Below are positions 1-64,000 of a stretch of 64,000 bases of DNA, one piece after another; positions within the stretch are counted from its first letter, which is position 1; each line of letters starts with the position of its first letter. Location of the stretch: IMG/VR virus record IMGVR_UViG_3300042473_001002, one strand, 5' to 3'. The translations under genes and the position numbers were made by a program. The notes under the pieces are model-generated. The model was not told the DNA's origin. It did not search any database and worked only from the letters and a program-made list of their open reading frames with translations. The stretch comes from a virus. Lineage: Duplodnaviria > Heunggongvirae > Uroviricota > Caudoviricetes > Crassvirales.

Positions 1-73
1 TTAGACATCATTATGATACTGAATTTATTTCAGGTGGTACAGTTTTACTTAAAAATATCAAAATAATTAAATA

Positions 74-547
74 ATGGCTCAAGATACTAAAATATATCTA
101 AAATTAGATAAAAGACCTAAAAATGTTAATGAAGTATTAAAATTATTTTGGAATAAGTATGGAAGTAATGAAACTTTTCATGATAAAGAATGTACTAAAC
201 AGCAATGTGGATCTAATAAAGGAAGAAGTTTTGATGATTTATATTATTGTTGTAAAACATATTTTCCAAATGTGACTGTTAAGAAGGTATTTCATGAAGT
301 TGTAATATATAATTTAAATAATAAAGTATTTGCTTTTATGAATTGTAGTGGTATTAGAAAAATTAAATTAATTGCTTATCCTTATCAACTAATAATCAAT
401 TCTTTTGGGAATATATATAAGCATGATTGTGATGTTAAGAAATATGATTCAATTTGGTCTTGGAAAGAATTACATTCAATGTTAGATATTAAAAGTAATA
501 ACGATTTGACTAATTATAGAAAAAAATATAACGTAAAATTAAAATAA
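74..547 (+). CDS. hypothetical protein, member A of a three-member paralogous family
   Basis: A 157 aa ORF sharing an N-terminal motif (I-Y/L-x-K…PK…L…F) and a central motif (E/A-C-T-x-x-Q…R-S-F/I-x-D/E-L…F/Y-P) with the ORFs at 6329 and 6817. Confidence 0.5.
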   Translation: MAQDTKIYLKLDKRPKNVNEVLKLFWNKYGSNETFHDKECTKQQCGSNKGRSFDDLYYCCKTYFPNVTVKKVFHEVVIYNLNNKVFAFMNCSGIRKIKLIAYPYQLIINSFGNIYKHDCDVKKYDSIWSWKELHSMLDIKSNNDLTNYRKKYNVKLK

Positions 548-671
548 TATGGAAGAAATACATTATTTAGATCAAATGGAAGACGAATGGATGTCAAATA
601 ATAATGATTTATATGTATCATCATAAATTAAAAATAATAAAAATAAATTAAAAATTAAATAAATAGAAATT

Positions 672-950
672 ATGAAAACAGATCAAACAAGAGTATTTTT
701 TAAATACGAAGAAAATGGTGAAATTAAAGCAATTATGAAAAGTGTAGAAACTGATCAAGAAATTGCAGTTAGAACAGTTAAACCTCGTCATGGTGATGTT
801 CCAAATAAAGTAATTGGTAGAAAATACGCTTTCAAGAAACTTATGACTCATAGTCTTGAAAAGGAATTAGTACCAAAAACTGAAATTGGATTATTATGGA
901 AACTATTTGGTTCTACTTGTAAACAACCAAGTCAAAAATTAGCTTATTAA
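672..950 (+). CDS. hypothetical protein
   Basis: A 92 aa ORF fitting tightly between neighbours on the coding strand. The overlapping − strand ORF at 648..851 is treated as a shadow. Confidence 0.4.
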   Translation: MKTDQTRVFFKYEENGEIKAIMKSVETDQEIAVRTVKPRHGDVPNKVIGRKYAFKKLMTHSLEKELVPKTEIGLLWKLFGSTCKQPSQKLAY

Positions 951-952
951 TT

Positions 953-1129
953 ATGAAAATATTAATATTAAAAATTATTTTATTTATAATATTTCTGATT
1001 ATACTAATAGTTGGAAATATGTATATATTTAGAAGTGATTATCCTTATTTAAGTTTTATTACATTAATAGGAAGTGTAATAGGATTATTATTTATTCCTT
1101 ATAACAAATTATTTAAATTAAACAATTAA
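953..1129 (+). CDS. small hydrophobic membrane protein (58 aa), not in the ORF track
   Basis: ATG at 953 and stop at 1127..1129. It translates to MKILILKIILFIIFLIILIVGNMYIFRSDYPYLSFITLIGSVIGLLFIPYNKLFKLNN, with two predicted TM segments. It exactly fills the gap before the SPFH gene. Confidence 0.35.
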   Translation: MKILILKIILFIIFLIILIVGNMYIFRSDYPYLSFITLIGSVIGLLFIPYNKLFKLNN

Positions 1130-1131
1130 AA

Positions 1132-1905
1132 ATGAAAAAATTATTTAGTATTTTAAGCTTAGTTTTAGTGTTAGTATCTTGTAATCGTCCAGAACCTAAT
1201 TATGAAGGAGTCTTAATGACTGATTATGGTAGAAATGGTATTGAATCATTTAAAGTAGTTACAGGAGCACAAGGTCCATTAGGACCAGGATCAGAATTAT
1301 ATCAGGTTCCAATGTTTGAACAAAAAGCGGATGTTGATGCGGTTAGAGTATCAGCTAAAGATGCAGGTATATTCACTATTGACCCAAGTTATACTTATCA
1401 AGTAACTAGAGGTAAAGGTCCAAATGTAGTATTAAATTATAAACATTTAGGAGCAGGATCTGAATTTTTAGATAATGTTGAAGACAATGTCCTAGATAAA
1501 TTAGTTACTGATACATTTAGAGAATTATCTAGAAATTATACAACAGATAGTTTAATGAATAATTTAGGATCTTTTGAAAAAGAAGTAGAAACTGTATTAC
1601 AAGAAAAATTTAATAATAAATTTTTTACATTAAATACACTTACTTCAGGATTAACTCCACCTAAATCAATGGCAACTGCAATTGAAGATCGAAATAATGC
1701 TATTCAAAAAGCTAATATGGTTAAAAATGAATTAGAAACTTCTAAAATGTATTTAGAAAAAGCTAAAATTGATGCTGAAACTAATAGAATGAAATCTAGT
1801 GGTTTAACTAAAGAAGTTTTACAACAACAATATATTGAAGCAATTCGTAATAGTAAAAATAGAATTATTATTACAGATGGTAAAACACCAATTATATTAA
1901 ATTAA
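1132..1905 (+). CDS. SPFH/band-7 (prohibitin/HflC-like) domain lipoprotein
   Basis: An N-terminal lipoprotein signal (MKKLFSILSLVLVLVSC) is followed by SPFH-like segments (…YQVPMFEQKADVDAVRVSAKDAGIFTIDPSYTYQV… and AIEDRNNAIQKANMVKNELETSKMYLEKAKIDAE…). Confidence 0.5.
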   Translation: MKKLFSILSLVLVLVSCNRPEPNYEGVLMTDYGRNGIESFKVVTGAQGPLGPGSELYQVPMFEQKADVDAVRVSAKDAGIFTIDPSYTYQVTRGKGPNVVLNYKHLGAGSEFLDNVEDNVLDKLVTDTFRELSRNYTTDSLMNNLGSFEKEVETVLQEKFNNKFFTLNTLTSGLTPPKSMATAIEDRNNAIQKANMVKNELETSKMYLEKAKIDAETNRMKSSGLTKEVLQQQYIEAIRNSKNRIIITDGKTPIILN

Positions 1906-1913
1906 AATAAATT

Positions 1914-1981
1914 AATAATTAGGTGCTTATTCATGATAAGTTAAATGTCCCAGTCACCATGCTGCAAACAGCCTAATTATT
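1914..1981 (+). terminator. structured element with a 10 bp outer stem enclosing two inner hairpins, followed by a T-rich tract; candidate terminator or regulatory RNA
   Basis: aataattagg (1914-1923) pairs with cctaattatt (1972-1981). The inner hairpins are cttat/ataag and gctg/cagc. The segment is locally GC-richer than its surroundings and lies between the SPFH gene and the polB gene. Confidence 0.25.
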
Positions 1982-2029
1982 TTATTTCATATAGTTTTAA
2001 AAGTTATGACTCAACTTTAAAACTATTAT

Positions 2030-3907
2030 ATGGATAAACAATTGTATGACATTGAGGTATATAAAAACTACTTTTGTGTTGGACTAAAAAATTATGTTAC
2101 TAAAGAAATAATTTTCTATGAAATAAGTGAAGAAAGAAATGATATTCATCAAATCTATAAATGGTTTGATGAATATTGTGGATTTCTTGTAAGTTTTAAT
2201 GGAATTCATTATGATAATATGGTTATTAAATATTTACTATTAAATTATAATAACTATAAAAACCTTAATTATATTGATATAACATTAGATTTAAAATATT
2301 TTTCAGATAAAATTATTTCAGATGTTTATGATGATGAAATTAAAAAAATTAAATATAATAAAGTAAAATGGATTGATATTGATTTGTTCAATTATTGGTC
2401 TAAAATGCTTAGAATATCTAAAAAAATTAGTTTAAAATCATTAGGTGTACAATTAGGTTATCCTGTTGTGCAAGAATTACCTTATAAACCAAATTCAATA
2501 TTAAAAATTAAAGATTTACCTACGTTAAGGTATTACAATTATACTCATGATTTAGGTATTCTTGAACTTTTATTAAAGGATATGGAAGAAGAGGTTAAAC
2601 TTAGAGCTTCTATTAAACAACAATATAATTTAGATTGTTGGAGTTGGGATGCACCTAAGATTGCTTCTGAAGCATTATTACAAGATTATTGTAAGATTAC
2701 AAATAAAAATGTTTATGAAGTTAGAAGTCAAAGATTTGAAAGACCTACACTATATTTAAATGAATGTCTTAAAGGATTTGATCCTGAATTTAAATTACCT
2801 ATATTTCAAGATCTCTGGACAGAAATACTTAGTTCTAAAAATAACTTTAGTAAAGATTTAATTGTTAATCAAGCAAACACATCAATTATATTAACTTATG
2901 GTGTTGGTGGTTTACATTCTGTTAATAGTAATGAGCAATATTACACAGATGATAAATATCAAGTTATTACGTCAGATGTAGCATCGCTATACCCAAATTT
3001 AATGATTAATTATGCTTGTTTAAGATTTCCTGAAGTTTTAAATAGATATATTCAAGTTAAAGATGAAAGACTTGTAGCTAAAGCTAATAAAGATAAAGCT
3101 AAAGATAAATTTCTTAAACTTATTCTTAATAGTACATCAGGTTTAATTGATAATCAACATAGTTGGTTATATTATCCAGAAGGAGCTATGAGATTACGTC
3201 TTATTGGACAAATTATTTTGACTAAATGTATTGAAGAATGTATTTTAAATAATTGGCAAGTTGTTAGTGCAAATACTGATGGTATTGAAGTAATTATACC
3301 TAAAGACAAAATTAAATATTATGAAGATACTTTGAATAAAGTATGTACTAAATTTAATCTTATTTTAGAACACGAATTGTATAATAAAATTGTTTATAAA
3401 AACGTAAATAATTATATTGCTGAAACTGAAAGTAAAGCTATTAAACGTAAAGGTTTTTTTAAATTACCATTTAATGAATATAACCAACGTGAAATACCAT
3501 TAGGTGATTCTTGTAATGAATTAGTAATATCTAAAGCTTTATTTAATTATTATATTAATAATATCGATCCTAAAGAATTTATTAGTAATCCTGATAAATA
3601 TAATTTACATATTTATGATTATTGTAAATCTAATAAAATTAGTAAGAATTTTGTAGTTTATTGGAATGGTAAAATTCAACAACAATTAAATAGATATTAC
3701 TTTAGTAAAAAAGGTGCTTATTTATTTAAACAAAAAGATGGTATTGGTACAATGCAACATGTAAATGTCGGACAAGGTGTAATGTTATTTAATCAATATG
3801 AAGACAAACAATGGTCTGACTATAATATTGATTATAATTATTATATATCAGCAACACAAAAAATTATAGATGAAATAAATCGATTTAATCAGCTAACTTT
3901 ATTTTAA
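2030..3907 (+). CDS. polB: family B DNA polymerase (compact, 625 aa, with 3'-5' exonuclease motifs)
   Basis: Exo I is YDIEVY and Exo II is FNGIHYDNMV. Motif A is DVASLYPNLM, motif B is KLILNSTSGLI (Kx3NSxYG-like) and motif C is VVSANTDGIEV. Confidence 0.7.
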   Translation: MDKQLYDIEVYKNYFCVGLKNYVTKEIIFYEISEERNDIHQIYKWFDEYCGFLVSFNGIHYDNMVIKYLLLNYNNYKNLNYIDITLDLKYFSDKIISDVYDDEIKKIKYNKVKWIDIDLFNYWSKMLRISKKISLKSLGVQLGYPVVQELPYKPNSILKIKDLPTLRYYNYTHDLGILELLLKDMEEEVKLRASIKQQYNLDCWSWDAPKIASEALLQDYCKITNKNVYEVRSQRFERPTLYLNECLKGFDPEFKLPIFQDLWTEILSSKNNFSKDLIVNQANTSIILTYGVGGLHSVNSNEQYYTDDKYQVITSDVASLYPNLMINYACLRFPEVLNRYIQVKDERLVAKANKDKAKDKFLKLILNSTSGLIDNQHSWLYYPEGAMRLRLIGQIILTKCIEECILNNWQVVSANTDGIEVIIPKDKIKYYEDTLNKVCTKFNLILEHELYNKIVYKNVNNYIAETESKAIKRKGFFKLPFNEYNQREIPLGDSCNELVISKALFNYYINNIDPKEFISNPDKYNLHIYDYCKSNKISKNFVVYWNGKIQQQLNRYYFSKKGAYLFKQKDGIGTMQHVNVGQGVMLFNQYEDKQWSDYNIDYNYYISATQKIIDEINRFNQLTLF

Positions 3908-3908
3908 A

Positions 3909-4016
3909 ATGACACAAGAAAATTGTCCTTGGGCTTTCCTTATATTAGGATTAATTATTACAATTCTTTTTATTATTGCTTTAATTAATTTAATCATATA
4001 TGAAAATAAAAAATAA
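3909..4016 (+). CDS. small hydrophobic peptide (35 aa), not in the ORF track
   Basis: MTQENCPWAFLILGLIITILFIIALINLIIYENKK, a single TM helix filling the polB to next-gene gap. Confidence 0.25.
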   Translation: MTQENCPWAFLILGLIITILFIIALINLIIYENKK

Positions 4017-4019
4017 ATT

Positions 4020-4232
4020 ATGAAAAAACCTTATTCAGAATTATCATTTGCTGTAGATCTTATACAAGAAGAATTTAAATTAAATAATCCTATCCATATT
4101 GTAGATAAAGTACAAGAAGAATTAGGTATTGAATTATCAATTCATGCTGTATCAGATTATTTAGATATTAATAGACAAGAAGATTATGAAATGGAATCTC
4201 ATAAACAAGATTATTTTAACCAATATTATTAA
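4020..4232 (+). CDS. hypothetical protein
   Basis: A 70 aa ORF in the operon context. Confidence 0.4.
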   Translation: MKKPYSELSFAVDLIQEEFKLNNPIHIVDKVQEELGIELSIHAVSDYLDINRQEDYEMESHKQDYFNQYY

Positions 4233-4235
4233 AAT

Positions 4236-4433
4236 ATGAATACAAAAGAATGCCCCAACTGTTTAGGTGCTAAAGAAATTATGTTACCTAAAGAAACTAG
4301 AGGTTTTGAATATAAAAAATGTTCATTATGTCATGGTGAAGGTGAAGTACCAAATCAAATCTTTGATGATTATATTTTTTCATTAGATGAAGATAATTTT
4401 GATGATGATTTTGAAGTTAATAATGGTTGGTAA
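4236..4433 (+). CDS. small zinc-ribbon protein (CxxC…CxxC)
   Basis: ECPNCLGAKE…KKCSLCHGEG, a DnaJ-like CxxCxGxG zinc-finger pattern. Confidence 0.45.
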   Translation: MNTKECPNCLGAKEIMLPKETRGFEYKKCSLCHGEGEVPNQIFDDYIFSLDEDNFDDDFEVNNGW

Positions 4434-4516
4434 TGAATGAGTTTGAATTAGGAATATTATTAATTGTATTTTTTTTATTAATGATATGTTTAAATAAATT
4501 TAAAAACAAATATTAA

Positions 4517-5323
4517 ATGAAAAACATTCACATGTTACCAACAAATAAACCAAGTAGTTTAATTTTTGATAAAGAAGAAAATAGACTACTTCCTTTACAA
4601 AAGGAACCTGTTTTTATGGAACATCAAGATTTAGTTGAAAACCAAAACATCTACATCACTTCTGATGAAGAAATTAAAGTAGGGGGTTGGGTGTTAGGAG
4701 ATTTTCCTGATAAACCTATTGGTAAAGTTATTTCTAAATATGGAGAAGAATTTACTGCTAAATCTTTAAATGGAGATAAATATGGATTAGCACAATATGA
4801 TTCTAAAAAAATCATCCTAACAACAGACCAAAACTTAATCAAAGACGGTGTACAAGCTATTGATGATGAGTTCTTAGATTGGTTTATTAAGAACCCAAGT
4901 TGTGAGAGTGTTGAGGTAAATAAAGGTAATTATGAACTTAGTCCAGTGGAAAAAATGTTAGAAAAAGAATTTGTTCCAAAAGGTACATTTGATAAATACA
5001 AAATCATCATTCCAAAAGAAGAACCTAAACTAGAGACATTAGAAGAAGCTGCTGAAAGAACTGAATTTGAAAGGTATGGTGAAACTCTTACAAACTATAC
5101 TAAACAAAGACCTGCTTATAATTTAGGATTCAAGAATGGTACTAAATGGCAACAAGAACAAATAACTATTGCTACTGATGATGCTTATTCAGAAGGTTTT
5201 GAAAATGGTAAACAATATCAAGCTGAAAGAAGTTATAGTGAGGAAGATATGAAGAAAGCATTTAGAGGGTTTACATCAGGAAAAAGTTTTAAAGAGTGGT
5301 TTGAACAATTTAAAAAGAAATAA
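4517..5323 (+). CDS. hypothetical protein
   Basis: A 268 aa ORF with no recognised motifs. Confidence 0.5.
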   Translation: MKNIHMLPTNKPSSLIFDKEENRLLPLQKEPVFMEHQDLVENQNIYITSDEEIKVGGWVLGDFPDKPIGKVISKYGEEFTAKSLNGDKYGLAQYDSKKIILTTDQNLIKDGVQAIDDEFLDWFIKNPSCESVEVNKGNYELSPVEKMLEKEFVPKGTFDKYKIIIPKEEPKLETLEEAAERTEFERYGETLTNYTKQRPAYNLGFKNGTKWQQEQITIATDDAYSEGFENGKQYQAERSYSEEDMKKAFRGFTSGKSFKEWFEQFKKK

Positions 5324-5535
5324 TGGAAAAATATTTTATAGAATTTATGAACATTTATTTTTGGGTAGCAAGTATTTATTTATTTTTAGTATTATTAAAT
5401 ATTAAAAAAGAACTTGAAATATTTGATCAAAATAAAACAAATGCAATTAAAAAAGGAATATATAAAAAACCTCAATGTTTTGGAATGTGTTTTTATATAT
5501 TATCAATTATTGTATATTTTAACTTAATAAAATAA
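5323..5535 (+). CDS. small membrane protein (70 aa)
   Basis: The hydrophobic segments FWVASIYLFLVLL and CFYILSIIVYF, start/stop-coupled to neighbours. Confidence 0.4.
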   Translation: MEKYFIEFMNIYFWVASIYLFLVLLNIKKELEIFDQNKTNAIKKGIYKKPQCFGMCFYILSIIVYFNLIK

Positions 5536-5537
5536 AT

Positions 5538-6146
5538 ATGAATGAAAAGTTAGCGTTGATTCTAGACTTTAATTTTTTAGAATCAAGTAACCTTTCATTA
5601 ATAGAATTTATAACATTATTAAAAATTAATTATGATCAAATTGATTTAGAAATTAATGATAATGTTTTAAATAATTTACAAGAGAAACAATTTATAAAAA
5701 TAGTTAAAGATGAAAATGAAAAAATAATAATACTTCGAGAGAAGAGTAAATTATTAATAGATTTTCTATTAATAGAAGGTTTAAATGATAGTTATAAAGA
5801 AAAGAAAATAACTAAAAAATCTAGTAGAGTTTTAAATGATGGTTTTGATAATTTTATAACTGAATACAGAAGTTTGTGGAAAGGACTTAAAGTAGGTTCA
5901 ATGGGTAGTCATAATAGCTGTTCTGATAAATTATCTAGATGGTTGAAAGAAAATACACAGTATTCTAAAGAAGATGTCTTAAAAGCAGCTAAAATCTATA
6001 TTAATTCATTAGATAACTATCAATATCTTCAACAAGCTGATTATTTTATTTATAAAAAAGATGCACATGGAGAAAGTAGTAGATTATCTGCTTTTATTGA
6101 TGAAACAGAAGTTAACAATACAGATTGGACTTCAAAACTTAACTAA
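5538..6146 (+). CDS. hypothetical protein
   Basis: A 202 aa ORF. Confidence 0.5.
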   Translation: MNEKLALILDFNFLESSNLSLIEFITLLKINYDQIDLEINDNVLNNLQEKQFIKIVKDENEKIIILREKSKLLIDFLLIEGLNDSYKEKKITKKSSRVLNDGFDNFITEYRSLWKGLKVGSMGSHNSCSDKLSRWLKENTQYSKEDVLKAAKIYINSLDNYQYLQQADYFIYKKDAHGESSRLSAFIDETEVNNTDWTSKLN

Positions 6147-6149
6147 ATT

Positions 6150-6326
6150 ATGAAATTAACATTTGAAGAATTTAAAAAATCATGTTATCATACACAATAT
6201 TATGTTATAGTTCCTTTATTAAGACGTATGAAAATTAATAAATTAGAGTTATTTACAAAAGGTAAATATGATAGTGAAAAACTAGATAATATATTATTAG
6301 ATCTTTATGAAAAAAATTTTAAATAA
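6150..6326 (+). CDS. small ORF (58 aa), not in the ORF track
   Basis: MKLTFEEFKKSCYHTQYYVIVPLLRRMKINKLELFTKGKYDSEKLDNILLDLYEKNFK, which fills an otherwise unexplained 180 nt gap. Confidence 0.35.
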   Translation: MKLTFEEFKKSCYHTQYYVIVPLLRRMKINKLELFTKGKYDSEKLDNILLDLYEKNFK

Positions 6327-6328
6327 AA

Positions 6329-6814
6329 ATGGAAGAAAAAATAATCTTATATACTCAGTTACCTAAGCAAAATACAATACTTGAATATATTGAATCTTTA
6401 TTTAGTTGTGATTATCATGGACCTTATAGTAAACATCATAGAGCGTGTATATCAACATTTAAAGATAAAGCTTGTACACAACTTGATAATAAACCAGCAA
6501 GACGTAGTTTTGAAGATATATTGAGTTTAGTTTGGTCTAAATATCCTAGAGCAACAGAAGAAGATGTAGCTAAAGCTATATGTGAATCTTTTGAAAATGG
6601 TAATATAAAATCATTATATTGCAGTGATATATCTAAAAATGTATTTTTAATTGCTACTGATGATTTTAAAGGAAAATATAAACTTGCTTGGAATGGTTAT
6701 TTACCAAATGATGATATTACATATAAAGGTGATGGTAAATATTCAATTAAAGATGTATTAGATTTAGCAGGAATAACTGATTATGAGTGTAAAAAAGAAA
6801 TAAAAAATGAATAA
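6329..6814 (+). CDS. hypothetical protein, paralogous family member B
   Basis: …ACTQLDNKPARRSFEDILSLVWSKYP… aligns with family members A and C. Confidence 0.5.
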   Translation: MEEKIILYTQLPKQNTILEYIESLFSCDYHGPYSKHHRACISTFKDKACTQLDNKPARRSFEDILSLVWSKYPRATEEDVAKAICESFENGNIKSLYCSDISKNVFLIATDDFKGKYKLAWNGYLPNDDITYKGDGKYSIKDVLDLAGITDYECKKEIKNE

Positions 6815-6816
6815 AA

Positions 6817-7227
6817 ATGAGTATTTATATTAAAGAATCTGATATTCCAAAAACTGGAACTAGAAAAGATTTAATTAGAAAATTTTTACGAGGTGTTGTA
6901 TATCCTTCATACTTAGATACTGAATGTACACAAGTTCAATGTCAAGGTAGTAAGTTTAGAAGTATTACTGAATTACATGAAATTGTAAAATCTAGATTTC
7001 CTGTTACAAGTCTTAAAGCTATAATTAAAATTATTTATCAAATTATTGCAGAAGATCAATCTGTTATATTAGTTTATTGTACACAAGTTAATAAAGTTGT
7101 GTTAAAATATCAACCTAATAAATCTGCAGAATGGATTAGTAATTATAGTAGAAAAAACTATTTTACTACTAAAGGTGAAGATGGTTATAGTTTAGAAGAT
7201 TTTGAAAAAATTAAAGAAACTTTGTAA
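6817..7227 (+). CDS. hypothetical protein, paralogous family member C
   Basis: …DTECTQVQCQGSKFRSITELHEIVKSRFP… aligns with member A (ECTKQQCGSNKGRSFDDLYYCCKTYFP). Confidence 0.5.
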   Translation: MSIYIKESDIPKTGTRKDLIRKFLRGVVYPSYLDTECTQVQCQGSKFRSITELHEIVKSRFPVTSLKAIIKIIYQIIAEDQSVILVYCTQVNKVVLKYQPNKSAEWISNYSRKNYFTTKGEDGYSLEDFEKIKETL

Positions 7228-7607
7228 TGGAAAAAGAATTTATACCATACGAACAAGCATTAGCTTTAAAAGAACTTGGATTTGATGAATGGTGTTATAA
7301 TGTTTATGAAAAAGATGGTAGATTATGTAATACCTATGAATCTACTAGGTGGCAAAATGAAAATCCTGAATTAATAACAAGAGCACCACTATACCAACAA
7401 ACATTTAGATGGTTTAGAGAGAAATATAATATAGAATGTTATGTGAATTGTTACTGGAGTGAAGAAGATTCTTCGAAAAGAGATTATTATGCTAACTACA
7501 ATTATGGTTCAGATGTATTTTTTACAATAGATAAAAATTTTAAATCTCACGAAGAAGCAGAACTTGAATGTCTTAAAAAATTAATAGAAATAGTTAAAAA
7601 TAAATAA
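7227..7607 (+). CDS. hypothetical protein
   Basis: A 126 aa ORF with an overlapping ATGA junction. Confidence 0.5.
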   Translation: MEKEFIPYEQALALKELGFDEWCYNVYEKDGRLCNTYESTRWQNENPELITRAPLYQQTFRWFREKYNIECYVNCYWSEEDSSKRDYYANYNYGSDVFFTIDKNFKSHEEAELECLKKLIEIVKNK

Positions 7608-7609
7608 AA

Positions 7610-8230
7610 ATGATAGAAAAAATTAAATGTGTTGATAATAGAGGATATTCTTTAACAGAAGATCAAGAATATGATGTAATTAAAAGAGAAGGTAATTTTA
7701 TTTTTGTTAATAATGATAAAGATAAATTAGCTAGATATTCTGCAGAAATGTTTGAAGAACCTGCTCCAATACCACCTCCACCACCAGCTAGAACTGAAGC
7801 TGATTGTATTGCTAGTATTACTAACAATGAATCTCAAACTAGATATGTTAATTTAAGTAATGAAACTAAAATTATTACTTGTAATTTTGGAATTACTGAA
7901 GCGGGAAATGCTTTTAGTTGTGGTGTTAAAATGGTAATTGGTATTAATGGTACAATGGATAGTATTAATAATACTACACAAGCAGATCAAAATATTGCTG
8001 GTGATGATTTATTAGATCTTCAAAAAGCTTTACTTAAATCTCATTTAAAAAATTACATGATAAGACAAGGTAATAATGCTGGTATTTATTTAGTTTCAAC
8101 TAATTTAAATTATAATGAAGATTTAGTTACTGCTATTGATGAAATTGCAGATTTTCAATCAGAATCTGAATTAAATCCAAATAGTAACAATCAAATTAAA
8201 GTTTGGGGATTTTTAAGAAGTAACCTATAA
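7610..8230 (+). CDS. hypothetical protein with a proline-rich linker
   Basis: A 206 aa ORF containing the stretch EPAPIPPPPPARTE. Confidence 0.5.
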   Translation: MIEKIKCVDNRGYSLTEDQEYDVIKREGNFIFVNNDKDKLARYSAEMFEEPAPIPPPPPARTEADCIASITNNESQTRYVNLSNETKIITCNFGITEAGNAFSCGVKMVIGINGTMDSINNTTQADQNIAGDDLLDLQKALLKSHLKNYMIRQGNNAGIYLVSTNLNYNEDLVTAIDEIADFQSESELNPNSNNQIKVWGFLRSNL

Positions 8231-8306
8231 CAAATAATAGTCTTAATAAAAATAGACAAAAATGATTAAAAATTCATAAGATTATTAGTAAATACTAATA
8301 AAATTA

Positions 8307-9422
8307 ATGAGTGAAAAAAAAGTAAGTCTTTTTGATAGAACTTACAAAAATATTACAGAAAAAAGAAATAGAATATTATCAGGTAAGATAAATAGTATTC
8401 CATTAGGATTTCCTAGATTTGAAAATGAAATGCCTGGTATTGAACAAGGTAAGAGCGTGCTTGTATCTGCGAATTCAAAAGTGGGTAAGTCACAAATTAC
8501 AGACTGGATGTTTCTTTATAATCCTATTCAGCAAGTTATTGATAAAGGTTTAGATATTAGATTAAAAATCTTTTATTTCACTTTAGAAATGACAGCTGAA
8601 CAGAAGATGTTATCAGCATTTTCTAATATACTTTATATTAAAGAAGGTGTTAGAATAGCACCTAAAGATTTGAGATCTAGTAAAGAAGATAAAATATTAT
8701 CTGAAGAAAATTTAAATTTAATTTCTAAATATGAATCTTATTTTAGAAAAATTGAAGAAATTGTTGAATTTGTAGATGATATTAGAAATCCATATGGAAT
8801 TTATACAACTGTTCGTGATTATGCTTTAGCTAATGGTAAAATACACACTAGAAATATTGAAACAAAACCTGGTGTTTTTATTGAAGTTGAAGATTATTAT
8901 GAACCAAATGATCCTGAAGAATATGTAATAGTTATTGTAGATCACATAAGTCTTATACAACCTGAGAAAAATAGAGATACTGGTTTACCTATGACTCTTC
9001 ATGAATCAATAGGTAAACTTAGCTCTGATTATCTTATTAAACTTAGAAACAGATTTAAATATATTCCTGTAGTTGTACAACAACAAGCTCAAGCTCAAGA
9101 AAGTGTTGAAAATAAAAAGTATAATAAACTTAAACCTTCATTAGATGGTTTAGGTGATAACAAAATGACTCAACGTGATTTTGATTATATACTTGGATTA
9201 TTTAGCCCTTTTAGACATGAGATACCTGAATATATGGGATACGATGTAACTAGATTTAAAGATAATATTAGATTTCTTGAAATATTAGGTGGTAGAGAAG
9301 GTGGTGGTGGAACAGTATGTCCATTATATTTTGATGGAGCTGTAAACTATTTTAAAGAATTACCATTACCTAATGATAACAAAATTAAAGAAGTTTACGA
9401 ATTTATAAAAAATATTAAATAA
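8307..9422 (+). CDS. DnaB-like replicative helicase (RecA-fold C-terminal domain only)
   Basis: H1/Walker A is VLVSANSKVGKSQ and H2/Walker B is VIVIVDHISLIQP. The H3-like segment is IPVVVVQQQAQAQ and the H4-like segment is LDGLGDNKMTQRDFDYILGLF. Confidence 0.6.
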   Translation: MSEKKVSLFDRTYKNITEKRNRILSGKINSIPLGFPRFENEMPGIEQGKSVLVSANSKVGKSQITDWMFLYNPIQQVIDKGLDIRLKIFYFTLEMTAEQKMLSAFSNILYIKEGVRIAPKDLRSSKEDKILSEENLNLISKYESYFRKIEEIVEFVDDIRNPYGIYTTVRDYALANGKIHTRNIETKPGVFIEVEDYYEPNDPEEYVIVIVDHISLIQPEKNRDTGLPMTLHESIGKLSSDYLIKLRNRFKYIPVVVQQQAQAQESVENKKYNKLKPSLDGLGDNKMTQRDFDYILGLFSPFRHEIPEYMGYDVTRFKDNIRFLEILGGREGGGGTVCPLYFDGAVNYFKELPLPNDNKIKEVYEFIKNIK

Positions 9423-9434
9423 TTATGAAAAAAT

Positions 9435-9989
9435 ATGAGAATTGGTTTAAAGTGGGGAAGTAATTCTCCTGTAAGTTATGATATTGTTTATGAAAATCAT
9501 ACTGATAATTTTAAAAATGAAAGTTGTTTTTCAAATTTACCAAGAAATTGTAAAGATATAAAATATATTATTATTTATGATATTGAATGTGATATAACAA
9601 AAGATTATACAGATTTTTATATTCAATATATTATAGATATGTATAAATTAGAAGCAACTTTTGAAAATAACATTTTTAAATTTAAAGCTTTTGATAATAG
9701 ATATAAAAATATGTTAATTTGTGCAACAATTAGAATATTATGGGAAAATATTGGAAGTATTTCTCCAGCTTTAAATACAGTTACATATTTATTTGAATTA
9801 TTAAAAAATGGTAAATGTATTTATAAAGATAAATTAAAAAGATTTTGTTATTTTTATTCAAAGATACCTTATAATAATTATTGGAATGGAGGTCATTCTT
9901 GGGATCCTAAATTAACAAAGATAAAATCTACAAAAGATTTTGTAAATACATTGCAATTAAATTCAGTAAATGGATTTTTTGAAAAATAA
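9435..9989 (+). CDS. hypothetical protein
   Basis: A 184 aa ORF. Confidence 0.45.
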   Translation: MRIGLKWGSNSPVSYDIVYENHTDNFKNESCFSNLPRNCKDIKYIIIYDIECDITKDYTDFYIQYIIDMYKLEATFENNIFKFKAFDNRYKNMLICATIRILWENIGSISPALNTVTYLFELLKNGKCIYKDKLKRFCYFYSKIPYNNYWNGGHSWDPKLTKIKSTKDFVNTLQLNSVNGFFEK

Positions 9990-10096
9990 AATTAGTTTAT
10001 AATTAAAAAAATCTAAAAATATATAAAACAAACTAAAAATTATATTATAAACTCTATTAACAATTAAATAGAGGTAGGATATGGTCGGTTTTTTAT

Positions 10097-10864
10097 ATGA
10101 TAGAACTTCCAAAAGAGAAGATTAAAGCAAGTAGAGTAAATCCTAAAAAACTAATACTTTTTTCAAAGGCTAAAGTTGGTAAAACTGAAGCAATTAGTAA
10201 ATTAGAAAATTGTTTAATATTAGATTTAGAGGATGGATCTAACTTTGTAGATGCTCTTTCCATTAATATTGTGAAAGAAGCTAAAAAGCAAGATGTAAGT
10301 GTTATTGCAGCATTAAAACAAGTCATTAATCAAATTAAAGAAGCAAATAAAGCTCAAAATGGTTTTGTCTATAAATATGGTGCAATTGATACAGTTACAG
10401 CTTTAGAAGATGCTTGTTTAGTATTAGCTAATAAATTATATCGTGATACAGCTCAAGGTCGTAACTGGCAAGGAGATGATGTAACTCAATTACCTAATGG
10501 AGCAGGTTATCAGTACACTAGACGAGCTTTATGGATGGTTTTAGAAGAATTAGAAGAATGTTTTGACACTTTAATTATTTTAGGACATTTAAAAGATAAA
10601 TTAGTTGAAAAAGAAGGTAAAGAAATGACTGAAAGAGGTCTTGATTTAATAGGTAAATCTGCATCAATACTATGTTCTCAAGTAGATGCAATTGGTTATG
10701 TATATCGAGATGAAAATAAAACTATTGTCAATTTTGCACCTTCAGATTCATTAATTTGTGGTAGTCGTAGTGAACATCTTAAAAATCAAAAGATTACATT
10801 AATTGAAGCTGGCGAAGCTGGTAAATTAACTGTAGATTGGAGTAAGATTTTTATAAAAGAATAA
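10097..10864 (+). CDS. P-loop NTPase (RecA/Sak4-like AAA ATPase)
   Basis: The Walker A motif is LFSKAKVGKTEA. A hydrophobic-D Walker B candidate is YGAIDTV. The 255 aa size is typical of phage Sak4-like ATPases. Confidence 0.5.
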   Translation: MIELPKEKIKASRVNPKKLILFSKAKVGKTEAISKLENCLILDLEDGSNFVDALSINIVKEAKKQDVSVIAALKQVINQIKEANKAQNGFVYKYGAIDTVTALEDACLVLANKLYRDTAQGRNWQGDDVTQLPNGAGYQYTRRALWMVLEELEECFDTLIILGHLKDKLVEKEGKEMTERGLDLIGKSASILCSQVDAIGYVYRDENKTIVNFAPSDSLICGSRSEHLKNQKITLIEAGEAGKLTVDWSKIFIKE

Positions 10865-11027
10865 AAGTACAATAATATAAAGCCTGAAGTACAAAGGATC
10901 GAAGACACTTAATTTAACTATTTATAGTTACCACTGAAAGTTAGAATCGTAGGTCTACACAGTTAGGACTCTGGGGGTATTTCAAAAGTCCAAATATATA
11001 TAACCCATACAAATAAAAGAAAAGAAG

Positions 11028-11591
11028 ATGAATTTCAATCTAAATGAAAAGGCTCAAAGTGGTGTAACAGTATTTAACAACGGTGTTGCAGGAAAAGTAG
11101 AAAATGTATCAATTACAGTAGAAAAAAGACGAGCTGATGAACCAGACTCCTATCCAACATATAAATTAATCGTAGATGATGGATCAGGAGCAATTCCATT
11201 AAATGCTGGATTTTTTATAGATGAATCTCATAATGAAGCAAGGCAAAATATGACTTATCAAAGAGTTAAATCTATTGCTGATGCTGTTGTTCCAGAAGAT
11301 TTTGTATATCCTGAAGTTAATGGATACATGGATGCAATGAGTACTTTATTTAAAGTAATTAAAGAGAATTCTGATGGTAAAAAAGTATCTGTATTTACAA
11401 CATACGGATATTCAGCAAAACCAAATAAATTTTTAGGATTAAGAATGTTTGACTTTATTCAAGGTCCAAATGCATCTTTTGATAAAATGAAACCAAAACC
11501 TTCTGATATTTTAGTTAGACCAGAAGCAGATGCTCCAACAACTGGAACAGATGTTAATGAAACTAAAAAAGCTACAGAAGATTTGTGGTAA
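11028..11591 (+). CDS. hypothetical protein
   Basis: A 187 aa ORF preceded by a 163 nt untranslated spacer and followed by a terminator. Confidence 0.5.
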   Translation: MNFNLNEKAQSGVTVFNNGVAGKVENVSITVEKRRADEPDSYPTYKLIVDDGSGAIPLNAGFFIDESHNEARQNMTYQRVKSIADAVVPEDFVYPEVNGYMDAMSTLFKVIKENSDGKKVSVFTTYGYSAKPNKFLGLRMFDFIQGPNASFDKMKPKPSDILVRPEADAPTTGTDVNETKKATEDLW

Positions 11592-11600
11592 TATAAATAT

Positions 11601-11626
11601 GGGGAGTTAATAGCTCCCCTTTTTTA
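11601..11626 (+). terminator. rho-independent terminator
   Basis: ggggag-ttaatag-ctcccc hairpin followed by tttttt, directly after the stop of the 11028..11591 ORF. Confidence 0.6.
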
Positions 11627-11725
11627 ATTAACTAAATTAAAAATTATGAAAAAAATAGAAATTGGAGATAACATATTTTGGTCTATATTTTGGATATGTG
11701 TCACATTAATAATAATATATGGATA

Positions 11726-12757
11726 ATGACAATAGATTTAAATGCTAAAAAAAGACTTCTTACTAAACAAGATATATTACAAAAGTTTAATGAATTAGAA
11801 ATATTTCAAAAATATATTAACGAACCTATAACAATTGGTGGTAAACCAATATTATCTCCTATTAGAAAAGAAAGTAATCCATCATTTGGATTTTTTATGG
11901 GAGAAGGTAATGAGATATGTTTTAATGATTTTAAATTAGGTAAAGGAGATTTTATACAATTTCTCAGACTTAAATTTGGACTTACATATTTTGAAGCTTT
12001 AAGTAAAGTTGCTTGTGATTTTGATATGCAAAATGATTTTATATGTAAAATATTTGATAAAACTAATACTAAAGATACTAAAGTTTCTAATATTACTAAA
12101 AATGAATTACTTGCTAAATATACAGGTTATAAATTAGGTAAAAATAAAAGAGAATGGAAAGAGCATGATACTTTATATTGGAGACAATTTGGAATATCTT
12201 TAGAAACTTTAAAGTTTTTTAATGTTGAAGCAATTAGTTTTATTCATATTGGAGATAGTATATATCCAGCTGATAAATATGCATATTGTTTTAAAGAATT
12301 AAAAGATAATGTTGAAACATATAAAATTTACCAACCTTATAATGAAAAATTTAAATGGATTAATAATCACGATAATTCTGTATGGCAAGGTTGGACACAA
12401 TTACCTGCATCTGGAAATAACTTAGTAATTACTAAATCTTTAAAAGATGTAATGTGTTTATATGAATTAGGTTTTACAGCAGTATCTTTACAATCTGAAA
12501 ATTTATTTCCTAAAAGACATGTATTTAAACAATTAGAAGATAGATTTAAATTTATTGAAATATTATATGATAATGATTATGATTCTGAAACTAATTGGGG
12601 TAAATTATTTGGTGATAAATTAGCTACAGAATTAGGATTAAGTCCATCTTATATTCCAGATAAATATCAATCAAAAGATCCGTCAGATCTAGTTGCTAAA
12701 TATGGTAAAGTTAAAGCTGAAGAAATAATATCTAAAGAAACATTATTACCATTTTAA
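11726..12757 (+). CDS. primase-like protein with a TOPRIM-like C-terminal region
   Basis: The track start at 11678 is a TTG codon. An ATG at 11726 overlaps the TAA of a 26 aa upstream small ORF (TAATG), and a third possible ATG lies at 11696. The TOPRIM-like segment is LVITKSLKDVMCLYELGF…ILYDNDYDSE (DxD), and no zinc finger is seen. Confidence 0.35.
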   Translation: MTIDLNAKKRLLTKQDILQKFNELEIFQKYINEPITIGGKPILSPIRKESNPSFGFFMGEGNEICFNDFKLGKGDFIQFLRLKFGLTYFEALSKVACDFDMQNDFICKIFDKTNTKDTKVSNITKNELLAKYTGYKLGKNKREWKEHDTLYWRQFGISLETLKFFNVEAISFIHIGDSIYPADKYAYCFKELKDNVETYKIYQPYNEKFKWINNHDNSVWQGWTQLPASGNNLVITKSLKDVMCLYELGFTAVSLQSENLFPKRHVFKQLEDRFKFIEILYDNDYDSETNWGKLFGDKLATELGLSPSYIPDKYQSKDPSDLVAKYGKVKAEEIISKETLLPF

Positions 12758-12769
12758 AATAAATAAAAT

Positions 12770-13375
12770 ATGGGTAGAAGTAAAAGAAGTAAAAATAAAT
12801 ATTCAGCTAAGAAAAAAGAACAAAAACTTCAACATAAATTAATGTTAAGTCTTAAAAAAAAAGTTAATAGAAAAATGGAAAAAAGATATTTAGTAGGAAT
12901 CTACGATAGTTTTAGAAAAGGTGGAATTTATCATAATAAAATTAATACTGCAAATTCTAAATTAATAGGTTCTTATAGCACACAACCTATTTATAATATG
13001 TATGATGTAGGTGTAGATGATGTTATAATTGTTAAAGATGGTAATCATTCTATTAAAATTGAAGTTTGGGAAATATCTGAAAAAGTATTAGCTATTCTTG
13101 AAAAAGAATATAATTATTATCCAGAATTAGAACAAGGTCAAAATTTATATTTGAAAGAAACCGTTTCTTCACCATTTGGAGATATATTATTATATACTTA
13201 CAATGATACATATGATGCAACAGATATGATTGTATTAGGTGATTGGATAGAACATTTAAATATATTAAAAGCTAAAAGAATTATAACAACTCCTACAACT
13301 AACTATATGAGAAATGGTTATAATAAAATAATGAACAGTAGTGAATTTGCAATAGATAAAGAATTTATGGATTAA
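12770..13375 (+). CDS. GGCT/AIG2-like (γ-glutamyl cyclotransferase fold) protein with a basic N-terminal tail
   Basis: A Lys/Arg-rich N-terminal tail (MGRSKRSKNKYSAKKKEQK…) is followed by YLVGIYDSFRKGGIYHN…IKIEVWEISEKVLAILEKEY. This is paralogous to 13875..14288. Confidence 0.5.
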   Translation: MGRSKRSKNKYSAKKKEQKLQHKLMLSLKKKVNRKMEKRYLVGIYDSFRKGGIYHNKINTANSKLIGSYSTQPIYNMYDVGVDDVIIVKDGNHSIKIEVWEISEKVLAILEKEYNYYPELEQGQNLYLKETVSSPFGDILLYTYNDTYDATDMIVLGDWIEHLNILKAKRIITTPTTNYMRNGYNKIMNSSEFAIDKEFMD

Positions 13376-13387
13376 TAAAATAAAATT

Positions 13388-13873
13388 ATGAAAACATTAG
13401 AAGTTTTAGATAAATATAAAAAAATAATTTCAGGAATTCTTAATTGTAAATCTGAAGAAATTAAATTTTATACAAATAATAACAATGAAGAAATTGGAAC
13501 TATTGATTTTGATAAAAATGAAATTTCAAAAAATTGGGAGTTAGGTTGCTATAAAGTAATTCAACAAGTTGAAAATGAACAAATATTAATTTCAGATTGG
13601 AAATTATATCAATTACAACATTGTTGTGCTTTTATGGTATCTTGTAATGTTAGAGTTAAAGATGAATATAGAAATAAAAGAATTGGAACAATATTAAATC
13701 AATGTCGTCAAGATATTGGTAGATTATTAGGATATTCTGCAATTTTATGTACAGATATTGAACAAAATCAAAATCAAAGAAAATTATTAAAAACAAATGG
13801 TTGGAAAGATATATTCTCAGTTGTAAATAAAAGAACTAATAATAGAGTATATTTAACAGTTGTAAATATTTAA
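13388..13873 (+). CDS. hypothetical protein (possibly GNAT-like; weak)
   Basis: A 161 aa ORF. KRIGTILNQ resembles GNAT motif A only loosely. Confidence 0.4.
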   Translation: MKTLEVLDKYKKIISGILNCKSEEIKFYTNNNNEEIGTIDFDKNEISKNWELGCYKVIQQVENEQILISDWKLYQLQHCCAFMVSCNVRVKDEYRNKRIGTILNQCRQDIGRLLGYSAILCTDIEQNQNQRKLLKTNGWKDIFSVVNKRTNNRVYLTVVNI

Positions 13874-13874
13874 A

Positions 13875-14288
13875 ATGAGTAAAAATAAAATATTAGTTGC
13901 ATGCTATGGTAGCTTACGAAAAGGATTGGGAAATCATCATTATTTAGAAAATGCTAAATATTTAGGAAATTTTAATACAGAACCAATTTATAACTTACAT
14001 TCTTTAGGTAGTTATCCAGGTTTAAAAGAAAATGGAAATACTTCTGTAGTAATGGAAGTATATGAAGTTACTCCAATAGAAGCTCACAGTATAGATAGAT
14101 TAGAAGGTTATACACCAGGTTCTAATAGTAATACTTTTTATGATAAAAAAGATATAAATACACCTTGGGGAGTAGCTTCAGTTTACTTATATGTAAGTGA
14201 ATTACCTAAATCAACTATTGTAAAAAGTGGTGATTGGAAAGAATTTAAAAATAATACATCGAATTATTATTCAATAAGAAACAATTAA
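13875..14288 (+). CDS. γ-glutamyl cyclotransferase (GGCT/AIG2-like) family protein
   Basis: ILVACYGSLRKGLGNHHYL (the YGSLxxG motif) and …VVMEVYEVTPIEAHSIDRLEGY (a GGCT-type catalytic Glu context). Confidence 0.65.
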   Translation: MSKNKILVACYGSLRKGLGNHHYLENAKYLGNFNTEPIYNLHSLGSYPGLKENGNTSVVMEVYEVTPIEAHSIDRLEGYTPGSNSNTFYDKKDINTPWGVASVYLYVSELPKSTIVKSGDWKEFKNNTSNYYSIRNN

Positions 14289-14302
14289 AAAATAAATAAA
14301 AA

Positions 14303-14998
14303 ATGGCAAAAAAGAAAATAGGAATTGTTGGACATTTCACAGGTCAAAATAGTTTTGGAATTAGTAAACCATATATGGATTTCTTTAGACACTTTGGAAC
14401 AGTTTCATTAATTACACCTTGGGAAGAAGATGTTAGAGATTTAGATTTATTAGTATTACCTGGTGGTCCAGATGTTAATCCTTTAAGATATTTAGAACCA
14501 GATGATGAATTAAGTATTTATGTAGGAGCACCGTGCCCATTTAAAGAAAGATTTGATAGACATTTGTTGCCTCAATATATTGAAGCACAAACTCCAATAT
14601 TTGGAATTTGCAGAGGACATCAATCATTAGCTGTTCATTTTGGTGCTAAATTAGTTCAAGATATGTATCATGAAACTAACCCAGATCATGATGGAGTTAA
14701 AACAATGCATACAGTTATTGCACCAGATTTTATTACAGAAATGATTCCTACTATGCATGATTTCAATAAATTAGAATTTGATGTTAATAGTAGACATCAT
14801 CAAGTAGTTATGAATTGTCCAGCAAATGCTACAATAATTGGAGAATATAATGGTAAATATAAAGAATTAAATGAACCTGGATGTATTGAAGCATTATCAT
14901 ATTTTCCAAATTATCCAGCTCATACAGTACAATGGCACCCTGAAGATAAAAGAGATTTATTTAGTGTCAGATTAATCCAACATTTATTAGATTTATAA
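14303..14998 (+). CDS. class I glutamine amidotransferase-like / peptidase C26 (γ-glutamyl hydrolase-type)
   Basis: LLVLPGGPDVNP, a catalytic-Cys motif FGICRGHQSL, and the C26-type His motif DVNSRHHQVV. Confidence 0.7.
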   Translation: MAKKKIGIVGHFTGQNSFGISKPYMDFFRHFGTVSLITPWEEDVRDLDLLVLPGGPDVNPLRYLEPDDELSIYVGAPCPFKERFDRHLLPQYIEAQTPIFGICRGHQSLAVHFGAKLVQDMYHETNPDHDGVKTMHTVIAPDFITEMIPTMHDFNKLEFDVNSRHHQVVMNCPANATIIGEYNGKYKELNEPGCIEALSYFPNYPAHTVQWHPEDKRDLFSVRLIQHLLDL

Positions 14999-15930
14999 TG
15001 ATAAAACAAGTTAAAAAAGTTAAAAATCCTACTTTATTTAGACCAATGATTTATAGTAGACATCCAAGTCATAATGTATTAAGGTCTAATACTAAGAATA
15101 TTAGATTATTACCATATCGTTCAGTTATAAGGTTTGGCTCAACTACTGAATGTCCTGATACAGTTGCTAAAGGAGGTAATAGAATTGAAATTAATACGAT
15201 AGAAGCTGTTAAAAATTCAGCTTCTAAATTATTAATGAAACAAAAGTTTACTGAAGCTCAAGTTAGTACTGCAGATTGGTTTTGTCCTATCAATAAAAAT
15301 GCTGAAGATTATTTTGAAAGTTATAATAAAGATGAAAATAATAATTTTTATCTAACTGTTAATGGTATAGGAAATATTGAAAGACTATATTATCCTATTG
15401 TTGCTAAAGCACATTTTGGTTCTAAAGGTAAAGGTAATACTTTAATTAAAACTAAAGAAGACTTAGATTCTTGGGTTGTTGGTAAAAATTTATCTCATTA
15501 TATTTTTGAGAAATTTGTGAATTATGGTCATGAATTTAGATTACATGTTACAGAAGATGGTTGTTTTTATGCTTGTAGAAAAGCTTTAAAATCAGGTGTT
15601 CCAGATTCTGAAAAATGGAGAAGACATGATGATATTTGTATTTGGTTTTTAGAAACTTCACCAGAATTTTATAAACCTAATAGTTGGAATAACATTGAAG
15701 AAGATTGTATTAAGGCTTTAAAAGCTATTGGTGCAGATATATTATCTTTTGATGTTAAAGTTCAAACACCTACAGACGCTAAAGGTAATCTTAGAGGTTA
15801 TCAAGAGTTTATTTTAATAGAATGTAACTCAGCATCATCAATGGATAATGGTACAGGAAATATTTCTGTATGTGCTCAAAAATATATTGAAGAATTACCT
15901 AAAATTATAACAAGAAAAGCTACAAAATAA
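14998..15930 (+). CDS. ATP-grasp family ligase
   Basis: YPIVAKAHFGSKGKGNTLIK (ATP-binding Lys and Gly loop), IFEKFVNYGHEFRLHV, and FILIECNSASSMDNG (the E-x-N motif). Confidence 0.55.
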   Translation: MIKQVKKVKNPTLFRPMIYSRHPSHNVLRSNTKNIRLLPYRSVIRFGSTTECPDTVAKGGNRIEINTIEAVKNSASKLLMKQKFTEAQVSTADWFCPINKNAEDYFESYNKDENNNFYLTVNGIGNIERLYYPIVAKAHFGSKGKGNTLIKTKEDLDSWVVGKNLSHYIFEKFVNYGHEFRLHVTEDGCFYACRKALKSGVPDSEKWRRHDDICIWFLETSPEFYKPNSWNNIEEDCIKALKAIGADILSFDVKVQTPTDAKGNLRGYQEFILIECNSASSMDNGTGNISVCAQKYIEELPKIITRKATK

Positions 15931-16433
15931 TGGAAAGAATTAGTCCTATTACTGGGAATCCTGTTAGAAAATATACTAGAAAATCTGTTCCAGTTGAAAT
16001 TGCAGAAGTTGTTGAAAAAAAAGTACAAGTAGAAAAAAAAGAAGAATATGATGGTATTCTTAAAAAAGAAGATTTTATATTTTATAAAGATGTTTCTAGT
16101 ATAAGTGATTATGATTTTAAAATGGCTGTTATTAAAAGAAGTACGTATTCATTTTCTACTTTATATTTTAGTTATGGACCTACTGTTAATTGTCAAATGA
16201 TGACAGTTGGAGCTTTTGGACCTTTTTTACAAGTTGAGACTAAAATACTAGAACAACTTAAAGCTATAAAAGATAATTTTAAAAAAAATATACTTTTAGT
16301 AGATATAAGACACGAATATATGAAATATTTTAATGGAAAAATACCAAAAGATATGATTATAATGATTTCTCCATATGTATCAACAAATGGTAGTAAAATG
16401 AATATATGTTTAATTAATATGACAAAATTATAA
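15930..16433 (+). CDS. hypothetical protein
   Basis: A 167 aa ORF, start/stop-coupled (ATAATGG) within the cluster. Confidence 0.45.
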   Translation: MERISPITGNPVRKYTRKSVPVEIAEVVEKKVQVEKKEEYDGILKKEDFIFYKDVSSISDYDFKMAVIKRSTYSFSTLYFSYGPTVNCQMMTVGAFGPFLQVETKILEQLKAIKDNFKKNILLVDIRHEYMKYFNGKIPKDMIIMISPYVSTNGSKMNICLINMTKL

Positions 16434-16435
16434 AA

Positions 16436-17614
16436 ATGAAAGAAGAATTAGAAGAATGGTTAAATAAAACAATTGAAATATATCCTGAAATTACTAGAGA
16501 AAAAATGGATAGTTTATTAAATAGAGATATGTCTAGTCGTTTATATAGTGAAATTCCTTCAAATAGTATTATTAATGGACATCAACAAAAAATTGATTAT
16601 ATGATGAATACGTTAAAAGAATTAAAACAACCTAAAGAAAAATCTAAATTAAATTTAGTAATTGCAGATGGTAGTAGTTCTATGGAATATGTAGAATATT
16701 TATCAACAGAATTTGATGTTAATGTTGTTAATATTAAAAATGTTAAACGTAAAAAAGATATTGATTTAGTATTATTTACAGGAGGAGAAGATGTTGATCC
16801 AGAATTATATGGAGAAAAAGTTGGTAAACATACATATATTAATAAAACTCGTGATAAAAAAGAAAGAGAGTGTTTTAATTTCTTTAAAGGTTACGTACCA
16901 ATGCTTGGTATATGTAGAGGAAATCAACTATTATGTGTTCTTAATGGTGGTAAATTAATTCAACATGTTGAAGGTCATGGTAGAGAACATACTATGATAA
17001 TTGATGGAAATTCTAGACCTGTACCAATTACTTCAACACATCATCAAATGGTATATCCTTTTAATTTAAAAAATGATAAATATAAATTAGTTGCTTATTC
17101 TGAATTTTATAAAAGTAAAACATATTTAAATGGTGATAATAAAGAAATTGAATTAAGTAAAGATTTTTTAGAACCTGAAATTGTATATTATCCAAATACT
17201 AAGTGTTTAGGTATTCAAGGGCATCCTGAATATGGAAGCTGTGATGATAGTACTAAAAAACTTTGTATGAGGTTAATTAAAAAGTATTTATTTAGTGATA
17301 ATGAATCTAAAAAATCTGAATCATATAAATGGGAAGATAATTATGATTATATAGAAACTGAAGAACCAGCTATTGGTAGTTATGTACATAAAACCATACC
17401 TTCAAATTATAAAAATTTTTACCATGATAGCTTTAAAAGTGGGATAGATGCTATTCCAAGTTTAGATTCAGATAGTAATCTTGATAAAAAACTTAATGCT
17501 TTTTCTAAAGAATATATTGATAAAGTGTTTATTGATCCTAGTGTATATTATAGTAACACACCTTCAGAATTTCAAACTAAAACTATTCCTGTAAATAAAG
17601 AATTTAAAGATTAA
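16436..17614 (+). CDS. class I glutamine amidotransferase-like / peptidase C26 paralogue with N- and C-terminal extensions
   Basis: LVLFTGGEDVDP, GICRGNQLL and ITSTHHQMVYP…GIQGHPE. It is 392 aa, with about 110 aa of extra N-terminal and about 100 aa of extra C-terminal sequence. Confidence 0.65.
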   Translation: MKEELEEWLNKTIEIYPEITREKMDSLLNRDMSSRLYSEIPSNSIINGHQQKIDYMMNTLKELKQPKEKSKLNLVIADGSSSMEYVEYLSTEFDVNVVNIKNVKRKKDIDLVLFTGGEDVDPELYGEKVGKHTYINKTRDKKERECFNFFKGYVPMLGICRGNQLLCVLNGGKLIQHVEGHGREHTMIIDGNSRPVPITSTHHQMVYPFNLKNDKYKLVAYSEFYKSKTYLNGDNKEIELSKDFLEPEIVYYPNTKCLGIQGHPEYGSCDDSTKKLCMRLIKKYLFSDNESKKSESYKWEDNYDYIETEEPAIGSYVHKTIPSNYKNFYHDSFKSGIDAIPSLDSDSNLDKKLNAFSKEYIDKVFIDPSVYYSNTPSEFQTKTIPVNKEFKD

Positions 17615-17628
17615 TAAAAAGTATAAAA

Positions 17629-18441
17629 ATGACAAAAATAAAAAATATTACAATTGGTACAGATCCAGAAATGTTTCTTAAAAAAGATGGTGTTATAATT
17701 TCAGCAATTGGTAAAATAGGAGGGTCTAAACATGATCCTCTTCCAATCTCTGATAATGGACATTTTATTCAAGAAGATAATGTTGCAATTGAATACAATA
17801 TTCCAGCTTGTACAACTAAAGAAGAATTTATTTACCATAATAATTTTGTAAAAGATTATTTAGATACAGTTGTTACAGCTATAGGTTGTGAATTAGATTT
17901 CTCAGCATCTGCAATTTTATCTGATGAAGAATTAGATTCTGATCAAGCTAGATTAGCTGGTTGTGAACCTGATTTTGATGTATGGAGACAAGATGTTAAT
18001 ATAGCTCCAGATTTAAGTGCTAGTAATATGAGAGTGTGTGGTGGTCATATTAGTATTGGTTGGGATAATCCAACAGAATCTTCACAAGAAGATATGGTTA
18101 AAGCTATGGATGCAACCTTAGGTTTAAAATCATTATTTTTAGATTCTGATACAGAACGTAAAAAATTATATGGTAAAGCAGGTTGTTTTAGATTTCGTGA
18201 TTATGGAATTGAATACAGAACTTTATCTAATTTTTGGATTAAAACTAATGAATCTTTAGCTTGGGCTTTTGATACAACAATGGAAGCTATTGAATTAGTT
18301 AATTCTGGTAAAATAGATTTGATTAAAGAAAAATACGCAGACAAAATTGTTGAAGCAATTAATACAAATAATAAATCATTAGCTCAGGAATTATTAAATG
18401 AATTTTCACTTATTAATTCAGAAAAACTAGAATTAGTATAA
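17629..18441 (+). CDS. putative carboxylate-amine ligase (GCS2/YbdK-like), truncated form
   Basis: ITIGTDPEMFL (compare GvEeEf), AIEYNIPACTTKEEF (compare vEi.TP.c…ea), and GCFRFRDYGIEYRT (compare R…lE.R). It is short, at 270 aa. Confidence 0.4.
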   Translation: MTKIKNITIGTDPEMFLKKDGVIISAIGKIGGSKHDPLPISDNGHFIQEDNVAIEYNIPACTTKEEFIYHNNFVKDYLDTVVTAIGCELDFSASAILSDEELDSDQARLAGCEPDFDVWRQDVNIAPDLSASNMRVCGGHISIGWDNPTESSQEDMVKAMDATLGLKSLFLDSDTERKKLYGKAGCFRFRDYGIEYRTLSNFWIKTNESLAWAFDTTMEAIELVNSGKIDLIKEKYADKIVEAINTNNKSLAQELLNEFSLINSEKLELV

Positions 18442-18462
18442 AATAATTAAAAAAAAATAAAA

Positions 18463-20448
18463 ATGGCAATAAAAATAATTCTAATATTAGCATTATTACA
18501 ATATATATATTACTTTATATTTAAACCTAAATTAAATATTTTATCTTGTGGAATTTTTGGTCAAGCTACAAATACACCAGTGAAATTAGATGTATCTTCT
18601 GTTAATATTCTTGGAATATATAATATAGAAAGAGGTAAACAATCTTGTGGTTTAACTTGGGATGGAGATATTCAACATGGCATTGATAAAGATAAACTTT
18701 ATAGTGACTTTATTAAAAATAGAAATATTAAACCAAAATATTTTCCAACTATGTTTGGACACACTAGACAATCTAGTTATGGAAATATTGTTAATTTAGA
18801 TAACGCACATCCTTTTGGATATGGTATCAGTGCTGATAAAAATAGTTATGAGTTTATATTTGTTCATAACGGAACATTAAAAAATTCTAAAGAATTAGCA
18901 GCTAAATATAATATTGATACAATTGTAAAGTATCAAAAAAAAATGCATAATAGTGAAAATACATATGAAACAACTAGAACTAAAATTGACTCAGAAATTC
19001 TAGGTGAAATATTATGGCAAGAAAAATCTTATCATGTATTGAGTGAATATGTAGGTACAGCTGCTTGTGCTTGGATGTGGTGTAATGAACCTAATAAATT
19101 ATATTTATGGTCAGGTGCTTCTAAATTACATATAGATGATACAGATGGTAAAATATTTGAAGAAAGACCTTTGTGTGTTTATAATAAAAGTAAAAATAAT
19201 ATGTTTTTTTCATCATTAGAAGATAGTTTAACTACTATTGGTGGTGTTTTAAACAATAATATTGAACAAATTGCTGTAAATACAGTACATATAATTACTA
19301 ACGGTGACTATAAAAATTGTGAAAAAATTCTTTCTACTAGAAAAAATGCTTGTCAAGATGATAGTTATAAAGCACCCAGGCACAATCATTACGGAGGAAA
19401 TCATAGAACTCAAAACTATTATGATACCATACTTAATGATGGTATTGATTATAGTAATCCTAGTTCTGCTTATTGTAATGTAAAAAATGTAACAGGTATG
19501 GATATAACAGAAGATATTCCATTACATAATATAAACAATTATTTAGGTAAAGTTTATTCAAAAGGTCTTAGATATTGGAAAAACGGACATGTAATTAATG
19601 GTATATATATGTATATTCTTGGTTATGGTTTTAAAAGACTTGGTGATAGTTATGTTGAAGCTTATGCTGAAATTGAAAAAAATCGTGGTAAAGTATTTTC
19701 AACAGGAGGAGATTTTTCTTATACTATAACAGAAGGTCAAATTCCAATTCAAAAAGAATCTAAAATACAATTACATTATTTTATTGATGGTGCAATGTTA
19801 AAAACTCATTCTGATTATATTAAATGTCAAGAAATGAAAAAAAATATGACATCTGGAACTAAATATATAGGAGTTGTAGAATTATCAAGTATGTCTAAAC
19901 ATCCAGTAGCAACCATGTTAACATCTAAAAAACCTCCAGTTTATCTTGACGGTGGTTATTATACAGGAAATTGTGTAGAATTAGGTTTTGAAAAAGTTTA
20001 TTATTTTGATAATGGTAAATTTATGAAATGTAGTAGAAGATTAGATTTAACTGAAGAAAAACCAGTTATTCAATTACCTATAAATTTTAAAAAAGAAGAA
20101 CCTCAAATTGTACATAATCCACAAATTTTAAATCAGGCTGTTAATAATATTAGAAATTATGAAAAAGAATGGGAAGATGATCTTAAAAAAGAAACTTTAA
20201 ATAAAATCATTGAAACTCATTTTGAAACAGAAATTGATGAAGAACTAAATGAAGAAGATGTTGATGAATTTATTACGGATTTTGTTAGTGAAAGTTTTAT
20301 ATCATTAATAGAAGATATTGAATCTAAAATGAAAGATTTAAAAGATTACAAAGAAAATTCAATTGCAAAAGATGCGATTAGAACTTTTGATATGATTTTA
20401 AATGTTTGTAATCAATATATTACAGAACCAAGAAAAGAAAAAGAATAA
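18463..20448 (+). CDS. class II (Ntn) glutamine amidotransferase domain fused to a large uncharacterised C-terminal region
   Basis: LSCGIFGQ…HTRQSSYGNIVNLDNAHPFG follows a 29 aa hydrophobic leader that could be an autoprocessed propeptide. No PP-loop (SGGxDS) is present, and an acidic tail follows. Confidence 0.6.
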   Translation: MAIKIILILALLQYIYYFIFKPKLNILSCGIFGQATNTPVKLDVSSVNILGIYNIERGKQSCGLTWDGDIQHGIDKDKLYSDFIKNRNIKPKYFPTMFGHTRQSSYGNIVNLDNAHPFGYGISADKNSYEFIFVHNGTLKNSKELAAKYNIDTIVKYQKKMHNSENTYETTRTKIDSEILGEILWQEKSYHVLSEYVGTAACAWMWCNEPNKLYLWSGASKLHIDDTDGKIFEERPLCVYNKSKNNMFFSSLEDSLTTIGGVLNNNIEQIAVNTVHIITNGDYKNCEKILSTRKNACQDDSYKAPRHNHYGGNHRTQNYYDTILNDGIDYSNPSSAYCNVKNVTGMDITEDIPLHNINNYLGKVYSKGLRYWKNGHVINGIYMYILGYGFKRLGDSYVEAYAEIEKNRGKVFSTGGDFSYTITEGQIPIQKESKIQLHYFIDGAMLKTHSDYIKCQEMKKNMTSGTKYIGVVELSSMSKHPVATMLTSKKPPVYLDGGYYTGNCVELGFEKVYYFDNGKFMKCSRRLDLTEEKPVIQLPINFKKEEPQIVHNPQILNQAVNNIRNYEKEWEDDLKKETLNKIIETHFETEIDEELNEEDVDEFITDFVSESFISLIEDIESKMKDLKDYKENSIAKDAIRTFDMILNVCNQYITEPRKEKE

Positions 20449-22178
20449 TGAGTAAAGAAAAAGTAGTTATAACAGTTAAAGATGAAAGTTTACCTATATC
20501 TAAATGTAGACAATTTGATAAAAAATGGTATAAAATAGGTGATGTTAAAATAGAAAATTCTGGTGATTGTTATTTTATTAAAAATAGATATTATCGAGAA
20601 GAAACTGGTAGTGTTGTATTTAATTACAGTATCAATGAATATGTTTTAAAAGATGATAGTGTAATTAAAGGAATTATTAATATTGATGAAAACAACATTG
20701 TTAAATTTGGTTATTTTAACTATGATAAAAAACATGCTGTTATTAAATTAGAAAATGGTAGTAAATGTAATATATTAAATGAAGAATGTCTTTTAAATAA
20801 TAAATTATATCGTGAAATTTTATCTACTGGTGAATATTCACATATTAGTTTAATTCCAGCTAAGAAATTTAATAGTATGTTAATTCCAAAACAAGAATAT
20901 AAACATAGTTTACCTTATGACTCAAAGGGAATTACAAATCAATTTTTAAGTTTATATAATAATAATTACAATCCCAAAATATTTGAAAATGTTTCTTTAT
21001 ATTCTAAAGTATTAGGAAATTTAACATTTGGATTAGAGTTTGAAACGACTAAAGGTTTTATTCCTGAGAGAATTATTAATAATTATGGTTTGATTCCTTT
21101 AAGGGATGGTAGTATTAGTGGTATTGAATATGTTACAGTTCCTTTACAAAGTGAAAAAGGGTTACAATATGTAATTGATATTTCTAAAATATTAGAACAT
21201 AGGACTGTTTATGATAAAACTTGTTCTTTACATCAACATATTGGAAATATACCTAGAACTAAAGAATTTATTTTATCTTTCTTTAAAGTAACATGTGCTA
21301 TTCAAAATGAAATTTTTGAAATGTTTCCATTATTTAAAAAATATAATTTTAGAGTTAAAAATAAAAATTATAGTAAACCTTATCCTATTTATAATTTGTT
21401 AAGTCAAATGGATAGTGTAATTAATACTAATAATATTGATGAAAACTTTAATATATTATATAAATATTTATCTAGTGGACAAGAATTTAAAGATGTTGGA
21501 AGTGATTTAGATAATGTAACCATTCATCCAAGTGATCCAAATGGTAATCAAAAATGGTTGATAAAAAATAGATATTATATTCATAATATGATCCCTCTTA
21601 TTTTTGGTAATAAACAAACTATTGAATTTAGAATTCATACTCCTACATATGATGTAAATAAAATAGTTCCTTTTATGTTTATAAATAGTATTTTAATTAA
21701 TTATACTATTCAAAATCAAAATGAAATATTAGGAACTCGTGGTTTTTTATGTAATAAAAATTTATCAAATATTATTACAGAGTATCTAAATAATTTTAAA
21801 TTTAATGATGGTGGTAATTTACATGCTTCTTTATTACATTATATTGATAGTAGAAAAAAAGATACTGAATCACAAAATATTAATGGTGATATTGTTGGTG
21901 ATGAAACTAAAATTAGATCTTGTAATTTTGTAAATTGGACTAAAGAAGTTAATGAAAAACAAGAATATTTATATATGGATAAAAAATCTATTTATAAACA
22001 TATTGATGGTTTTGTGTCAGATCCGTATGAAGTAGAAATAGAACGAATATTAGACCATATGGTTAAAGGAAGAATGTCTGTTTCTACAGGTAATTCTAAA
22101 ATAAGTTTTTACAGAAAAGAACAGAAAGATTATAGAAATAAAAATAATTTATCTCCAATTTTAACATATGAAGAATAA
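20448..22178 (+). CDS. hypothetical protein (576 aa), cluster-associated
   Basis: The ATGA start overlaps the previous stop, and no known motif was recognised. Confidence 0.5.
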   Translation: MSKEKVVITVKDESLPISKCRQFDKKWYKIGDVKIENSGDCYFIKNRYYREETGSVVFNYSINEYVLKDDSVIKGIINIDENNIVKFGYFNYDKKHAVIKLENGSKCNILNEECLLNNKLYREILSTGEYSHISLIPAKKFNSMLIPKQEYKHSLPYDSKGITNQFLSLYNNNYNPKIFENVSLYSKVLGNLTFGLEFETTKGFIPERIINNYGLIPLRDGSISGIEYVTVPLQSEKGLQYVIDISKILEHRTVYDKTCSLHQHIGNIPRTKEFILSFFKVTCAIQNEIFEMFPLFKKYNFRVKNKNYSKPYPIYNLLSQMDSVINTNNIDENFNILYKYLSSGQEFKDVGSDLDNVTIHPSDPNGNQKWLIKNRYYIHNMIPLIFGNKQTIEFRIHTPTYDVNKIVPFMFINSILINYTIQNQNEILGTRGFLCNKNLSNIITEYLNNFKFNDGGNLHASLLHYIDSRKKDTESQNINGDIVGDETKIRSCNFVNWTKEVNEKQEYLYMDKKSIYKHIDGFVSDPYEVEIERILDHMVKGRMSVSTGNSKISFYRKEQKDYRNKNNLSPILTYEE

Positions 22179-22888
22179 TGGTACTAGTACATAAAGAAAG
22201 TTTAACAAATCGTCGTATTAGTATAAACTGGCAAAAAGATATAGGGGATTGGGTAGATCCTCTATATTCTTTGCTAGAATCTGACTATATTGATGATTTA
22301 GTAACTTTTATTCAACAGAAATATTTACAATCTGAACATGTTTATCCTAAAAAAAGTAGATTATTTAAACCCTTTCAATATTGTAAATATGATGAACTAA
22401 AAGTTGTAATGATTTCAAACAATGCTCCTATTAGTGAATATGCTTCAGGTTTTGGATTTGGTATTAATAGTTTTGATGAAAAAGCACTTTTACCAAACTT
22501 ATTAGAAAGTCTTAAAATATTAATTAAAGAAAGTTTATATCCTAGTATTAAAGGAACTATATTTTTTGATAGTACATTACAAGATTATGCTGAACAAGGT
22601 GTTTTATTTTTAAATACATCTTTAACAGTAGAAGCAAATGAAAGTCATAGTGATATTTGGAGAAACTTTGTTAGACAAGTTATTAAAACAATTAGTAAAG
22701 AAAAAGATAATATTATATTTGTATTTTTAAATGGTGAAAATGAACTATTTGAAAAATACATTGACGTTAATAAACATTATATTTTAAGAAATGCAGGATC
22801 TACTTTACCTCATTATAGTAATATAATTAGTAAAATAGAAGATATAATATTATGTAAATACGGTTCAAGAGAACATATACAATGGTAA
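22178..22888 (+). CDS. hypothetical protein (236 aa)
   Basis: Start/stop-coupled within the cluster. Confidence 0.5.
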   Translation: MVLVHKESLTNRRISINWQKDIGDWVDPLYSLLESDYIDDLVTFIQQKYLQSEHVYPKKSRLFKPFQYCKYDELKVVMISNNAPISEYASGFGFGINSFDEKALLPNLLESLKILIKESLYPSIKGTIFFDSTLQDYAEQGVLFLNTSLTVEANESHSDIWRNFVRQVIKTISKEKDNIIFVFLNGENELFEKYIDVNKHYILRNAGSTLPHYSNIISKIEDIILCKYGSREHIQW

Positions 22889-23355
22889 ATAATATGATAT
22901 TTATCCCTTATAACACTCCTTCACTTAAAAATAGTAAGGTTAAAACAAGTAAAGGGATATTTAGTTCAACAACAGTTAAAAAATATCTTAGTAAACTAGG
23001 TATTCAATCTTATTCTTCAAGTAAAAAGATTGTTAAAGGTTATGTTAATAGACCAAATAAATTTGAAGCTTTAAAAGAACAATTTGAATTAGCTTTAGGT
23101 AATAAAGAATTTCCAATATTAATATGTTTTCATTTTATTAGAGATAGTAAAAGAGCATTTGATTTTGGTAATGCTTCAGAAGTAATTTTTGACTTATTAA
23201 CAGCTCATAACATTATACCTGATGATAATATTAAATTTACAATACCGTCTGTAATGACTATAGACGGTATTTTACCTACAGAAGAAAATATGCATAAATT
23301 AGAATGGTATAGTGTTGACAAAGAAAATTGTGGCACGTGGATTAAAATAATTTAA
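22882..23355 (+). CDS. RusA-like Holliday junction resolvase
   Basis: IFIPYNTPSLKNSK… and DFGNASEVIFDLLTAHNIIPDDNIKF (compare RusA D.DN..K..lDaL……DD). Confidence 0.45.
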   Translation: MVNNMIFIPYNTPSLKNSKVKTSKGIFSSTTVKKYLSKLGIQSYSSSKKIVKGYVNRPNKFEALKEQFELALGNKEFPILICFHFIRDSKRAFDFGNASEVIFDLLTAHNIIPDDNIKFTIPSVMTIDGILPTEENMHKLEWYSVDKENCGTWIKII

Positions 23356-23365
23356 TTAAATAAAA

Positions 23366-23665
23366 ATGAAAAAAGAACTGTTACAAAAAATTAGTGAATT
23401 ATGTTATTTTGTTTTAGATGATAAAGAATGTAAAAAATTTTTATTATATCTTATTAAAGATGATGTTAATTCTGCAAGATTATATTTAGATAAAGTGATT
23501 GAAAATATTGAATTTCAATTTGCATTTGAATCAGAAGATGAGGAATTAAAACGTCAATTAAAACATTCTAACACACTAATGGATTTAGTAATAGAACTGA
23601 CAATAGTGAATGATAGAGACAACGAAGAAGGAAAGCAAGTTAGAGAAATTACTTCAGGACAATGA
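23366..23665 (+). CDS. hypothetical protein
   Basis: A 99 aa ORF whose 3' end overlaps the HNH gene start by 56 nt. Confidence 0.4.
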   Translation: MKKELLQKISELCYFVLDDKECKKFLLYLIKDDVNSARLYLDKVIENIEFQFAFESEDEELKRQLKHSNTLMDLVIELTIVNDRDNEEGKQVREITSGQ

Positions 23666-24191
23666 AGAAATTATTTGGAAAGATATTCCAGATTATAAAG
23701 GTTATTATCAAGTAAATAACTTAGGTAATATAAGAAGTATAAAACGTGAAATTATTACTGAAAAAGGTGTTAAACAAATTAGAAAAGAAGTTTTACTAAA
23801 ATCAAGATTAGGAAATAAAGGTTATTTATATGTAATATTATGTAAATTAGGTATTACTAAAACTATAACAGTACATCAATTAGTAGCAATTGTATTTTTA
23901 GATTATAAACCAGACGGTACTACAAAAATAGTAGTAGATCACATAGATAATAATCCATTAAATAACAAATTAGAAAATTTACAAGTAATCACACAATATC
24001 AAAATCGTATAAAAGATATGAAAGGGTTTTCAAGTAATTTTCCAGGTGTTTGTTGGAGTAAATTTCATAATAAATGGAGAGTTAGAGTTCAATATAACAA
24101 TATTAGAAGAAGTATTGGTTATTTTGATAATGAACAAGATGCTATAGATGCTTGTAAAAATGAACTAATAAAATTAAATAGATATGAGTAA
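23610..24191 (+). CDS. HNH homing endonuclease with NUMOD4-like N-terminus and AP2 DNA-binding domain (mobile element)
   Basis: IWKDIPDYKGYYQVNNLGNIRS (NUMOD4-like), VDHIDNNPLNNKLENLQ (HNH), and FPGVCWSKFHNKWRVRVQYNNIRRSIGYFDNEQDA (AP2). Confidence 0.65.
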   Translation: MIETTKKESKLEKLLQDNEEIIWKDIPDYKGYYQVNNLGNIRSIKREIITEKGVKQIRKEVLLKSRLGNKGYLYVILCKLGITKTITVHQLVAIVFLDYKPDGTTKIVVDHIDNNPLNNKLENLQVITQYQNRIKDMKGFSSNFPGVCWSKFHNKWRVRVQYNNIRRSIGYFDNEQDAIDACKNELIKLNRYE

Positions 24192-25200
24192 ATTAGACAC
24201 TATTCTAAATAAAAATGAAAATATCGATTTAACATTAAGTTATAGTAGAATTTCTGACTTTTCTCGGAATGGACCAAAAGCTTTAGTTAGACCATCTAAT
24301 CCAGATGGAGAAGGTTTAAGATTTGGTTCTTTATCAGATGATTTACTTTTAGATAAAGTAATGAATAATAATACATTTAAACAAAAGTATTATCTATTTG
24401 ACGGTAATAAACCAACCGCTACATTAGGTGAATTATGTGATATAATTGTAAAAAATTATGATAAATTACCTGATGTAGAAACGGTTTTAAAAATAGTAAG
24501 ACATAATGCATTTTGGAGTGGTGTAAAAGTAGAAGAAACTTTAATTAAAAAGTTTAATACTGATGAATTTTGGAATTATTTAAATATAATGTTTAAAGTT
24601 CAAAATAGAATTATAGTTACTTCTAACGATTACAATGATGCTTTAGAATGTGTTAATTTATTACTAAATCATAAACACACTTATAAATTATTTAATAATG
24701 AATTTGAAAATCATTATCAATATAAATTTAATTTTAGTTATAAAGGATTTAATTTAAGAGGAATTATAGATAAACTATCCATAGATCATACTAATAAAAT
24801 AGTGTACATGGAAGATATTAAAACTAGTTCATCTAAATGTGAAGAATTTGTTAAAAGTTTTATTAAATATTGTTATTATTTTCAAGAATCTGTATATAGT
24901 TTAGCATTTGAACAAATATGTAAAGAACTCAATTTAAAGAATTATACTTTAGCTCCATTTAAATTTATAGTTATTGGAAGATATGAGAAAGTTCCACATG
25001 TATTTGAAGTTAGTGAAAAATGGCATAATGCAGCTTTAAATGGATTTAAAACTAAATCTGGTTATAAATATAAAGGTCTAAATGAGAACTTAGACATTAT
25101 ATATTATCATTGGAAAAATAAATTATATGAGTTTAACAAAGAAGTTTATGAACAGAACGGAAGTTTAATTTTAAATGATGATTTTATAGAAGTAAATTAA
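24184..25200 (+). CDS. PD-(D/E)xK nuclease (RecB/λ-exonuclease/Cas4-like)
   Basis: GIIDKLSI…YMEDIKTS (D…ExK) followed by YYFQESVYSLAF (the QxxxY motif). Confidence 0.5.
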   Translation: MSKLDTILNKNENIDLTLSYSRISDFSRNGPKALVRPSNPDGEGLRFGSLSDDLLLDKVMNNNTFKQKYYLFDGNKPTATLGELCDIIVKNYDKLPDVETVLKIVRHNAFWSGVKVEETLIKKFNTDEFWNYLNIMFKVQNRIIVTSNDYNDALECVNLLLNHKHTYKLFNNEFENHYQYKFNFSYKGFNLRGIIDKLSIDHTNKIVYMEDIKTSSSKCEEFVKSFIKYCYYFQESVYSLAFEQICKELNLKNYTLAPFKFIVIGRYEKVPHVFEVSEKWHNAALNGFKTKSGYKYKGLNENLDIIYYHWKNKLYEFNKEVYEQNGSLILNDDFIEVN

Positions 25201-25766
25201 TGAGTAAACTAAAGTACACAAAATCGAAAACATATTTATTACCTTTAATGAGTGAAGTATTAGATTTAAATCTAAAATTCATACCTTATTTACTTAATAC
25301 ATATATGTTTGATGATAAAAATGAATTTCAAAATTGCATATTCATATTACATGAATTCAATTTTAAGAACCCTGAATTTACCGCATACGAACACAAACTT
25401 ATAAATAATCCATTGTTTGTAAAACATATTGATTTAGATAATAAAGTAGTGTATGTTTTCAAATTTCCAGAAGAATATTTAACTGAATATTATCATTTGA
25501 CAAATAGTAATTATTCACTATTTGGAAATGACGCAAAACAGTTAATATTAAAGTTTTGGGGACAAGTGTATTCAGGTAATTCATTAGGTGTTAACTTTCT
25601 ATTAAAAGTAAAAAATATACTATATAAAGATAAAAAATTAAAAGAAAAACTCGAAAAAGACTTAGGAGTTAAACTTGATGATAATCAAGAATTAGGGGAT
25701 TATGTAGATCTCGAAAATGAAACGTTTAAAATAGAAGAATTTAAACAAAATATAATTGTAAATTAA
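25200..25766 (+). CDS. hypothetical protein
   Basis: A 188 aa ORF. Confidence 0.45.
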   Translation: MSKLKYTKSKTYLLPLMSEVLDLNLKFIPYLLNTYMFDDKNEFQNCIFILHEFNFKNPEFTAYEHKLINNPLFVKHIDLDNKVVYVFKFPEEYLTEYYHLTNSNYSLFGNDAKQLILKFWGQVYSGNSLGVNFLLKVKNILYKDKKLKEKLEKDLGVKLDDNQELGDYVDLENETFKIEEFKQNIIVN

Positions 25767-26740
25767 TGAGCATATTTGATAAAAGAATAAACATATTGCC
25801 TTATGAATATCCTCAATTATTATCGTATAAAGATGCGATTAGACATAGTTATTGGATAGATACTGAATTTAATTTTACTTCAGATATTAGTGATTTTAAA
25901 ACAAACATTAATAATGTTGAAAGAGATATTATTAAAAAAAGTATGTTATCTATTGCTCAAATTGAAGTTAATGTAAAAACTTTTTGGGCAGACATGTATA
26001 AAAGAATGCCTATTTCAGAAATAGGTGATGTTGGAATGACGTTTGCGGAATCAGAAGTTAGACATAAAGATGCTTATGCTAAATTATTAACAATATTAGG
26101 ATTACAAAATGAATTTGAACATGTTGTTGAGGTTCCAGCAATACAAGGAAGAATTAATTACTTAAACAAATATTTAGATGGGACTAGAAGTAAAGATAAT
26201 AAAATGTACACTAAAAGTGTATTATTATTTTCTTTATTTATTGAACATGTTTCTTTATTTAGTCAATTTTTAATTATGATGTCTTTTAATAAAGAAAAAA
26301 ATTTATTTAAAGGAATTAGTAATGTAGTTGAAGCAACAAGTAAAGAGGAAGATATTCATGGTAATTTTGGTGTTGAAATAATTAATATTATAAAACATGA
26401 ATTTCCTGAATGGTTTGATAAAGAATTTGAAAATTTAATTTATTCAGCATGTGATAAAGCATATAAAGCTGAATGTGGTATTTTAGATTGGATATTTGAA
26501 CAAGGAGAATTAGAATTTCTACCTAAAAATGTAATTAAAGAATTTATTAAAAATAGATTTAATAATTCATTAAATAAAATAGGAATGAATTCTATATTTG
26601 ATATAAATATAGAATTATTAGAACCAACATTATGGTTTGATGTAGAAATTAAATCTACAAAAGAAGGTGATTTCTTTTATAAAAAATCTATTGATTATAA
26701 TAAAAAATCACAGTCTATAACAGAAAATGATTTATTTTAA
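25766..26740 (+). CDS. nrdB: ribonucleotide reductase class I small subunit
   Basis: Ferritin-like di-iron motifs (ESEVRHKDAYAKLL and SKEEDIHGNFGVE), adjacent to nrdA. Confidence 0.75.
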   Translation: MSIFDKRINILPYEYPQLLSYKDAIRHSYWIDTEFNFTSDISDFKTNINNVERDIIKKSMLSIAQIEVNVKTFWADMYKRMPISEIGDVGMTFAESEVRHKDAYAKLLTILGLQNEFEHVVEVPAIQGRINYLNKYLDGTRSKDNKMYTKSVLLFSLFIEHVSLFSQFLIMMSFNKEKNLFKGISNVVEATSKEEDIHGNFGVEIINIIKHEFPEWFDKEFENLIYSACDKAYKAECGILDWIFEQGELEFLPKNVIKEFIKNRFNNSLNKIGMNSIFDINIELLEPTLWFDVEIKSTKEGDFFYKKSIDYNKKSQSITENDLF

Positions 26741-26748
26741 ATAACTTA

Positions 26749-26818
26749 GAAAGATTTATTAAATCAAAAATAAGTAAAACATAAAATAAATTATAAAAAA
26801 AATATTAATAAATCTTTC
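26749..26818 (+). promoter_or_regulatory. 14 bp perfect inverted repeat pair (gaaagatttattaa … ttaataaatctttc) separated by 42 nt in the nrdB-nrdA intergenic region
   Basis: Direct reading of the sequence. It could be an RNA stem-loop or a protein-binding site. Confidence 0.3.
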
Positions 26819-26832
26819 ATTAAACAAAATTA

Positions 26833-28464
26833 ATGACAGAATATAATAAATATTATTGGTTAAATGACGAAAGTAGAAAATTTCTTTCAAGAGGTTATTT
26901 AAAAGGTGAAACTCCAGAACAAAGAATAAAAGATATTTCTAATCATGCTGAAAAAATATTAGGAATAAAAGATTTTGCTGAAAAATTTGAAAGCTATATG
27001 TCCAAAGGTTATTATTCTTTATCTACTCCAGTATGGTGTAACTTTGGTAAAGAAAAAGCTTTACCTATAAGTTGCTATGGTTCAGATGTAGATGATACAA
27101 TGGATAGTATTTTAAATGCAGGTAGAGAAATTGGAATGATGTCTAAATATGGAGGTGGTACTTCAATATATTTAGGTAATATTAGACCAAGAGGAACTTC
27201 TATATCTGTAGGTGGTACTGCTGACGGACCAATTCATTATGCTAAAATTTATGATACAATTATAGATACTTGTAAACAATCTGAAGCGAGACGTGGCGCT
27301 TGTGCTGTTTATTTACCTGTAGAACATAAAGATATTTTAGATTTTTTAGATATTGGTACAGAAGGTAATCCTATTCAAAATCTTCAATATGGAATTACTG
27401 TTACAGATAATTGGATGAATTCTATGAAAGAAGGGGATTCAGATAAACGTAAAATTTGGGCTAAAATAATTCAAAGACGAAGTGAATTTGGATTCCCATA
27501 TATTATGTTTAAAGATAATTCTAATAATAATAGTCCATATAAAAAATTAGGTTTAGATATAAAAGCTTCAAATTTATGTAGTGAAATACAATTACCTCAA
27601 GACACATATAATTCATTTGTGTGCTGTTTAGGTTCAATTAATTTACTTCATTGGGATGAAATTAAAAATACAGATGCTATTGAAATTTATACTATATTTT
27701 TAAATGCTGTAATTGAAGATTTTATTAAGAAAGCTGAAAATCTTCCAGGAATGAAAAGAGCTTGGAGATTTGCAAAAGAACATAGAGCTATTGGTTTAGG
27801 TGTATTAGGTTATCATTCATATTTACAATCTAAATTAATTGCATTTGAAGATTTAAAAGCTAAACAAATAAATCATGAGATATTTAAAACATTAAAAGAA
27901 AAATCTGACTCTGCTTCAAAGTGGTGTCATGATTCATTAGGTTATAAATCAATTAGAGAAAATTTTGCGAATACAACATTAGTTGCAATTGCACCAACAA
28001 AATCTAGCTCTTTCATATTAGGTCAAGTATCTATGGGTATAGAACCAATTAAATCTAATTATTTTATTAAAGATTTAGCTAAATCTAAATCTGTATATAA
28101 AAATCCATTTTTAGAAAAAGAATTAGAAAAATATGATTTAAATAATTTAGATATTTGGAAATCTATTTTGGATAATGACGGATCATGTCAACATTTAGAT
28201 TTTCCAACAAAAGAAGTATTTAAATCTTTTATTGAAATTAGTCCTAAAGAATTAGTATTACAAGCTGCTCAAAGACAAAAATTTATAGATCAAAGTCAAT
28301 CATTAAATTTAATGATACACCCTTCTGTATCAGCTAAAGATATAAATCAATTATATATTTATGCTTGGGAAGAAGGAATTAAAACTTTATATTATCAATT
28401 TAGCCAAAGTGCAGCTCAGTCATTTAGTAGAAATATTAATGAATGTGTTGCTTGTGAATCTTAA
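26833..28464 (+). CDS. nrdA: ribonucleotide reductase class I large subunit (short form, no ATP-cone)
   Basis: The active-site motif SNLCSEIQLP and a C-terminal redox Cys pair (CVACES), in a 543 aa protein. Confidence 0.8.
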   Translation: MTEYNKYYWLNDESRKFLSRGYLKGETPEQRIKDISNHAEKILGIKDFAEKFESYMSKGYYSLSTPVWCNFGKEKALPISCYGSDVDDTMDSILNAGREIGMMSKYGGGTSIYLGNIRPRGTSISVGGTADGPIHYAKIYDTIIDTCKQSEARRGACAVYLPVEHKDILDFLDIGTEGNPIQNLQYGITVTDNWMNSMKEGDSDKRKIWAKIIQRRSEFGFPYIMFKDNSNNNSPYKKLGLDIKASNLCSEIQLPQDTYNSFVCCLGSINLLHWDEIKNTDAIEIYTIFLNAVIEDFIKKAENLPGMKRAWRFAKEHRAIGLGVLGYHSYLQSKLIAFEDLKAKQINHEIFKTLKEKSDSASKWCHDSLGYKSIRENFANTTLVAIAPTKSSSFILGQVSMGIEPIKSNYFIKDLAKSKSVYKNPFLEKELEKYDLNNLDIWKSILDNDGSCQHLDFPTKEVFKSFIEISPKELVLQAAQRQKFIDQSQSLNLMIHPSVSAKDINQLYIYAWEEGIKTLYYQFSQSAAQSFSRNINECVACES

Positions 28465-28581
28465 AAAAAATAAATAATTAATAATGGAGAGTAATCTAAT
28501 AGGTGAATATGTAGATTAATAAATAAGCCTATCTTTTGTCCAAACCAAGAGATGTTAGGTTAATATTTGGTAATGACTGAA

Positions 28582-28597
28582 TACTCTATTTAGAGTA
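28582..28597 (+). terminator. weak hairpin (tactct-attt-agagta) downstream of nrdA; possible terminator
   Basis: A 6 bp AT-rich stem with no immediate U-tract, so low support. Confidence 0.2.
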
Positions 28598-28629
28598 CTT
28601 ATTTAGCTCTCTTTATTTTAATAAAATAT

Positions 28630-29718
28630 ATGACCAAAAATGAAATTCAAAGAATAATAATTGATAAAATTAAAAATGCTTTATTTAGAGGAATTGTATT
28701 AGCTAGTGTTAGAAGTGGAAAAACTCGCCAATTACTTACTGCAATTAGAGAAATATCTGATAATGATTTAAATATTAATATATTAGTAAGTTATCCAAAT
28801 GTTGATATAAAAAATTCATGGATTTCAGAATGTGAAAAATTAGATTATTATCCTAATATTGAATATTCAACATTTAAATCTTTACATAAAGTTCAAAATA
28901 ATAAATATAATTTCGTTGTAATAGATGAAGCACATTCTATTCCACCAAATAATATATTACCAATTATATCTAAAATTGTTAAAAATAATGACAAAATTAT
29001 ATTAGCATCTGGTACTTATAGTAAAGAAACATTGTTAAATTTAAAATTATCAACAGGTTTGCAACAAATTGTAAATTATAGTACAGATGATGCAATTAAT
29101 GATAGAATCGTTAATGATTTTAAAGTTGAAGTTCATTTATTTAAATTAGATAATACTAAATCTGTACAATTTGGAGTAAATTCAAAAAAATGGTATTCTA
29201 CAGACTATAAAGAATGTCAAAGAATATCTAAAAAAGTAAATAATTCTTTTGGTATGGAAAAAATGATGTCTGCATTATTTAGAATGAAAATGATAAATAG
29301 TTGTCAATCATTAGTTAAAAATGTTAAAAAATGGATTGAAGATAATATTGATAAACGATTTATATTATTTACAGGAGATGAAAAAGTTGGTATGAATTAT
29401 AATATACCAATGTTTAATTCAAAAAGTAAAAATAACGACGTTTTAAATGATTTTCAAGAGTATCGTAGTAATAGTTTATGTCTTATTAAAAAAGGTGGAA
29501 CAGGAGTGACATATGAAGGTCTAGATACTATATTAATTACAGATATTAATTCTAATTCTGAAACATTAGAACAAAGATGTGGTAGAAGCCTATTATTTGA
29601 AGAAGGTAAAGAATCTGTAGTTCATATATTCTGTAGTACAGAACAATTTCAAATGAATTGGTTAGAAAAATCTTTAAAATCTATAAATCCTGATAGAATA
29701 ATTTATAATTATATATAA
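28630..29718 (+). CDS. SF2 DEAD/DEAH-box family helicase
   Basis: Motif I is ASVRSGKT, II is VIDEAHS, III is ILASGT, and VI is QRCGRSLLF. Confidence 0.6.
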   Translation: MTKNEIQRIIIDKIKNALFRGIVLASVRSGKTRQLLTAIREISDNDLNINILVSYPNVDIKNSWISECEKLDYYPNIEYSTFKSLHKVQNNKYNFVVIDEAHSIPPNNILPIISKIVKNNDKIILASGTYSKETLLNLKLSTGLQQIVNYSTDDAINDRIVNDFKVEVHLFKLDNTKSVQFGVNSKKWYSTDYKECQRISKKVNNSFGMEKMMSALFRMKMINSCQSLVKNVKKWIEDNIDKRFILFTGDEKVGMNYNIPMFNSKSKNNDVLNDFQEYRSNSLCLIKKGGTGVTYEGLDTILITDINSNSETLEQRCGRSLLFEEGKESVVHIFCSTEQFQMNWLEKSLKSINPDRIIYNYI

Positions 29719-29835
29719 AAATGGAAATAATTGAAACAATATTAATGATTTTTGGAATAATGTTTTTTATAGCATTAATTTCAATGATGTTTAACGACGA
29801 TAATTATGGTGATTATCCTTAAATTAAAAAAATAA

Positions 29836-30561
29836 ATGAACAGAGTTAATTTTAAAAATGCAAATACCAAATCTGTAGATCAATCTTATTTTAAACCTAA
29901 AGTTAATGTAAAAGTTAAAAAAAAAGTTGAAAATAAACTTTTTGAAGTAAAAACACCATATACAAAACTTGAAGAAAAATATCCTAATTGGTGGACACAT
30001 GCAGGTTTTAATGTAAAAGAAACCAATGAAAAAGCTATACACGGTAAAGGAATATTAGAACAAATTCAAGATCAAAAAGAATTTTCTAAAATTGAAATTC
30101 CTAAAGAAATGAAATTTAATTCTGAAATTATTGTAAAAAATTTAAAAGATGTTGTACAAGTAACTCAAATTCAAAATAATGAACGACGTTATGAAGATAG
30201 AGGTTATAAATGTTGGCATAGTCATAACAAATATACATTAAATGATTGTGTAATTAAAATATCTGATAATGCTGGTGGATGTAGTGTTCAACAATTATAT
30301 TATTGGGGACATAATGCAAATAATGAAAATATTCCTAAATTACTAGATTATATTTTAGATAATTTAGATAAAGGTGTTGGAGTTATATTATGTCAAGTAG
30401 GTAGTATGTTTTATAAAAGTTTATTTTGTAAAACAATTGAAAAATTAGGTTTTAAATATTATGAAGAATATGAAAATCATCAACATGGAGATGGAGATAC
30501 AGGTAGATTATATACTTTGATTATAAAAAAAAATGAAAAAAATAAAAGAGTTACAGAATAG
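29836..30561 (+). CDS. hypothetical protein
   Basis: A 241 aa ORF. Confidence 0.45.
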   Translation: MNRVNFKNANTKSVDQSYFKPKVNVKVKKKVENKLFEVKTPYTKLEEKYPNWWTHAGFNVKETNEKAIHGKGILEQIQDQKEFSKIEIPKEMKFNSEIIVKNLKDVVQVTQIQNNERRYEDRGYKCWHSHNKYTLNDCVIKISDNAGGCSVQQLYYWGHNANNENIPKLLDYILDNLDKGVGVILCQVGSMFYKSLFCKTIEKLGFKYYEEYENHQHGDGDTGRLYTLIIKKNEKNKRVTE

Positions 30562-31243
30562 AAGTAAATTAAATGAAGGTAGAAATTTTGGTACTGGATT
30601 TACTATATTAAATAAAAAAGGTAGTAAATTTGAAACTTATTTACCTTTTACAGCATGTCGAGATTATTTAAATGATTTTATATATTGTGAATTAGCTAAA
30701 GAAGAAATAGGTAATGCTTGTGGTTATGAACATAAAGTTTTAAATTGTTTTGACAATAAAAGATTATTTTATTTAGGAGTTAATACTTTACATACTCAAA
30801 GACGTGGTAAATATAATCAATTTGATCAACATAAAAAGTTATTAATTGAAAATTATAAAAATTTAGAATCTTTATTAAATATAATAGAATCTAAATTAAA
30901 TTTAAAATATAAATCTAAAATTGAATTAGATGAAGATACTTTAATTATTAAAGCTCCAATTTATTGGACCAAAAGTACAGCTTTAATTAGTGTTTATACT
31001 TTATTTATTAGATGTTTTTTTGATGTTAATGAAATTATTACAGAAGAAAATATTGATAATATTATTGAAACTAAGAAACCTTTTATTGCTTCTGATTCAT
31101 TTTATAATTATTACAAAGTATTTTATAATAATATGTTAAATAGAAATTTTATTAAATTAGATTATAAACCATGTATGAAATATAGTAAAACTGGAGTCCA
31201 TAGTTTTGGAATTCAAAAAGCAATTTTACAAGTAGCAATATAA
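30533..31243 (+). CDS. hypothetical protein
   Basis: A 236 aa ORF. Confidence 0.45.
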   Translation: MKKIKELQNRSKLNEGRNFGTGFTILNKKGSKFETYLPFTACRDYLNDFIYCELAKEEIGNACGYEHKVLNCFDNKRLFYLGVNTLHTQRRGKYNQFDQHKKLLIENYKNLESLLNIIESKLNLKYKSKIELDEDTLIIKAPIYWTKSTALISVYTLFIRCFFDVNEIITEENIDNIIETKKPFIASDSFYNYYKVFYNNMLNRNFIKLDYKPCMKYSKTGVHSFGIQKAILQVAI

Positions 31244-31533
31244 TGACAGATAAAGAATTAATAAAATACCTTGTAGATAATAATGATTATAAATATAATC
31301 TTTTAAAAACTGCAGAAGAACTCAATGAGTTATCTACTATTTTGTTACAATATGTAAATAAAGAAAATAAAGTAGATAAACAAAAAATAATAGAGGAAAT
31401 AGGTGATTCTATTATAAGAATAGAAGTTTTAAAAAAATTATTTAATGAAAAAAAAATAAAGTTAAGAATCAACTTTAAATTAAAAAAATTTAAAACTTAT
31501 ATTAAAAATAAAAAATATATTGGTAAAATATAG
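31243..31533 (+). CDS. MazG-like nucleotide pyrophosphohydrolase (small)
   Basis: EELNELSTIL…EEIGDSIIRIEVL fits the EExxE…E..D arrangement of MazG-type proteins. Confidence 0.4.
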   Translation: MTDKELIKYLVDNNDYKYNLLKTAEELNELSTILLQYVNKENKVDKQKIIEEIGDSIIRIEVLKKLFNEKKIKLRINFKLKKFKTYIKNKKYIGKI

Positions 31534-31573
31534 TTAAAAAAATTAGGATTTATCATAAATTTTTTGTATATTG

Positions 31574-31592
31574 CATAAATTTAAAATTTATG
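31574..31592 (+). promoter_or_regulatory. 19 bp palindrome cataaattt-a-aaatttatg 5 nt upstream of the GIY-YIG start; the half-site cataaatt is repeated at 31555
   Basis: Direct reading of the sequence. Confidence 0.25.
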
Positions 31593-31596
31593 TATT

Positions 31597-32262
31597 ATGA
31601 TGGGAATTTACAAGATTACAAATCCTAATGGAAAAATATACATTGGTCAAACAACAAACTGGTTAAAAAGATATAATAATTATAAAAAATATAATTGTAA
31701 ATATCAAACAAAATTATATAATTCTTTAAAATTTTATAAATTTGAAAATCATATATTTGAAGTTATTGAAGAATGTGAAGAGTCAGAATTAAATATTAAA
31801 GAAAGATATTATCAAGATCTATATAATTCATCTAATAAACAACATTTAAATTGTAGATTAACTTCTACAGATGATAAATCAGGTAAATTAAGTGAAGAAA
31901 CTAAATTAAAATTGTCTAAATCAAGAAAAGGTAAATATTGTGGTGTAGATAATCATATGTTTGGTAAATTTGGTGAAAAGCATCAATGGTTTGGTAAAAA
32001 ACACACAGAAAATGCAAAATTAAATATTTCTGAAAAACAAAAAGGAAATTTAAATCATATGTATGATAAAAAATATGATTTAAATCCTAATTCAAAAAAA
32101 GTTATTAATGTTGAAACTGATGAAATTATAAATTCAATTAAAGAATTATCGGAAATTTTACAAATTAAATATTCTTATTTAAGAAGTATGATTTCTGGTA
32201 ATTGTAAAAATAAAACAAAATATATATATTATGAAGAAGATAAATATAAAGATGAAATATAA
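31597..32262 (+). CDS. GIY-YIG homing endonuclease with NUMOD3-like repeats (mobile element)
   Basis: GIYKITNPNGKIYIGQTTNWLKRY, plus the repeated helix-turn-helix-like motifs KLSEETKLKLSKSRKGK and HTENAKLNISEKQKG. Confidence 0.75.
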   Translation: MMGIYKITNPNGKIYIGQTTNWLKRYNNYKKYNCKYQTKLYNSLKFYKFENHIFEVIEECEESELNIKERYYQDLYNSSNKQHLNCRLTSTDDKSGKLSEETKLKLSKSRKGKYCGVDNHMFGKFGEKHQWFGKKHTENAKLNISEKQKGNLNHMYDKKYDLNPNSKKVINVETDEIINSIKELSEILQIKYSYLRSMISGNCKNKTKYIYYEEDKYKDEI

Positions 32263-32750
32263 TGGGAGTAATTAGATATATTTCCGACACACATTTTAGG
32301 CATAGAAATATGACTATTAAACGTGGTTTTAAGGATGAAAATGAAATGGATGAACACATTGTGTCAGAATGGAATAAAGTTGTTAATAAACGTGATACAG
32401 TGTGGATTCTTGGTGATGTAACAATGGAAAAGTCTAATTATGAAATATTAAATAGATTAAATGGTATTAAAAAAGTTATTCTTGGAAATCATGATCAACC
32501 TCAACATGTTCATAAATTATTACAATTTGTAAATAAAGTTTGTGCTTGTTTATATGTTAAAAATAAAACTTTTGGAAATATTATTTTTAGTCATATTCCA
32601 ATACATCCTCAAGAACTTGAATACCGATTTAATGTTAATATTCACGGTCATGTACATGAAAATACTTTACCAGATAAACGTTATATTAATGTTTCTGCTG
32701 AAGTTATCGATTATAAACCTAAATTATTAAACGAATTAATTAAAATATGA
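32262..32750 (+). CDS. calcineurin-like metallophosphoesterase (Ser/Thr phosphatase-like)
   Basis: The motifs ISDTHF, ILGDV, LGNHD and HGHVHE. Confidence 0.65.
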   Translation: MGVIRYISDTHFRHRNMTIKRGFKDENEMDEHIVSEWNKVVNKRDTVWILGDVTMEKSNYEILNRLNGIKKVILGNHDQPQHVHKLLQFVNKVCACLYVKNKTFGNIIFSHIPIHPQELEYRFNVNIHGHVHENTLPDKRYINVSAEVIDYKPKLLNELIKI

Positions 32751-33076
32751 CAGAACAAAGATTTGATGAAGTAGTAGATGTATTTTTAAATAGTATTAGA
32801 GAAACACTTTTAATAAAAGGACGTGAGTATCGCCGTAATAACAATCCATTTCATAATTTTGATATTGGTTCACAACGTAGTGGATTAATACGTGAAAAAG
32901 TATTAGATGGATTTTTATTAAAACATGAAATATCTATTGCAGATATAACTAATGATTTAGAAAAAGGTATTTTACCTAAAATTTCTACATTAGATGAGAA
33001 GTTTGGAGATAATGTTATTTATTTAATATTAAAAATGGCTTCTATAATTGATAAAATAGAAAGTAAAGATGAGTAA
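32747..33076 (+). CDS. hypothetical protein
   Basis: A 109 aa ORF. Confidence 0.45.
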   Translation: MTEQRFDEVVDVFLNSIRETLLIKGREYRRNNNPFHNFDIGSQRSGLIREKVLDGFLLKHEISIADITNDLEKGILPKISTLDEKFGDNVIYLILKMASIIDKIESKDE

Positions 33077-33284
33077 ATATATTTATGATTATAAAGAAGT
33101 AAAATCTGGTAGAACTGCTAAATGGTGTAGTTGTTGCAGTAAAACAATTAAACCTGGTGAATCAAGCATAACTATAACTTATTATAATTCTGAATTTTTT
33201 ACTAATTCAGTATGCTCTAAAAAGTGTAAAGACAAGTATTACGAAAATTTTAATAGTGACGAAGAGGAGGAAGAAGATGAGTAA
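33069..33284 (+). CDS. small zinc-ribbon protein with an acidic tail
   Basis: CSCCSK…CSKKCKDKYY and a C-terminal DEEEEEDE. Confidence 0.4.
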   Translation: MSKYIYDYKEVKSGRTAKWCSCCSKTIKPGESSITITYYNSEFFTNSVCSKKCKDKYYENFNSDEEEEEDE

Positions 33285-34386
33285 AATAGATAAAACATAT
33301 CATCAGTTGTTACAAAAAATAATGACTGATGGTTATACATATGAAGATCCTAATAGAAAAGGAGTTAATAGACTTGAAATACCAAGTTATACATTTAGAC
33401 ATGAATTTAAAGATGGATTTCCTGCAATAACCACAAAAAAACTTCATTACAAAAATGTTGTAACAGAGTTAATATGGTTTTTACGTGGTGATACAAATAT
33501 TAAATATCTTGTAGATAATGGTTGTAATATTTGGAATAAAGATGCTTATAATTATTTTAAAAAACATGTACCTTCAAAATTTGTATCATTTGAAAAATAC
33601 ATTAAATTAATTAAAGAAGATAAATTACAATCACTTCTTAGGTTTAAATTAGGTAATTTAGGTCCTGTTTATGGAAAACAATGGCGTGATTTTAATGGTG
33701 TAGATCAAATTAAAGATTTAATTCAGGGATTAAAAGATAAACCTTTAAGTACTGAACATATTGTTACAGCTTGGAACCCTGGAGAAAAGTTTAAAATGGC
33801 TTTACCAGCATGTCATTATGGGTTTCAAATAGTTGTAAGACCTTTAAAATATGATTTTGAAGAAATGTCAGAAGAATGTGAAAAACATTTTAACAAAGAA
33901 TATCATAAATATTCAGATGGAAATTCTAGTTCTGAAGATTTTTGGAATCAAGGATGGTATAAATATGCACATAAAACTTATCCACAATATGGATTTGAAC
34001 TTCATTGGACACAGCGCAGCTCAGATTCATTTTTAGGAATTCCTTACAATATAGCTTCATACGCTACATTAGCGTTGATTTTAGAGAAGATAACTGGTTA
34101 TAAAGCATTAGCTATAGAATCACCTTTAAAAAAAGTTCATTTGTACGACAATAGTTTAAATGCTGTTAAAGAACAATTAAGTAGAAATGTTGATAAATAT
34201 GATAAATGTGAATTAAATTTAGAATATTTAAAAGAACATATGTTTGATATTTATCCTGCGTGGGAAACTAAAGGAGGTTTAAATATTGATAAATTTATAA
34301 ATTTGTTAAAATTTGAAGATTTTAAATTAGAAGGATATAAATCATATCCAGCTATTAATGTAAAAATGTTAGAAAGAGATGAATAA
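33277..34386 (+). CDS. thyA: thymidylate synthase (ThyA family, dUMP-binding) with an internal insertion of about 50 aa
   Basis: ELIWFLRGDTN, GPVYGKQWR, MALPACHYGFQ (catalytic Cys), and QRSSDSFLGIPYNIASY (Asn retained, so uracil-specific). The track start at 33256 is GTG. ATG 33277 (MSKIDKTYHQ) overlaps the upstream stop. Confidence 0.75.
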   Translation: MSKIDKTYHQLLQKIMTDGYTYEDPNRKGVNRLEIPSYTFRHEFKDGFPAITTKKLHYKNVVTELIWFLRGDTNIKYLVDNGCNIWNKDAYNYFKKHVPSKFVSFEKYIKLIKEDKLQSLLRFKLGNLGPVYGKQWRDFNGVDQIKDLIQGLKDKPLSTEHIVTAWNPGEKFKMALPACHYGFQIVVRPLKYDFEEMSEECEKHFNKEYHKYSDGNSSSEDFWNQGWYKYAHKTYPQYGFELHWTQRSSDSFLGIPYNIASYATLALILEKITGYKALAIESPLKKVHLYDNSLNAVKEQLSRNVDKYDKCELNLEYLKEHMFDIYPAWETKGGLNIDKFINLLKFEDFKLEGYKSYPAINVKMLERDE

Positions 34387-34394
34387 AAACAAAA

Positions 34395-34437
34395 ATAGCC
34401 GTAGCGACCTTAATTGGTTACTACGGCTATTTTTTTT
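34395..34437. terminator. bidirectional rho-independent terminator at the convergence of the + and − modules
   Basis: A 10 bp GC-containing stem (atagccgtag…ctacggctat) with a 16 nt loop, a T7 run on the + strand and an A-rich (U-rich on −) flank upstream. Confidence 0.75.
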
Positions 34438-34457
34438 AGACCCTTTAATTATTTTCC

Positions 34458-34949
34458 CTAATTATAAAGATTAGGTTCTTTGTTTTTAAATTCATTCCAC
34501 CATTTTTTATTATGAGTTTGTATTACAGGTTGATACTTTTTTCTAAGTAATTTTCTACAATTTCTACAATAATATGAAAATCCATCTACAGTTGTTTTAT
34601 CGTTATTAAATTCTCTAACAGATTTTGTAGTACAACAATTTATACATTTTTTAAGTCTAAATTCACTATCTATATCAGGATATACTATTCCGTTATAAAT
34701 TTGATAAATTATTGACTCTAAAAACTCTTCTTCATACCATTCATATCTTTTGTTTGAACTATGATATTTGTGAAATTCTCTTTCAAAATCTTGAGCATCT
34801 TCTCTATAATATGTTCCTATAATTTCTAATAATGGATTATGTCCTCTATAACTTTCAATTCTTTTATTCATTACAGCAGAATATCCAAATTTTATTACAG
34901 AATTACCTTCTCTACCAAAAACTCTAATTATATATAAATTATCTTTCAT
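34458..34949 (-). CDS. T5orf172/GIY-YIG-superfamily domain protein with a C-terminal zinc ribbon; probable homing endonuclease
   Basis: LYIIRVFGREGNSVIKFGYSAVMNKRIESY (T5orf172-like) and CINCCTTK…YYCRNCRK. Confidence 0.5.
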   Translation of the reverse strand: MKDNLYIIRVFGREGNSVIKFGYSAVMNKRIESYRGHNPLLEIIGTYYREDAQDFEREFHKYHSSNKRYEWYEEEFLESIIYQIYNGIVYPDIDSEFRLKKCINCCTTKSVREFNNDKTTVDGFSYYCRNCRKLLRKKYQPVIQTHNKKWWNEFKNKEPNLYN

Positions 34950-34958
34950 GTTTAAAAT

Positions 34959-37900
34959 TTATCGACCCCACCTTGAGTTAAGCCCATTATACATTTCTTC
35001 AGAAGTTACTTCTAATTTACTAATAACAGGAATTAATTTTTCAAATTTTCTTTTTATTTTTAATTCGTCTTTATTTTTACCAGATTCATATCTATCATTA
35101 ATTTCAGCCCAATTCCAAGGTAAAATATATTCAGCTACATCTAATGTTTGTTCAATAATTCTAAGTGACGGAATAGGACTTTTCGTAATTTTAGTAGCTT
35201 CACGAGGATCTCTAAATTGACTTAATTCTGATTCTAAACGTCTTGCTAAAAACGCAACTGTCCATAACCATTCATCATCTCCATCTCCTGCACCACCAGC
35301 CGCTAACATTCCAATTAATGGTAATATTGCTCCAGTTAAAGCTAATTCCATTACAGAACGTTTTATACCAGCTTTTTTATCATTTGATAATTTATTCCAA
35401 TTAGAACTTAATATATCAAATTTAAGTTGTCTTAATGCTGGATAAACTCCGTGTATTAAAAATCTAGCTGTACTTACATAAGAACCTTCTTCAGTAGTTC
35501 TTAATGCATTATTAAAATGAATATCATTTTCAGTTAAATTATCTTGATGTTTATAAAAAGATTGAGCACCTCTAAATCTAGCTACAGCTTGAGGTATTAA
35601 ATAACGTCTAAATAACATTATCATTTTACCCCACCAATGTCTATAAGCCTCAGGTTGTAAATTAGAATCATAATTACCCATTGTATCAAATATTTTCTTT
35701 TTTACAAATAATAATAATTGTTCTTTACCACCTTCATTAATTTTAGAATTTAAACTTCTAGTTGTATAAACAACTTTATCATTCATTCTAACAATACCTT
35801 TATCATCTTTAGCTAACATATCTAAAACTGATATTGCTTTATCTTCTTTTACAATATTACCATCTTTATCAATATAGTTATTATTAGCATCCATAACTTT
35901 AATAGATTCTAATGTAGCCAATACCATAACAGATTGAACATAATGTTCACCTCCAGAATGTAATATTTGTAAAGATTCAAAATTAATTGCTGTTTTAGCA
36001 ATAGTGTTTTTAATAAATTCTTGTTGTTGAACTGTAAATCCACCAAATGTATCAAACATTTGATTAACTTGATTTACAAATGATTGTTTAACTGGTCTAG
36101 AATAATCTCCAATAATATTTGCAAAATCTTTAGTATAAATTTCATGAGCTTTTTTAACAGAACCTTTAGCTAAATGATTACCTGCAACCCTTTCTAAAAA
36201 TATTTGAGCTTGAGCATTAAGAATATTTGCTGCTGCAGAAAATGTGTTTAAAGATAAACCTACAGAAGAAACCCATCCATTAGCTGTGCTAATAACTTTA
36301 TTAATATCTAATGGACCTAATTTACCATATGTAATATTAAATAAATCATAAATATTTTTTTCAATTAAATTATTAATCATTTGATACTCATTAGAATCAA
36401 TACCTCTTTTAGTAGATTCTTGTTCTCTTTTAGCAAATTTATTTAAAATAGATATTCCTCCTACAGTTTTATTATAATATTCTTTATTTTTAGCAACCAT
36501 TTTAATAGCTTCAACTTGTAATGAAATAGCTTGCTTTTCTTTATAATTTATACCATTAATTCTATTTAAACGATTAATTGTAAATAAGTCTAATGATTGT
36601 TGATCTGGACTAATATCACCTCTGTAATGAACTCTTAACATATTTACAGAATTACCTTTACTATCTAAACGTTGTTTAACATATCCAATATCATCAGGTC
36701 TAATTTCAGTTAAATCTTTAATTTTATCTTTAACAATACCTTTTAAATTACCTTCAATAGTTCTTTCTACATCAGATTTAGTTACAGAAGGTAAATTATA
36801 ATAATTAATACCAATAAAAGGTTGTATTAATGATTGAATACTATTAGTTTGAGAATCTGTAGTTTTAGTATCATTAATAAAATGATTAAGAACTTCTTTT
36901 TCAATTTTACTTAATTTAGATAAATCATTTTTCCATTTACTTGTAGGTACTAAAACACCGTCTTTAAGAGTAGTATTTTCTTTTTTCCATTTAGCAAATT
37001 TATCTTTAGCTTTAATATATTCAGCATCTTTAAAATTATTTTCAGAAGCTGTGTATTTAGCATTTTTGTCTGCCTTTAATTTTTGAAATTCTTCTTTAAA
37101 TTTAATAGAATATTCTCCTTTATAATAAGCTTTTCCAGTACTATCAAATTCTAATAAATTAGCATATAATTTAGTAGGTACACTAGTTCCTTTTTCTTTA
37201 ACTAAACTTTCAAATAATTTAGCATCTTTAAAATCACCCTCTCTAGTTTGCTCAATAGTTTTTTCTCTAGCTTGAGTTAATAAATTCATTGTTATACTAA
37301 CTAATCTAGAATTATTATTAATAGCATCCATAAATTTAACAGAAGCTGAAGATATGTCTGTACCAATTCCATTTAATAAAAATTCAATTTCTTTATCTAA
37401 ATCAATTTGAATTTCATCTTTAAATGTAGTATTCATTTGTTGAGCAACCCATTCAGTTTGACTAATATTATTTAAACCTCTTTGTTTAAATTCCTTACTT
37501 AATCTTTCTTTCCAATTATTTTCAACTTGAGGTAAATAATTAATATTATTTAATTGAGTTTTAAGAATATCTTTTAATTTACTATTGAGTCTTTTTTCTA
37601 ATAAATCATGTTTACCTGTTGCATCAGAAATACTTTTTTCTATTTCATCAACAAGTTCTTGACCAACTTCATCAATTTTATCTTGATTTAAAGATGTAAT
37701 TAAAGTTGAAACATCTTCAATTAAATCATAAGAAGACATATAACTTTTATATAATTCAATTATTTCTAAACCGTTAGCTTGAGTTAAATCTTCACCTTTA
37801 AGTCTAGTTTCTAATTGTTCAATAGTTGACAACATTGATTTAGTATAAACAGCTACACCTTTCCATTGATTAATACTATCAACTTTTTCAATTTCAGCAA

Positions 37901-40900
37901 TTAATTCTTTAATATGTTGTTCAAATTTAGCACCTTTAGATTCATTATTTTTTTTATATGATTTACTACGTTCTAATAAATTATCTAAATTATCTTTAGC
38001 TTTATTTAAAGTTTTTTCAAGTCTATTTTCAATTGTTTCAATTTTAGATCTAGAAGATACTATTTTATTAGCAAATAAAGTTCGTTGTAAATTAGTTCCT
38101 CTATAATCTCGTCTATCTTGTTGAACATAATCAATAATTTCTTCAATAAGATTATCAGTTTCTTTAGTTTTAGCTAATCCAAATAAACGTCTTAAAGACT
38201 CTATAAATTGTTTCCAATATGAAGTATTATTTTCTTTATCTAAACTCTTTAATTCATCTCTAAATGATTTATTTGCATATATTTCAGCTACAAATTCTTT
38301 TTCATTAGTAAAACCATATCTTGCTTTATCATCGTCATAAGTACCAGTTTCATCAAGTTGTTTTTGAACTTGTTTATTCCAATACTTTTCATACATTTCT
38401 TTAATTAATTTAGCAAATTCTTTTTCTTCAAATGTAATTGGATTTAATAATGCTTGTAATGTTTGAGCATGTGCTAATTCATGAATAAAAGACATAACTA
38501 CTTCATCAGTAGTAAAATTATTTAATCTATTTCTATTTACTTGAATTGTATTAGTTTCACTATTAATTTGCATAACAGTATCTTTATCTACTAATTGTTG
38601 TTCAGAAACAAATTGAAATTTAGCTCCAGTTCTACCAATCAATCTTCGAGCTTTTTCTAATAATTCAATACCTGTAGGAGATAAATTTTTATAATTATTA
38701 AGAATGTTTTCAAGAATTTCATCTACAGTAATTTTACCTTGTTGATTATTAAATAAAACTCTATTATTTTCAATAGAATAATTTGTTTCTTCAACAGCAG
38801 GAACTTCAGTATTTTTATTCCAATCTAATTCATTTTTTTTAGACCCTTTAAGATTGTTAAAATCTACACTTGGTATTTTTTGAAATGGTAATTCATCTCC
38901 ATCAAAACCTAATTCTCTATTTTTTTGAGCTATTTTATTAACTAATACAACTTCACTTCTAATTAAACTTCTAGGTTGTTTTTTAGCTACTTCTTTTAAT
39001 GCAGCTATTTTAGTATTAATTAAAGCTTGATTTTTTTCATAACCTTCTCTAAATTTTCTTATTTCTTTTTTATTAGATTTAAAACTTTTTTCAATAACAC
39101 CTAAATATTCTCCGTTTTCATCAAAAACTTCTTCATATTGATTTTCTTCATAATATAAATCATCAGGCATTGGTTCATAAATACTACCATCTTCGTGAAT
39201 ATAATAATTATTATAAGAAATATTTAAATACTCTTTTTTAATACTTTCAATACTTTCTGTTAAAGTTTCATTAGTTTGAGTTGGTTGAATACCTACTTGT
39301 CTATCATAAATTTTAACACTAACTGGAAAAGGAATATCATCTCTATTTTTTACAAAATCTCTATGTATAGCTAATTGATTATAATAATAATCCCAAGCTT
39401 CTTGCTCTGTATTAAAAATTTTAGAAGACAATACTTCATCTGTATTTGGATCAGTTTTTATTATTGAAAAAACTTTTTCTTTTTTACTATTTTTAATTTC
39501 AGGTTTAACTAATTTACCATATTTTTGGTCTAATATTTTATTAATACCATCGATAATTTTTTTAGTAGTATAAGGAATATCTTCATCATACTCAAGTCTA
39601 AAATTATTACCTGTTAATGCAATACCAAGTTCATTATGATGATGTGCTAAATCATCTACAATAGATGCTAAATTAGGTTGTACTGAATTTACATTAGATA
39701 AAGAAGGATATTTAGTGTAACTAACTCCAAGTAATTCAGATTTTTTATCTTTATTAACTTTTTCAGAAGCATCCCAAACACTACCACTATAAACATCTAT
39801 ATTAGATGCCCATAATATATCTTTAGATTGAGGATATATTTTAAATTTAATTTTACCTCCACCTCCTTCAAGATGACCAATAGTTTTATCAACTGGTTTA
39901 GTAAATGCAGAAATAGCAAATTTACCTCCAGCTTTTTTATTATCTTCTATATGAGATAATAAATTTTGCATCATAAGATTTACATCAAATGATGAATAAG
40001 CTCCTACAACAGAACTAAATTCTTGACCTCTTGAATAGATTTCTTCAGGATTATATTTAATATTGTTTACTTTTTTCCACTCTTCTATAATTTCTTTAGA
40101 TTGTTCATATTCTTTGTTTTTTTCTATAAAATTAGCAATATTATAATTGTCTTCATATTCAAGTATTTCTAAATCAGGATTTGTATTTTTATATAACATA
40201 GCCTCTTTTAAAGTTTTAAATTCTTTTCTTTTAAAAGTTTTTACATTTACTACCTCAAACCCTCTTTTATTGTTTATTTTAACATTACTTAAATCAACAT
40301 CTTCAACACTTTTAGCTAATTGACTGATATGGTTGCTTGCTTCTGCATAAGTTTTAAACTTCATATTATCAGGAGTAGTATATTCTACTTCATTACCAGG
40401 TAGTATAAGTTTACTATTAGAATAAGCTAATAAATCTGATAAATCTCCTAATGTCATATTATCAGGTAATTTATCAATATCAACTTCCTTCTGATTAATT
40501 AAAGAACGAATAAATTGTTTCATTTCTTTAAGTAATCTTTTAAGTAAAGATATTAATTTACCATCTTTAACATTATCAAGTTTCTCAGCAGTCATTAAAC
40601 CTAATAGTTCTACAATAGCTTCTTCTTGTTGTTCTTCTAAAGTATATTTAAAAGGGGTGTTTTTTTTATTTAAATGTTCTTTAGCTTTTTCTAAATCAAA
40701 AGAATTAAATATATCATCAGTACTATAATTTTCATTTTTATCAACTACTTTATAATATTTTGTATATTCATCTTGAATAATTTTATATGTTTCTTTTATT
40801 TCTTTAAATTGATAATCTTTTTTAATTCTATCTAATACTTCTTTACCTTTACCTGTTTCAAGTTCTTTAAGTAAGTTTTGGTATAAATTAGTTGAATCTT

Positions 40901-41630
40901 TTAATAAAACATCTTTTATTTTTTTAACAAATTCTTTACCTTCTTCTTGAGTTTTAAATTTTTTATTATAAAAGGTTTCACCATCTTCTACTTCTTTATC
41001 AAACAAATGTTTAACTTTATTTTGAGATTCTGTATCTTTTAATGACTTTAAATCTATAAAGTATTCTGGATTTTCTTTAGTTCCATAATTATTAAAATCA
41101 CTTTCTAAAAAAACTTCTAACTCTTTATGTGATTTTTTATTTTTAATAGCTCTAATAATAGGATGTCCTAATATTTCGTGAATAGGTGTGTCAAGTGTAG
41201 CATAAGCTAAGTTAACATAAGCTACGTTATTTTCAATTTTACCTTTATAATCTTTAGTTCTATCAGATTCAAATTTAACAGTCATACCAATTCTATCTGC
41301 AATTCTAGCAGATAAATCTCTAATGGTTTGTTCAGAAGCAATTATACCTTGATCTGAAACAGATTGAGTATTTTGGTAAAAAATACCTTTAGCATTATCT
41401 ATTTTCTTAAAAGCTTCTTTATTAGCAACAGCTTTATCATTTTCATTATAAAACAATTTACCTTCAATACCAAATCTTTCTACAGCATCTACAGTCCATT
41501 TTTTATTAAGTCTATTAAATACATTAACATCTAATATATTTAAAAATTTATCAATAGCCCCCTTAGTTCGTAAGGAGGCTTTACTTGATGCTTCTGCGGT
41601 TTTAAATTTTTGTTTATCTTTACAACTCAT
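34959..41630 (-). CDS. giant virion-associated protein (2223 aa) with an internal HExxH zincin-like motif
   Basis: A 6.7 kb uninterrupted ORF. FIHELAHAQT…E at residue ~1050 is coded at + 38470..38484. Coiled-coil-rich. Confidence 0.6.
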   Translation of the reverse strand: MSCKDKQKFKTAEASSKASLRTKGAIDKFLNILDVNVFNRLNKKWTVDAVERFGIEGKLFYNENDKAVANKEAFKKIDNAKGIFYQNTQSVSDQGIIASEQTIRDLSARIADRIGMTVKFESDRTKDYKGKIENNVAYVNLAYATLDTPIHEILGHPIIRAIKNKKSHKELEVFLESDFNNYGTKENPEYFIDLKSLKDTESQNKVKHLFDKEVEDGETFYNKKFKTQEEGKEFVKKIKDVLLKDSTNLYQNLLKELETGKGKEVLDRIKKDYQFKEIKETYKIIQDEYTKYYKVVDKNENYSTDDIFNSFDLEKAKEHLNKKNTPFKYTLEEQQEEAIVELLGLMTAEKLDNVKDGKLISLLKRLLKEMKQFIRSLINQKEVDIDKLPDNMTLGDLSDLLAYSNSKLILPGNEVEYTTPDNMKFKTYAEASNHISQLAKSVEDVDLSNVKINNKRGFEVVNVKTFKRKEFKTLKEAMLYKNTNPDLEILEYEDNYNIANFIEKNKEYEQSKEIIEEWKKVNNIKYNPEEIYSRGQEFSSVVGAYSSFDVNLMMQNLLSHIEDNKKAGGKFAISAFTKPVDKTIGHLEGGGGKIKFKIYPQSKDILWASNIDVYSGSVWDASEKVNKDKKSELLGVSYTKYPSLSNVNSVQPNLASIVDDLAHHHNELGIALTGNNFRLEYDEDIPYTTKKIIDGINKILDQKYGKLVKPEIKNSKKEKVFSIIKTDPNTDEVLSSKIFNTEQEAWDYYYNQLAIHRDFVKNRDDIPFPVSVKIYDRQVGIQPTQTNETLTESIESIKKEYLNISYNNYYIHEDGSIYEPMPDDLYYEENQYEEVFDENGEYLGVIEKSFKSNKKEIRKFREGYEKNQALINTKIAALKEVAKKQPRSLIRSEVVLVNKIAQKNRELGFDGDELPFQKIPSVDFNNLKGSKKNELDWNKNTEVPAVEETNYSIENNRVLFNNQQGKITVDEILENILNNYKNLSPTGIELLEKARRLIGRTGAKFQFVSEQQLVDKDTVMQINSETNTIQVNRNRLNNFTTDEVVMSFIHELAHAQTLQALLNPITFEEKEFAKLIKEMYEKYWNKQVQKQLDETGTYDDDKARYGFTNEKEFVAEIYANKSFRDELKSLDKENNTSYWKQFIESLRRLFGLAKTKETDNLIEEIIDYVQQDRRDYRGTNLQRTLFANKIVSSRSKIETIENRLEKTLNKAKDNLDNLLERSKSYKKNNESKGAKFEQHIKELIAEIEKVDSINQWKGVAVYTKSMLSTIEQLETRLKGEDLTQANGLEIIELYKSYMSSYDLIEDVSTLITSLNQDKIDEVGQELVDEIEKSISDATGKHDLLEKRLNSKLKDILKTQLNNINYLPQVENNWKERLSKEFKQRGLNNISQTEWVAQQMNTTFKDEIQIDLDKEIEFLLNGIGTDISSASVKFMDAINNNSRLVSITMNLLTQAREKTIEQTREGDFKDAKLFESLVKEKGTSVPTKLYANLLEFDSTGKAYYKGEYSIKFKEEFQKLKADKNAKYTASENNFKDAEYIKAKDKFAKWKKENTTLKDGVLVPTSKWKNDLSKLSKIEKEVLNHFINDTKTTDSQTNSIQSLIQPFIGINYYNLPSVTKSDVERTIEGNLKGIVKDKIKDLTEIRPDDIGYVKQRLDSKGNSVNMLRVHYRGDISPDQQSLDLFTINRLNRINGINYKEKQAISLQVEAIKMVAKNKEYYNKTVGGISILNKFAKREQESTKRGIDSNEYQMINNLIEKNIYDLFNITYGKLGPLDINKVISTANGWVSSVGLSLNTFSAAANILNAQAQIFLERVAGNHLAKGSVKKAHEIYTKDFANIIGDYSRPVKQSFVNQVNQMFDTFGGFTVQQQEFIKNTIAKTAINFESLQILHSGGEHYVQSVMVLATLESIKVMDANNNYIDKDGNIVKEDKAISVLDMLAKDDKGIVRMNDKVVYTTRSLNSKINEGGKEQLLLFVKKKIFDTMGNYDSNLQPEAYRHWWGKMIMLFRRYLIPQAVARFRGAQSFYKHQDNLTENDIHFNNALRTTEEGSYVSTARFLIHGVYPALRQLKFDILSSNWNKLSNDKKAGIKRSVMELALTGAILPLIGMLAAGGAGDGDDEWLWTVAFLARRLESELSQFRDPREATKITKSPIPSLRIIEQTLDVAEYILPWNWAEINDRYESGKNKDELKIKRKFEKLIPVISKLEVTSEEMYNGLNSRWGR

Positions 41631-41639
41631 ATTTTTTTA

Positions 41640-44600
41640 TTAAAATGGTACACACGTATCATCATTATCTTCATTTTGCCAATCATCTTCAACACTTTTC
41701 TTTAAAGGAATTAAATCAATATCTTCATTTACTTCATTTTTTACTGTAAAATAAGAATCCTTAATTTTAATAATTGTACCAGTAGGTAATTGTTTTCCAC
41801 CAAAAGTACCGTCTTTTTTTTGACCTTCTATTTTAGCAATAGCGTCATCTTCGTTATCAAATATATATTCAGTTTTAGGTTTAACTTCTAATTCTTCTGC
41901 TGTAGCACCAAATAAACTTAATTGATCACCTTGAGATTTACTTGGTAATGTATCAAATACAGGAGTTTTAGATTCATTCAAATTATTATCTTTTTTAATT
42001 ATAATATTTTCTCTATAAAATATATCTCTAGAAATAACAGCTTCATTATTTAATAATTCTATTTGTTTTTTATCAACAGATTTAGCTACTTCAGGATTGG
42101 TTTCAGTAATAGCTTTTAAATTAATACCATTAGTATCAAAATTTACAATTCTATTACCTTTTTTATCTCTAACATTAAGAGGTTTAATTTCAGAAAATTC
42201 ACTATTAATATTAGGAATAAATCTAGTATAAACACCTTGATAATTTGAATTATATCCAATTAATTTATAATAAATATCTAGATCATCGTTAGATTTTTTA
42301 ACTCTATAATAACCTACTTTTCCAGGTTTTTTAACTACAAAACCATTAATAGTTTTTAATTCTTTTTGAATTTGACCATCTGTTATATTTTTAACAAATT
42401 TTCTATTATCTAAATTAGATAAATAAAATTGATCTATAAAATTAACATCGTTATCTTCATTATAATTTTTATATTTAGTATCAGAATCTATAATATATCT
42501 ATTAATATTATTTCTACTAAACCATTGTGTAGGTATCATATTAAAAAATTGAGTAGATGTGTTATTAAATCCAGAAGTTAAATATGAATATTTAATAAGT
42601 TTATTTGCAAATTCTTCATTATCGTTTAATAAATCTAAAAATGAATTAATCATACTTTCTTCAAATTCTTTAGATTTTTTTCTATTATTTAGTCCAACAA
42701 ATTCAAAACTATCTCCAGGTTTAACAGTAATTTGTTCTGTTATAATATATGAATTATTATTTTTAAAAGTTTCAAACTCTTTAGGAAAATTTAAAATTAA
42801 ATCTCTCCTTTCTTTACTAGTTATTTTAAGTGGTTGAAAACCTGACATTATATAACTATAAAAAGTTTTACCTAATTGCTTACCTAATTCATTATCTAAT
42901 AAAATTTCATTATTAATATCTTTAGAAATTTCATTAAATGTATTTTGAATAGTTTCATTACCTTCTAAAAATAATATAGGATTAGATTTAACAATATCTA
43001 TAGATTTTAATATTACATTTTTATAATACTTACTAAACATACTTTCAGAACCATTTGGATTTGTAAATTTAGAATTAAAACCTAATATTAAGTTTCCTCT
43101 AAAATTATCTTTATCTTCTTCAGATAAATTATTATATTTATCTTCAGCATCTAAAATTGAATCTACTGCATTTTTAGCAATCATTAAAGAATTAATACTA
43201 CCACCAACTCCATTTACCATAAACTTAGAAGCATCAATATTAGTTTTAATAGCTTTAGATGCAGCTTGATATTGTAAAAAAGTATTAAACACATCCATTT
43301 GAAAACTTTCATCATTTTTAATAACATTTTCTCTTAAATCTTTTAATGATTTACTAAAAATATTAGTTTTATTAGTATTATCATAATTATCTTTTCCAAA
43401 TTTCTGTTTTATAAATTCATCAGAAGTGCTAATATTTTGATTATCTGAACTTTCATATTGTTCAGAAAATTCTACATATTCTTTAATAACTGGTTGGGCT
43501 AAAAAAGCATTTACATAAAATGGATGTACACCTTTACGAAGTAATAAATTACCTGTATTAGTTGTCATAGTTACCCAGTTACCTTCTGTGATATATGGAT
43601 CTTTAGCTATATCAACAAATGCATTAAGAATTGCAGATAATGAATTACTAATTTTAACAGATTTTAAAGTATTAACTTGTTCTTTAGAAAGATTTAATTC
43701 TTTAGCATAATAATCTAAATCAGATTGTGATAATTCTTGTGAATATTCTTGATCTAAATTAAGATTACTTTTAGGTACATTAAAATTAGTTATACTTAAA
43801 TTTGCTAAACTTCCTAATACATAATCCATTAATGCATTAGCTTGTTGACCTACACCAGCTTTACCAGCTAAAAAACTATATTTAACATCTATATCTTTTA
43901 ATTGATTAAATGTAGATAAGTTAGTTGTAGGTGCTACTTTAGCAATACTTCTAATATCATTTTTAATATAATCAAAATCTACAGGTGTCATTACTTCACC
44001 AATAACATTTTCATTAAGTAAAACAGATTTATATAATTCAATTAATCTATTTTGTAAAGCTGCTTTAGTTTGTTCTGAATCAGGTTTAGAATTGTCATAA
44101 TTTTCATATCTAAGTTTGGAAACCTTTGTAATTTCAGTTTCTTCTTTTATATAATTTAATAAAGGACTTTCTTTTTTAGTTTTTAAAATAATATCAACAA
44201 ATAAACTAATGTTATCTTTTAATAATAAATCTTCTTCATCTGTAATATCACTTATATCTAAATTTAAAAGACTTTCACTAAATTCATCAACATTAAAATC
44301 TGTATCATAATCAGGATTAATTTGATCAATTACCGCGTTAATATTATCAATTGTTTCTAATTTTGTTTTACCTCTTAAATTTTTATAAACATAATTTCTT
44401 AATTTTTTATTAATATTATATTGAGGTTTAAAACTTGGAAACATTAAATACATCTTGTCTATATCATAGTCACTGCCTGTCTTGGTAGTAATACCTGTAT
44501 AAGCTACAACAGTATCTCCATTTTCTTCAGGAAGAATACCTACTATTTCTAAAGCATCATTAGATGATAAACCTTGATTAGGAATTCTATATCCAACAAT

Positions 44601-47600
44601 ATTCTCTAATATTTTTCTATCAATAATACCATTTACAAATTCACCATTTTCATTAGTATAACCAAATAATTGTTCTGGTTTATATTTATGATAATCTGGA
44701 ATATATTTAGCAATAAAACTACCTGATATTAGTATTCCACCAGGTCTAATTATTTTCTTACCATTTTCAGATAATATAAATTTACCTTTTTCATCTCTAA
44801 GAAACTGTGGTTCATGTGTAGTTTTTAATGCTCTAGGACTCCATATAATAGATTGTGTTTTGGGACTATCTGAATATAAACCAAAGTTACTCATTTGAAT
44901 AAATGAGCCACCATTAGTTTTAATTTTAAGCATTCTTTTAGTTAAAATAGAACTAAATATATTTTGTAATTTGTCTTTAGCTTGAGCAACACCATAAATA
45001 CTAATTTCAGATTCTAAAGCGTCAATAATATTTTGTGAACCTCCTCTAGATTTTAATTCAGATACGATAGAATTATAGAAACCTTCAAGATTAGTTATAA
45101 CTCCATTAGAATCAACTCCAAATTCTTTTAATACTGATTCATATCCTAAATTAGATAATTCTCCAACTACATTAGCAATATTTTCAATTACTTGATTACC
45201 TGAAATACTTTCATTATCTAAAGTAAAATCTTTATCTAAATTAAAAGCAAGACCTTGAAATATATTCTTTTGAATTTGAGAACCTACTTCAGTATCATGC
45301 ATTGTTTTAATAGGTAGGTCTTGTTGAAGTTTCCATCCATTAGAAGGTATAGAAAATGGTTCAAATTGAAAATTATCTTTAAGTGAACCATCAATATTAT
45401 GAATTTTAATTGGTTTATTAGAACCTACTTTAATTGCGTCAAATGTAACTAATTCATCAATTTCTTGAGAAACCATTTGATTGTATATTTTTTCAAGACC
45501 ATTACCTTTACGTAATCTTGGTGATAAAACTGCTTGTGAATATTTTAAAAATATAGGAACTCCATCAACTACTTGAAAATAAACTCCTTTTAATGGTGGA
45601 GCTACAGCTTTTAATTCATTTAAAGTAAAAGGTTCATTATTATCTCCTATTAATTTATTATACGCAGATTCATACGTTGCATTCCATTTACCAATTGTTT
45701 GCATTAAATCTTTCCATCTATTAGGACTTATCCAAGCTTGAGCATCTGCAGAATTAATATCTTTGTATTTATTTCCTAAAGTTTCACCTAATAATTCAGT
45801 TATTTCAGGTAAAAATGGACTATCTATTTCAACACTTTCAATTGAAGCAATTGTATAATTTTTATTATCATTATTTAATCTTTGATATAGACCATCTGTA
45901 TATGTCGCAGGAACTCTTTTTTTATAATCTACTGCATTTTTATAATATGCAACATCTCCTGCAAACATTTTAGAATATTCAACATGAGATATTAAAGAAT
46001 TAATAAAGAAATCTGCAGATGCTTTTAAAGCATTATTAGAACCATAAGAACTCCATATTTTATCATCTAATTCTTTATTAACAATACCTTCTGAAGTTTC
46101 TTCAAATATTTTATTTTTAATTAAGTTATCTAAAGTTTCTTGAATACCATTTGATAATTCATTTGCAATATATGATTTAATATCAGATTCAAATTTTGAA
46201 TTTTTTAATGTACTAAGATAAGCATTACCATTTTCATCATATATATTTTTAAAATCTAAATTAGAATTTTTTAAAGTGTCAGTAATTTTATCAAAAGATA
46301 AAGATGGAAATAATTGTGATTTAAATGCATGACCTAATAACTGTTTATTACCCTCTACATCATATGCGTTGTAATCAGCTAAATTATTAAAGTAAGTTCT
46401 CTTTGAAGTTTTAGGATCAAAATGCATTCCTACACTACCTTTTCTATCTGTATGATAATATACTCTTAATTTATCAGCATTATTAGGATCTTTCATAAAC
46501 TCAAGTTCAAATTTCATCCTTTTATATTCAGCATCAAAATAATTAAATATTGTATTAATTACCTCTTCATTTACAACAATATCTCTATTACCAGTACCAT
46601 ATCTTGCATTAGATTTTAAATATCTATTAATTGATATTTCTAATTGAGTTCCTTTATCAGCAGGAGTAGTTGTTCTATAATAAGTTTTTCTATTAACTGT
46701 AAATCCTAATAATTTATTTATTGTATCAGAAATATATTCAGCTTTAGAAATATCTTTATTTGTTTTACCATCAATAGAATTACCTTCTTCTTGGGATGTA
46801 TTAAAAGTATAAATATCTAAATCATTAATACGTCTTTGAGATTCTTTAATTCTCTCTTGTTCTTGAACAGGTTGTGGTAAAAAATCATTAACTTGATAAG
46901 TATCATCTAAAGCTAATAAATATTTCATCCAATCCGAACCTTCGTTAAATTTAGAAACTTCATAATGTTTTAATAAAATATTTCTATCTTTTTTCCAAGA
47001 TTTGATAGTATTAGATAAATACGAAGGATATGAATATACCCATTTTTGTTTACCTGCTGTAAATACAGAAGCATCTGAACCTTCAGATATATAAAAAGAT
47101 TCTGCTTTAGCTAATTGTTTAAATAAATTTTGATCTGATAAAATATTATTGTAATTAGTATTTTTATTTTCAATTATATTTTTAACAAAAAAACTTAAAT
47201 CTGTAACAGCTTTATTAAATATTTTTTCAGATAATTCATTATCATTATTAATTAATTTTAAATCATCTATAAAATGTTGAAATCCTTTAGTAGTATTTTC
47301 TACACCAATATCTCTCAAAATATCAACAATTCTTTTAATATTGTCTTCTTGATTATATTTTATTTTATTTAAATTTAATTGAATTACTTTTAATTTATCT
47401 TTAGATTCTTTAGTAATTGTAGAACCTTCTTTTGTTTCAGTAACAAATCTAGATTTAAAATTTTTATTCCATTCATTAAAAATATCTGTTTCTTTTTTAC
47501 CAGTTTCAGATACATTTATATTTTTAAAAGTTTTAATTAAAGGTTTAATAGTTCTTACAATATTATTTTGATCTACAACAGTAACCCAATCAGATTCATT

Positions 47601-48683
47601 TGTAGATTCTTTATAACTATATTCAGAAGTATTAAAATTATTCATATCTAAACTAAAAGCTTGAACAAATTCATTTTTAATTTCTTCACTTAATTCAGCT
47701 TGAGATAATAATCTATAAAGTTCTTTAAAATAAGGTTTTTTATTTTCTAATTTTAAAACTTCAGATTTTAATATTTCAAATTTATCCTCTTGAACACCAT
47801 CTTTAACAATTGCTACTTGATTAGTTAAATACGGTAATAATGAAGAATATACCTCATCAAAAGATAAATAAACTGTATCATTTAAAAAATTATCTTTAGC
47901 TAAAGTATTAACAATTAAAGATAACCTTAATTTAACATTAGCTGAAATATTACCTTTAGTTGACATTTCATAAGATGCTCTACCAAATCCAGGATCTTTT
48001 TCATTTTCATTAATCTCAATATTAGCTAAATCACTATCTTCATTATCTTTATTAAATTTTTCAGAAGATTTAATTTTATATGTTTCTAAAGAATTAACTA
48101 CATTTTTAACAAGTTCATCTAAATTTTCATCTAATGCAATTTCTAATAAATCAGCAATATCTTCAAAATTATCATTACCACTATCTCTAAAAGTATCAAT
48201 TCTTTCATTTAATTTATCAATAATACTTTCTCTAATTGAAACAGATTCTGTATTTAAATTAATATTTTCAAAATCAATATTTAAATGATTTTTAAAGTAA
48301 TTGTTAACTAATACTTTAGTTATAGATTCAATTTGTTTATTATTAAATAATGATTTTAAAGAAGTTGTATTTTCAATAATTTCAACTTTATTCTTATCTT
48401 TATCTATATAATAATAGTTACCATTTTTTTCATTTTTAAAAAGTTTAGGTTCACCATTATCTTCAATACGAGATATACCAGGTTTATAACTATAATCTAC
48501 AGTTTTCATACTAGGTTCTCTATTAAAATCTTCAACCCAATCTCCAAAATTTTTAAGAAATTCAGAATCAGTCTTAAAATAAGAATGACGAGCTATTGCT
48601 AACTCCTCATTCCCATTATAAGCTTCTAATATATTATTATACAATAAGGACTCTTGTCCATTTACTACAAATTTACACGCCAT
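41640..48683 (-). CDS. giant virion protein (2347 aa) with a DxDxD motif; candidate crAss-like virion-packaged RNA polymerase
   Basis: AYTGITTKTGSDYDIDKMYLMFP, with DYDID at residues ~1405-1409 coded at + 44457..44471. One of three tandem giant genes. Confidence 0.55.
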   Translation of the reverse strand: MACKFVVNGQESLLYNNILEAYNGNEELAIARHSYFKTDSEFLKNFGDWVEDFNREPSMKTVDYSYKPGISRIEDNGEPKLFKNEKNGNYYYIDKDKNKVEIIENTTSLKSLFNNKQIESITKVLVNNYFKNHLNIDFENINLNTESVSIRESIIDKLNERIDTFRDSGNDNFEDIADLLEIALDENLDELVKNVVNSLETYKIKSSEKFNKDNEDSDLANIEINENEKDPGFGRASYEMSTKGNISANVKLRLSLIVNTLAKDNFLNDTVYLSFDEVYSSLLPYLTNQVAIVKDGVQEDKFEILKSEVLKLENKKPYFKELYRLLSQAELSEEIKNEFVQAFSLDMNNFNTSEYSYKESTNESDWVTVVDQNNIVRTIKPLIKTFKNINVSETGKKETDIFNEWNKNFKSRFVTETKEGSTITKESKDKLKVIQLNLNKIKYNQEDNIKRIVDILRDIGVENTTKGFQHFIDDLKLINNDNELSEKIFNKAVTDLSFFVKNIIENKNTNYNNILSDQNLFKQLAKAESFYISEGSDASVFTAGKQKWVYSYPSYLSNTIKSWKKDRNILLKHYEVSKFNEGSDWMKYLLALDDTYQVNDFLPQPVQEQERIKESQRRINDLDIYTFNTSQEEGNSIDGKTNKDISKAEYISDTINKLLGFTVNRKTYYRTTTPADKGTQLEISINRYLKSNARYGTGNRDIVVNEEVINTIFNYFDAEYKRMKFELEFMKDPNNADKLRVYYHTDRKGSVGMHFDPKTSKRTYFNNLADYNAYDVEGNKQLLGHAFKSQLFPSLSFDKITDTLKNSNLDFKNIYDENGNAYLSTLKNSKFESDIKSYIANELSNGIQETLDNLIKNKIFEETSEGIVNKELDDKIWSSYGSNNALKASADFFINSLISHVEYSKMFAGDVAYYKNAVDYKKRVPATYTDGLYQRLNNDNKNYTIASIESVEIDSPFLPEITELLGETLGNKYKDINSADAQAWISPNRWKDLMQTIGKWNATYESAYNKLIGDNNEPFTLNELKAVAPPLKGVYFQVVDGVPIFLKYSQAVLSPRLRKGNGLEKIYNQMVSQEIDELVTFDAIKVGSNKPIKIHNIDGSLKDNFQFEPFSIPSNGWKLQQDLPIKTMHDTEVGSQIQKNIFQGLAFNLDKDFTLDNESISGNQVIENIANVVGELSNLGYESVLKEFGVDSNGVITNLEGFYNSIVSELKSRGGSQNIIDALESEISIYGVAQAKDKLQNIFSSILTKRMLKIKTNGGSFIQMSNFGLYSDSPKTQSIIWSPRALKTTHEPQFLRDEKGKFILSENGKKIIRPGGILISGSFIAKYIPDYHKYKPEQLFGYTNENGEFVNGIIDRKILENIVGYRIPNQGLSSNDALEIVGILPEENGDTVVAYTGITTKTGSDYDIDKMYLMFPSFKPQYNINKKLRNYVYKNLRGKTKLETIDNINAVIDQINPDYDTDFNVDEFSESLLNLDISDITDEEDLLLKDNISLFVDIILKTKKESPLLNYIKEETEITKVSKLRYENYDNSKPDSEQTKAALQNRLIELYKSVLLNENVIGEVMTPVDFDYIKNDIRSIAKVAPTTNLSTFNQLKDIDVKYSFLAGKAGVGQQANALMDYVLGSLANLSITNFNVPKSNLNLDQEYSQELSQSDLDYYAKELNLSKEQVNTLKSVKISNSLSAILNAFVDIAKDPYITEGNWVTMTTNTGNLLLRKGVHPFYVNAFLAQPVIKEYVEFSEQYESSDNQNISTSDEFIKQKFGKDNYDNTNKTNIFSKSLKDLRENVIKNDESFQMDVFNTFLQYQAASKAIKTNIDASKFMVNGVGGSINSLMIAKNAVDSILDAEDKYNNLSEEDKDNFRGNLILGFNSKFTNPNGSESMFSKYYKNVILKSIDIVKSNPILFLEGNETIQNTFNEISKDINNEILLDNELGKQLGKTFYSYIMSGFQPLKITSKERRDLILNFPKEFETFKNNNSYIITEQITVKPGDSFEFVGLNNRKKSKEFEESMINSFLDLLNDNEEFANKLIKYSYLTSGFNNTSTQFFNMIPTQWFSRNNINRYIIDSDTKYKNYNEDNDVNFIDQFYLSNLDNRKFVKNITDGQIQKELKTINGFVVKKPGKVGYYRVKKSNDDLDIYYKLIGYNSNYQGVYTRFIPNINSEFSEIKPLNVRDKKGNRIVNFDTNGINLKAITETNPEVAKSVDKKQIELLNNEAVISRDIFYRENIIIKKDNNLNESKTPVFDTLPSKSQGDQLSLFGATAEELEVKPKTEYIFDNEDDAIAKIEGQKKDGTFGGKQLPTGTIIKIKDSYFTVKNEVNEDIDLIPLKKSVEDDWQNEDNDDTCVPF

Positions 48684-48685
48684 AA

Positions 48686-51600
48686 TTATTTACATATTTT
48701 TTTCCATTGTTCTGGATTACTTTGTTTCCAAGCTTCAAATTTAGCAATATCTCTTTCAGATACTAATTTATCTTCTTGATATTTTTTAATTAAACTATTA
48801 ATTAATCTTTGTTCTGTTGCTGGATTAACTACTTTTACAGTTTCAAATACTTCTTTTTGAGTTTCTTTAACTTCTGTATTTTGAGGTGTTCCAGGTATTT
48901 CTGACAAAGATACAAAATTTTCTTGAGAATTCCTAGTATTATTGGGTTTATTTTCAAATAAATCTTCAAATCCTGTATTTGTCGTAGTAACTTGTACACC
49001 TGCATCAGATACTTTAGGGTTAATTAAATTATTATATTTACTATTTAATAATAATCTAGTAGGGTGATTTTCAGCCCAAGCCATTATTTTACCTGTAATA
49101 GTTGACATAATTTGTTGTTTATTATTAACAACATATTTAACACCTTTATCATCTTCAATAACTTTAGCTCTACCTTCTTTAATTGCTAAATTTGCAAATA
49201 TTTTTCTTCTATCTGCAGAATCTTCTTTAAAGACTTCTTCACCATTAGAATTTAGTATTCTAGTTTTATCAATTGTATAAGTTTGAGTTTGTTTCCCTGT
49301 TGGTGTATAACTAATAGAAGTTCCAGTTACAGGTTGTGTAACAGTTGATATATTACCAAATAAATTTTCAAATCCAGTTCCTTCTGTTTTAACTTCAACT
49401 CCAGCATCAGATACTGTCGGTTGTTCTAATGCTTTTAGTTCTACATCTAATTCTGATTGTGCTTTGCTAATCTTAGCATCTATTTGAGATGTGTCTACAG
49501 AAGTATTTTTATTGTTTATTTTTTCTATGCCTTCATTATCATAATCAATTTCCCCTCTCTCAATTAAAACATATTTATCTCCTTGTAATTCTACAATAGC
49601 AGGTTTTATAGTTTGTATAGTTTTTGCTTTAGGATTAAATGCTGATATTGCTTCAAAAGTAGGTTCTATTCTTTTATCTGGATATTGTAAAGCCATTTTT
49701 ACAGCACTTGGATTTTTTGTGTCTATATACACAGCAAATCTATTATTAGCAATCGGTTCAAAAGCTAATATAGAAGCTCCTTCGACAAAAGAAGTTCTTT
49801 CAGAAGACTTATTAAAACTACCATCTTTATTTGCGGAAGATAAATATACTGAAACTTTAGAAGGGGTCTTAGCTGTAATTTTTTGAGGATTATTACTTTG
49901 TATTAATAAGTCGGTTTTTTGTTTTTCTAATTTTGTAACTTCAGCTTTTTTAGCTTCTATATCAGATTGAACATTATTTGTTTCTACAGGTTTAGTTTGA
50001 TTAGAAACTGTAATACCTGTATTTAAATAAATATTAGTATAACCTTGAAATGTTGGTTCATTAACAACAGCATTAGTAGATAATATATTATTATCAACTA
50101 AATATTTAAGATAATCTGCAGAATTAGATTTAAGATTTGTTTTAGTATTATCTGTTTCAAATTTAGGACCAATTTTAATTTGATGTCTTTTTTGATTAAT
50201 TAAAAAATCAATAATTTCATTTTTACTTTGTTCTATATTTTCAACAGTTGATTCTTTATTCCCAAATAATAAAACACCATTATCAATTTGCATTCTAGAT
50301 TTAATATTATCAGATTGATAAATTAATAAATCAATAATTTCATTTAATTTAATATCGTTTTTATTACCACCTATAATTGATAATTCAGCTTTAAAATTAT
50401 CTTCAATTAATTGTTTTAATTCTTCATTTATTTCAGATAAAGTAGTATCTAATGATTTAGCATTTGTTAATATTTCTTTATAAATATCATAAAGAATAGA
50501 TGCTTCATTTTCATTAATTTTTTTAATATTAAGTTTTAAAGGAAACATTTTACCATTAGCTTGTGGAATCATTAAATATATTTCACCTGCTGCATTTGGT
50601 TTAATTTTATCATTAATAAAATCACTAGTTTGTTCTGTTAATATATTTTGTAATTTACCAAATGAATTAACAACAAATAGATTTTCTCTAATATAATTTA
50701 AATCTTTAACTCCATCTAATTGAAGAATATTATTATTTGCTAATCTATTTTCATCAATTTTTAATATTCCTTTATATTGATCTTGGATAGTTGTAGATAT
50801 ATTTTCAATTAAAACACCATTAATTAAATTACTAATAATTTCCGTTCTTAATAATTCTGTAGCAGTATTAATATCACCTGTAGTTCTTCTAGTTTCAATT
50901 GGAGCTTTTACTTCATTTGTAAATAATATATTTATAGGTAAATAATCTATTAATAATTTAGGATTAGAAAAATCTTTATTATTGAAAGCATTTAAAGCTT
51001 CTAAAACTTTAGGATTTTTACCAGGAGTTTGATTAATTTCAAATTTAACTTCTTTACCAGATTTATTAACAGGTTCTCTTTCGTATTTTAAATATAAAGG
51101 AAATTGTTCAGTTATGAAAGTTAATGGTAATCCTGTATTTTTATCTGTACTAATTACTTTAACACCTAATCCACTATCTACTTCACTATTTTGAATACTA
51201 TTGAGCTCTTTTACTGTATTATTTTCAGCTTCTTGAGGAATAAGTTCATCTGTAATAATAGACCCTTCTGTAGCTGTTAAACCATCATAAGCTGTTACAT
51301 TATTAAAATCTTCATCTTCTTGTTTAGCTTCAGAAACTTCTTCAGCTTGTTTAATTTCTTCAACTTTAATAATTTCTGCTTTTTTCTCTTCAATTTTTTG
51401 TTGAATAATAGGATTTGTTTGCTTTTTACTTTCTTTAAATTTTTGTAATTTATTCCAAAATTCAATTTCTTTATTTAAAGATTCTTTTGAAAGTTTATCA
51501 TTAAGTGCTTTATTAATTCTTAATATTTTATCTTTTTCTTGAATTAATTCTTTTTTAGATTCTTCAATATTTTCAATAGCGTCATTTAATTCTTCTTGTA

Positions 51601-54600
51601 AAAAATATAATTCTTCACTATTATTTTCATCACTTTTTAAATAATCTTTAATAGTTTGTTCAAGTACAGATTTATAATTTTCAAGATAATCAATTACATT
51701 TTCAAGTCCTTCTATATTTTGATTAACATAAAATTGTTGAGTTTCTAACCTACTAATATCAAATCTATGTTCACCAAATCTTTCTTTATTTTTTTCAAGA
51801 TAGTTTATAATATCATCAATATTTTTAAAACCAACTTTATTTATTTGTTCTAATCTTGAATAAAGATAATTTAAATTCTGATTAATAGAAGTTAAATTTT
51901 TAATTAATTGAGTTTTTTCTGATTCTAATTTTTTAATTTCAGATTCTACTTTTTTAAGTTCATTTTCAGTTTCTCTTATTAATCTTTTTAAAACCCTATT
52001 CTTAGATTTTTTAGTAGTATTAGGTAAAGATTTTTTTAATAATTGTTTTGATTCAAGTAATTTAGTAATTCTATTATCAATTTCAATTAATTTATCAGAT
52101 AATTCTTTATTTTTATTTGCATATTTTTCAGCAATTTCAAAAACAATTTCTTCAAATTGACTTCTTTCATCAATAATTTTTTTAATAGAATTTTCAATAG
52201 AATCAATAACTCTATTTACATCATAATTACTAAAATTTGAATTTTTTACAATTTCAAGAACATTTTGAAGATTTTCTAAAGAACCATCATCTATAATACG
52301 TTGTTTTATATTATTTAAAATAGTTAACTCATCTTCTTTTTGAGATGTTGTTTTTTCAACATCATCTTTTTCAATATTTTCAACTTCTTCAATAGTTGTA
52401 GCTGTATTTATAGCTTGTATAATTTTATCATTTTTAGCTGCATTTTCAGGACTAGCTTCCTCTTTTATTTTCTTTTCAGCTTTAATTTTAGCATCTAATT
52501 GTTGATTAAGATATTCATTATTCCAAATTAAATCATTTGTAGTTTCATTAAAATCTTTTAATTTATCTTTTTGCTTTTTAATTTGTTCATTTAAATAATT
52601 TAATCTTGGATTATTTTGATATATTTCATTACCTGTTAAAAAAGCAAATCCATTTTCATCAACATCAATTTCTTTAATTTGTTTAGTTGCTTTTTCTACC
52701 TTTTTAACTGTTTTATCAGTTGGTTTGTAAAAAAATCCAGGAGAATTATAACCAATTTCTTTTAATATATTACTTTTTTCAGATTCTAATTTATCTAATT
52801 TTTCTTTAGCGTCATATTCTTCAGATCTTTCTGAAATAAAAGCATAACCTACACTATTTAAAAAATCAGCAATTTGAGTTTCTGTTGCTTCAGGATTATT
52901 TAATCTAATAATTGACTGAGACATATCTTTAAAAGATGCTAAATCTTTTTGTAATACTTTAGCTTTATCAATTACATTACTAATTCTTTCTTTATTTTCA
53001 GTATTTTGCTTAACTTGATCTGCAGATAATGTAGAACCATCTTCATTTTTTTCACTTACTGGAAATATTACTTTTAAATGTTCATTTAAAGCATCTAAAG
53101 TTACAACATCTTCTCCTATAAAATTAGTTATGATGTTAAATTCACCTTGTTTTTTTAAAGCTTCTAGTGTTTCAGTATCACCTTGCTCAATTGCTTTATC
53201 ATAAACTTCAGAAAGTACTCCTTGCAAATCTAAAGCTTTTTTAATTTTAGCTACATTTTCAGGTATAAATATTTTTTTACCATCAACTTCTTTATCTCTA
53301 GTTATAGTTTCTCCAGTTTCTGGATTTGTATATTCTTCAGTTTCATAAATTGGTGTATTATAAATATCTTGCAATGCTGTAGATTGACCATTAATTTTTT
53401 CTCTTAATCTTTCTGTATTTTTTCTATCCGCATTATCTTGTCTATATCCCTGAACTATAGATATAGGTGAACCTAAAACACCACCTAAAAATCCAGCAAC
53501 TTGACCTTCTGTAGTACCTAATGATTTAACAAAATCTTGACCAAATGTAATTAAATTAGCATCTTGAATAGCGTATTCACTAAGACTATTATTTATAGCT
53601 CTATTTGCATTTCTATGTTCTGTAGATGTTTGACCTACTTCTTCAGATCCTTCAGATAAAAAAGCTTTACCTGTTCTTTTTAAACCTTGTTTAACTGTAT
53701 TTTTAATAGTTTTATCCGCAGCTTTACCTGTAATTTTATCAATTAAAACTTTAGAAGGATTTTTACCAAACACTAATTTAGCTTGAATATAATTTGGAAC
53801 AGCTAATATACCTACATTTGTTAAAAATGTATTTCTCATAGCTCTACCTTTTTGTTCTAAAAATGCAGATTCTGCAAGTTCGTTTGCTACAATTTCAGGT
53901 AATTGTTTTCCTAATTTATTATATTCATCAATTGAAATTTCACCAGATCTTAATTTAATATCTAATTCTTCCGCTTTTTCTAAAGCTTTAGTTTGAAAAT
54001 CTTTAGAATTAATATCTAAATTAGATTTAAATTTATCTATAAATTCAGATTTTCTAGATTCAATACTATCTCCAACACCTTTAGCTTCTGCACCAGCTTC
54101 AAAATATGTATTAAATGCTGGTATCATATAACTGTCAATTTTACTTGTAGTTAATCCAGCATTAGTTAATGCTTTTCTAGCTACTTCAATATTTTTACCA
54201 TATCTTAATGCGGTAGCTTTAGTTATACCTCCAAATATTTTATTAGCACCACCTAAAGCTTTAAAAGCAGCACCTGGAGCCATAGCAGATATTAAATATC
54301 CTACACCATCGGCTCCTTCAGTAGCCCAAAATTCCCCAGAAGAAACTTTATCTAAAAAGTTTCCATTATCTACTGTGTCACTAACATATACAGGTAAATA
54401 TTCTCCTTGAATATATTTTTGAATATTTTCTGCAGCTTTTATAAAATCATTATTAAAAGCTGTTTCTAAAAAATCATGTTCATCTCTACCTGTAATTAAA
54501 TCAGATGTATTACCTGCAATACCTAATGCTGTACCACCAATTGCTCCAACAGTTTTTGCAATTTCAGTTCCAACTTTAAGACCTACTCTTCCAAAGAATT

Positions 54601-54895
54601 TTCCTGTTTCATCTAAACCACCTTGATTACTAGCTCTTATTTCATTATAAGGATCTTCTGCTGATAAATTAATATGTTGGTTTAAAAAAGGATTTATTCC
54701 TTCATCTAAATAATCTTGATTTGAACTATCAAAATTAACCCTATGTGTTTCATTATCAAAAGCATTTGTTGTAGCTAATTTTATATTATTTTTATTTTTA
54801 GACCAATTTTGGTATAAATCACTTTTTTCAACTAAATCTAAAAATTTATCATCATAACTTTTAGCTTTTGTTTTATTAGGTTCTCCTATTGCCAT
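48686..54895 (-). CDS. giant virion-associated coiled-coil protein (2069 aa) with duplicated C-terminal motifs
   Basis: Long heptad-rich regions and the two repeats VSDAGVEVKTEGTGFENLFGN and VSDAGVQVTTTNTGFEDLFEN. Confidence 0.55.
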   Translation of the reverse strand: MAIGEPNKTKAKSYDDKFLDLVEKSDLYQNWSKNKNNIKLATTNAFDNETHRVNFDSSNQDYLDEGINPFLNQHINLSAEDPYNEIRASNQGGLDETGKFFGRVGLKVGTEIAKTVGAIGGTALGIAGNTSDLITGRDEHDFLETAFNNDFIKAAENIQKYIQGEYLPVYVSDTVDNGNFLDKVSSGEFWATEGADGVGYLISAMAPGAAFKALGGANKIFGGITKATALRYGKNIEVARKALTNAGLTTSKIDSYMIPAFNTYFEAGAEAKGVGDSIESRKSEFIDKFKSNLDINSKDFQTKALEKAEELDIKLRSGEISIDEYNKLGKQLPEIVANELAESAFLEQKGRAMRNTFLTNVGILAVPNYIQAKLVFGKNPSKVLIDKITGKAADKTIKNTVKQGLKRTGKAFLSEGSEEVGQTSTEHRNANRAINNSLSEYAIQDANLITFGQDFVKSLGTTEGQVAGFLGGVLGSPISIVQGYRQDNADRKNTERLREKINGQSTALQDIYNTPIYETEEYTNPETGETITRDKEVDGKKIFIPENVAKIKKALDLQGVLSEVYDKAIEQGDTETLEALKKQGEFNIITNFIGEDVVTLDALNEHLKVIFPVSEKNEDGSTLSADQVKQNTENKERISNVIDKAKVLQKDLASFKDMSQSIIRLNNPEATETQIADFLNSVGYAFISERSEEYDAKEKLDKLESEKSNILKEIGYNSPGFFYKPTDKTVKKVEKATKQIKEIDVDENGFAFLTGNEIYQNNPRLNYLNEQIKKQKDKLKDFNETTNDLIWNNEYLNQQLDAKIKAEKKIKEEASPENAAKNDKIIQAINTATTIEEVENIEKDDVEKTTSQKEDELTILNNIKQRIIDDGSLENLQNVLEIVKNSNFSNYDVNRVIDSIENSIKKIIDERSQFEEIVFEIAEKYANKNKELSDKLIEIDNRITKLLESKQLLKKSLPNTTKKSKNRVLKRLIRETENELKKVESEIKKLESEKTQLIKNLTSINQNLNYLYSRLEQINKVGFKNIDDIINYLEKNKERFGEHRFDISRLETQQFYVNQNIEGLENVIDYLENYKSVLEQTIKDYLKSDENNSEELYFLQEELNDAIENIEESKKELIQEKDKILRINKALNDKLSKESLNKEIEFWNKLQKFKESKKQTNPIIQQKIEEKKAEIIKVEEIKQAEEVSEAKQEDEDFNNVTAYDGLTATEGSIITDELIPQEAENNTVKELNSIQNSEVDSGLGVKVISTDKNTGLPLTFITEQFPLYLKYEREPVNKSGKEVKFEINQTPGKNPKVLEALNAFNNKDFSNPKLLIDYLPINILFTNEVKAPIETRRTTGDINTATELLRTEIISNLINGVLIENISTTIQDQYKGILKIDENRLANNNILQLDGVKDLNYIRENLFVVNSFGKLQNILTEQTSDFINDKIKPNAAGEIYLMIPQANGKMFPLKLNIKKINENEASILYDIYKEILTNAKSLDTTLSEINEELKQLIEDNFKAELSIIGGNKNDIKLNEIIDLLIYQSDNIKSRMQIDNGVLLFGNKESTVENIEQSKNEIIDFLINQKRHQIKIGPKFETDNTKTNLKSNSADYLKYLVDNNILSTNAVVNEPTFQGYTNIYLNTGITVSNQTKPVETNNVQSDIEAKKAEVTKLEKQKTDLLIQSNNPQKITAKTPSKVSVYLSSANKDGSFNKSSERTSFVEGASILAFEPIANNRFAVYIDTKNPSAVKMALQYPDKRIEPTFEAISAFNPKAKTIQTIKPAIVELQGDKYVLIERGEIDYDNEGIEKINNKNTSVDTSQIDAKISKAQSELDVELKALEQPTVSDAGVEVKTEGTGFENLFGNISTVTQPVTGTSISYTPTGKQTQTYTIDKTRILNSNGEEVFKEDSADRRKIFANLAIKEGRAKVIEDDKGVKYVVNNKQQIMSTITGKIMAWAENHPTRLLLNSKYNNLINPKVSDAGVQVTTTNTGFEDLFENKPNNTRNSQENFVSLSEIPGTPQNTEVKETQKEVFETVKVVNPATEQRLINSLIKKYQEDKLVSERDIAKFEAWKQSNPEQWKKICK
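48951..49019 (-). repeat. intragenic 69 nt repeat unit 2 (encodes PKVSDAGVQVTTTNTGFEDLFEN)
   Basis: A direct repeat of the unit at 49352..49420, about 400 nt away. Confidence 0.5.
49352..49420 (-). repeat. intragenic 69 nt repeat unit 1 (encodes PTVSDAGVEVKTEGTGFENLFGN)
   Basis: Shares the gtatctgatgc…gg.gt…ggatttgaa core with unit 2. Confidence 0.5.
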
Positions 54896-54898
54896 ATT

Positions 54899-56764
54899 TT
54901 ATTTACTTTTATTTTTTTTAGCAATTCTAATCATTAATGCTTCTCTTGCATCAGAATCAACTTGTGCTCTTTCATATAATTCCTCATTTGAAATTTCACT
55001 ATACGAATTTTCAACCATTGCATTATAAACTTCAGCTCCTTGATAATTACCCGTAATTTCATTAACACCACCTTTATCTTTCCAAAAATTAGCTATTGCA
55101 CCAGTTAAATTTTTATAACCTGCAGCTGAACCTGTATCAAATGCATTTGAGAATTTTTTAAGTTTAAAGGTAACAGTTACTGGTTTTTCAGCACCTCCAT
55201 AATCATTATATTCTGTAAATAAATTTCTATCCATTGTATATTCAGAAGCTTCTTTACCTGAATTAAAAGTTATTGTTATTTCTGGAGTTTTATTGTCACC
55301 ATAAGTTTTAATATTATTAATTTTAAATGATTTAGGATCACCAGTTTTTAATAATTCTTGAATATTGTTAACATCTTTTGGAGTCATATTCTTTTTAGTT
55401 CCTCCAGTTGTATGAATACTTGTTAAATCTAAAATATTTCCTAAATTTACACCTTTCATTACGTTAAATACATTTTCATTATGTAAATTCCATATTGACT
55501 CCTCTTTAGGTGTAGATGGCATATATGCATAATTATGTCTTACAGATGAAGATTCTTTCCAATATTTATTTTGAATTTCATTTTTTTTATTTTCAGCTAT
55601 AGATACCGCTGCTTTTCTTATAGCATATTCTCCTTCAGCTCCTCTACCAGTAGTAGGATAATCTTTAGCGTTTAATCTTTTTAAAGCATTTTGATATTCA
55701 TTATATGCTTTTTTATATTCAGGATCTTTAGATATTTTAGAATCTGCAATTTCTTTTAACTCTTTTAAATCATCTAATTTTGCTCTATCTGCTGAAGATA
55801 ATGATTTACTAGATTGTAATTGATTAATATTTTGAATTACATTTTGATAATTAGTTTCATCTAAAGCATCACTTGTTAAAGTACTATCATTATTTATAAT
55901 CATTCCTGTAGGATCGTAACTTACTGCTTCAGGTTTACTATAACTTCTATTAATATCTTCTTTTGTTATATCTGAATATTTAAGCATTGAATTAAAATCA
56001 TTTCTAATTCTTGCTTCATCAATACCTAAACCTGCATCACGAGCATATTCAGCACCTTCACCATTTATCCAACTATCTCTAAATGAATTATAAGCAGATT
56101 CTACTTGTTTAGCATTACTTCCTGTAACTCTGTTACCTTGTTTATCTACAAATACAGTCCCTCCATCAGGAGCTTGTTCTAAATGATACCCTCCACCTGT
56201 AGGAAAACCTTTAATTGTTTCACCTAATATCGAATTAGCTCGTGATAATTGTTGACCATAATCTTGAAATGCAGCAACTCCTTGTGGAGTAACATTTGTA
56301 ATAGATTTACCATCGTCACCAAAACCTGTATAATTACTAGTTTTGTTATTCCATAATTCTAAAGCTCTTTGACTTCCTATTTTATTAGCTTCAGCACTTT
56401 TTAAAAAATTTGCTTTTTCTGTATCATAAATAACTTTAGCTGTATTAATTTTACCAACTTCACCAGTAGGAGCTATTAAATCTTGATATTCACGATTTAA
56501 TTTAGTTATATTTTGTACTGTATTAGGATTAAACCCTTCTTTATTTAATTTATCAACTTCAGAAGATATTCTATTATCCATTTGCTGTTTTAATTCTAAA
56601 GCTCTATTAAAATGTTTGTCAAGAGGATTTGGATTTAATCTCATTGCTTCAGCCGCTGCAATACTAGAATCGTGTTTTTGTCTCATCATTGCTGGAGCCA
56701 ACATAATCTCTTGAAAAGATAAAGGATTAAATTTCGCTACTGTTCCAGAATCGTATCTATTCAT
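54899..56764 (-). CDS. hypothetical virion-module protein (621 aa)
   Basis: Contiguous with the giant genes on the same strand. Confidence 0.5.
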   Translation of the reverse strand: MNRYDSGTVAKFNPLSFQEIMLAPAMMRQKHDSSIAAAEAMRLNPNPLDKHFNRALELKQQMDNRISSEVDKLNKEGFNPNTVQNITKLNREYQDLIAPTGEVGKINTAKVIYDTEKANFLKSAEANKIGSQRALELWNNKTSNYTGFGDDGKSITNVTPQGVAAFQDYGQQLSRANSILGETIKGFPTGGGYHLEQAPDGGTVFVDKQGNRVTGSNAKQVESAYNSFRDSWINGEGAEYARDAGLGIDEARIRNDFNSMLKYSDITKEDINRSYSKPEAVSYDPTGMIINNDSTLTSDALDETNYQNVIQNINQLQSSKSLSSADRAKLDDLKELKEIADSKISKDPEYKKAYNEYQNALKRLNAKDYPTTGRGAEGEYAIRKAAVSIAENKKNEIQNKYWKESSSVRHNYAYMPSTPKEESIWNLHNENVFNVMKGVNLGNILDLTSIHTTGGTKKNMTPKDVNNIQELLKTGDPKSFKINNIKTYGDNKTPEITITFNSGKEASEYTMDRNLFTEYNDYGGAEKPVTVTFKLKKFSNAFDTGSAAGYKNLTGAIANFWKDKGGVNEITGNYQGAEVYNAMVENSYSEISNEELYERAQVDSDAREALMIRIAKKNKSK

Positions 56765-56766
56765 TA

Positions 56767-58461
56767 TTATTTATTTTTAATTAAAAACCCACCTAATTTT
56801 TTTTGACCAGATTCTATTTCTTTTTTAACTTCTTCATTAGTAGCTTTTGTTCCGTCAGGTTTAATCCAATAACTACCATCCCATTTATACCCATAAGTAT
56901 TTTTTGCAATACGTTTAAAAGTTTCTTCTTTACCTATATCACCAACACCTTCTCCAATTCCAGAAATAAATTTAGATTTTTCATTTCTATAAGCTGCGGA
57001 ATTTCTATCATTAATATCTAATTCTGCATTATCTTGTTGTAAATTAGTAGCATTAATTCCAGCATTAAATTGTTGACCTTGTACATTAGTAGCTCTATTT
57101 TGAGCTTCTGCATTTATATAAGCATCAGACATTGCTTTAGTTTTATTAATACCTGCACCTAAGATATTACTTCTTAATGCTCCCATTGAACCATTAGTAG
57201 CTCCACTTAAAGCATTAACAGTATTATTAGTTTCATTAGATACAATATTTTGCAAACTTCTTTCATCAACATATTCTGGATTAAATCTTTGATCTAATCT
57301 ATCAAGTCTTGAATATCCAGGTTTTTTTAATTGAGATAGTTGATACGCATTTGTAGCAATTGGAGCATATCTTGCAGCTTGTCCTAATGTATTTCCTAAT
57401 TTAGTTAAATCTGCTTTTGGTAAAATATCAGATTTTGAATTTTTATATATTTTGTCAACTTCTGTTTGATTAAAATTATTTGTTTGAGGATTTATTCCTT
57501 CAGTAACATTTAATCCATTTTGAACTTCTTGTGGTAATTTATCATAAGTTCCAAATTGCGTAGATGGTGTATTTAAAGTTTTTAAATTTTCTATATCATT
57601 AGAATTAATAGAATTAGATAAAAAGTTTTTGTAGTCATTACCATACTTAGAATAAGCCTTATTACTTTCATTACCCCAACTTCCATCAGCTCCAAACTTA
57701 GGTAAAGCATTTTTATTTTTAGTTAATGCAAATTTTTGAAAATCTAATGCATTTTTTTTAATATAATCTGGAACAATTGGTCCACCATCAGCATACATTT
57801 TACCACCCATTGCAAAATCATTAGTAAATTTGTTACTATTAACTATGTGTTGCTCTCTAGCTAACTTTCGAGCAGTTCTTTTTTGTCCAATACCATTAAT
57901 TAAATCTCCAGCAATTCCTCCTAAAGTACCACCAATCATTCCTCCAATTGGACCACCGATTGCAGTTCCAGCTAAAGAACCTGCCATACTTGCTCCTCCA
58001 GATACAACCCCTTCTTTATCTCCTGAAGCTAAAGAAGTTAAAGCCCCTAAACCTTGTTGTAATCCAGGAACACTATTTTCACCTTCTACTTCTAAATCAC
58101 CTCCTAAAAACATTTGGTTTTGTTCAGGATTTACAAGAGGTTCTGTAGGTTTCATAGCTTCTTGTGCTTCTGCTATTTTAGATAACATATTATCTTTTGT
58201 AGACATTGATATTTTATCACTTCTATCTTTAAATTTACTATCAATAATTTTAGTAGCTTCTGCCACTGTTTTATTATTTAAAGTTTTAGGTAAATTATAT
58301 TGTCTAATTATTTCAGGTGTAAGTTTAATTCTATTACTATAGACAAAATCATTTTTAATAGTTTCACCTTCTTCTACTGTATTATTACCACCCATTGGTA
58401 CACCACCGTTAGGATTCTGAGAGTGTAAACCACCTTCATTTATTTGTGTTAATTCATTCAT
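56767..58461 (-). CDS. hypothetical virion-module protein with a Gly-rich low-complexity region (564 aa)
   Basis: GGASMAGSLAGTAIGGPIGGMIGGTLGGIAGDLINGIG. Confidence 0.5.
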   Translation of the reverse strand: MNELTQINEGGLHSQNPNGGVPMGGNNTVEEGETIKNDFVYSNRIKLTPEIIRQYNLPKTLNNKTVAEATKIIDSKFKDRSDKISMSTKDNMLSKIAEAQEAMKPTEPLVNPEQNQMFLGGDLEVEGENSVPGLQQGLGALTSLASGDKEGVVSGGASMAGSLAGTAIGGPIGGMIGGTLGGIAGDLINGIGQKRTARKLAREQHIVNSNKFTNDFAMGGKMYADGGPIVPDYIKKNALDFQKFALTKNKNALPKFGADGSWGNESNKAYSKYGNDYKNFLSNSINSNDIENLKTLNTPSTQFGTYDKLPQEVQNGLNVTEGINPQTNNFNQTEVDKIYKNSKSDILPKADLTKLGNTLGQAARYAPIATNAYQLSQLKKPGYSRLDRLDQRFNPEYVDERSLQNIVSNETNNTVNALSGATNGSMGALRSNILGAGINKTKAMSDAYINAEAQNRATNVQGQQFNAGINATNLQQDNAELDINDRNSAAYRNEKSKFISGIGEGVGDIGKEETFKRIAKNTYGYKWDGSYWIKPDGTKATNEEVKKEIESGQKKLGGFLIKNK

Positions 58462-58605
58462 ATTTTTATATAAGATTAAGTTGTCTTTGTATATTAATAC
58501 AAAGATAGTAAAAATTCATTATTATTCCTAATTAATTCTGAGTTTTTTTATAATAAAAAAAGATATGAATTATATCTTGTGAATATAAAACATATCTTTT
58601 AAATT

Positions 58606-61600
58606 TTAAACTGAATAACTCACAACAATGTCATGAAGTATAAGTTTTTTATTTGTTGTATTATCAAATTCTAAAGTTAAATAAATCCAAGGATTTCTAA
58701 TACGTTCTCTTGTACCATTATTTCTAGGTAAAATTGCATTCCAATCTCTAAATTTACGTCTTAAATTCTTATTACGACCTAATTCTAAAGGTATGATACC
58801 AGAATCTTGATATTCATTATAAAGTCTTAGTGCTGTTAAAGTTTGTTCAGGTTGGTCTATATCATTAATATAAACTTCTGATTTAAACATTATATTATCA
58901 AACACTGTATCCATATCAGCTTCAGGGTTAATCATTAATGTAACAGTACTTTTAAAAGTTTCACCATAAAAATTATTATACTCTCCATTATTTTGTTGAT
59001 ATATTTTATTTATATCTGGATGTGTAGTAATAAAATTATCACCTCTACTTATATACATACTTGGGAAATAATCATGATAACTTATAAATTGATCAATAGC
59101 TTCATTAAATGAAATAGTAAAAGGTTCTTTATTAGTTTGATGAAATGTCATAAACATATCATTGTTAATATAATCATAACCTGATGAAACACCTAATTTA
59201 AGTAATGGGTTATTGATTTTAAGCTCTTCTAAGCTAATATTATTTGTAAACCATATATGAAGACCTTTTGAATCAGATAAACCTTGTGGTTGTCCTTTAA
59301 ATACATTAATTGAATTATTTAATGTATCATAATAATAAAACATTGATGGAGAGTTTACAACTGACCATTTATTTAATGTTCCAGATTCTGTACTTAAATA
59401 TTTATATTCATTTAAAACTGTACCAGTTCCTAATTCTACAGAAATACCATCACTACCTTGAACTTGAACTCTGGGTTGAATTGAAAGATATGCTAACGCA
59501 TTATCTTGTAAAGTATATAATTCATCTTTAAACTTATGGAGAATATTAATAGGTCCATATTTACCATCTAATGTCATTACATTGTTAGGTTGTAAATCTG
59601 TCCAACTATCAATTATTTCACCTGGAACTTTAACTTTAGTAGCTATTATATTTGTATCAAAACCATTTACTTTTTTAAACTTATAATCAACATCTCTACG
59701 TAAAAGTAAATTAGAATCTTGAGAATATACTCTATTGTATTTTTGATATTCATTATACTTAGGTTGAAATCTATTATTCCAATCAGTTAAACTTAAATCA
59801 TTTCTATTTTTCAAATCAATAGTTGTTTCAACTCTAACATTAACAATTTCAGTTAATTGTCTTGAATTAATATTATATATTTCAGTTTCAGTTTTAACTA
59901 ATTTAGTAAACTTAAAATTAGAAACAAAAGTATCACCTGTGTGAATACAATTATATATTGGATTAGTAATTAAATTATAATCACCTATTTCTACATAATT
60001 ACTTCTTTTTTTAGATTCATAAGAATTTCCACCATATATATTTCCAACATAAATTAAATCTTTATTAATTCTAAATTCTCCTATTAAACCCATTCCTTTA
60101 GAAAAATTAGCATTTGATAAAATAAATAATTTTTCTAAACTAATTCTATTAACTGTATCTGTATTCACAGTTCCTAAAGCAAAAGTTACATTTTTTGCTC
60201 CCCAAGAATTTATAGAACTTATTCCATGTTGAGGTGGATCAAGAGATTCTGAGCCATTACCAGTATCAGTACTTAAAGGTTCTAGTGAATTTGAATATGC
60301 TAATTCATTATCATTATTATAAAGAGTTCTACCCTGACCTGTTTCTACTATTTCTGGATTTCCATATATTGTATAAGGATTTAAATTTGAAGAGTTTTTA
60401 AAAACCCCTAAGTATTCTCTATATGTTTGAGTAAATGCCATTTTATTTGGTCCGTGTATAGGTCCAAACCATCCATGTCTATGAAAATTACCAGAAACCC
60501 CATAAATTCCTGAAGAAATTGAAGGAGTTGAAACTGCCTTAATATCATATTCACTAATGGCATTTTCTACTTTTAAAGTTTCTAAAGTTAATTTATTTTC
60601 AATATTTCTAATTTCAGCAAACATTTGATTGTCTGAATTTAATACACCTCCTACTACGTTTAAATTTACATTATTTATATTTTGTAAAAAATTAAAAGTA
60701 ATTTCAGGACTAAACATCTGCATTAACTGATTAAACTGATATGTTCCAGAAGTCCATCCTCCAGAACTTGGGGATTTAAAAACTTCATTATCTCCAGGAT
60801 TAAATGTTTCTGGATGTGTTCCTGGGTTAAATAAATCTACTCTATAATAACTGGAGTTTCTAAACATTGGTGCAAGATAATCATCAAATCTTCTCATCAT
60901 TGATGGTATTTTTAAACCCTTGTTTACTCTTGTTTTTACATCTGTTGGTATTGGTCCATTTATAGGTCCACTATTACCAGTATTATCTCCAGTTACTTGT
61001 GACAACATACCATTAAGTAAACCTTGACATAATATAGTTCTATCTCCAATATTTCTTTCAGCTCTTAATAATTTATATCCTACAGGTTTTAAAAATTCAT
61101 CAAAATTTCCGTTTTTATCTAAAAAGTTATTATTATTATTTAACCAATCATAAAATAAATCTTTAAATTCAATTTCAATAGAGGCATAATAACCATTTAA
61201 ATTAGATTTAAAATCATCTACAATAACTTTAAAATCAGCAATCCATTTAGGTAAACTTTCTTGTCCATAATTATTGTAAAATTGAATCGCTAATCTATAA
61301 ATTTCATTATCTTTTAAGAATTTACCAGTTGAATTTTTAATAGTAAACCCATCAACACCAACTCTATTTCTTTTAATTTTATATTTTAAATAAGCACCTT
61401 CACCTCCAAATATATTAGAATTAAATTGCTTATTATAGAAATCATAGTTTTTATTAATTGTAGAATGTTTATAATCAACTACAGGTAATCCTGTATTAAT
61501 TGTAGATGATGTTATTAATAATTCAGGTTCTTCTGAACTAATAACTCCAGCAGTACTTATTAAAGAATTATAAACAGGTGTACTAATAGTATTAGAAGAA

Positions 61601-62736
61601 AAAGAATAAGCTCTTAAATCAATACTAGTTTCATCATTAGTTGTATTTATATCAAAATTTCTTTCTTTATAATTAGCTAAAAACATTATATTACTTTTAG
61701 TATTTATATGTTTAGGTATTACTATATCTGAACCTAAAAAAGAAAATTCTTCTAATGATATATCTTGAATAATATTACCATCATCATAATAAGTAATACT
61801 GTTTACACCAGTTATTGGTTTATCTAAAATTAATGAAATTTGAGGTAATTGATTATAACTAGTATATTTAATTGAATATAATTTTATATTATTATAATTA
61901 GTATCAATATTATTAATAGTAACAATAGGTGTAGAACCTAAAACTTCATTTACATCACCACCACCTAATCCTATACCTTTATCTAATGCTACTAACTCAC
62001 TTAAAGGACTTAGTTTTGTTTGTGAACTATTTACTTTATATAAATTATAAGCATATTGAATTACACCTGAAGTATGAGTACCACCATAAACAACATTAGA
62101 TATTGTAGGTTGACTAACATTATAAGTACCTGTGATTTGAATAATATTTACATTTAAATCTATTAAATTTTCATAATCTCCATTTTCAATACTATTGTGT
62201 ATATTTAAAAATCTCATTTGATTCTTACCGTCTACCCAGTAAACTTTATCTATAATTTCATTTTCATAATTACTTATAGCTTGTATTGGATTTAATGTAC
62301 TAAAACCTAAATTTCTAATATATAATAATTCAATTTCAAATGTAGAATCATTTACTTTCCACACACAATCAAAACCTCTATTATCTGTAGTAAACAAAAT
62401 AATATTGTTACGTGCTGTAGTATGACCTACTATTAATTGAGTTTCAGAAGATTGAACATCTGTTAAATTATTTACTAAAGAATCTATTTCTTTATTCACA
62501 TAATTTAAAACTTTATCATTATAAAATATTACCTTATTAAATTTATTAATTGTAACTATTGGAATATCTAATATAAAAGAATTACCTTTTTCATTAGTGA
62601 TAGAAAAGGTACTTTGTGAATTAGTTGCAGTTATTTTTATATTTTTAGCATCAAAATAATAAGAGTTTGGAAATTTAGATTTTGTTAAATCTTTAACCAT
62701 ACCTTTATATGATTGTTTTACTTGTTTATTTTGCAT
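58606..62736 (-). CDS. large hypothetical structural (tail?) protein (1376 aa)
   Basis: An uninterrupted 4.1 kb ORF in the virion module. Confidence 0.5.
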   Translation of the reverse strand: MQNKQVKQSYKGMVKDLTKSKFPNSYYFDAKNIKITATNSQSTFSITNEKGNSFILDIPIVTINKFNKVIFYNDKVLNYVNKEIDSLVNNLTDVQSSETQLIVGHTTARNNIILFTTDNRGFDCVWKVNDSTFEIELLYIRNLGFSTLNPIQAISNYENEIIDKVYWVDGKNQMRFLNIHNSIENGDYENLIDLNVNIIQITGTYNVSQPTISNVVYGGTHTSGVIQYAYNLYKVNSSQTKLSPLSELVALDKGIGLGGGDVNEVLGSTPIVTINNIDTNYNNIKLYSIKYTSYNQLPQISLILDKPITGVNSITYYDDGNIIQDISLEEFSFLGSDIVIPKHINTKSNIMFLANYKERNFDINTTNDETSIDLRAYSFSSNTISTPVYNSLISTAGVISSEEPELLITSSTINTGLPVVDYKHSTINKNYDFYNKQFNSNIFGGEGAYLKYKIKRNRVGVDGFTIKNSTGKFLKDNEIYRLAIQFYNNYGQESLPKWIADFKVIVDDFKSNLNGYYASIEIEFKDLFYDWLNNNNNFLDKNGNFDEFLKPVGYKLLRAERNIGDRTILCQGLLNGMLSQVTGDNTGNSGPINGPIPTDVKTRVNKGLKIPSMMRRFDDYLAPMFRNSSYYRVDLFNPGTHPETFNPGDNEVFKSPSSGGWTSGTYQFNQLMQMFSPEITFNFLQNINNVNLNVVGGVLNSDNQMFAEIRNIENKLTLETLKVENAISEYDIKAVSTPSISSGIYGVSGNFHRHGWFGPIHGPNKMAFTQTYREYLGVFKNSSNLNPYTIYGNPEIVETGQGRTLYNNDNELAYSNSLEPLSTDTGNGSESLDPPQHGISSINSWGAKNVTFALGTVNTDTVNRISLEKLFILSNANFSKGMGLIGEFRINKDLIYVGNIYGGNSYESKKRSNYVEIGDYNLITNPIYNCIHTGDTFVSNFKFTKLVKTETEIYNINSRQLTEIVNVRVETTIDLKNRNDLSLTDWNNRFQPKYNEYQKYNRVYSQDSNLLLRRDVDYKFKKVNGFDTNIIATKVKVPGEIIDSWTDLQPNNVMTLDGKYGPINILHKFKDELYTLQDNALAYLSIQPRVQVQGSDGISVELGTGTVLNEYKYLSTESGTLNKWSVVNSPSMFYYYDTLNNSINVFKGQPQGLSDSKGLHIWFTNNISLEELKINNPLLKLGVSSGYDYINNDMFMTFHQTNKEPFTISFNEAIDQFISYHDYFPSMYISRGDNFITTHPDINKIYQQNNGEYNNFYGETFKSTVTLMINPEADMDTVFDNIMFKSEVYINDIDQPEQTLTALRLYNEYQDSGIIPLELGRNKNLRRKFRDWNAILPRNNGTRERIRNPWIYLTLEFDNTTNKKLILHDIVVSYSV

Positions 62737-62739
62737 ATC

Positions 62740-63453
62740 TTAATACTGTTTCAAACGTTCTTTTTTACCAAAGTTTCTGTAGAAATTCTCATGAGCATTA
62801 TCTTGAATTAAAATTCTATTCAAACCTCTCATCATACTTTCTAAATGATCTATTCCAGACAATGTTAATGATGTTCCAGCTTGTCCTAAATACCAACATT
62901 TTTTTTGTTCATAATATTGAAATACTTTATCTGTAATTTTACCCATTGACCAAATAGCTTCAAGATGTCTCCACATTATAAAATATTCTAATCCAAATTT
63001 AAAAGATTCATTATCTGGTACAAGTGGATAACCATTTTCATCTACACCTATAGCTTTATAAGCTACTTCTACAAAACCTTTATTAAAAGATGTAGTTATT
63101 ACACAATTTTGCAAAGTATAAGTAAATTCTGAAGGAAAACCTTCAACTTCAGATACACCACTTTTATGATATAAGTCTGTAGCATATCTCATAGATATAC
63201 CTTCATTATCACAATTTTCTTCACCTATATATTTAACACCACGAACACTAATTAAATTGCTAGGTATAGAACCTTTATAATTCTTAATTTCTACTGTTGA
63301 AACTTCATCTATAAAAGATAAAGGAGCTCCAACTAATCTAATAAACTCTAAAGCAAACTCAGCTGCTTGATCATAAGCTAGATCTTGTGCTAAAGGATGT
63401 CTTAACACTTTATACATTATATGTCCTATAGACACTGATTTACCTGAATTCAT
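62740..63453 (-). CDS. hypothetical protein (237 aa)
   Basis: Tightly packed with its neighbours. Confidence 0.45.
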   Translation of the reverse strand: MNSGKSVSIGHIMYKVLRHPLAQDLAYDQAAEFALEFIRLVGAPLSFIDEVSTVEIKNYKGSIPSNLISVRGVKYIGEENCDNEGISMRYATDLYHKSGVSEVEGFPSEFTYTLQNCVITTSFNKGFVEVAYKAIGVDENGYPLVPDNESFKFGLEYFIMWRHLEAIWSMGKITDKVFQYYEQKKCWYLGQAGTSLTLSGIDHLESMMRGLNRILIQDNAHENFYRNFGKKERLKQY

Positions 63454-63465
63454 ATTTTATTATTT

Positions 63466-63978
63466 TTAATACAAGTCATATGCTTGAAAGTTATCTTTGT
63501 TTGGATCAAATATTCTTTTAGCTAAAGCTCTTTGAAAACTTCTACAAGGTTTAAATCTATAGTATTTTTTATTTGTATAACTATATCCACATTTTAACAT
63601 CTTAATTCTAAATATATATTTAGATGTATGATTATTTAAATGTTTAATAAGGAGTTTTTTATCTTTAGCATCTTTATTTTCTTCCCATAGTTGTAATGTA
63701 GTTTTCCAATCTACAGGATTTTTATTAATTACTTTATTATTTACAATTTCAATTTTTTTAGTTAGTTTTCTAATAGTAAAACAAAGTTGTGATGCTACAG
63801 GTGTAAATTCTAAACCATTATTAATAATTGCATCTACAATTTTTTTATTAAATTCAGAAATAACTTTATGAAATTTTTTCATATCTACAGGATTTTTACT
63901 TTGATTTTTATAAAATTTATAATAATCTTTAATCCCATAATCAGCATTAATCTTACCTTCTTTTCTTTTAATTATCAT
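63466..63978 (-). CDS. hypothetical protein (170 aa)
   Basis: Basic, Lys-rich. Confidence 0.45.
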   Translation of the reverse strand: MIIKRKEGKINADYGIKDYYKFYKNQSKNPVDMKKFHKVISEFNKKIVDAIINNGLEFTPVASQLCFTIRKLTKKIEIVNNKVINKNPVDWKTTLQLWEENKDAKDKKLLIKHLNNHTSKYIFRIKMLKCGYSYTNKKYYRFKPCRSFQRALAKRIFDPNKDNFQAYDLY

Positions 63979-64000
63979 TACTATTATTTTCTTTATCTTC

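Follow-up and report, generated by a model that had tools for sequence, protein, structure and literature searches.

A candidate lineage-expanded copy of a widespread phage amidoligase cassette in a crAss-like virus

The best explanation that we can offer for positions 12770-22178 of the window (the whole 64,000-nucleotide stretch of Crassvirales DNA that was analysed) is a lineage-expanded, ten-gene copy of a widespread phage amidoligase cassette of the phiEco32/LUZ24 type, whose likeliest function would be the stepwise, ATP-dependent assembly of a glutamate-containing amide compound via a gamma-glutamyl intermediate. We put the probability of this explanation, taken as a whole, at roughly 0.5. 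Judged from profile and fold comparisons, the four core genes are those of a predicted type-2 COOH-NH2 ligase (ORF8), an Amidoligase_2 protein (ORF10), a class-II Ntn glutamine-amidotransferase-like protein (ORF9) and a RimK-like ATP-grasp protein (ORF5). The core is rounded off by predicted gamma-glutamyl amide-cleaving enzymes (the GGCT ORF3 and the peptidase C26 ORF7), and the predicted additions in this crAss-like lineage are a divergent GGCT with a basic tail (ORF1), a C26 protein (ORF4), a GNAT-like protein (ORF2) and the ORF6-domain protein.

An ORF scan of the window places eleven consecutive, densely spaced + strand ORFs at 12770-22888, with gene junctions of -7 to +21 nt, four of which are 1-nt overlaps of the ATGA type. 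No intergenic terminator-like site was seen in this interval, and the sole terminator-like site inside the cluster lies within ORF7. The cassette runs in the same direction as, and is densely packed with, replication and nucleotide-metabolism genes, and sits between primase and a uracil-DNA glycosylase (UDG) homolog; because of this shared direction, packing and position, it is probably co-expressed with the replication module. The features are as follows.

12770..13375, +: ORF1 (GGCT-a), divergent, lineage-specific AIG2/GGACT-like paralog (Pfam GGACT)
13388..13873, +: ORF2, GNAT-fold-like small protein of 161 aa, cassette accessory (homolog matches to Acetyltransf_1)
13875..14288, +: ORF3 (GGCT-b), canonical cassette gamma-glutamyl(amine) cyclotransferase-like protein (Pfam GGACT 2.5e-17, phrog_2520 1.2e-24)
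14303..14998, +: ORF4 (C26-a), lineage-specific class-I GATase/peptidase C26 paralog (Peptidase_C26 2.5e-24)
14998..15930, +: ORF5, RimK-like ATP-grasp ligase, core (phrog_2599 1.8e-20)
15930..16433, +: ORF6, 167 aa, accessory with an undescribed domain of ~100 aa (motifs PT.NCQ / D / Y.STNGS.M)
16436..17614, +: ORF7 (C26-b), cassette-type class-I GATase/peptidase C26 (Peptidase_C26 2.4e-17, phrog_7218 2.5e-42)
17629..18441, +: ORF8 (LIG2), phiEco32-like COOH-NH2 ligase type 2 of the GS/GCS superfamily, core (PF14395, phrog_3815)
18463..20448, +: ORF9 (GnAT), class-II (Ntn) glutamine amidotransferase-like protein, core (GATase_6 1.5e-7)
20448..22178, +: ORF10 (AML), divergent Amidoligase_2, GS-like ligase of 576 aa, core (phrog_2443 2.5e-28)
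22178..22888, +: ORF11, UNG-family (UDG) homolog of 236 aa (NCBIfam uracil-DNA glycosylase 9e-29)

Profile searches backed all seven family assignments of the original prediction (two GGCT, two C26, an ATP-grasp, a carboxylate-amine ligase and an Ntn amidotransferase), in agreement with its proposal that these genes would make and cleave amide and gamma-glutamyl bonds. The motifs that it quoted are all present, but the GGCT string YGSL...LEGY fits ORF3 only and not ORF1. Three of its four unknowns could be named, ORF10 as Amidoligase_2, ORF2 as GNAT-like and ORF11 as UNG-family, ORF6 alone staying unnamed; there are thus three ligase genes instead of two, the divergent ORF10 being the third. 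Active-site residues are conserved throughout in the ligases (ORF5, ORF8 and ORF10), both C26 proteins, the Ntn domain and GGCT-b (63-110 homologs per family).

Matches of ORF5 to Pfam ATP-grasp (E 6.5e-4) and to NCBIfam rimK_fam (2.4e-5) are both under cutoff; K77, E179, R181, K195, D252 and E275 are invariant in its family (n=95 proteins). ORF8 reaches 32.3 bits with PF14395 COOH-NH2_lig (cutoff 25) and 1.8e-74 with phrog_3815, which places it in the phiEco32-like type-2 ligase family; PF04107 (GCS2/YbdK) is not among the listed profile matches. Its family keeps E14, E55, H140, E195 and R197 invariant (n=110 proteins), and a homolog is found in 310 GenBank phage records. ORF10 itself gives E 0.064 with PF12224, which is matched by 34 of the 35 members of its cluster, and G195, E197, E199, D220, S222, E227, H262, H264, Y376, E393 and R395 are invariant in the family; a search with its ends for characterised relatives returned no match.

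ORF9 comprises a hydrophobic leader (residues 1-28), an Ntn domain (29-295) and a disordered linker, followed in the C-terminal half by a beta-rich domain (about 345-530) and three long helices (553-654). With its AlphaFold2 model (pLDDT 84.8), Foldseek retrieved the GlmS glutaminase domain (3e-11), then ASNS, PurF and EgtC. Residues C29, G30, R102, N136, G137 and D176 are invariant (n=63 homologs). The cysteine of SCGIFG is residue 29 of the ORF and not residue 2, and with a 28-aa leader ahead of this cysteine, activity would depend on putative self-processing, a point against the explanation that we favour. The leader is kept in 44 of the 63 homologs; 18 begin directly with Met-Cys, as do most cassettes of other lineages. 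The C-terminal part had no PRTase, SIS or PP-loop match in Pfam and fold searches, which argues against ordinary purine or asparagine biosynthesis genes, and no significant PDB match.

Among the putative cleaving enzymes, ORF3 is orthologous to the GGCT of other cassettes, and Y11 and E61 are invariant in its family (n=63 proteins). ORF1, a borderline Pfam GGACT match (23.3 bits, cutoff 22.8), is of a paralog type restricted to the window's own phage family: it reads YDSF for YGSL (YD[SD][FY] in the GGCT-a paralogs of this family) and lacks LEGY, the Glu of EVWEV being retained. Its lysine/arginine-rich N-terminal tail of 40 aa is conserved across that family. The RimK-like ATP-grasp and this basic tail would also suit a protein or nucleic-acid target, which runs counter to the explanation that we favour. 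The ORF4 paralog type is likewise confined to the window's family and keeps Cys103, His212 and Glu214 in at least 99% of proteins (n=77). ORF7, with conserved Cys160, His263 and Glu265, has its orthologs in the C26 proteins of other cassettes (E 1e-42 to 1e-20), bears N- and C-terminal extensions and lies directly upstream of LIG2. Models of the PuuD type and of gamma-glutamyl-CDP-amidate hydrolase match ORF4 and ORF7 weakly, far under the family cutoffs.

The remaining ORFs differ in their relation to the cassette. ORF2 itself gives a weak Pfam match (Acetyltransf_1, E 0.03); it has 81 homologs, and this profile was matched by 16 of 35 homologs, at best with 3.4e-6. In 7 other loci, related proteins (hhalign probability 68%, E 5e-5) occupy the interval from ATP-grasp to LIG2. 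ORF6 had no Pfam or PDB match, and a profile of its domain retrieved 618 representative proteins. The order ATP-grasp, ORF6 domain, C26 recurs in loci L119-L122, upstream of LIG2 where the contig extends there, and the domain also occurs near cassettes in loci L001, L096, L124 and L125. ORF11, counted at first as a cluster member, is instead a gene of the crAss replication module, outside the cassette: it co-occurs with the cassette in crAss-type loci only and occupies the slot of the annotated UDG genes in phi14:2 and cr108_1. It scores 100.8 bits with the NCBIfam uracil-DNA glycosylase model (cutoff 162) and has lost both catalytic residues, Asp (GQDPY replaced by SNNAP) and His (that of HPSP), and on these replacements it is probably not an active uracil-DNA glycosylase.

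A survey seeded on ORF8 alone yielded 111 non-redundant phage loci, in which AML (102), GnAT (102), ATP-grasp (94), C26 (64) and GGCT (51) recur. AML and GnAT are adjacent, in either order, in 92 of 100 loci. Two layouts predominate, LIG2-x-AML-GnAT-AG-GGCT in 24 loci and C26-LIG2-x-AML-GnAT-AG in 21; among GGCT-type cassettes the most frequent adjacency is that of ATP-grasp with a following GGCT (24 loci), and C26 lies immediately upstream of LIG2 in 33 of 64 loci. With the same genes together in about 100 phage loci that are independent of one another, chance falls far short of explaining the cluster, and scattered host-derived morons, which had been named as the outcome that would speak against a cassette, are not what was found. 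The only extra conserved protein is a small one, 'x' (~51 loci, in 46 of them between LIG2 and AML), absent from the window, phi14:2 and cr108_1, and for which a search for characterised relatives gave no match. Counter to our favoured explanation, 'x', ORF6, the C-terminal domain of ORF9 and the ends of ORF10, all without characterised matches, are the substrate-determining parts.

Core genes were already annotated in Cellulophaga phage phi14:2, LUZ24-like Pseudomonas phages and Escherichia phage EP335 (Gordonclarkvirinae), and the annotated hosts of carriers span Pseudomonas, E. coli, Vibrio, cyanobacteria and Flavobacteriia. Amidoligase and GATase genes have also been reported from a virus assigned to archaea (PMC11706807). 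The layout with two GGCT and two C26 genes is conserved in a crAss-like lineage of about 100-kb contigs (at least 12 contigs), whose extras are the second GGCT, two C26 and the GNAT-like gene, the ORF6-domain gene being present in some members only. The arrangement, held at first to be unusual, is therefore so in degree only: the GGCT and C26 sets are expanded, but the core is known from cultured phages and the layout is lineage-wide. The original prediction was right that operons of this composition had been predicted by comparative genomics (Iyer et al. 2009, as cited in PMC10580990 and PMC11706807), and a literature search found no paper defining a product. The window thus carries an enlarged version of a widespread cassette predicted in 2009 whose product is undefined in the literature found.

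Where the core was complete and flanked by at least 2.5 kb on either side (52 loci), the cassette carries C26 only (18), GGCT only (16), both (15) or neither (3), and the last three have a second, stand-alone Met-Cys Ntn hydrolase instead. As they mostly replace one another, GGCT, C26 and the second Ntn hydrolase, three unrelated folds with only gamma-glutamyl-amide cleavage in common, share one slot, and removal of a gamma-glutamyl group would thus seem to be an obligatory step. The proposal of synthesis and trimming of an adduct is thereby sharpened: ligases and cleaving enzymes are both encoded, but because GGCT and C26 act as alternatives across phages, gamma-glutamyl removal is favoured over general trimming. 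The targets named in that proposal, among them glutathione, folate, a virion tag and a nucleobase adduct, are conjectural. The same interchange argues against ORF7 as an ammonia-donating amidotransferase subunit, although the position of C26 directly upstream of LIG2 would also fit a glutaminase subunit feeding LIG2.

We propose that the three ligases would form one amide bond after another on a substrate centred on glutamate or glutamine, while ORF9 would partner its invariable neighbour Amidoligase_2, either feeding glutamine-derived nitrogen to an acyl-phosphate intermediate or hydrolysing a gamma-glutamyl amide in the manner of EgtC. A gamma-glutamyl group may serve as a temporary carrier or protecting group, first attached and later removed, by hydrolysis through C26 or the second Ntn hydrolase or by GGCT cyclisation to 5-oxoproline. 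The product would most likely be a small metabolite, an amide or peptide derived from glutamate that the infected cell makes, and not a tag carried by DNA or by one particular protein. The broad host range, including the virus of archaea, favours a universal, small-molecule-type substrate over a host-specific protein or peptidoglycan, and cassette loci hold no conserved candidate substrate protein other than 'x'.

Alternatively, the ligases may modify a protein of the host or phage with glutamate or a short peptide, as in RimK polyglutamylation or pupylation-like systems, with the GGCT, C26 and Ntn enzymes preparing or removing the tag, a reading that we consider doubtful but deserving of attention. 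The RimK-like matches of ORF5 (phrog_2599, rimK_fam) suit it, GGACT-type enzymes act on gamma-glutamyl-epsilon-lysine, and 'x', by its frequency and position, could be carrier or target. In addition, phage-borne peptide ligases of the R2K ATP-grasp families may modify host proteins, according to the same comparative-genomics group (PMC4431377). However, 'x' is absent from the window, phi14:2 and cr108_1, no other non-enzyme partner is conserved, the small proteins inspected (ORF1, ORF2, ORF6 and the 'x' of locus L002) bear no acidic LysW-like tail, and with so broad a host range one protein is a less likely target, except where that protein is universal. It is improbable, in our estimate, that an amino acid or amide is placed on a nucleobase, nucleotide or phage DNA as a new hypermodification shielding DNA from host nucleases. 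All lineages that were studied closely have the cassette in the replication/nucleotide-metabolism module, beside primase, UDG and RNR or beside primase/helicase, but early/middle-module placement is common to any auxiliary gene. The basic tail of ORF1 recalls nucleic-acid-binding proteins, the adjacent UDG homolog of the window lineage is without its catalytic Asp and His, and the sub-threshold C26 likeness is to a nucleotide-linked gamma-glutamyl amidase. Against this, the ORFs scanned include no hydroxymethylase, base kinase, aGPT-Pplase or DpdA/TGT, the window ThyA scores as a normal thymidylate synthase (TIGR03284, 220 bits, cutoff 108), no paper that was found describes modified DNA in cassette phages, and a full-text search for the cassette with hypermodification or DNA modification returned nothing.

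Superinfection exclusion through ligases and an amidotransferase that alter peptidoglycan or another surface polymer appears very unlikely. Stem-peptide chemistry does involve gamma-D-Glu, amidation and an ATP-grasp ligase (Ddl), and the conserved hydrophobic leader of the ORF9 family resembles a membrane anchor; but the leaderless ORF9 homologs and cassettes described above, the want of a conserved Mur-ligase, flippase or glycosyltransferase partner across loci and the little gain that lytic podophages would draw from late envelope remodelling count against it. This suggestion was made in 2009 for phiEco32, as relayed in PMC10580990 and PMC11706807, yet the latter places amidoligase and GATase genes in a virus of archaea, hosts without peptidoglycan. 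An auxiliary metabolic role, in which gamma-glutamyl compounds of the host (glutathione, polyamine conjugates or folate polyglutamates, for example) are degraded or recycled to free amino acids or nitrogen for the growing phage, is also improbable. One paper ascribes nitrogen-metabolism effects to these genes, on correlative evidence (PMC10945688). Hydrolysis or cleavage is indeed what GGCT, C26 and Ntn enzymes do, but a purely degradative role would hardly account for three conserved ligases that consume ATP. Pairs of a GS-like ligase and C26 do serve amine catabolism, as in the Puu pathway, yet the downstream oxidoreductases and transaminases of amine-utilisation operons are not conserved across the cassette loci.

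The assembly of a glutamate-derived amide that we favour has parallels in known pathways. In butirosin synthesis, a gamma-glutamyl protecting group is added and then removed by cyclisation, with BtrJ (ATP-grasp) and BtrG (AIG2-like gamma-glutamyl cyclotransferase); GGCT-type cassettes share the pairing of ATP-grasp with a GGCT fold, a likeness of logic only, whereas genes for a carrier protein or for aminoglycosides are missing from the window. Putrescine catabolism (PuuA, GS-like, with PuuD, C26) and ergothioneine synthesis (EgtA, GCS, with EgtC, Ntn, itself among the ORF9 fold matches) set a GS/GCS-superfamily ligase beside a C26 or class-II Ntn amidohydrolase, but the phage ligases belong to other families (PF14395, PF12224), and oxidase, methyltransferase and sulfoxide synthase partners are missing from the window. 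These parallels with butirosin, Puu and ergothioneine are of enzyme pairing and are not homology-based assignments, which tells against our explanation. GlmS, PurF and AsnB share with ORF9 the Ntn glutaminase fold and glutamine-site residues; ORF9, in contrast, lacks a SIS, PRTase or PP-loop synthase domain and has the hydrophobic leader of 27-28 aa before the cysteine.

The closest likeness is to the phiEco32/LUZ24-type cassette, which we take to be the context of Pfam PF14395 and PF12224 and which was reportedly predicted by Iyer, Abhiman, Burroughs and Aravind (Mol Biosyst 2009). All four core families of the window occur in it together with GGCT and/or C26, co-directional and densely packed in the early/replication module beside primase or primase/helicase. 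The window differs in its order (LIG2-GnAT-AML versus LIG2-x-AML-GnAT, hence without the 'x' that separates LIG2 from AML), in having GGCT-a, GNAT-like, C26-a and ORF6-domain as four further genes and in its GnAT, which begins with a hydrophobic leader and whose C-terminal region is larger and of another kind. Compared with the two GGCT and two C26 genes of the window, cr108_1 (gut crAss-like) carries a single C26 and two other genes, both unknown, but no GGCT, and phi14:2 (g037-g041; cultured Crassvirales, Steigviridae, Asinivirinae) has a five-gene version with one GGCT and without C26, GNAT-like or ORF6-domain genes. Both nevertheless keep the LIG2-GnAT-AML order and the slot of the window, the cassette lying between primase and UDG in a series of Sak4-like ATPase, primase, cassette, UDG, RusA, exonuclease and RNR; the phi14:2 GnAT has the leader and C-terminal domain of the window GnAT, and ORF10 is 35% identical to phi14:2 g041.

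The gene cluster at 12770-22888 comprises eleven ORFs on the + strand, separated by junctions of -7 to +21 nt. No terminator-like site was found at these gene junctions, the sole site within the cluster being located inside ORF7, and a sigma-70 promoter scan was uninformative, the counts equalling the shuffled expectation in the AT-rich DNA of the window (G+C content of ~24%). One border of the cluster is formed by a DnaG-type primase gene (11678-12757; phrog_12622, 1e-56) and the other by a replication/nucleotide module encoding a RusA-like resolvase, an HNH endonuclease, an exonuclease, the small and large RNR subunits, a helicase and ThyA. This module carries free-standing homing-endonuclease genes, HNH (NUMOD4) and GIY-YIG (NUMOD3), at 23610-24191 and 31597-32262; the HNH gene is missing from contig L005 and is therefore mobile. 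The 376-aa ThyA (33256-34386) has a ~50-aa internal insertion and matches its profile in two stretches, still above the ThyA equivalog cutoff. The crAss-like character of the phage is visible in (i) a tail-ring protein matching PF24228 (1e-57), (ii) a DNA polymerase nearest to those of crAss-like phages and (iii) a minus strand filled by giant ORFs. On the - strand, 34959-54895 holds a row of three giant ORFs (2223, 2347 and 2069 aa) and, next after them, a fourth of 1376 aa, an arrangement typical of crAss-like virion or RNA-polymerase-type proteins. No near-identical DNA was found among GenBank phages.

Genes of the cluster, with coordinates, strand and assignment
ORF1 (GGCT-a), 12770-13375, +: GGACT, borderline (23.3 bits for a cutoff of 22.8)
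ORF3 (GGCT-b), 13875-14288, +: GGACT (E 2.5e-17, 64 bits)
ORF4 (C26-a), 14303-14998, +: Peptidase_C26 (E 2.5e-24)
ORF5 (AG), 14998-15930, +: RimK-like ATP-grasp (Pfam weak; phrog_2599, 1.8e-20)
ORF6, 15930-16433, +: 167-aa protein with an unnamed domain
ORF7 (C26-b), 16436-17614, +: Peptidase_C26 (E 2.4e-17)
ORF8 (LIG2), 17629-18441, +: PF14395, phiEco32-like COOH-NH2 ligase type 2 (32.3 bits for a cutoff of 25; phrog_3815, 1.8e-74)
ORF9 (GnAT, Ntn protein), 18463-20448, +: GATase_6 (E 1.5e-7)
ORF11, 22178-22888, +: UNG-family homolog, 236 aa

The original prediction placed seven of the eleven genes in enzyme families on the basis of motifs, all of which were found, and the profile searches concur with the seven assignments. 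The GCS2/YbdK label given to ORF8 holds at the level of the superfamily but not of the family, as PF14395, and not PF04107, is its sole Pfam match at E <= 0.1. ORF8 had no match in NCBIfam or, by sequence, in the PDB, and no useful solved structure is related by sequence to ORF5, ORF8, ORF9 or ORF10. Three of the four genes listed as unknowns can be named: ORF10, ORF2 and ORF11 (the last is treated further below). ORF10 (AML, 576 aa) is a divergent Amidoligase_2 (phrog_2443, 2.5e-28): its own PF12224 match reaches only E 0.064, but 34 of 35 BLAST cluster mates match PF12224, and it keeps the positions that are invariant (G-x-E-x-E, D-x-S, E, H-x-H and E-x-R). Phage-sized contigs carry the 81 homologs of ORF2 (161 aa), a GNAT-like protein: 16 of the 35 homologs tested match the GNAT family.

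Catalytic positions are conserved in the large sets of homologs compared. ORF3, a GGACT/AIG2-like gamma-glutamyl cyclotransferase (PF06094), has YGSLRKG and the invariant Glu of EVYEV (E61), and the GGCT Tyr and Glu are conserved in 63/63 homologs; ORF1 lacks the YGSL and LEGY motifs, the glycine of YGS being replaced by Asp, and retains the Glu. Of 77 C26 proteins, at least 99% have the Cys-His-Glu triad (C103/H212/E214 in ORF4, C160/H263/E265 in ORF7). Six active-site residues of the ATP-grasp protein (K/E/R/D/E types) are invariant in all 95 homologs; in ORF8 the Glu, His and Arg residues that bind metal and phosphate are invariant too (110/110). The N-terminus of ORF1 (12770-12890) bears a ~40-aa Lys/Arg-rich tail, conserved across the lineage of the window, which suggests nucleic-acid binding or virion packaging.

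A tblastn search with ORF8 returned 310 GenBank phage records. The same gene set is found in the annotated neighbourhoods of Leptolyngbya phage Lbo-JY46, Pseudomonas phage p2-10_Or1 (Bruynoghevirus) and Escherichia phage EP335, and UFV-P2 also has it (PMC3890496). Loci were fetched from IMG/VR (80) and species genomes (29), and the non-redundant loci seeded only on ORF8 number 111. Amidoligase_2 and the Ntn protein are each present in 102 of the 111, ATP-grasp in 94, C26 in 64 and GGCT in 51, many of the missing genes corresponding to contig ends. The Amidoligase_2 and Ntn genes are neighbours in 92/100 loci, and in the window ORF9 lies directly upstream of ORF10. Two layouts dominate, LIG2-x-AML-GnAT-AG-GGCT (24 loci) and C26-LIG2-x-AML-GnAT-AG (21 loci). 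A bacterial chromosomal home for LIG2 was considered and rejected, all 29 species-genome hits being MAG contigs, the longer ones phage-like in length; nor did any biosynthetic cluster with a known product turn up. These co-conservation data exclude the possibility that the genes are scattered morons.

In about half of the cassettes (about 50 IMG/VR loci), the genes for the COOH-NH2 ligase and Amidoligase_2 flank one for a conserved protein designated x in these layouts (~190-230 aa; for example L002:7806-8384 and L003:8904-9431). Protein x has no match in Pfam or NCBIfam, and neither HMM nor profile-profile comparison identified a relative in the window. As it is also missing from the crAss-type cassettes of Cellulophaga phage phi14:2 and gut phage cr108_1, x is not universal; its role could be that of a fifth member of the core, of a carrier or of a substrate.

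We then counted the gamma-glutamyl-cleaving enzymes in the 52 loci that have the full core (LIG2, Amidoligase_2, Ntn protein and ATP-grasp) and extend 2.5 kb or more beyond it in both directions. C26 occurs without GGCT in 18 of these loci and GGCT without C26 in 16, whereas both are present in 15, 10 of which belong to the window's own family. The three remaining loci have neither; an additional Ntn hydrolase, stand-alone and of the Met-Cys type, is encoded in all three and in several of the other loci. The only common property of the unrelated enzymes GGCT, C26 and the second Ntn hydrolase is cleavage of a gamma-glutamyl amide bond; their interchange is therefore read as non-orthologous displacement of one required step, gamma-glutamyl removal. 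This pattern implies that the chemistry of the cassette would include an obligatory gamma-glutamyl removal step, and argues indirectly against ORF7, the core-type C26, acting as an ammonia-donating subunit. The NCBIfam matches of the C26 proteins are all far below cutoffs.

ORF9 was modelled with AlphaFold from a 63-sequence alignment (pLDDT 84.8). In the model an N-terminal helix precedes a class-II glutaminase domain; after a disordered linker come a beta-rich domain and three long helices. In Foldseek the glutaminase domain is closest to that of GlmS (3e-11), followed by ASNS, PurF and EgtC. C29, G30, R102, N136, G137 and D176 are invariant among the 63 homologs, and R102, N136, G137 and D176 presumably lie on the GlmS glutamine site. 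ORF9 thus has the glutaminase fold of GlmS, PurF and AsnB, but the SIS, PRTase or PP-loop synthase domain of these enzymes, which ordinary purine or asparagine genes would carry, is absent after its glutaminase domain. The C-terminal part, modelled alone (pLDDT 82), gave no significant match in a PDB fold search, and ORF9 is therefore not GlmS, PurF or AsnB. Neither ordinary biosynthetic genes nor random morons can explain the cluster.

The predicted Ntn nucleophile Cys of ORF9 is residue 29, located behind a 28-aa hydrophobic leader (18463-18546, residues 1-28) with no start codon beside the Cys. The leader, of consensus M[IV]KIILILALLQY..NF.FGYKSNILS (27-28 aa), is conserved before the Cys in 44 of the 63 homologs and in g040 of phi14:2. 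A Met-Cys start is found in 18/63 homologs, including that of the closest IMG/VR relative, L010 (ATG-TGT), which is 74% identical. The leader looks like a membrane-anchor-type propeptide whose cleavage would be needed for activation and, as Cys29 lies behind it without a start codon, the putative ORF9 activity would need self-processing. Self-processing is known in other Ntn enzymes.

ORF6, another of the genes listed as unknown, has only 8 close homologs, and its profile search retrieved 618 representative proteins with a common ~100-aa domain marked by invariant N-C-Q, D and Y-x-S motifs. This domain had no match in Pfam or the PDB, even using a 55-sequence profile. In most contexts examined it lies in or near amidoligase cassettes, often in a recurrent slot of the order ATP-grasp - ORF6 domain - C26, followed by LIG2 where the contig extends that far. 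In two phages (L001:5429-6934 and L123:8001-8486) ORF6-like genes adjoin PRPP-synthetase-like and NAPRTase-like genes, which resemble genes of NAD salvage. A general link between the cassette and NAD salvage was rejected, such genes flanking the cassette in just 1/118 loci.

ORF11, counted within the cluster in the original prediction, co-occurs only with crAss-type replication genes and is therefore not a member of the cassette, which spans 12770-22178. It occupies the position of the annotated UDG of phi14:2 and cr108_1. Compared with an E. coli UNG reference, ORF11 lacks both the catalytic Asp (GQDPY to SNNAP) and the catalytic His (NAGSTL at the HPSP position), and three relatives (L010, L012 and L019) have the same losses. 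The UDG homolog of phi14:2 is intermediate (GKEPY), and that of cr108_1 keeps both catalytic residues (GQDPY and HPA). ORF11 has thus probably become a pseudo-enzyme, or else a base-binding protein put to a new use.

Twelve IMG/VR contigs have the gene order AAA_24 - u187 - primase - GGCT-a - GGCT-b - C26-a - AG - (ORF6) - C26-b - LIG2 - GnAT - AML - UDG-like - RusA-like - exonuclease, and because this order is common to all of them the gene duplication is a stable trait of the lineage. Full-length contigs of the lineage are 93-103 kb long, with 63-90% identity in ORF8. GGCT-b and C26-b are orthologs of the cassette genes found elsewhere, whereas GGCT-a and C26-a are lineage-specific paralogs. 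In two relatives (L014:6405-8171 and L020:5361-6989) an insert of ~0.9-1.0 kb interrupts C26-a precisely at the catalytic motif (...PIFGI / CRGHQ...). On its opposite strand the insert has an ORF for an HNH-like endonuclease, and it looks like a mobile intron at the active-site codon.

Full-text literature searches on the cassette yielded nothing but genome-description papers, in which no defined product was found. Later papers relay suggestions made in 2009 that the cassette modifies the cell wall, excludes superinfecting phages or makes secondary metabolites (PMC10580990, PMC11706807), and a role in nitrogen metabolism has been proposed from correlative data (PMC10945688). The reading with the best support is an assembly line in which three ATP-driven ligases would act on a glutamate- or glutamine-centred substrate, the Ntn protein working in concert with Amidoligase_2. 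A gamma-glutamyl group would be put on as carrier or protecting group and then taken off by GGCT, C26 or an Ntn hydrolase. The same add-then-remove logic operates in butirosin synthesis (BtrJ/BtrG), putrescine catabolism (PuuA/PuuD) and ergothioneine synthesis (EgtA/EgtC). A small-molecule product is favoured because the hosts are so diverse and no non-enzyme partner is universal, and we give it a probability of about one half. That the ligases instead tag a protein is unlikely, though less so than the other rivals, and catabolic salvage is improbable. Modification of the envelope, the first of the 2009 suggestions, is a little less probable still.

An adduct on nucleotides or DNA is likewise improbable. 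No dUMP/dCMP hydroxymethylase, 5-HMUDK-type kinase or aGPT-Pplase was detected in the 39 window ORFs scanned, a set that leaves aside some small ORFs and the giant - strand ORFs, and ThyA scores above the thymidylate-synthase equivalog cutoff. A bolder joint reading is the following: a glutamate-derived amide adduct would be placed on nucleotides or phage DNA by what would then be a novel type of hypermodification pathway, the basic-tailed GGCT of this lineage would trim it on nucleic acid, the dead UDG homolog would bind or shield the base, and the Ntn protein would stay latent by virtue of its membrane-anchoring propeptide. We regard this combination as a long shot; if an adduct on DNA were nonetheless real, ~100 kb crAss-like phages, human-gut relatives included, would carry unrecognised DNA chemistry.

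Returning to the cassette as a whole, this set of five to ten genes is carried by phages of many hosts, among them LUZ24-like Pseudomonas phages, under study as candidates for therapy, and E. coli phages, for example EP335. Other carriers are phages of marine and fresh waters and the crAss-like phages of the sea and the human gut. The present analysis defines its four-gene core, ties the Ntn enzyme to Amidoligase_2 and pinpoints cultured carriers (phi14:2, LUZ24-like phages and EP335). The richest version is that of the window's lineage, whose extra paralogs may reveal how the substrate is handled. Whether metabolite, protein tag or DNA adduct, the product would be new phage biochemistry.

The cluster itself is confirmed, and its reading as an unusual system for making and trimming a gamma-glutamyl or peptide adduct is partly supported. 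The cassette is of a known but uncharacterised kind, present here as an expanded variant in an environmental crAss-like lineage. The window is not the sole case, and the product cannot be read from it. With the phiEco32/LUZ24-type cassette the window shares the PF14395 and PF12224 ligases, the adjacent Gn-AT, the ATP-grasp and the GGCT/C26 genes, but it lacks protein x. Among crAss-like phages, the cultured Cellulophaga phage phi14:2 has GGCT - AG - LIG2 - GnAT - AML in the same primase-to-UDG slot, and in the human-gut phage cr108_1 the order is AG - two unknown genes - C26 - LIG2 - GnAT - AML - UDG. As both carry smaller versions, the window represents an expanded form of a publicly annotated cassette.

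Follow-up and report, generated by a model that had tools for sequence, protein, structure and literature searches.

Gene layout around three giant open reading frames

The stretch of DNA analysed here (64,000 nucleotides, hereafter the window) belongs to a phage whose genome measures about 101.5 kb at 24% G+C and for which a megablast search against a phage collection returned no match, indicating that it is not a sequenced isolate. As the first-pass annotation had described, three consecutive minus-strand open reading frames (ORFs) encode proteins of 2223, 2347 and 2069 aa; together they occupy ~19.9 kb, each starts with ATG, and the intergenic gaps measure 9 and 2 nt (Table 1). The middle ORF, referred to below as the virion RNA polymerase (vRNAP) gene, is uninterrupted and has no intron, in which it differs from many of its relatives.

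The vRNAP gene lies within a block of cargo and tail genes, in which Crassvirales families for the muzzle, the ring proteins and cargo protein 1 were recognized (PF25731, 4e-198; PF25729, 9e-15; PF24228, 1e-57; PF25725, 5e-21). On the other side of a strand switch at ~34.4 kb, visible in GC skew, the replication block runs opposite to the structural block, as is typical of Crassvirales, and carries matches to phrog_1252 (DNA polymerase), phrog_19 (DnaB-like) and phrog_12622 (primase), a Helicase_C/ResIII protein, RNR and ThyA. The genes for TerL, the MCP and the portal lie outside the window. The earlier placement of this phage in the crAss-like lineage, from gene order, host signals and the presence of DNA polymerase, DnaB and primase, is supported by these PHROG matches and by the tail and cargo families. 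The window contains no tRNAs, no Rfam families and no enrichment of the Bacteroidota promoter consensus.

Table 1. Coordinates of genes, domains and motifs in the window.
Feature	Position	Strand	Remarks
Crassvirus tail ring protein 1, 237 aa	62740..63453	-	
Crassvirus muzzle protein, 1376 aa	58606..62736	-	
Crassvirus cargo protein 1, 564 aa	56767..58461	-	0 Cys
621-aa protein	54899..56764	-	0 Cys; gene-order position of cargo protein 2; no family match
gp67-like giant virion protein, 2069 aa	48686..54895	-	sole cysteine Cys2068
Cys2068 codon, gp67-like protein	48692..48694	-	...WKKICK*
vRNAP, 2347 aa	41640..48683	-	phi14:2 gp66 ortholog (very probable)
Cys3 codon, vRNAP	48675..48677	-	MACK...
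Segment aligned to gp66 cleft-blocking domain, aa 203-246	47946..48077	-	gp66 196-233; 11/44 identical
Region holding the first double-psi beta-barrel, aa 1020-1114	45342..45626	-	just upstream of connector; boundaries inferred; invariant K1032, K1047, K1085
Connector between barrels, aa 1115-1261	44901..45341	-	gp66 1095-1238; 55/147 identical
Second double-psi beta-barrel region, aa 1262-1420	44424..44900	-	two insertions relative to gp66
YRIPNQG in motif-bearing barrel, aa 1365-1371	44571..44591	-	invariant R1366, P1368, Q1370
Catalytic Mg-binding triad DYDID, aa 1405-1409	44457..44471	-	aligns with gp66 1361-DFDID-1365; GSDxDxDK invariant
Bridge-helix equivalent, aa 1593-1623	43815..43907	-	gp66 1529-1559; invariant G1612 in GKAGVGQ
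Trigger-loop equivalent, aa 1677-1715	43539..43655	-	gp66 1598-1636; 21/39 identical; invariant V1690, D1691, K1694
Cys2344 codon, vRNAP	41652..41654	-	...DDTCVPF*
gp65-like 'RNAP-associated' giant protein, 2223 aa	34959..41630	-	sole cysteine Cys3
Cys3 codon, gp65-like protein	41622..41624	-	MSCK...
834-aa inserted module in gp65-like protein, aa 88-921	38868..41369	-	missing from closest relatives

Relationship of the middle giant to phi14:2 gp66

Scanning the three giants against PHROGs and Pfam yielded no usable family, and weak matches to DUF5049, Spo0A_C, YjbF and SprT-like were below threshold and disregarded; the assignment of vRNAP therefore rests on one solved structure, that of gp66, the virion-packaged DNA-dependent RNAP of the crAss-like Cellulophaga phage phi14:2 (PDB 6VR4; Steigviridae, Akihdevirus), and its homologs, a family of at least 2,045 cluster representatives. 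The homology is full-length and co-linear (E 1.6e-226; query residues 11-2111 against chain residues 30-2040; 31% identity). Like gp66, vRNAP is a single chain that holds both double-psi beta-barrels, with a connector of ~140 residues between them (its limits transferred from the gp66 domain limits), as well as bridge-helix and trigger-loop segments that are helical in the predicted model. As a check, the first-pass annotation had suggested looking for the second barrel with conserved Lys or Arg; the barrel that bears the motif is the second of the two, and the region that holds the first carries three invariant lysines.

Besides its modest identity, vRNAP differs from gp66 in length: the insertions within barrel 2, the variable linker at aa ~1419-1500 and an extended C-terminal tail make it 167 residues longer. 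Matches of aa 1419-1497, in this non-conserved linker after the motif, to poxvirus F1L (phmmer, E about 0.005) were judged compositional. The segment aligned to the cleft-blocking domain of gp66 is weakly conserved, so that self-inhibition of vRNAP may differ, and its Gly residues sit near the position of gp66 G218. The phage of the window, of low G+C content, is known from metagenomes alone.

As in phi14:2, the polymerase is flanked by gp67-like and gp65-like giants in identical order, neither of which has a sequence relative in the PDB. HELAH of the gp65-like protein (aa 1050-1054, 38469-38483 on the minus strand) aligns with the zincin-like HEIMH of gp65. The gp65-like protein is 800 aa longer than its phi14:2 counterpart due to the inserted module, which is 50-57% identical to one carried by over 100 further giant proteins poor in Cys and contains an invariant HEILGHP; HEILGH was rejected as a second zincin motif, being HExxxH rather than HExxH. 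The AF2 model of the module was poor (pLDDT 49, pTM 0.27).

Among more distant systems, Bacteroides phage crAss001 likewise encodes a DFDxD-bearing giant and two partner giants (gp47, gp49 and gp50), which were detected in virions by mass spectrometry and placed in the capsid cargo zone (PMC10172136). The comparison with crAss001 was made on the crAss001-like PhiCrAssBcn2, in which the identity is about 23% over the core only and the gp47-like gene is encoded on the other strand. Gp96 of Thermus phage P23-45, an RNAP fused to a siphovirus tape-measure protein, shares about 11% identity with vRNAP.

The catalytic motif and the nature of the enzyme

The peptide ...TKTGSDYDIDKMY... is present in vRNAP and contains DYDID, the motif from which a polymerase had first been proposed. 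As a bare pattern, DxDxD is no better than chance: 0.92 motifs are expected from the composition of the protein (7.3% Asp), at least one occurs in 59% of shuffles, and a second one, the non-conserved DYDTD, lies at aa 1458-1462. Its reading as the metal-binding Asp triad stands instead on two grounds: within a co-linear alignment of 2,100 residues, DYDID matches position by position the DFDID of gp66, which has been validated experimentally, and GSDxDxDK does not vary across 31 aligned sequences with identities down to about 25%. Asp-to-Ala mutants of gp66 are inactive (bioRxiv 10.1101/2020.03.07.982082).

All three motif aspartates are invariant, and position 4 is Ile, as in gp66 and as the DFDxD type demands (Ile or Val, not Gly). 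At position 2, the Tyr of vRNAP departs from the Phe of the 'DFDxD' family signature; it is a minority variant, with 9 DYDID against 116 DFDID among 130 representatives. QDE-1 of Neurospora crassa also carries DYDGD, so this Tyr is unlikely to matter.

Could the protein have evolved from a polymerase into a structural or ejectosome component that no longer synthesizes RNA and serves only in formation of, or transit through, a DNA-delivery channel? Such a role would accord with the ~1,600 residues of gp66 without known fold or function, with the extreme cysteine depletion of vRNAP, as in ejection proteins, and with its off-consensus motif position 2. However, vRNAP retains the three aspartates and every one of the 25 residues near the active site that are invariant in the family, and conservation is among the highest in its bridge-helix and trigger-loop segments, which would be unexpected without catalytic constraint; a channel role can, moreover, coexist with polymerase activity. 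We therefore regard a purely structural protein as very unlikely. It is highly improbable that the enzyme works mainly as an RNA-dependent RNA polymerase in the manner of QDE-1 and plant RDR2 of eukaryotic RNA interference. These two, the closest structural relatives among cellular proteins, share ~12% identity with vRNAP over 369 residues and have Gly at motif position 4, other flanking domains and no virion packaging. An N4-type enzyme, T7-like and single-subunit within a giant protein, has a negligible probability: although coliphage N4 gp50 and Pseudomonas phage DEV gp71 (Schitoviridae) are likewise giant, capsid-carried polymerases, ejected through the envelope for early transcription and strongly suppressed in cysteines (PMC11445570), no search found T7/N4 similarity in sequence or fold, the fold is two-barrel, the partner proteins differ, and N4-type vRNAPs are without any cysteine whereas the gp66 family keeps two terminal ones.

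The first proposal of a virion-packaged RNA polymerase is thus supported by homology to gp66, by the fold, by retention of the catalytic residues and their conserved neighbours, by synteny and by the crassvirus setting, and we conclude with high confidence that the middle giant is the gp66 ortholog of an uncultured crAss-like phage, a virion-packaged single-chain two-barrel DNA-dependent RNA polymerase. To carry so clear a relative of the RNA polymerase that crAss-like phages inject is ordinary for this group. By analogy with experiments on phi14:2 and crAss001, vRNAP would be expected to be packaged in the virion and ejected, to act specifically on early genes, to resist rifampicin and to be self-inhibited by a cleft-blocking segment. 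The place of its gene in the cargo and tail block, and a depletion of cysteines typical of ejected proteins, lend indirect support to packaging and ejection. As a homolog of gp66, vRNAP would be made late and packed into the capsid together with the gp67-like and gp65-like giants and smaller cargo proteins; it may then pass through the tail into the host, at least partly unfolded, ahead of or with the DNA, refold there and transcribe the early genes, presumably the plus-strand replication and nucleotide-metabolism block (74-34386), independently of the host polymerase.

Terminal cysteines of the giant proteins

The three giants contain four cysteines in total across 6,639 aa, and each sits at a chain end that would face the next protein, were the giants linked up in gene order. 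In gp66, which also begins with MACK, cysteines are likewise confined to position 3 and the vicinity of the C-terminus (...QECK); its phi14:2 partners show ...NTIC at the end of gp67 and MSCK at the start of gp65, and PhiCrAssBcn2 shows the same terminal arrangement, with a few internal cysteines. Hundreds of homologs across several crassvirus families keep the rule, and its grammar is near-universal: the first link has a C-terminal Cys only, middle links carry one at each end, and the last link possesses an N-terminal Cys only. At fused junctions of giant proteins, cysteines are missing at nearly all. No description of this rule was found in the literature searched.

Several explanations of the pattern were considered. 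A nucleotide constraint at gene junctions was rejected, as the pattern survives with the gp67-like gene on the opposite strand (crAss001-like, cr128_1) and with unrelated Cys-rich genes in between (L027, L018, L033); so was lipidation of the N-terminal Cys as in lipoproteins, there being no signal peptide or lipobox. Polymerases ending in '...DTCVPF' are paired with 'M[SN]C[KN]DK.KF' partners in 5/5 cases, against 1/9 of the others (Fisher p = 0.003), but this co-variation was not counted as evidence of contact, since the paired termini are encoded ~10 nt apart and simple linkage can explain it. Metal bridging, a packaging or cleavage signal and portal anchoring would be alternative thiol roles.

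From the positions of these residues we tentatively propose, as plausible but somewhat short of probable, that the injected giants (gp67-like, vRNAP and gp65-like, with an additional module protein in some lineages) may be covalently joined head-to-tail by inter-chain disulfides between single cysteines within ~8 residues of adjoining termini. The result would be a pseudo-polyprotein of about 760 kDa, a non-peptide equivalent of the polyprotein fusions in other crassviruses; as its branch points would be only a few residues long, the chain could thread through the tail as an unbroken strand that fixes the order and stoichiometry of its members, and the reducing host cytoplasm would split it into its parts.

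The identification of vRNAP assigns a function to proteins stored as "hypothetical protein" in public databases and extends the gp66 family to a low-G+C environmental phage lineage with ~100 kb genomes. How megadaltons of crassvirus cargo protein are stored, ordered and ejected is described as an open problem in the structural study of crAss001 (PMC10172136). The terminal-cysteine rule matters more than the polymerase identification, as it makes this problem directly testable in cultured phi14:2, crAss001 and FpV4 and provides a practical annotation marker for gene starts, chain order and fused versus split architectures.

The middle giant protein and its relation to gp66

The first-pass annotation had placed three consecutive giant ORFs on the minus strand of the window, which has 21-30% G+C and a clean GC-skew strand switch at ~34.4 kb, and their coordinates and lengths match exactly. 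The DYDID-bearing peptide that it had reported for the middle protein, TKTGSDYDIDKMY, was also found there. The bare DxDxD pattern is uninformative in this protein of 2,347 residues and 7.3% Asp, in which 0.92 occurrences are expected and at least one motif arises in 59% of shuffles, and it takes its meaning only from the homology evidence. A second DxDxD, DYDTD (aa 1458-1462, 44298-44312, minus strand), lies 50 residues past the catalytic motif in a non-conserved linker (aa ~1419-1500) and was rejected as a chance motif; weak matches of this linker to poxvirus F1L were considered spurious.

Searched with phmmer against every PDB chain, the protein gave a single strong match, 6VR4 (E 1.6e-226; query residues 11-2111, chain residues 30-2040). 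This structure is gp66 of Cellulophaga phage phi14:2, a DNA-dependent RNA polymerase packaged in the virion. BLASTP against the RefSeq record of gp66 showed 686/2233 identities from residue 1, and both proteins start with MACK. The landmarks of the gp66 structural paper, in which every Asp of the motif was reported to be needed for activity (bioRxiv 10.1101/2020.03.07.982082), were placed by global alignment, and all of them map to the window polymerase without rearrangement. Residues invariant across an alignment of 31 sequences, which reaches down to ~25% identity, are D980, Q982, K1032, K1047, K1085, Q1136, K1139, G1258, Q1263, G1268, R1366, P1368, Q1370, S1374, G1403, S1404, D1405, D1407, D1409, K1410, G1612, V1690, D1691, K1694 and G1718, covering the active-site motif, the YRIPNQG element, three upstream-barrel lysines, and bridge-helix and trigger-loop segments. 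An exhaustive search for the family gave 2,045 representatives of clusters with E<=1e-3, and 399 with E<=1e-30. Among the best 150 homologs, the motif reads DFDID in 116, DYDID in 9, DFDVD in 4 and DMDID in 1; the Tyr of the window is therefore a minority but recurring variant. Together, the full-length gp66 homology, the landmarks and the invariant catalytic residues bear out the proposal that the middle giant is a crAss-like virion RNA polymerase of the gp66 system. The polymerase, accompanied by its two partner giants, thus belongs to an already known kind, the gp66 family of Crassvirales virion RNA polymerases.

The window polymerase gene is intact, without an intron. In many of its relatives, group I introns interrupt the codons of the catalytic motif, at two sites separated by 6 nt, and ~24/82 homologs are exon-1 ORFs with the ending ...GSDFD or ...KISLFDPV; earlier work had already described introns and disruptions inside the DxDxD motif in RNAP genes of crass phages (PMC7886860).

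Features of the window and of two homologous loci (introns), with landmarks transferred from gp66; a slash marks the intron site
Feature	Position (strand)	Residues	Remark
Crassvirus ring protein 1	62740-63453		Pfam
Crassvirus muzzle protein	58606-62736		Pfam
Crassvirus cargo protein 1	56767-58461		Pfam
gp67-like ORF	48686-54895 (-)	2069 aa	ORF call
gp67-like Cys codon	48692-48694 (-)	Cys2068 of 2069	...KKICK, then stop; only Cys
Polymerase ORF	41640-48683 (-)	2347 aa	ORF call
Polymerase N-terminal Cys codon	48675-48677 (-)	Cys3	MACK...
Cleft-blocking domain		203-246	gp66 196-233; weak, 11/44 identical
Connector		1115-1261	gp66 1095-1238; 55/147 identical
Catalytic motif DYDID	44457-44471 (-)	1405-1409	gp66 DFDID 1361-1365; surrounding 41-residue stretch 27/41 identical
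Bridge helix		1593-1623	gp66 1529-1559; global alignment
Trigger loop		1677-1715	gp66 1598-1636; 21/39 identical
Polymerase C-terminal Cys codon	41652-41654 (-)	Cys2344 of 2347	...DDTCVPF, then stop
gp65-like ORF	34959-41630 (-)	2223 aa	ORF call
gp65-like Cys codon	41622-41624 (-)	Cys3	MSCK...; only Cys
Module in gp65-like protein	38868-41369 (-)	88-921	after 87-residue N-terminal leader
Intron, locus L002	14092-15050		GSD/FDIDKMY; with LAGLIDADG endonuclease
Intron, locus L027	13226-13476		GSDFD/IDKMY; without ORF; RF00028, 74.7 bits

Neighbouring genes, lineage and the inserted module

The downstream giant matched phi14:2 gp65, there named 'RNAP-associated protein', across aa 959-2217 (E 5e-137) and also in the first 55 residues, and two blocks of the upstream giant matched gp67 (E 9e-38 and 4e-29). 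The gene order of the window is that of phi14:2 g071 through g065. The plus-strand block, the counterpart of the early module that gp66 transcribes in phi14:2, encodes a DNA polymerase, a DnaB-like helicase, a primase, a Sak4-like protein, exonuclease VIII, the two RNR subunits, an SNF2-type helicase and ThyA. The shared order and the presence of the DNA polymerase, DnaB and primase agree with the crAss-like lineage suggested earlier. This block also holds a cluster of ATP-grasp-like, GATase/peptidase C26, phiEco32-type COOH-NH2 ligase, GATase_6 and amidoligase genes (14998-22178, plus strand), which may form a nucleotide, DNA or peptide modification pathway.

Megablast against the phage collection gave no match, so the phage is not a sequenced isolate. 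The best cultured relative of the polymerase is phi14:2 (31%), with gut crassviruses at ~23% over the core, and an identical polymerase, labelled 'hypothetical protein', is already present on a 101.5-kb contig in JGI, ENA, Logan and NCBI metagenome data. Judging from the relatives alone, which are all Bacteroidota phages, the host would belong to Bacteroidota. The Bacteroidota promoter consensus was not enriched in the window (1 match vs 5.2 expected), and neither tRNA genes nor Rfam families at gathering score were found in positions 1-64000.

The gp65-like protein is 800 aa longer than phi14:2 gp65 because an 834-aa module is inserted. This module is absent from the closest relatives of the protein (P0204-P0206, 71-83% identical) and shares 50-57% identity with one present in over 100 other giant proteins poor in Cys, at various chain positions or as a separate protein; its carriers often also contain ART-PolyVal, AAA_33, RNase H, AlkB or NADAR domains. 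A zincin motif was ruled out, since the invariant HEILGHP of the module is HExxxH and not HExxH, and the AF2 model of the module was too poor to classify its fold. Right after the gp65-like gene, the minus-strand operon ends with a small Cys-rich ORF (34458-34949, minus strand, 163 aa, 5 Cys) with a weak Lar-like match, and a terminator-like hairpin lies at 34397-34409. In locus L030, from a distant relative, a similar ORF (18567-19022, MKHNLYII..., 7 Cys) comes after the gp65-like gene.

Cysteine depletion and terminal cysteines of the giants

The three giants contain 4 Cys in 6,639 residues, while 86 would be expected from the 1.30% average of the other 40 ORFs of the window (P = 4e-32); the two cargo-position proteins (564 and 621 aa) contain none. 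In N4-like phages, Cys suppression is a published hallmark of proteins ejected via the periplasm (PMC11445570). The depletion is one independent indication, drawn from the window itself, that supports ejection of these proteins. By homology, the packaged polymerase would be ejected with the DNA, and the early block would then be transcribed without the host polymerase; we infer the packaging, ejection and template steps from experiments on phi14:2 and crAss001.

The placement of the four remaining Cys is not random. If the giants were chained head-to-tail in gene order, every Cys would lie at a terminus adjoining the next protein, namely the C-terminus of the gp67-like protein, both termini of the polymerase, which has only these two, and the N-terminus of the gp65-like protein. 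phi14:2 is the same in kind, with gp67 Cys1797 of 1797, gp66 Cys3 and Cys2179 of 2180, and gp65 Cys3. A single Cys, within the last 10 residues, was found in 110/120 gp67-like homologs, and the first 8 residues are free of Cys in all 120. The complete, unfused polymerases that represent clusters at 50% identity number 104; of these, 103 carry a Cys within the first 8 residues and 99 within the last 10, and in 91 these two are the sole Cys. For gp65-like or module-bearing matches, a Cys in the first 8 residues is present in 109/120.

The rule is kept in ten IMG/VR loci and extends to further families and hosts, in the crAss001-like PhiCrAssBcn2 and cr128_1 (Steigviridae; gp47-like gene on the opposite strand), in cr1_1 (Suoliviridae), in crAss002 (Intestiviridae) and in Flavobacterium phage FpV4. 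crAss002 gp33 (L024, 10788-23525) obeys it only with a start at Met33 (MSCTPSN..., the family N-terminal M-x-C), so the annotation probably places its start 32 codons too far upstream. In the window (41640-41663 and 41610-41630) and in loci L002, L030, L031 and L032, polymerases ending ...DTCVPF precede partners starting M[SN]C[KN]DK.KF (5/5), even where the polymerases share only 29% identity; linkage can explain this pairing, as the two sequences are encoded ~10 nt apart.

Fused proteins, the separate module and the reading of the pattern

In gp67-polymerase fusions (FpV4 gp32, 4287 aa; P0072, P0446, P0456, P0465), only the C-terminal Cys stays, and the partner keeps its N-terminal Cys. In P0407 and P0412, whose long C-terminal extension is consistent with a gp65-like fusion, only the N-terminal Cys stays. 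Two other proteins are Cys-free, the 4,726-aa ORF of L010 (identical in sequence to P0466) and P0451 (4,714 aa), the latter classed by length and motif position alone. In the L010 ORF, polymerase and gp65-like regions were mapped by BLASTP and its ~1,500 N-terminal residues gave no BLASTP match to the gp67-like protein; its length and position point to a triple fusion. Internal Cys do occur: the fused crAss002 gp33 has six further Cys, including Cys2140 near a polymerase/gp65 junction roughly estimated, not mapped by alignment, at aa ~2300-2440, and the fused giant of L033 has three. Where the module is a separate protein (L033, L029), it has both terminal Cys, with a protein that ends in Cys on one side and one that starts with Cys on the other, a pattern that for L033 was predicted before inspection.

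The counts, the fusion controls and the separate module therefore point to a chain-link grammar. As read from these proteins, Cys sits at the C-terminus alone in the first link, at both termini in middle links and at the N-terminus alone in the last link, and nearly all fused junctions lack it. The simplest reading would be head-to-tail pairing, of the C-terminal Cys of the gp67-like protein with the N-terminal Cys of the polymerase, and of the C-terminal Cys of the polymerase with the N-terminal Cys of the gp65-like protein; each putative pairing is identified independently by single-pair variants. Candidates for the chemistry are a disulfide, metal bridging or a recognition signal. crAss001 virions hold inter-subunit disulfides in tail and portal-vertex proteins (PMC10172136). 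No mention of these Cys was found in the phi14:2 preprint (bioRxiv 10.1101/2020.03.07.982082; 0 occurrences), in the crAss001 atlas (PMC10172136), in Yutin et al. 2021 or by full-text searches, whose coverage is incomplete, so that an earlier description is possible.

The identification of the RNAP is itself of modest interest; what deserves further study is the terminal-Cys grammar of the cargo chain. The two-terminal-Cys pattern is also kept in polymerase and gp65-like homologs with extra enzymatic domains, including NADAR (P0004, P0012, P0013, P0067, P0074), PF18760 (P0018), a RecD-like helicase (P0050, 3046 aa), RNase H (P0248) and AlkB (P0291), suggesting that the cargo chain may also deliver variable effector domains into the host.
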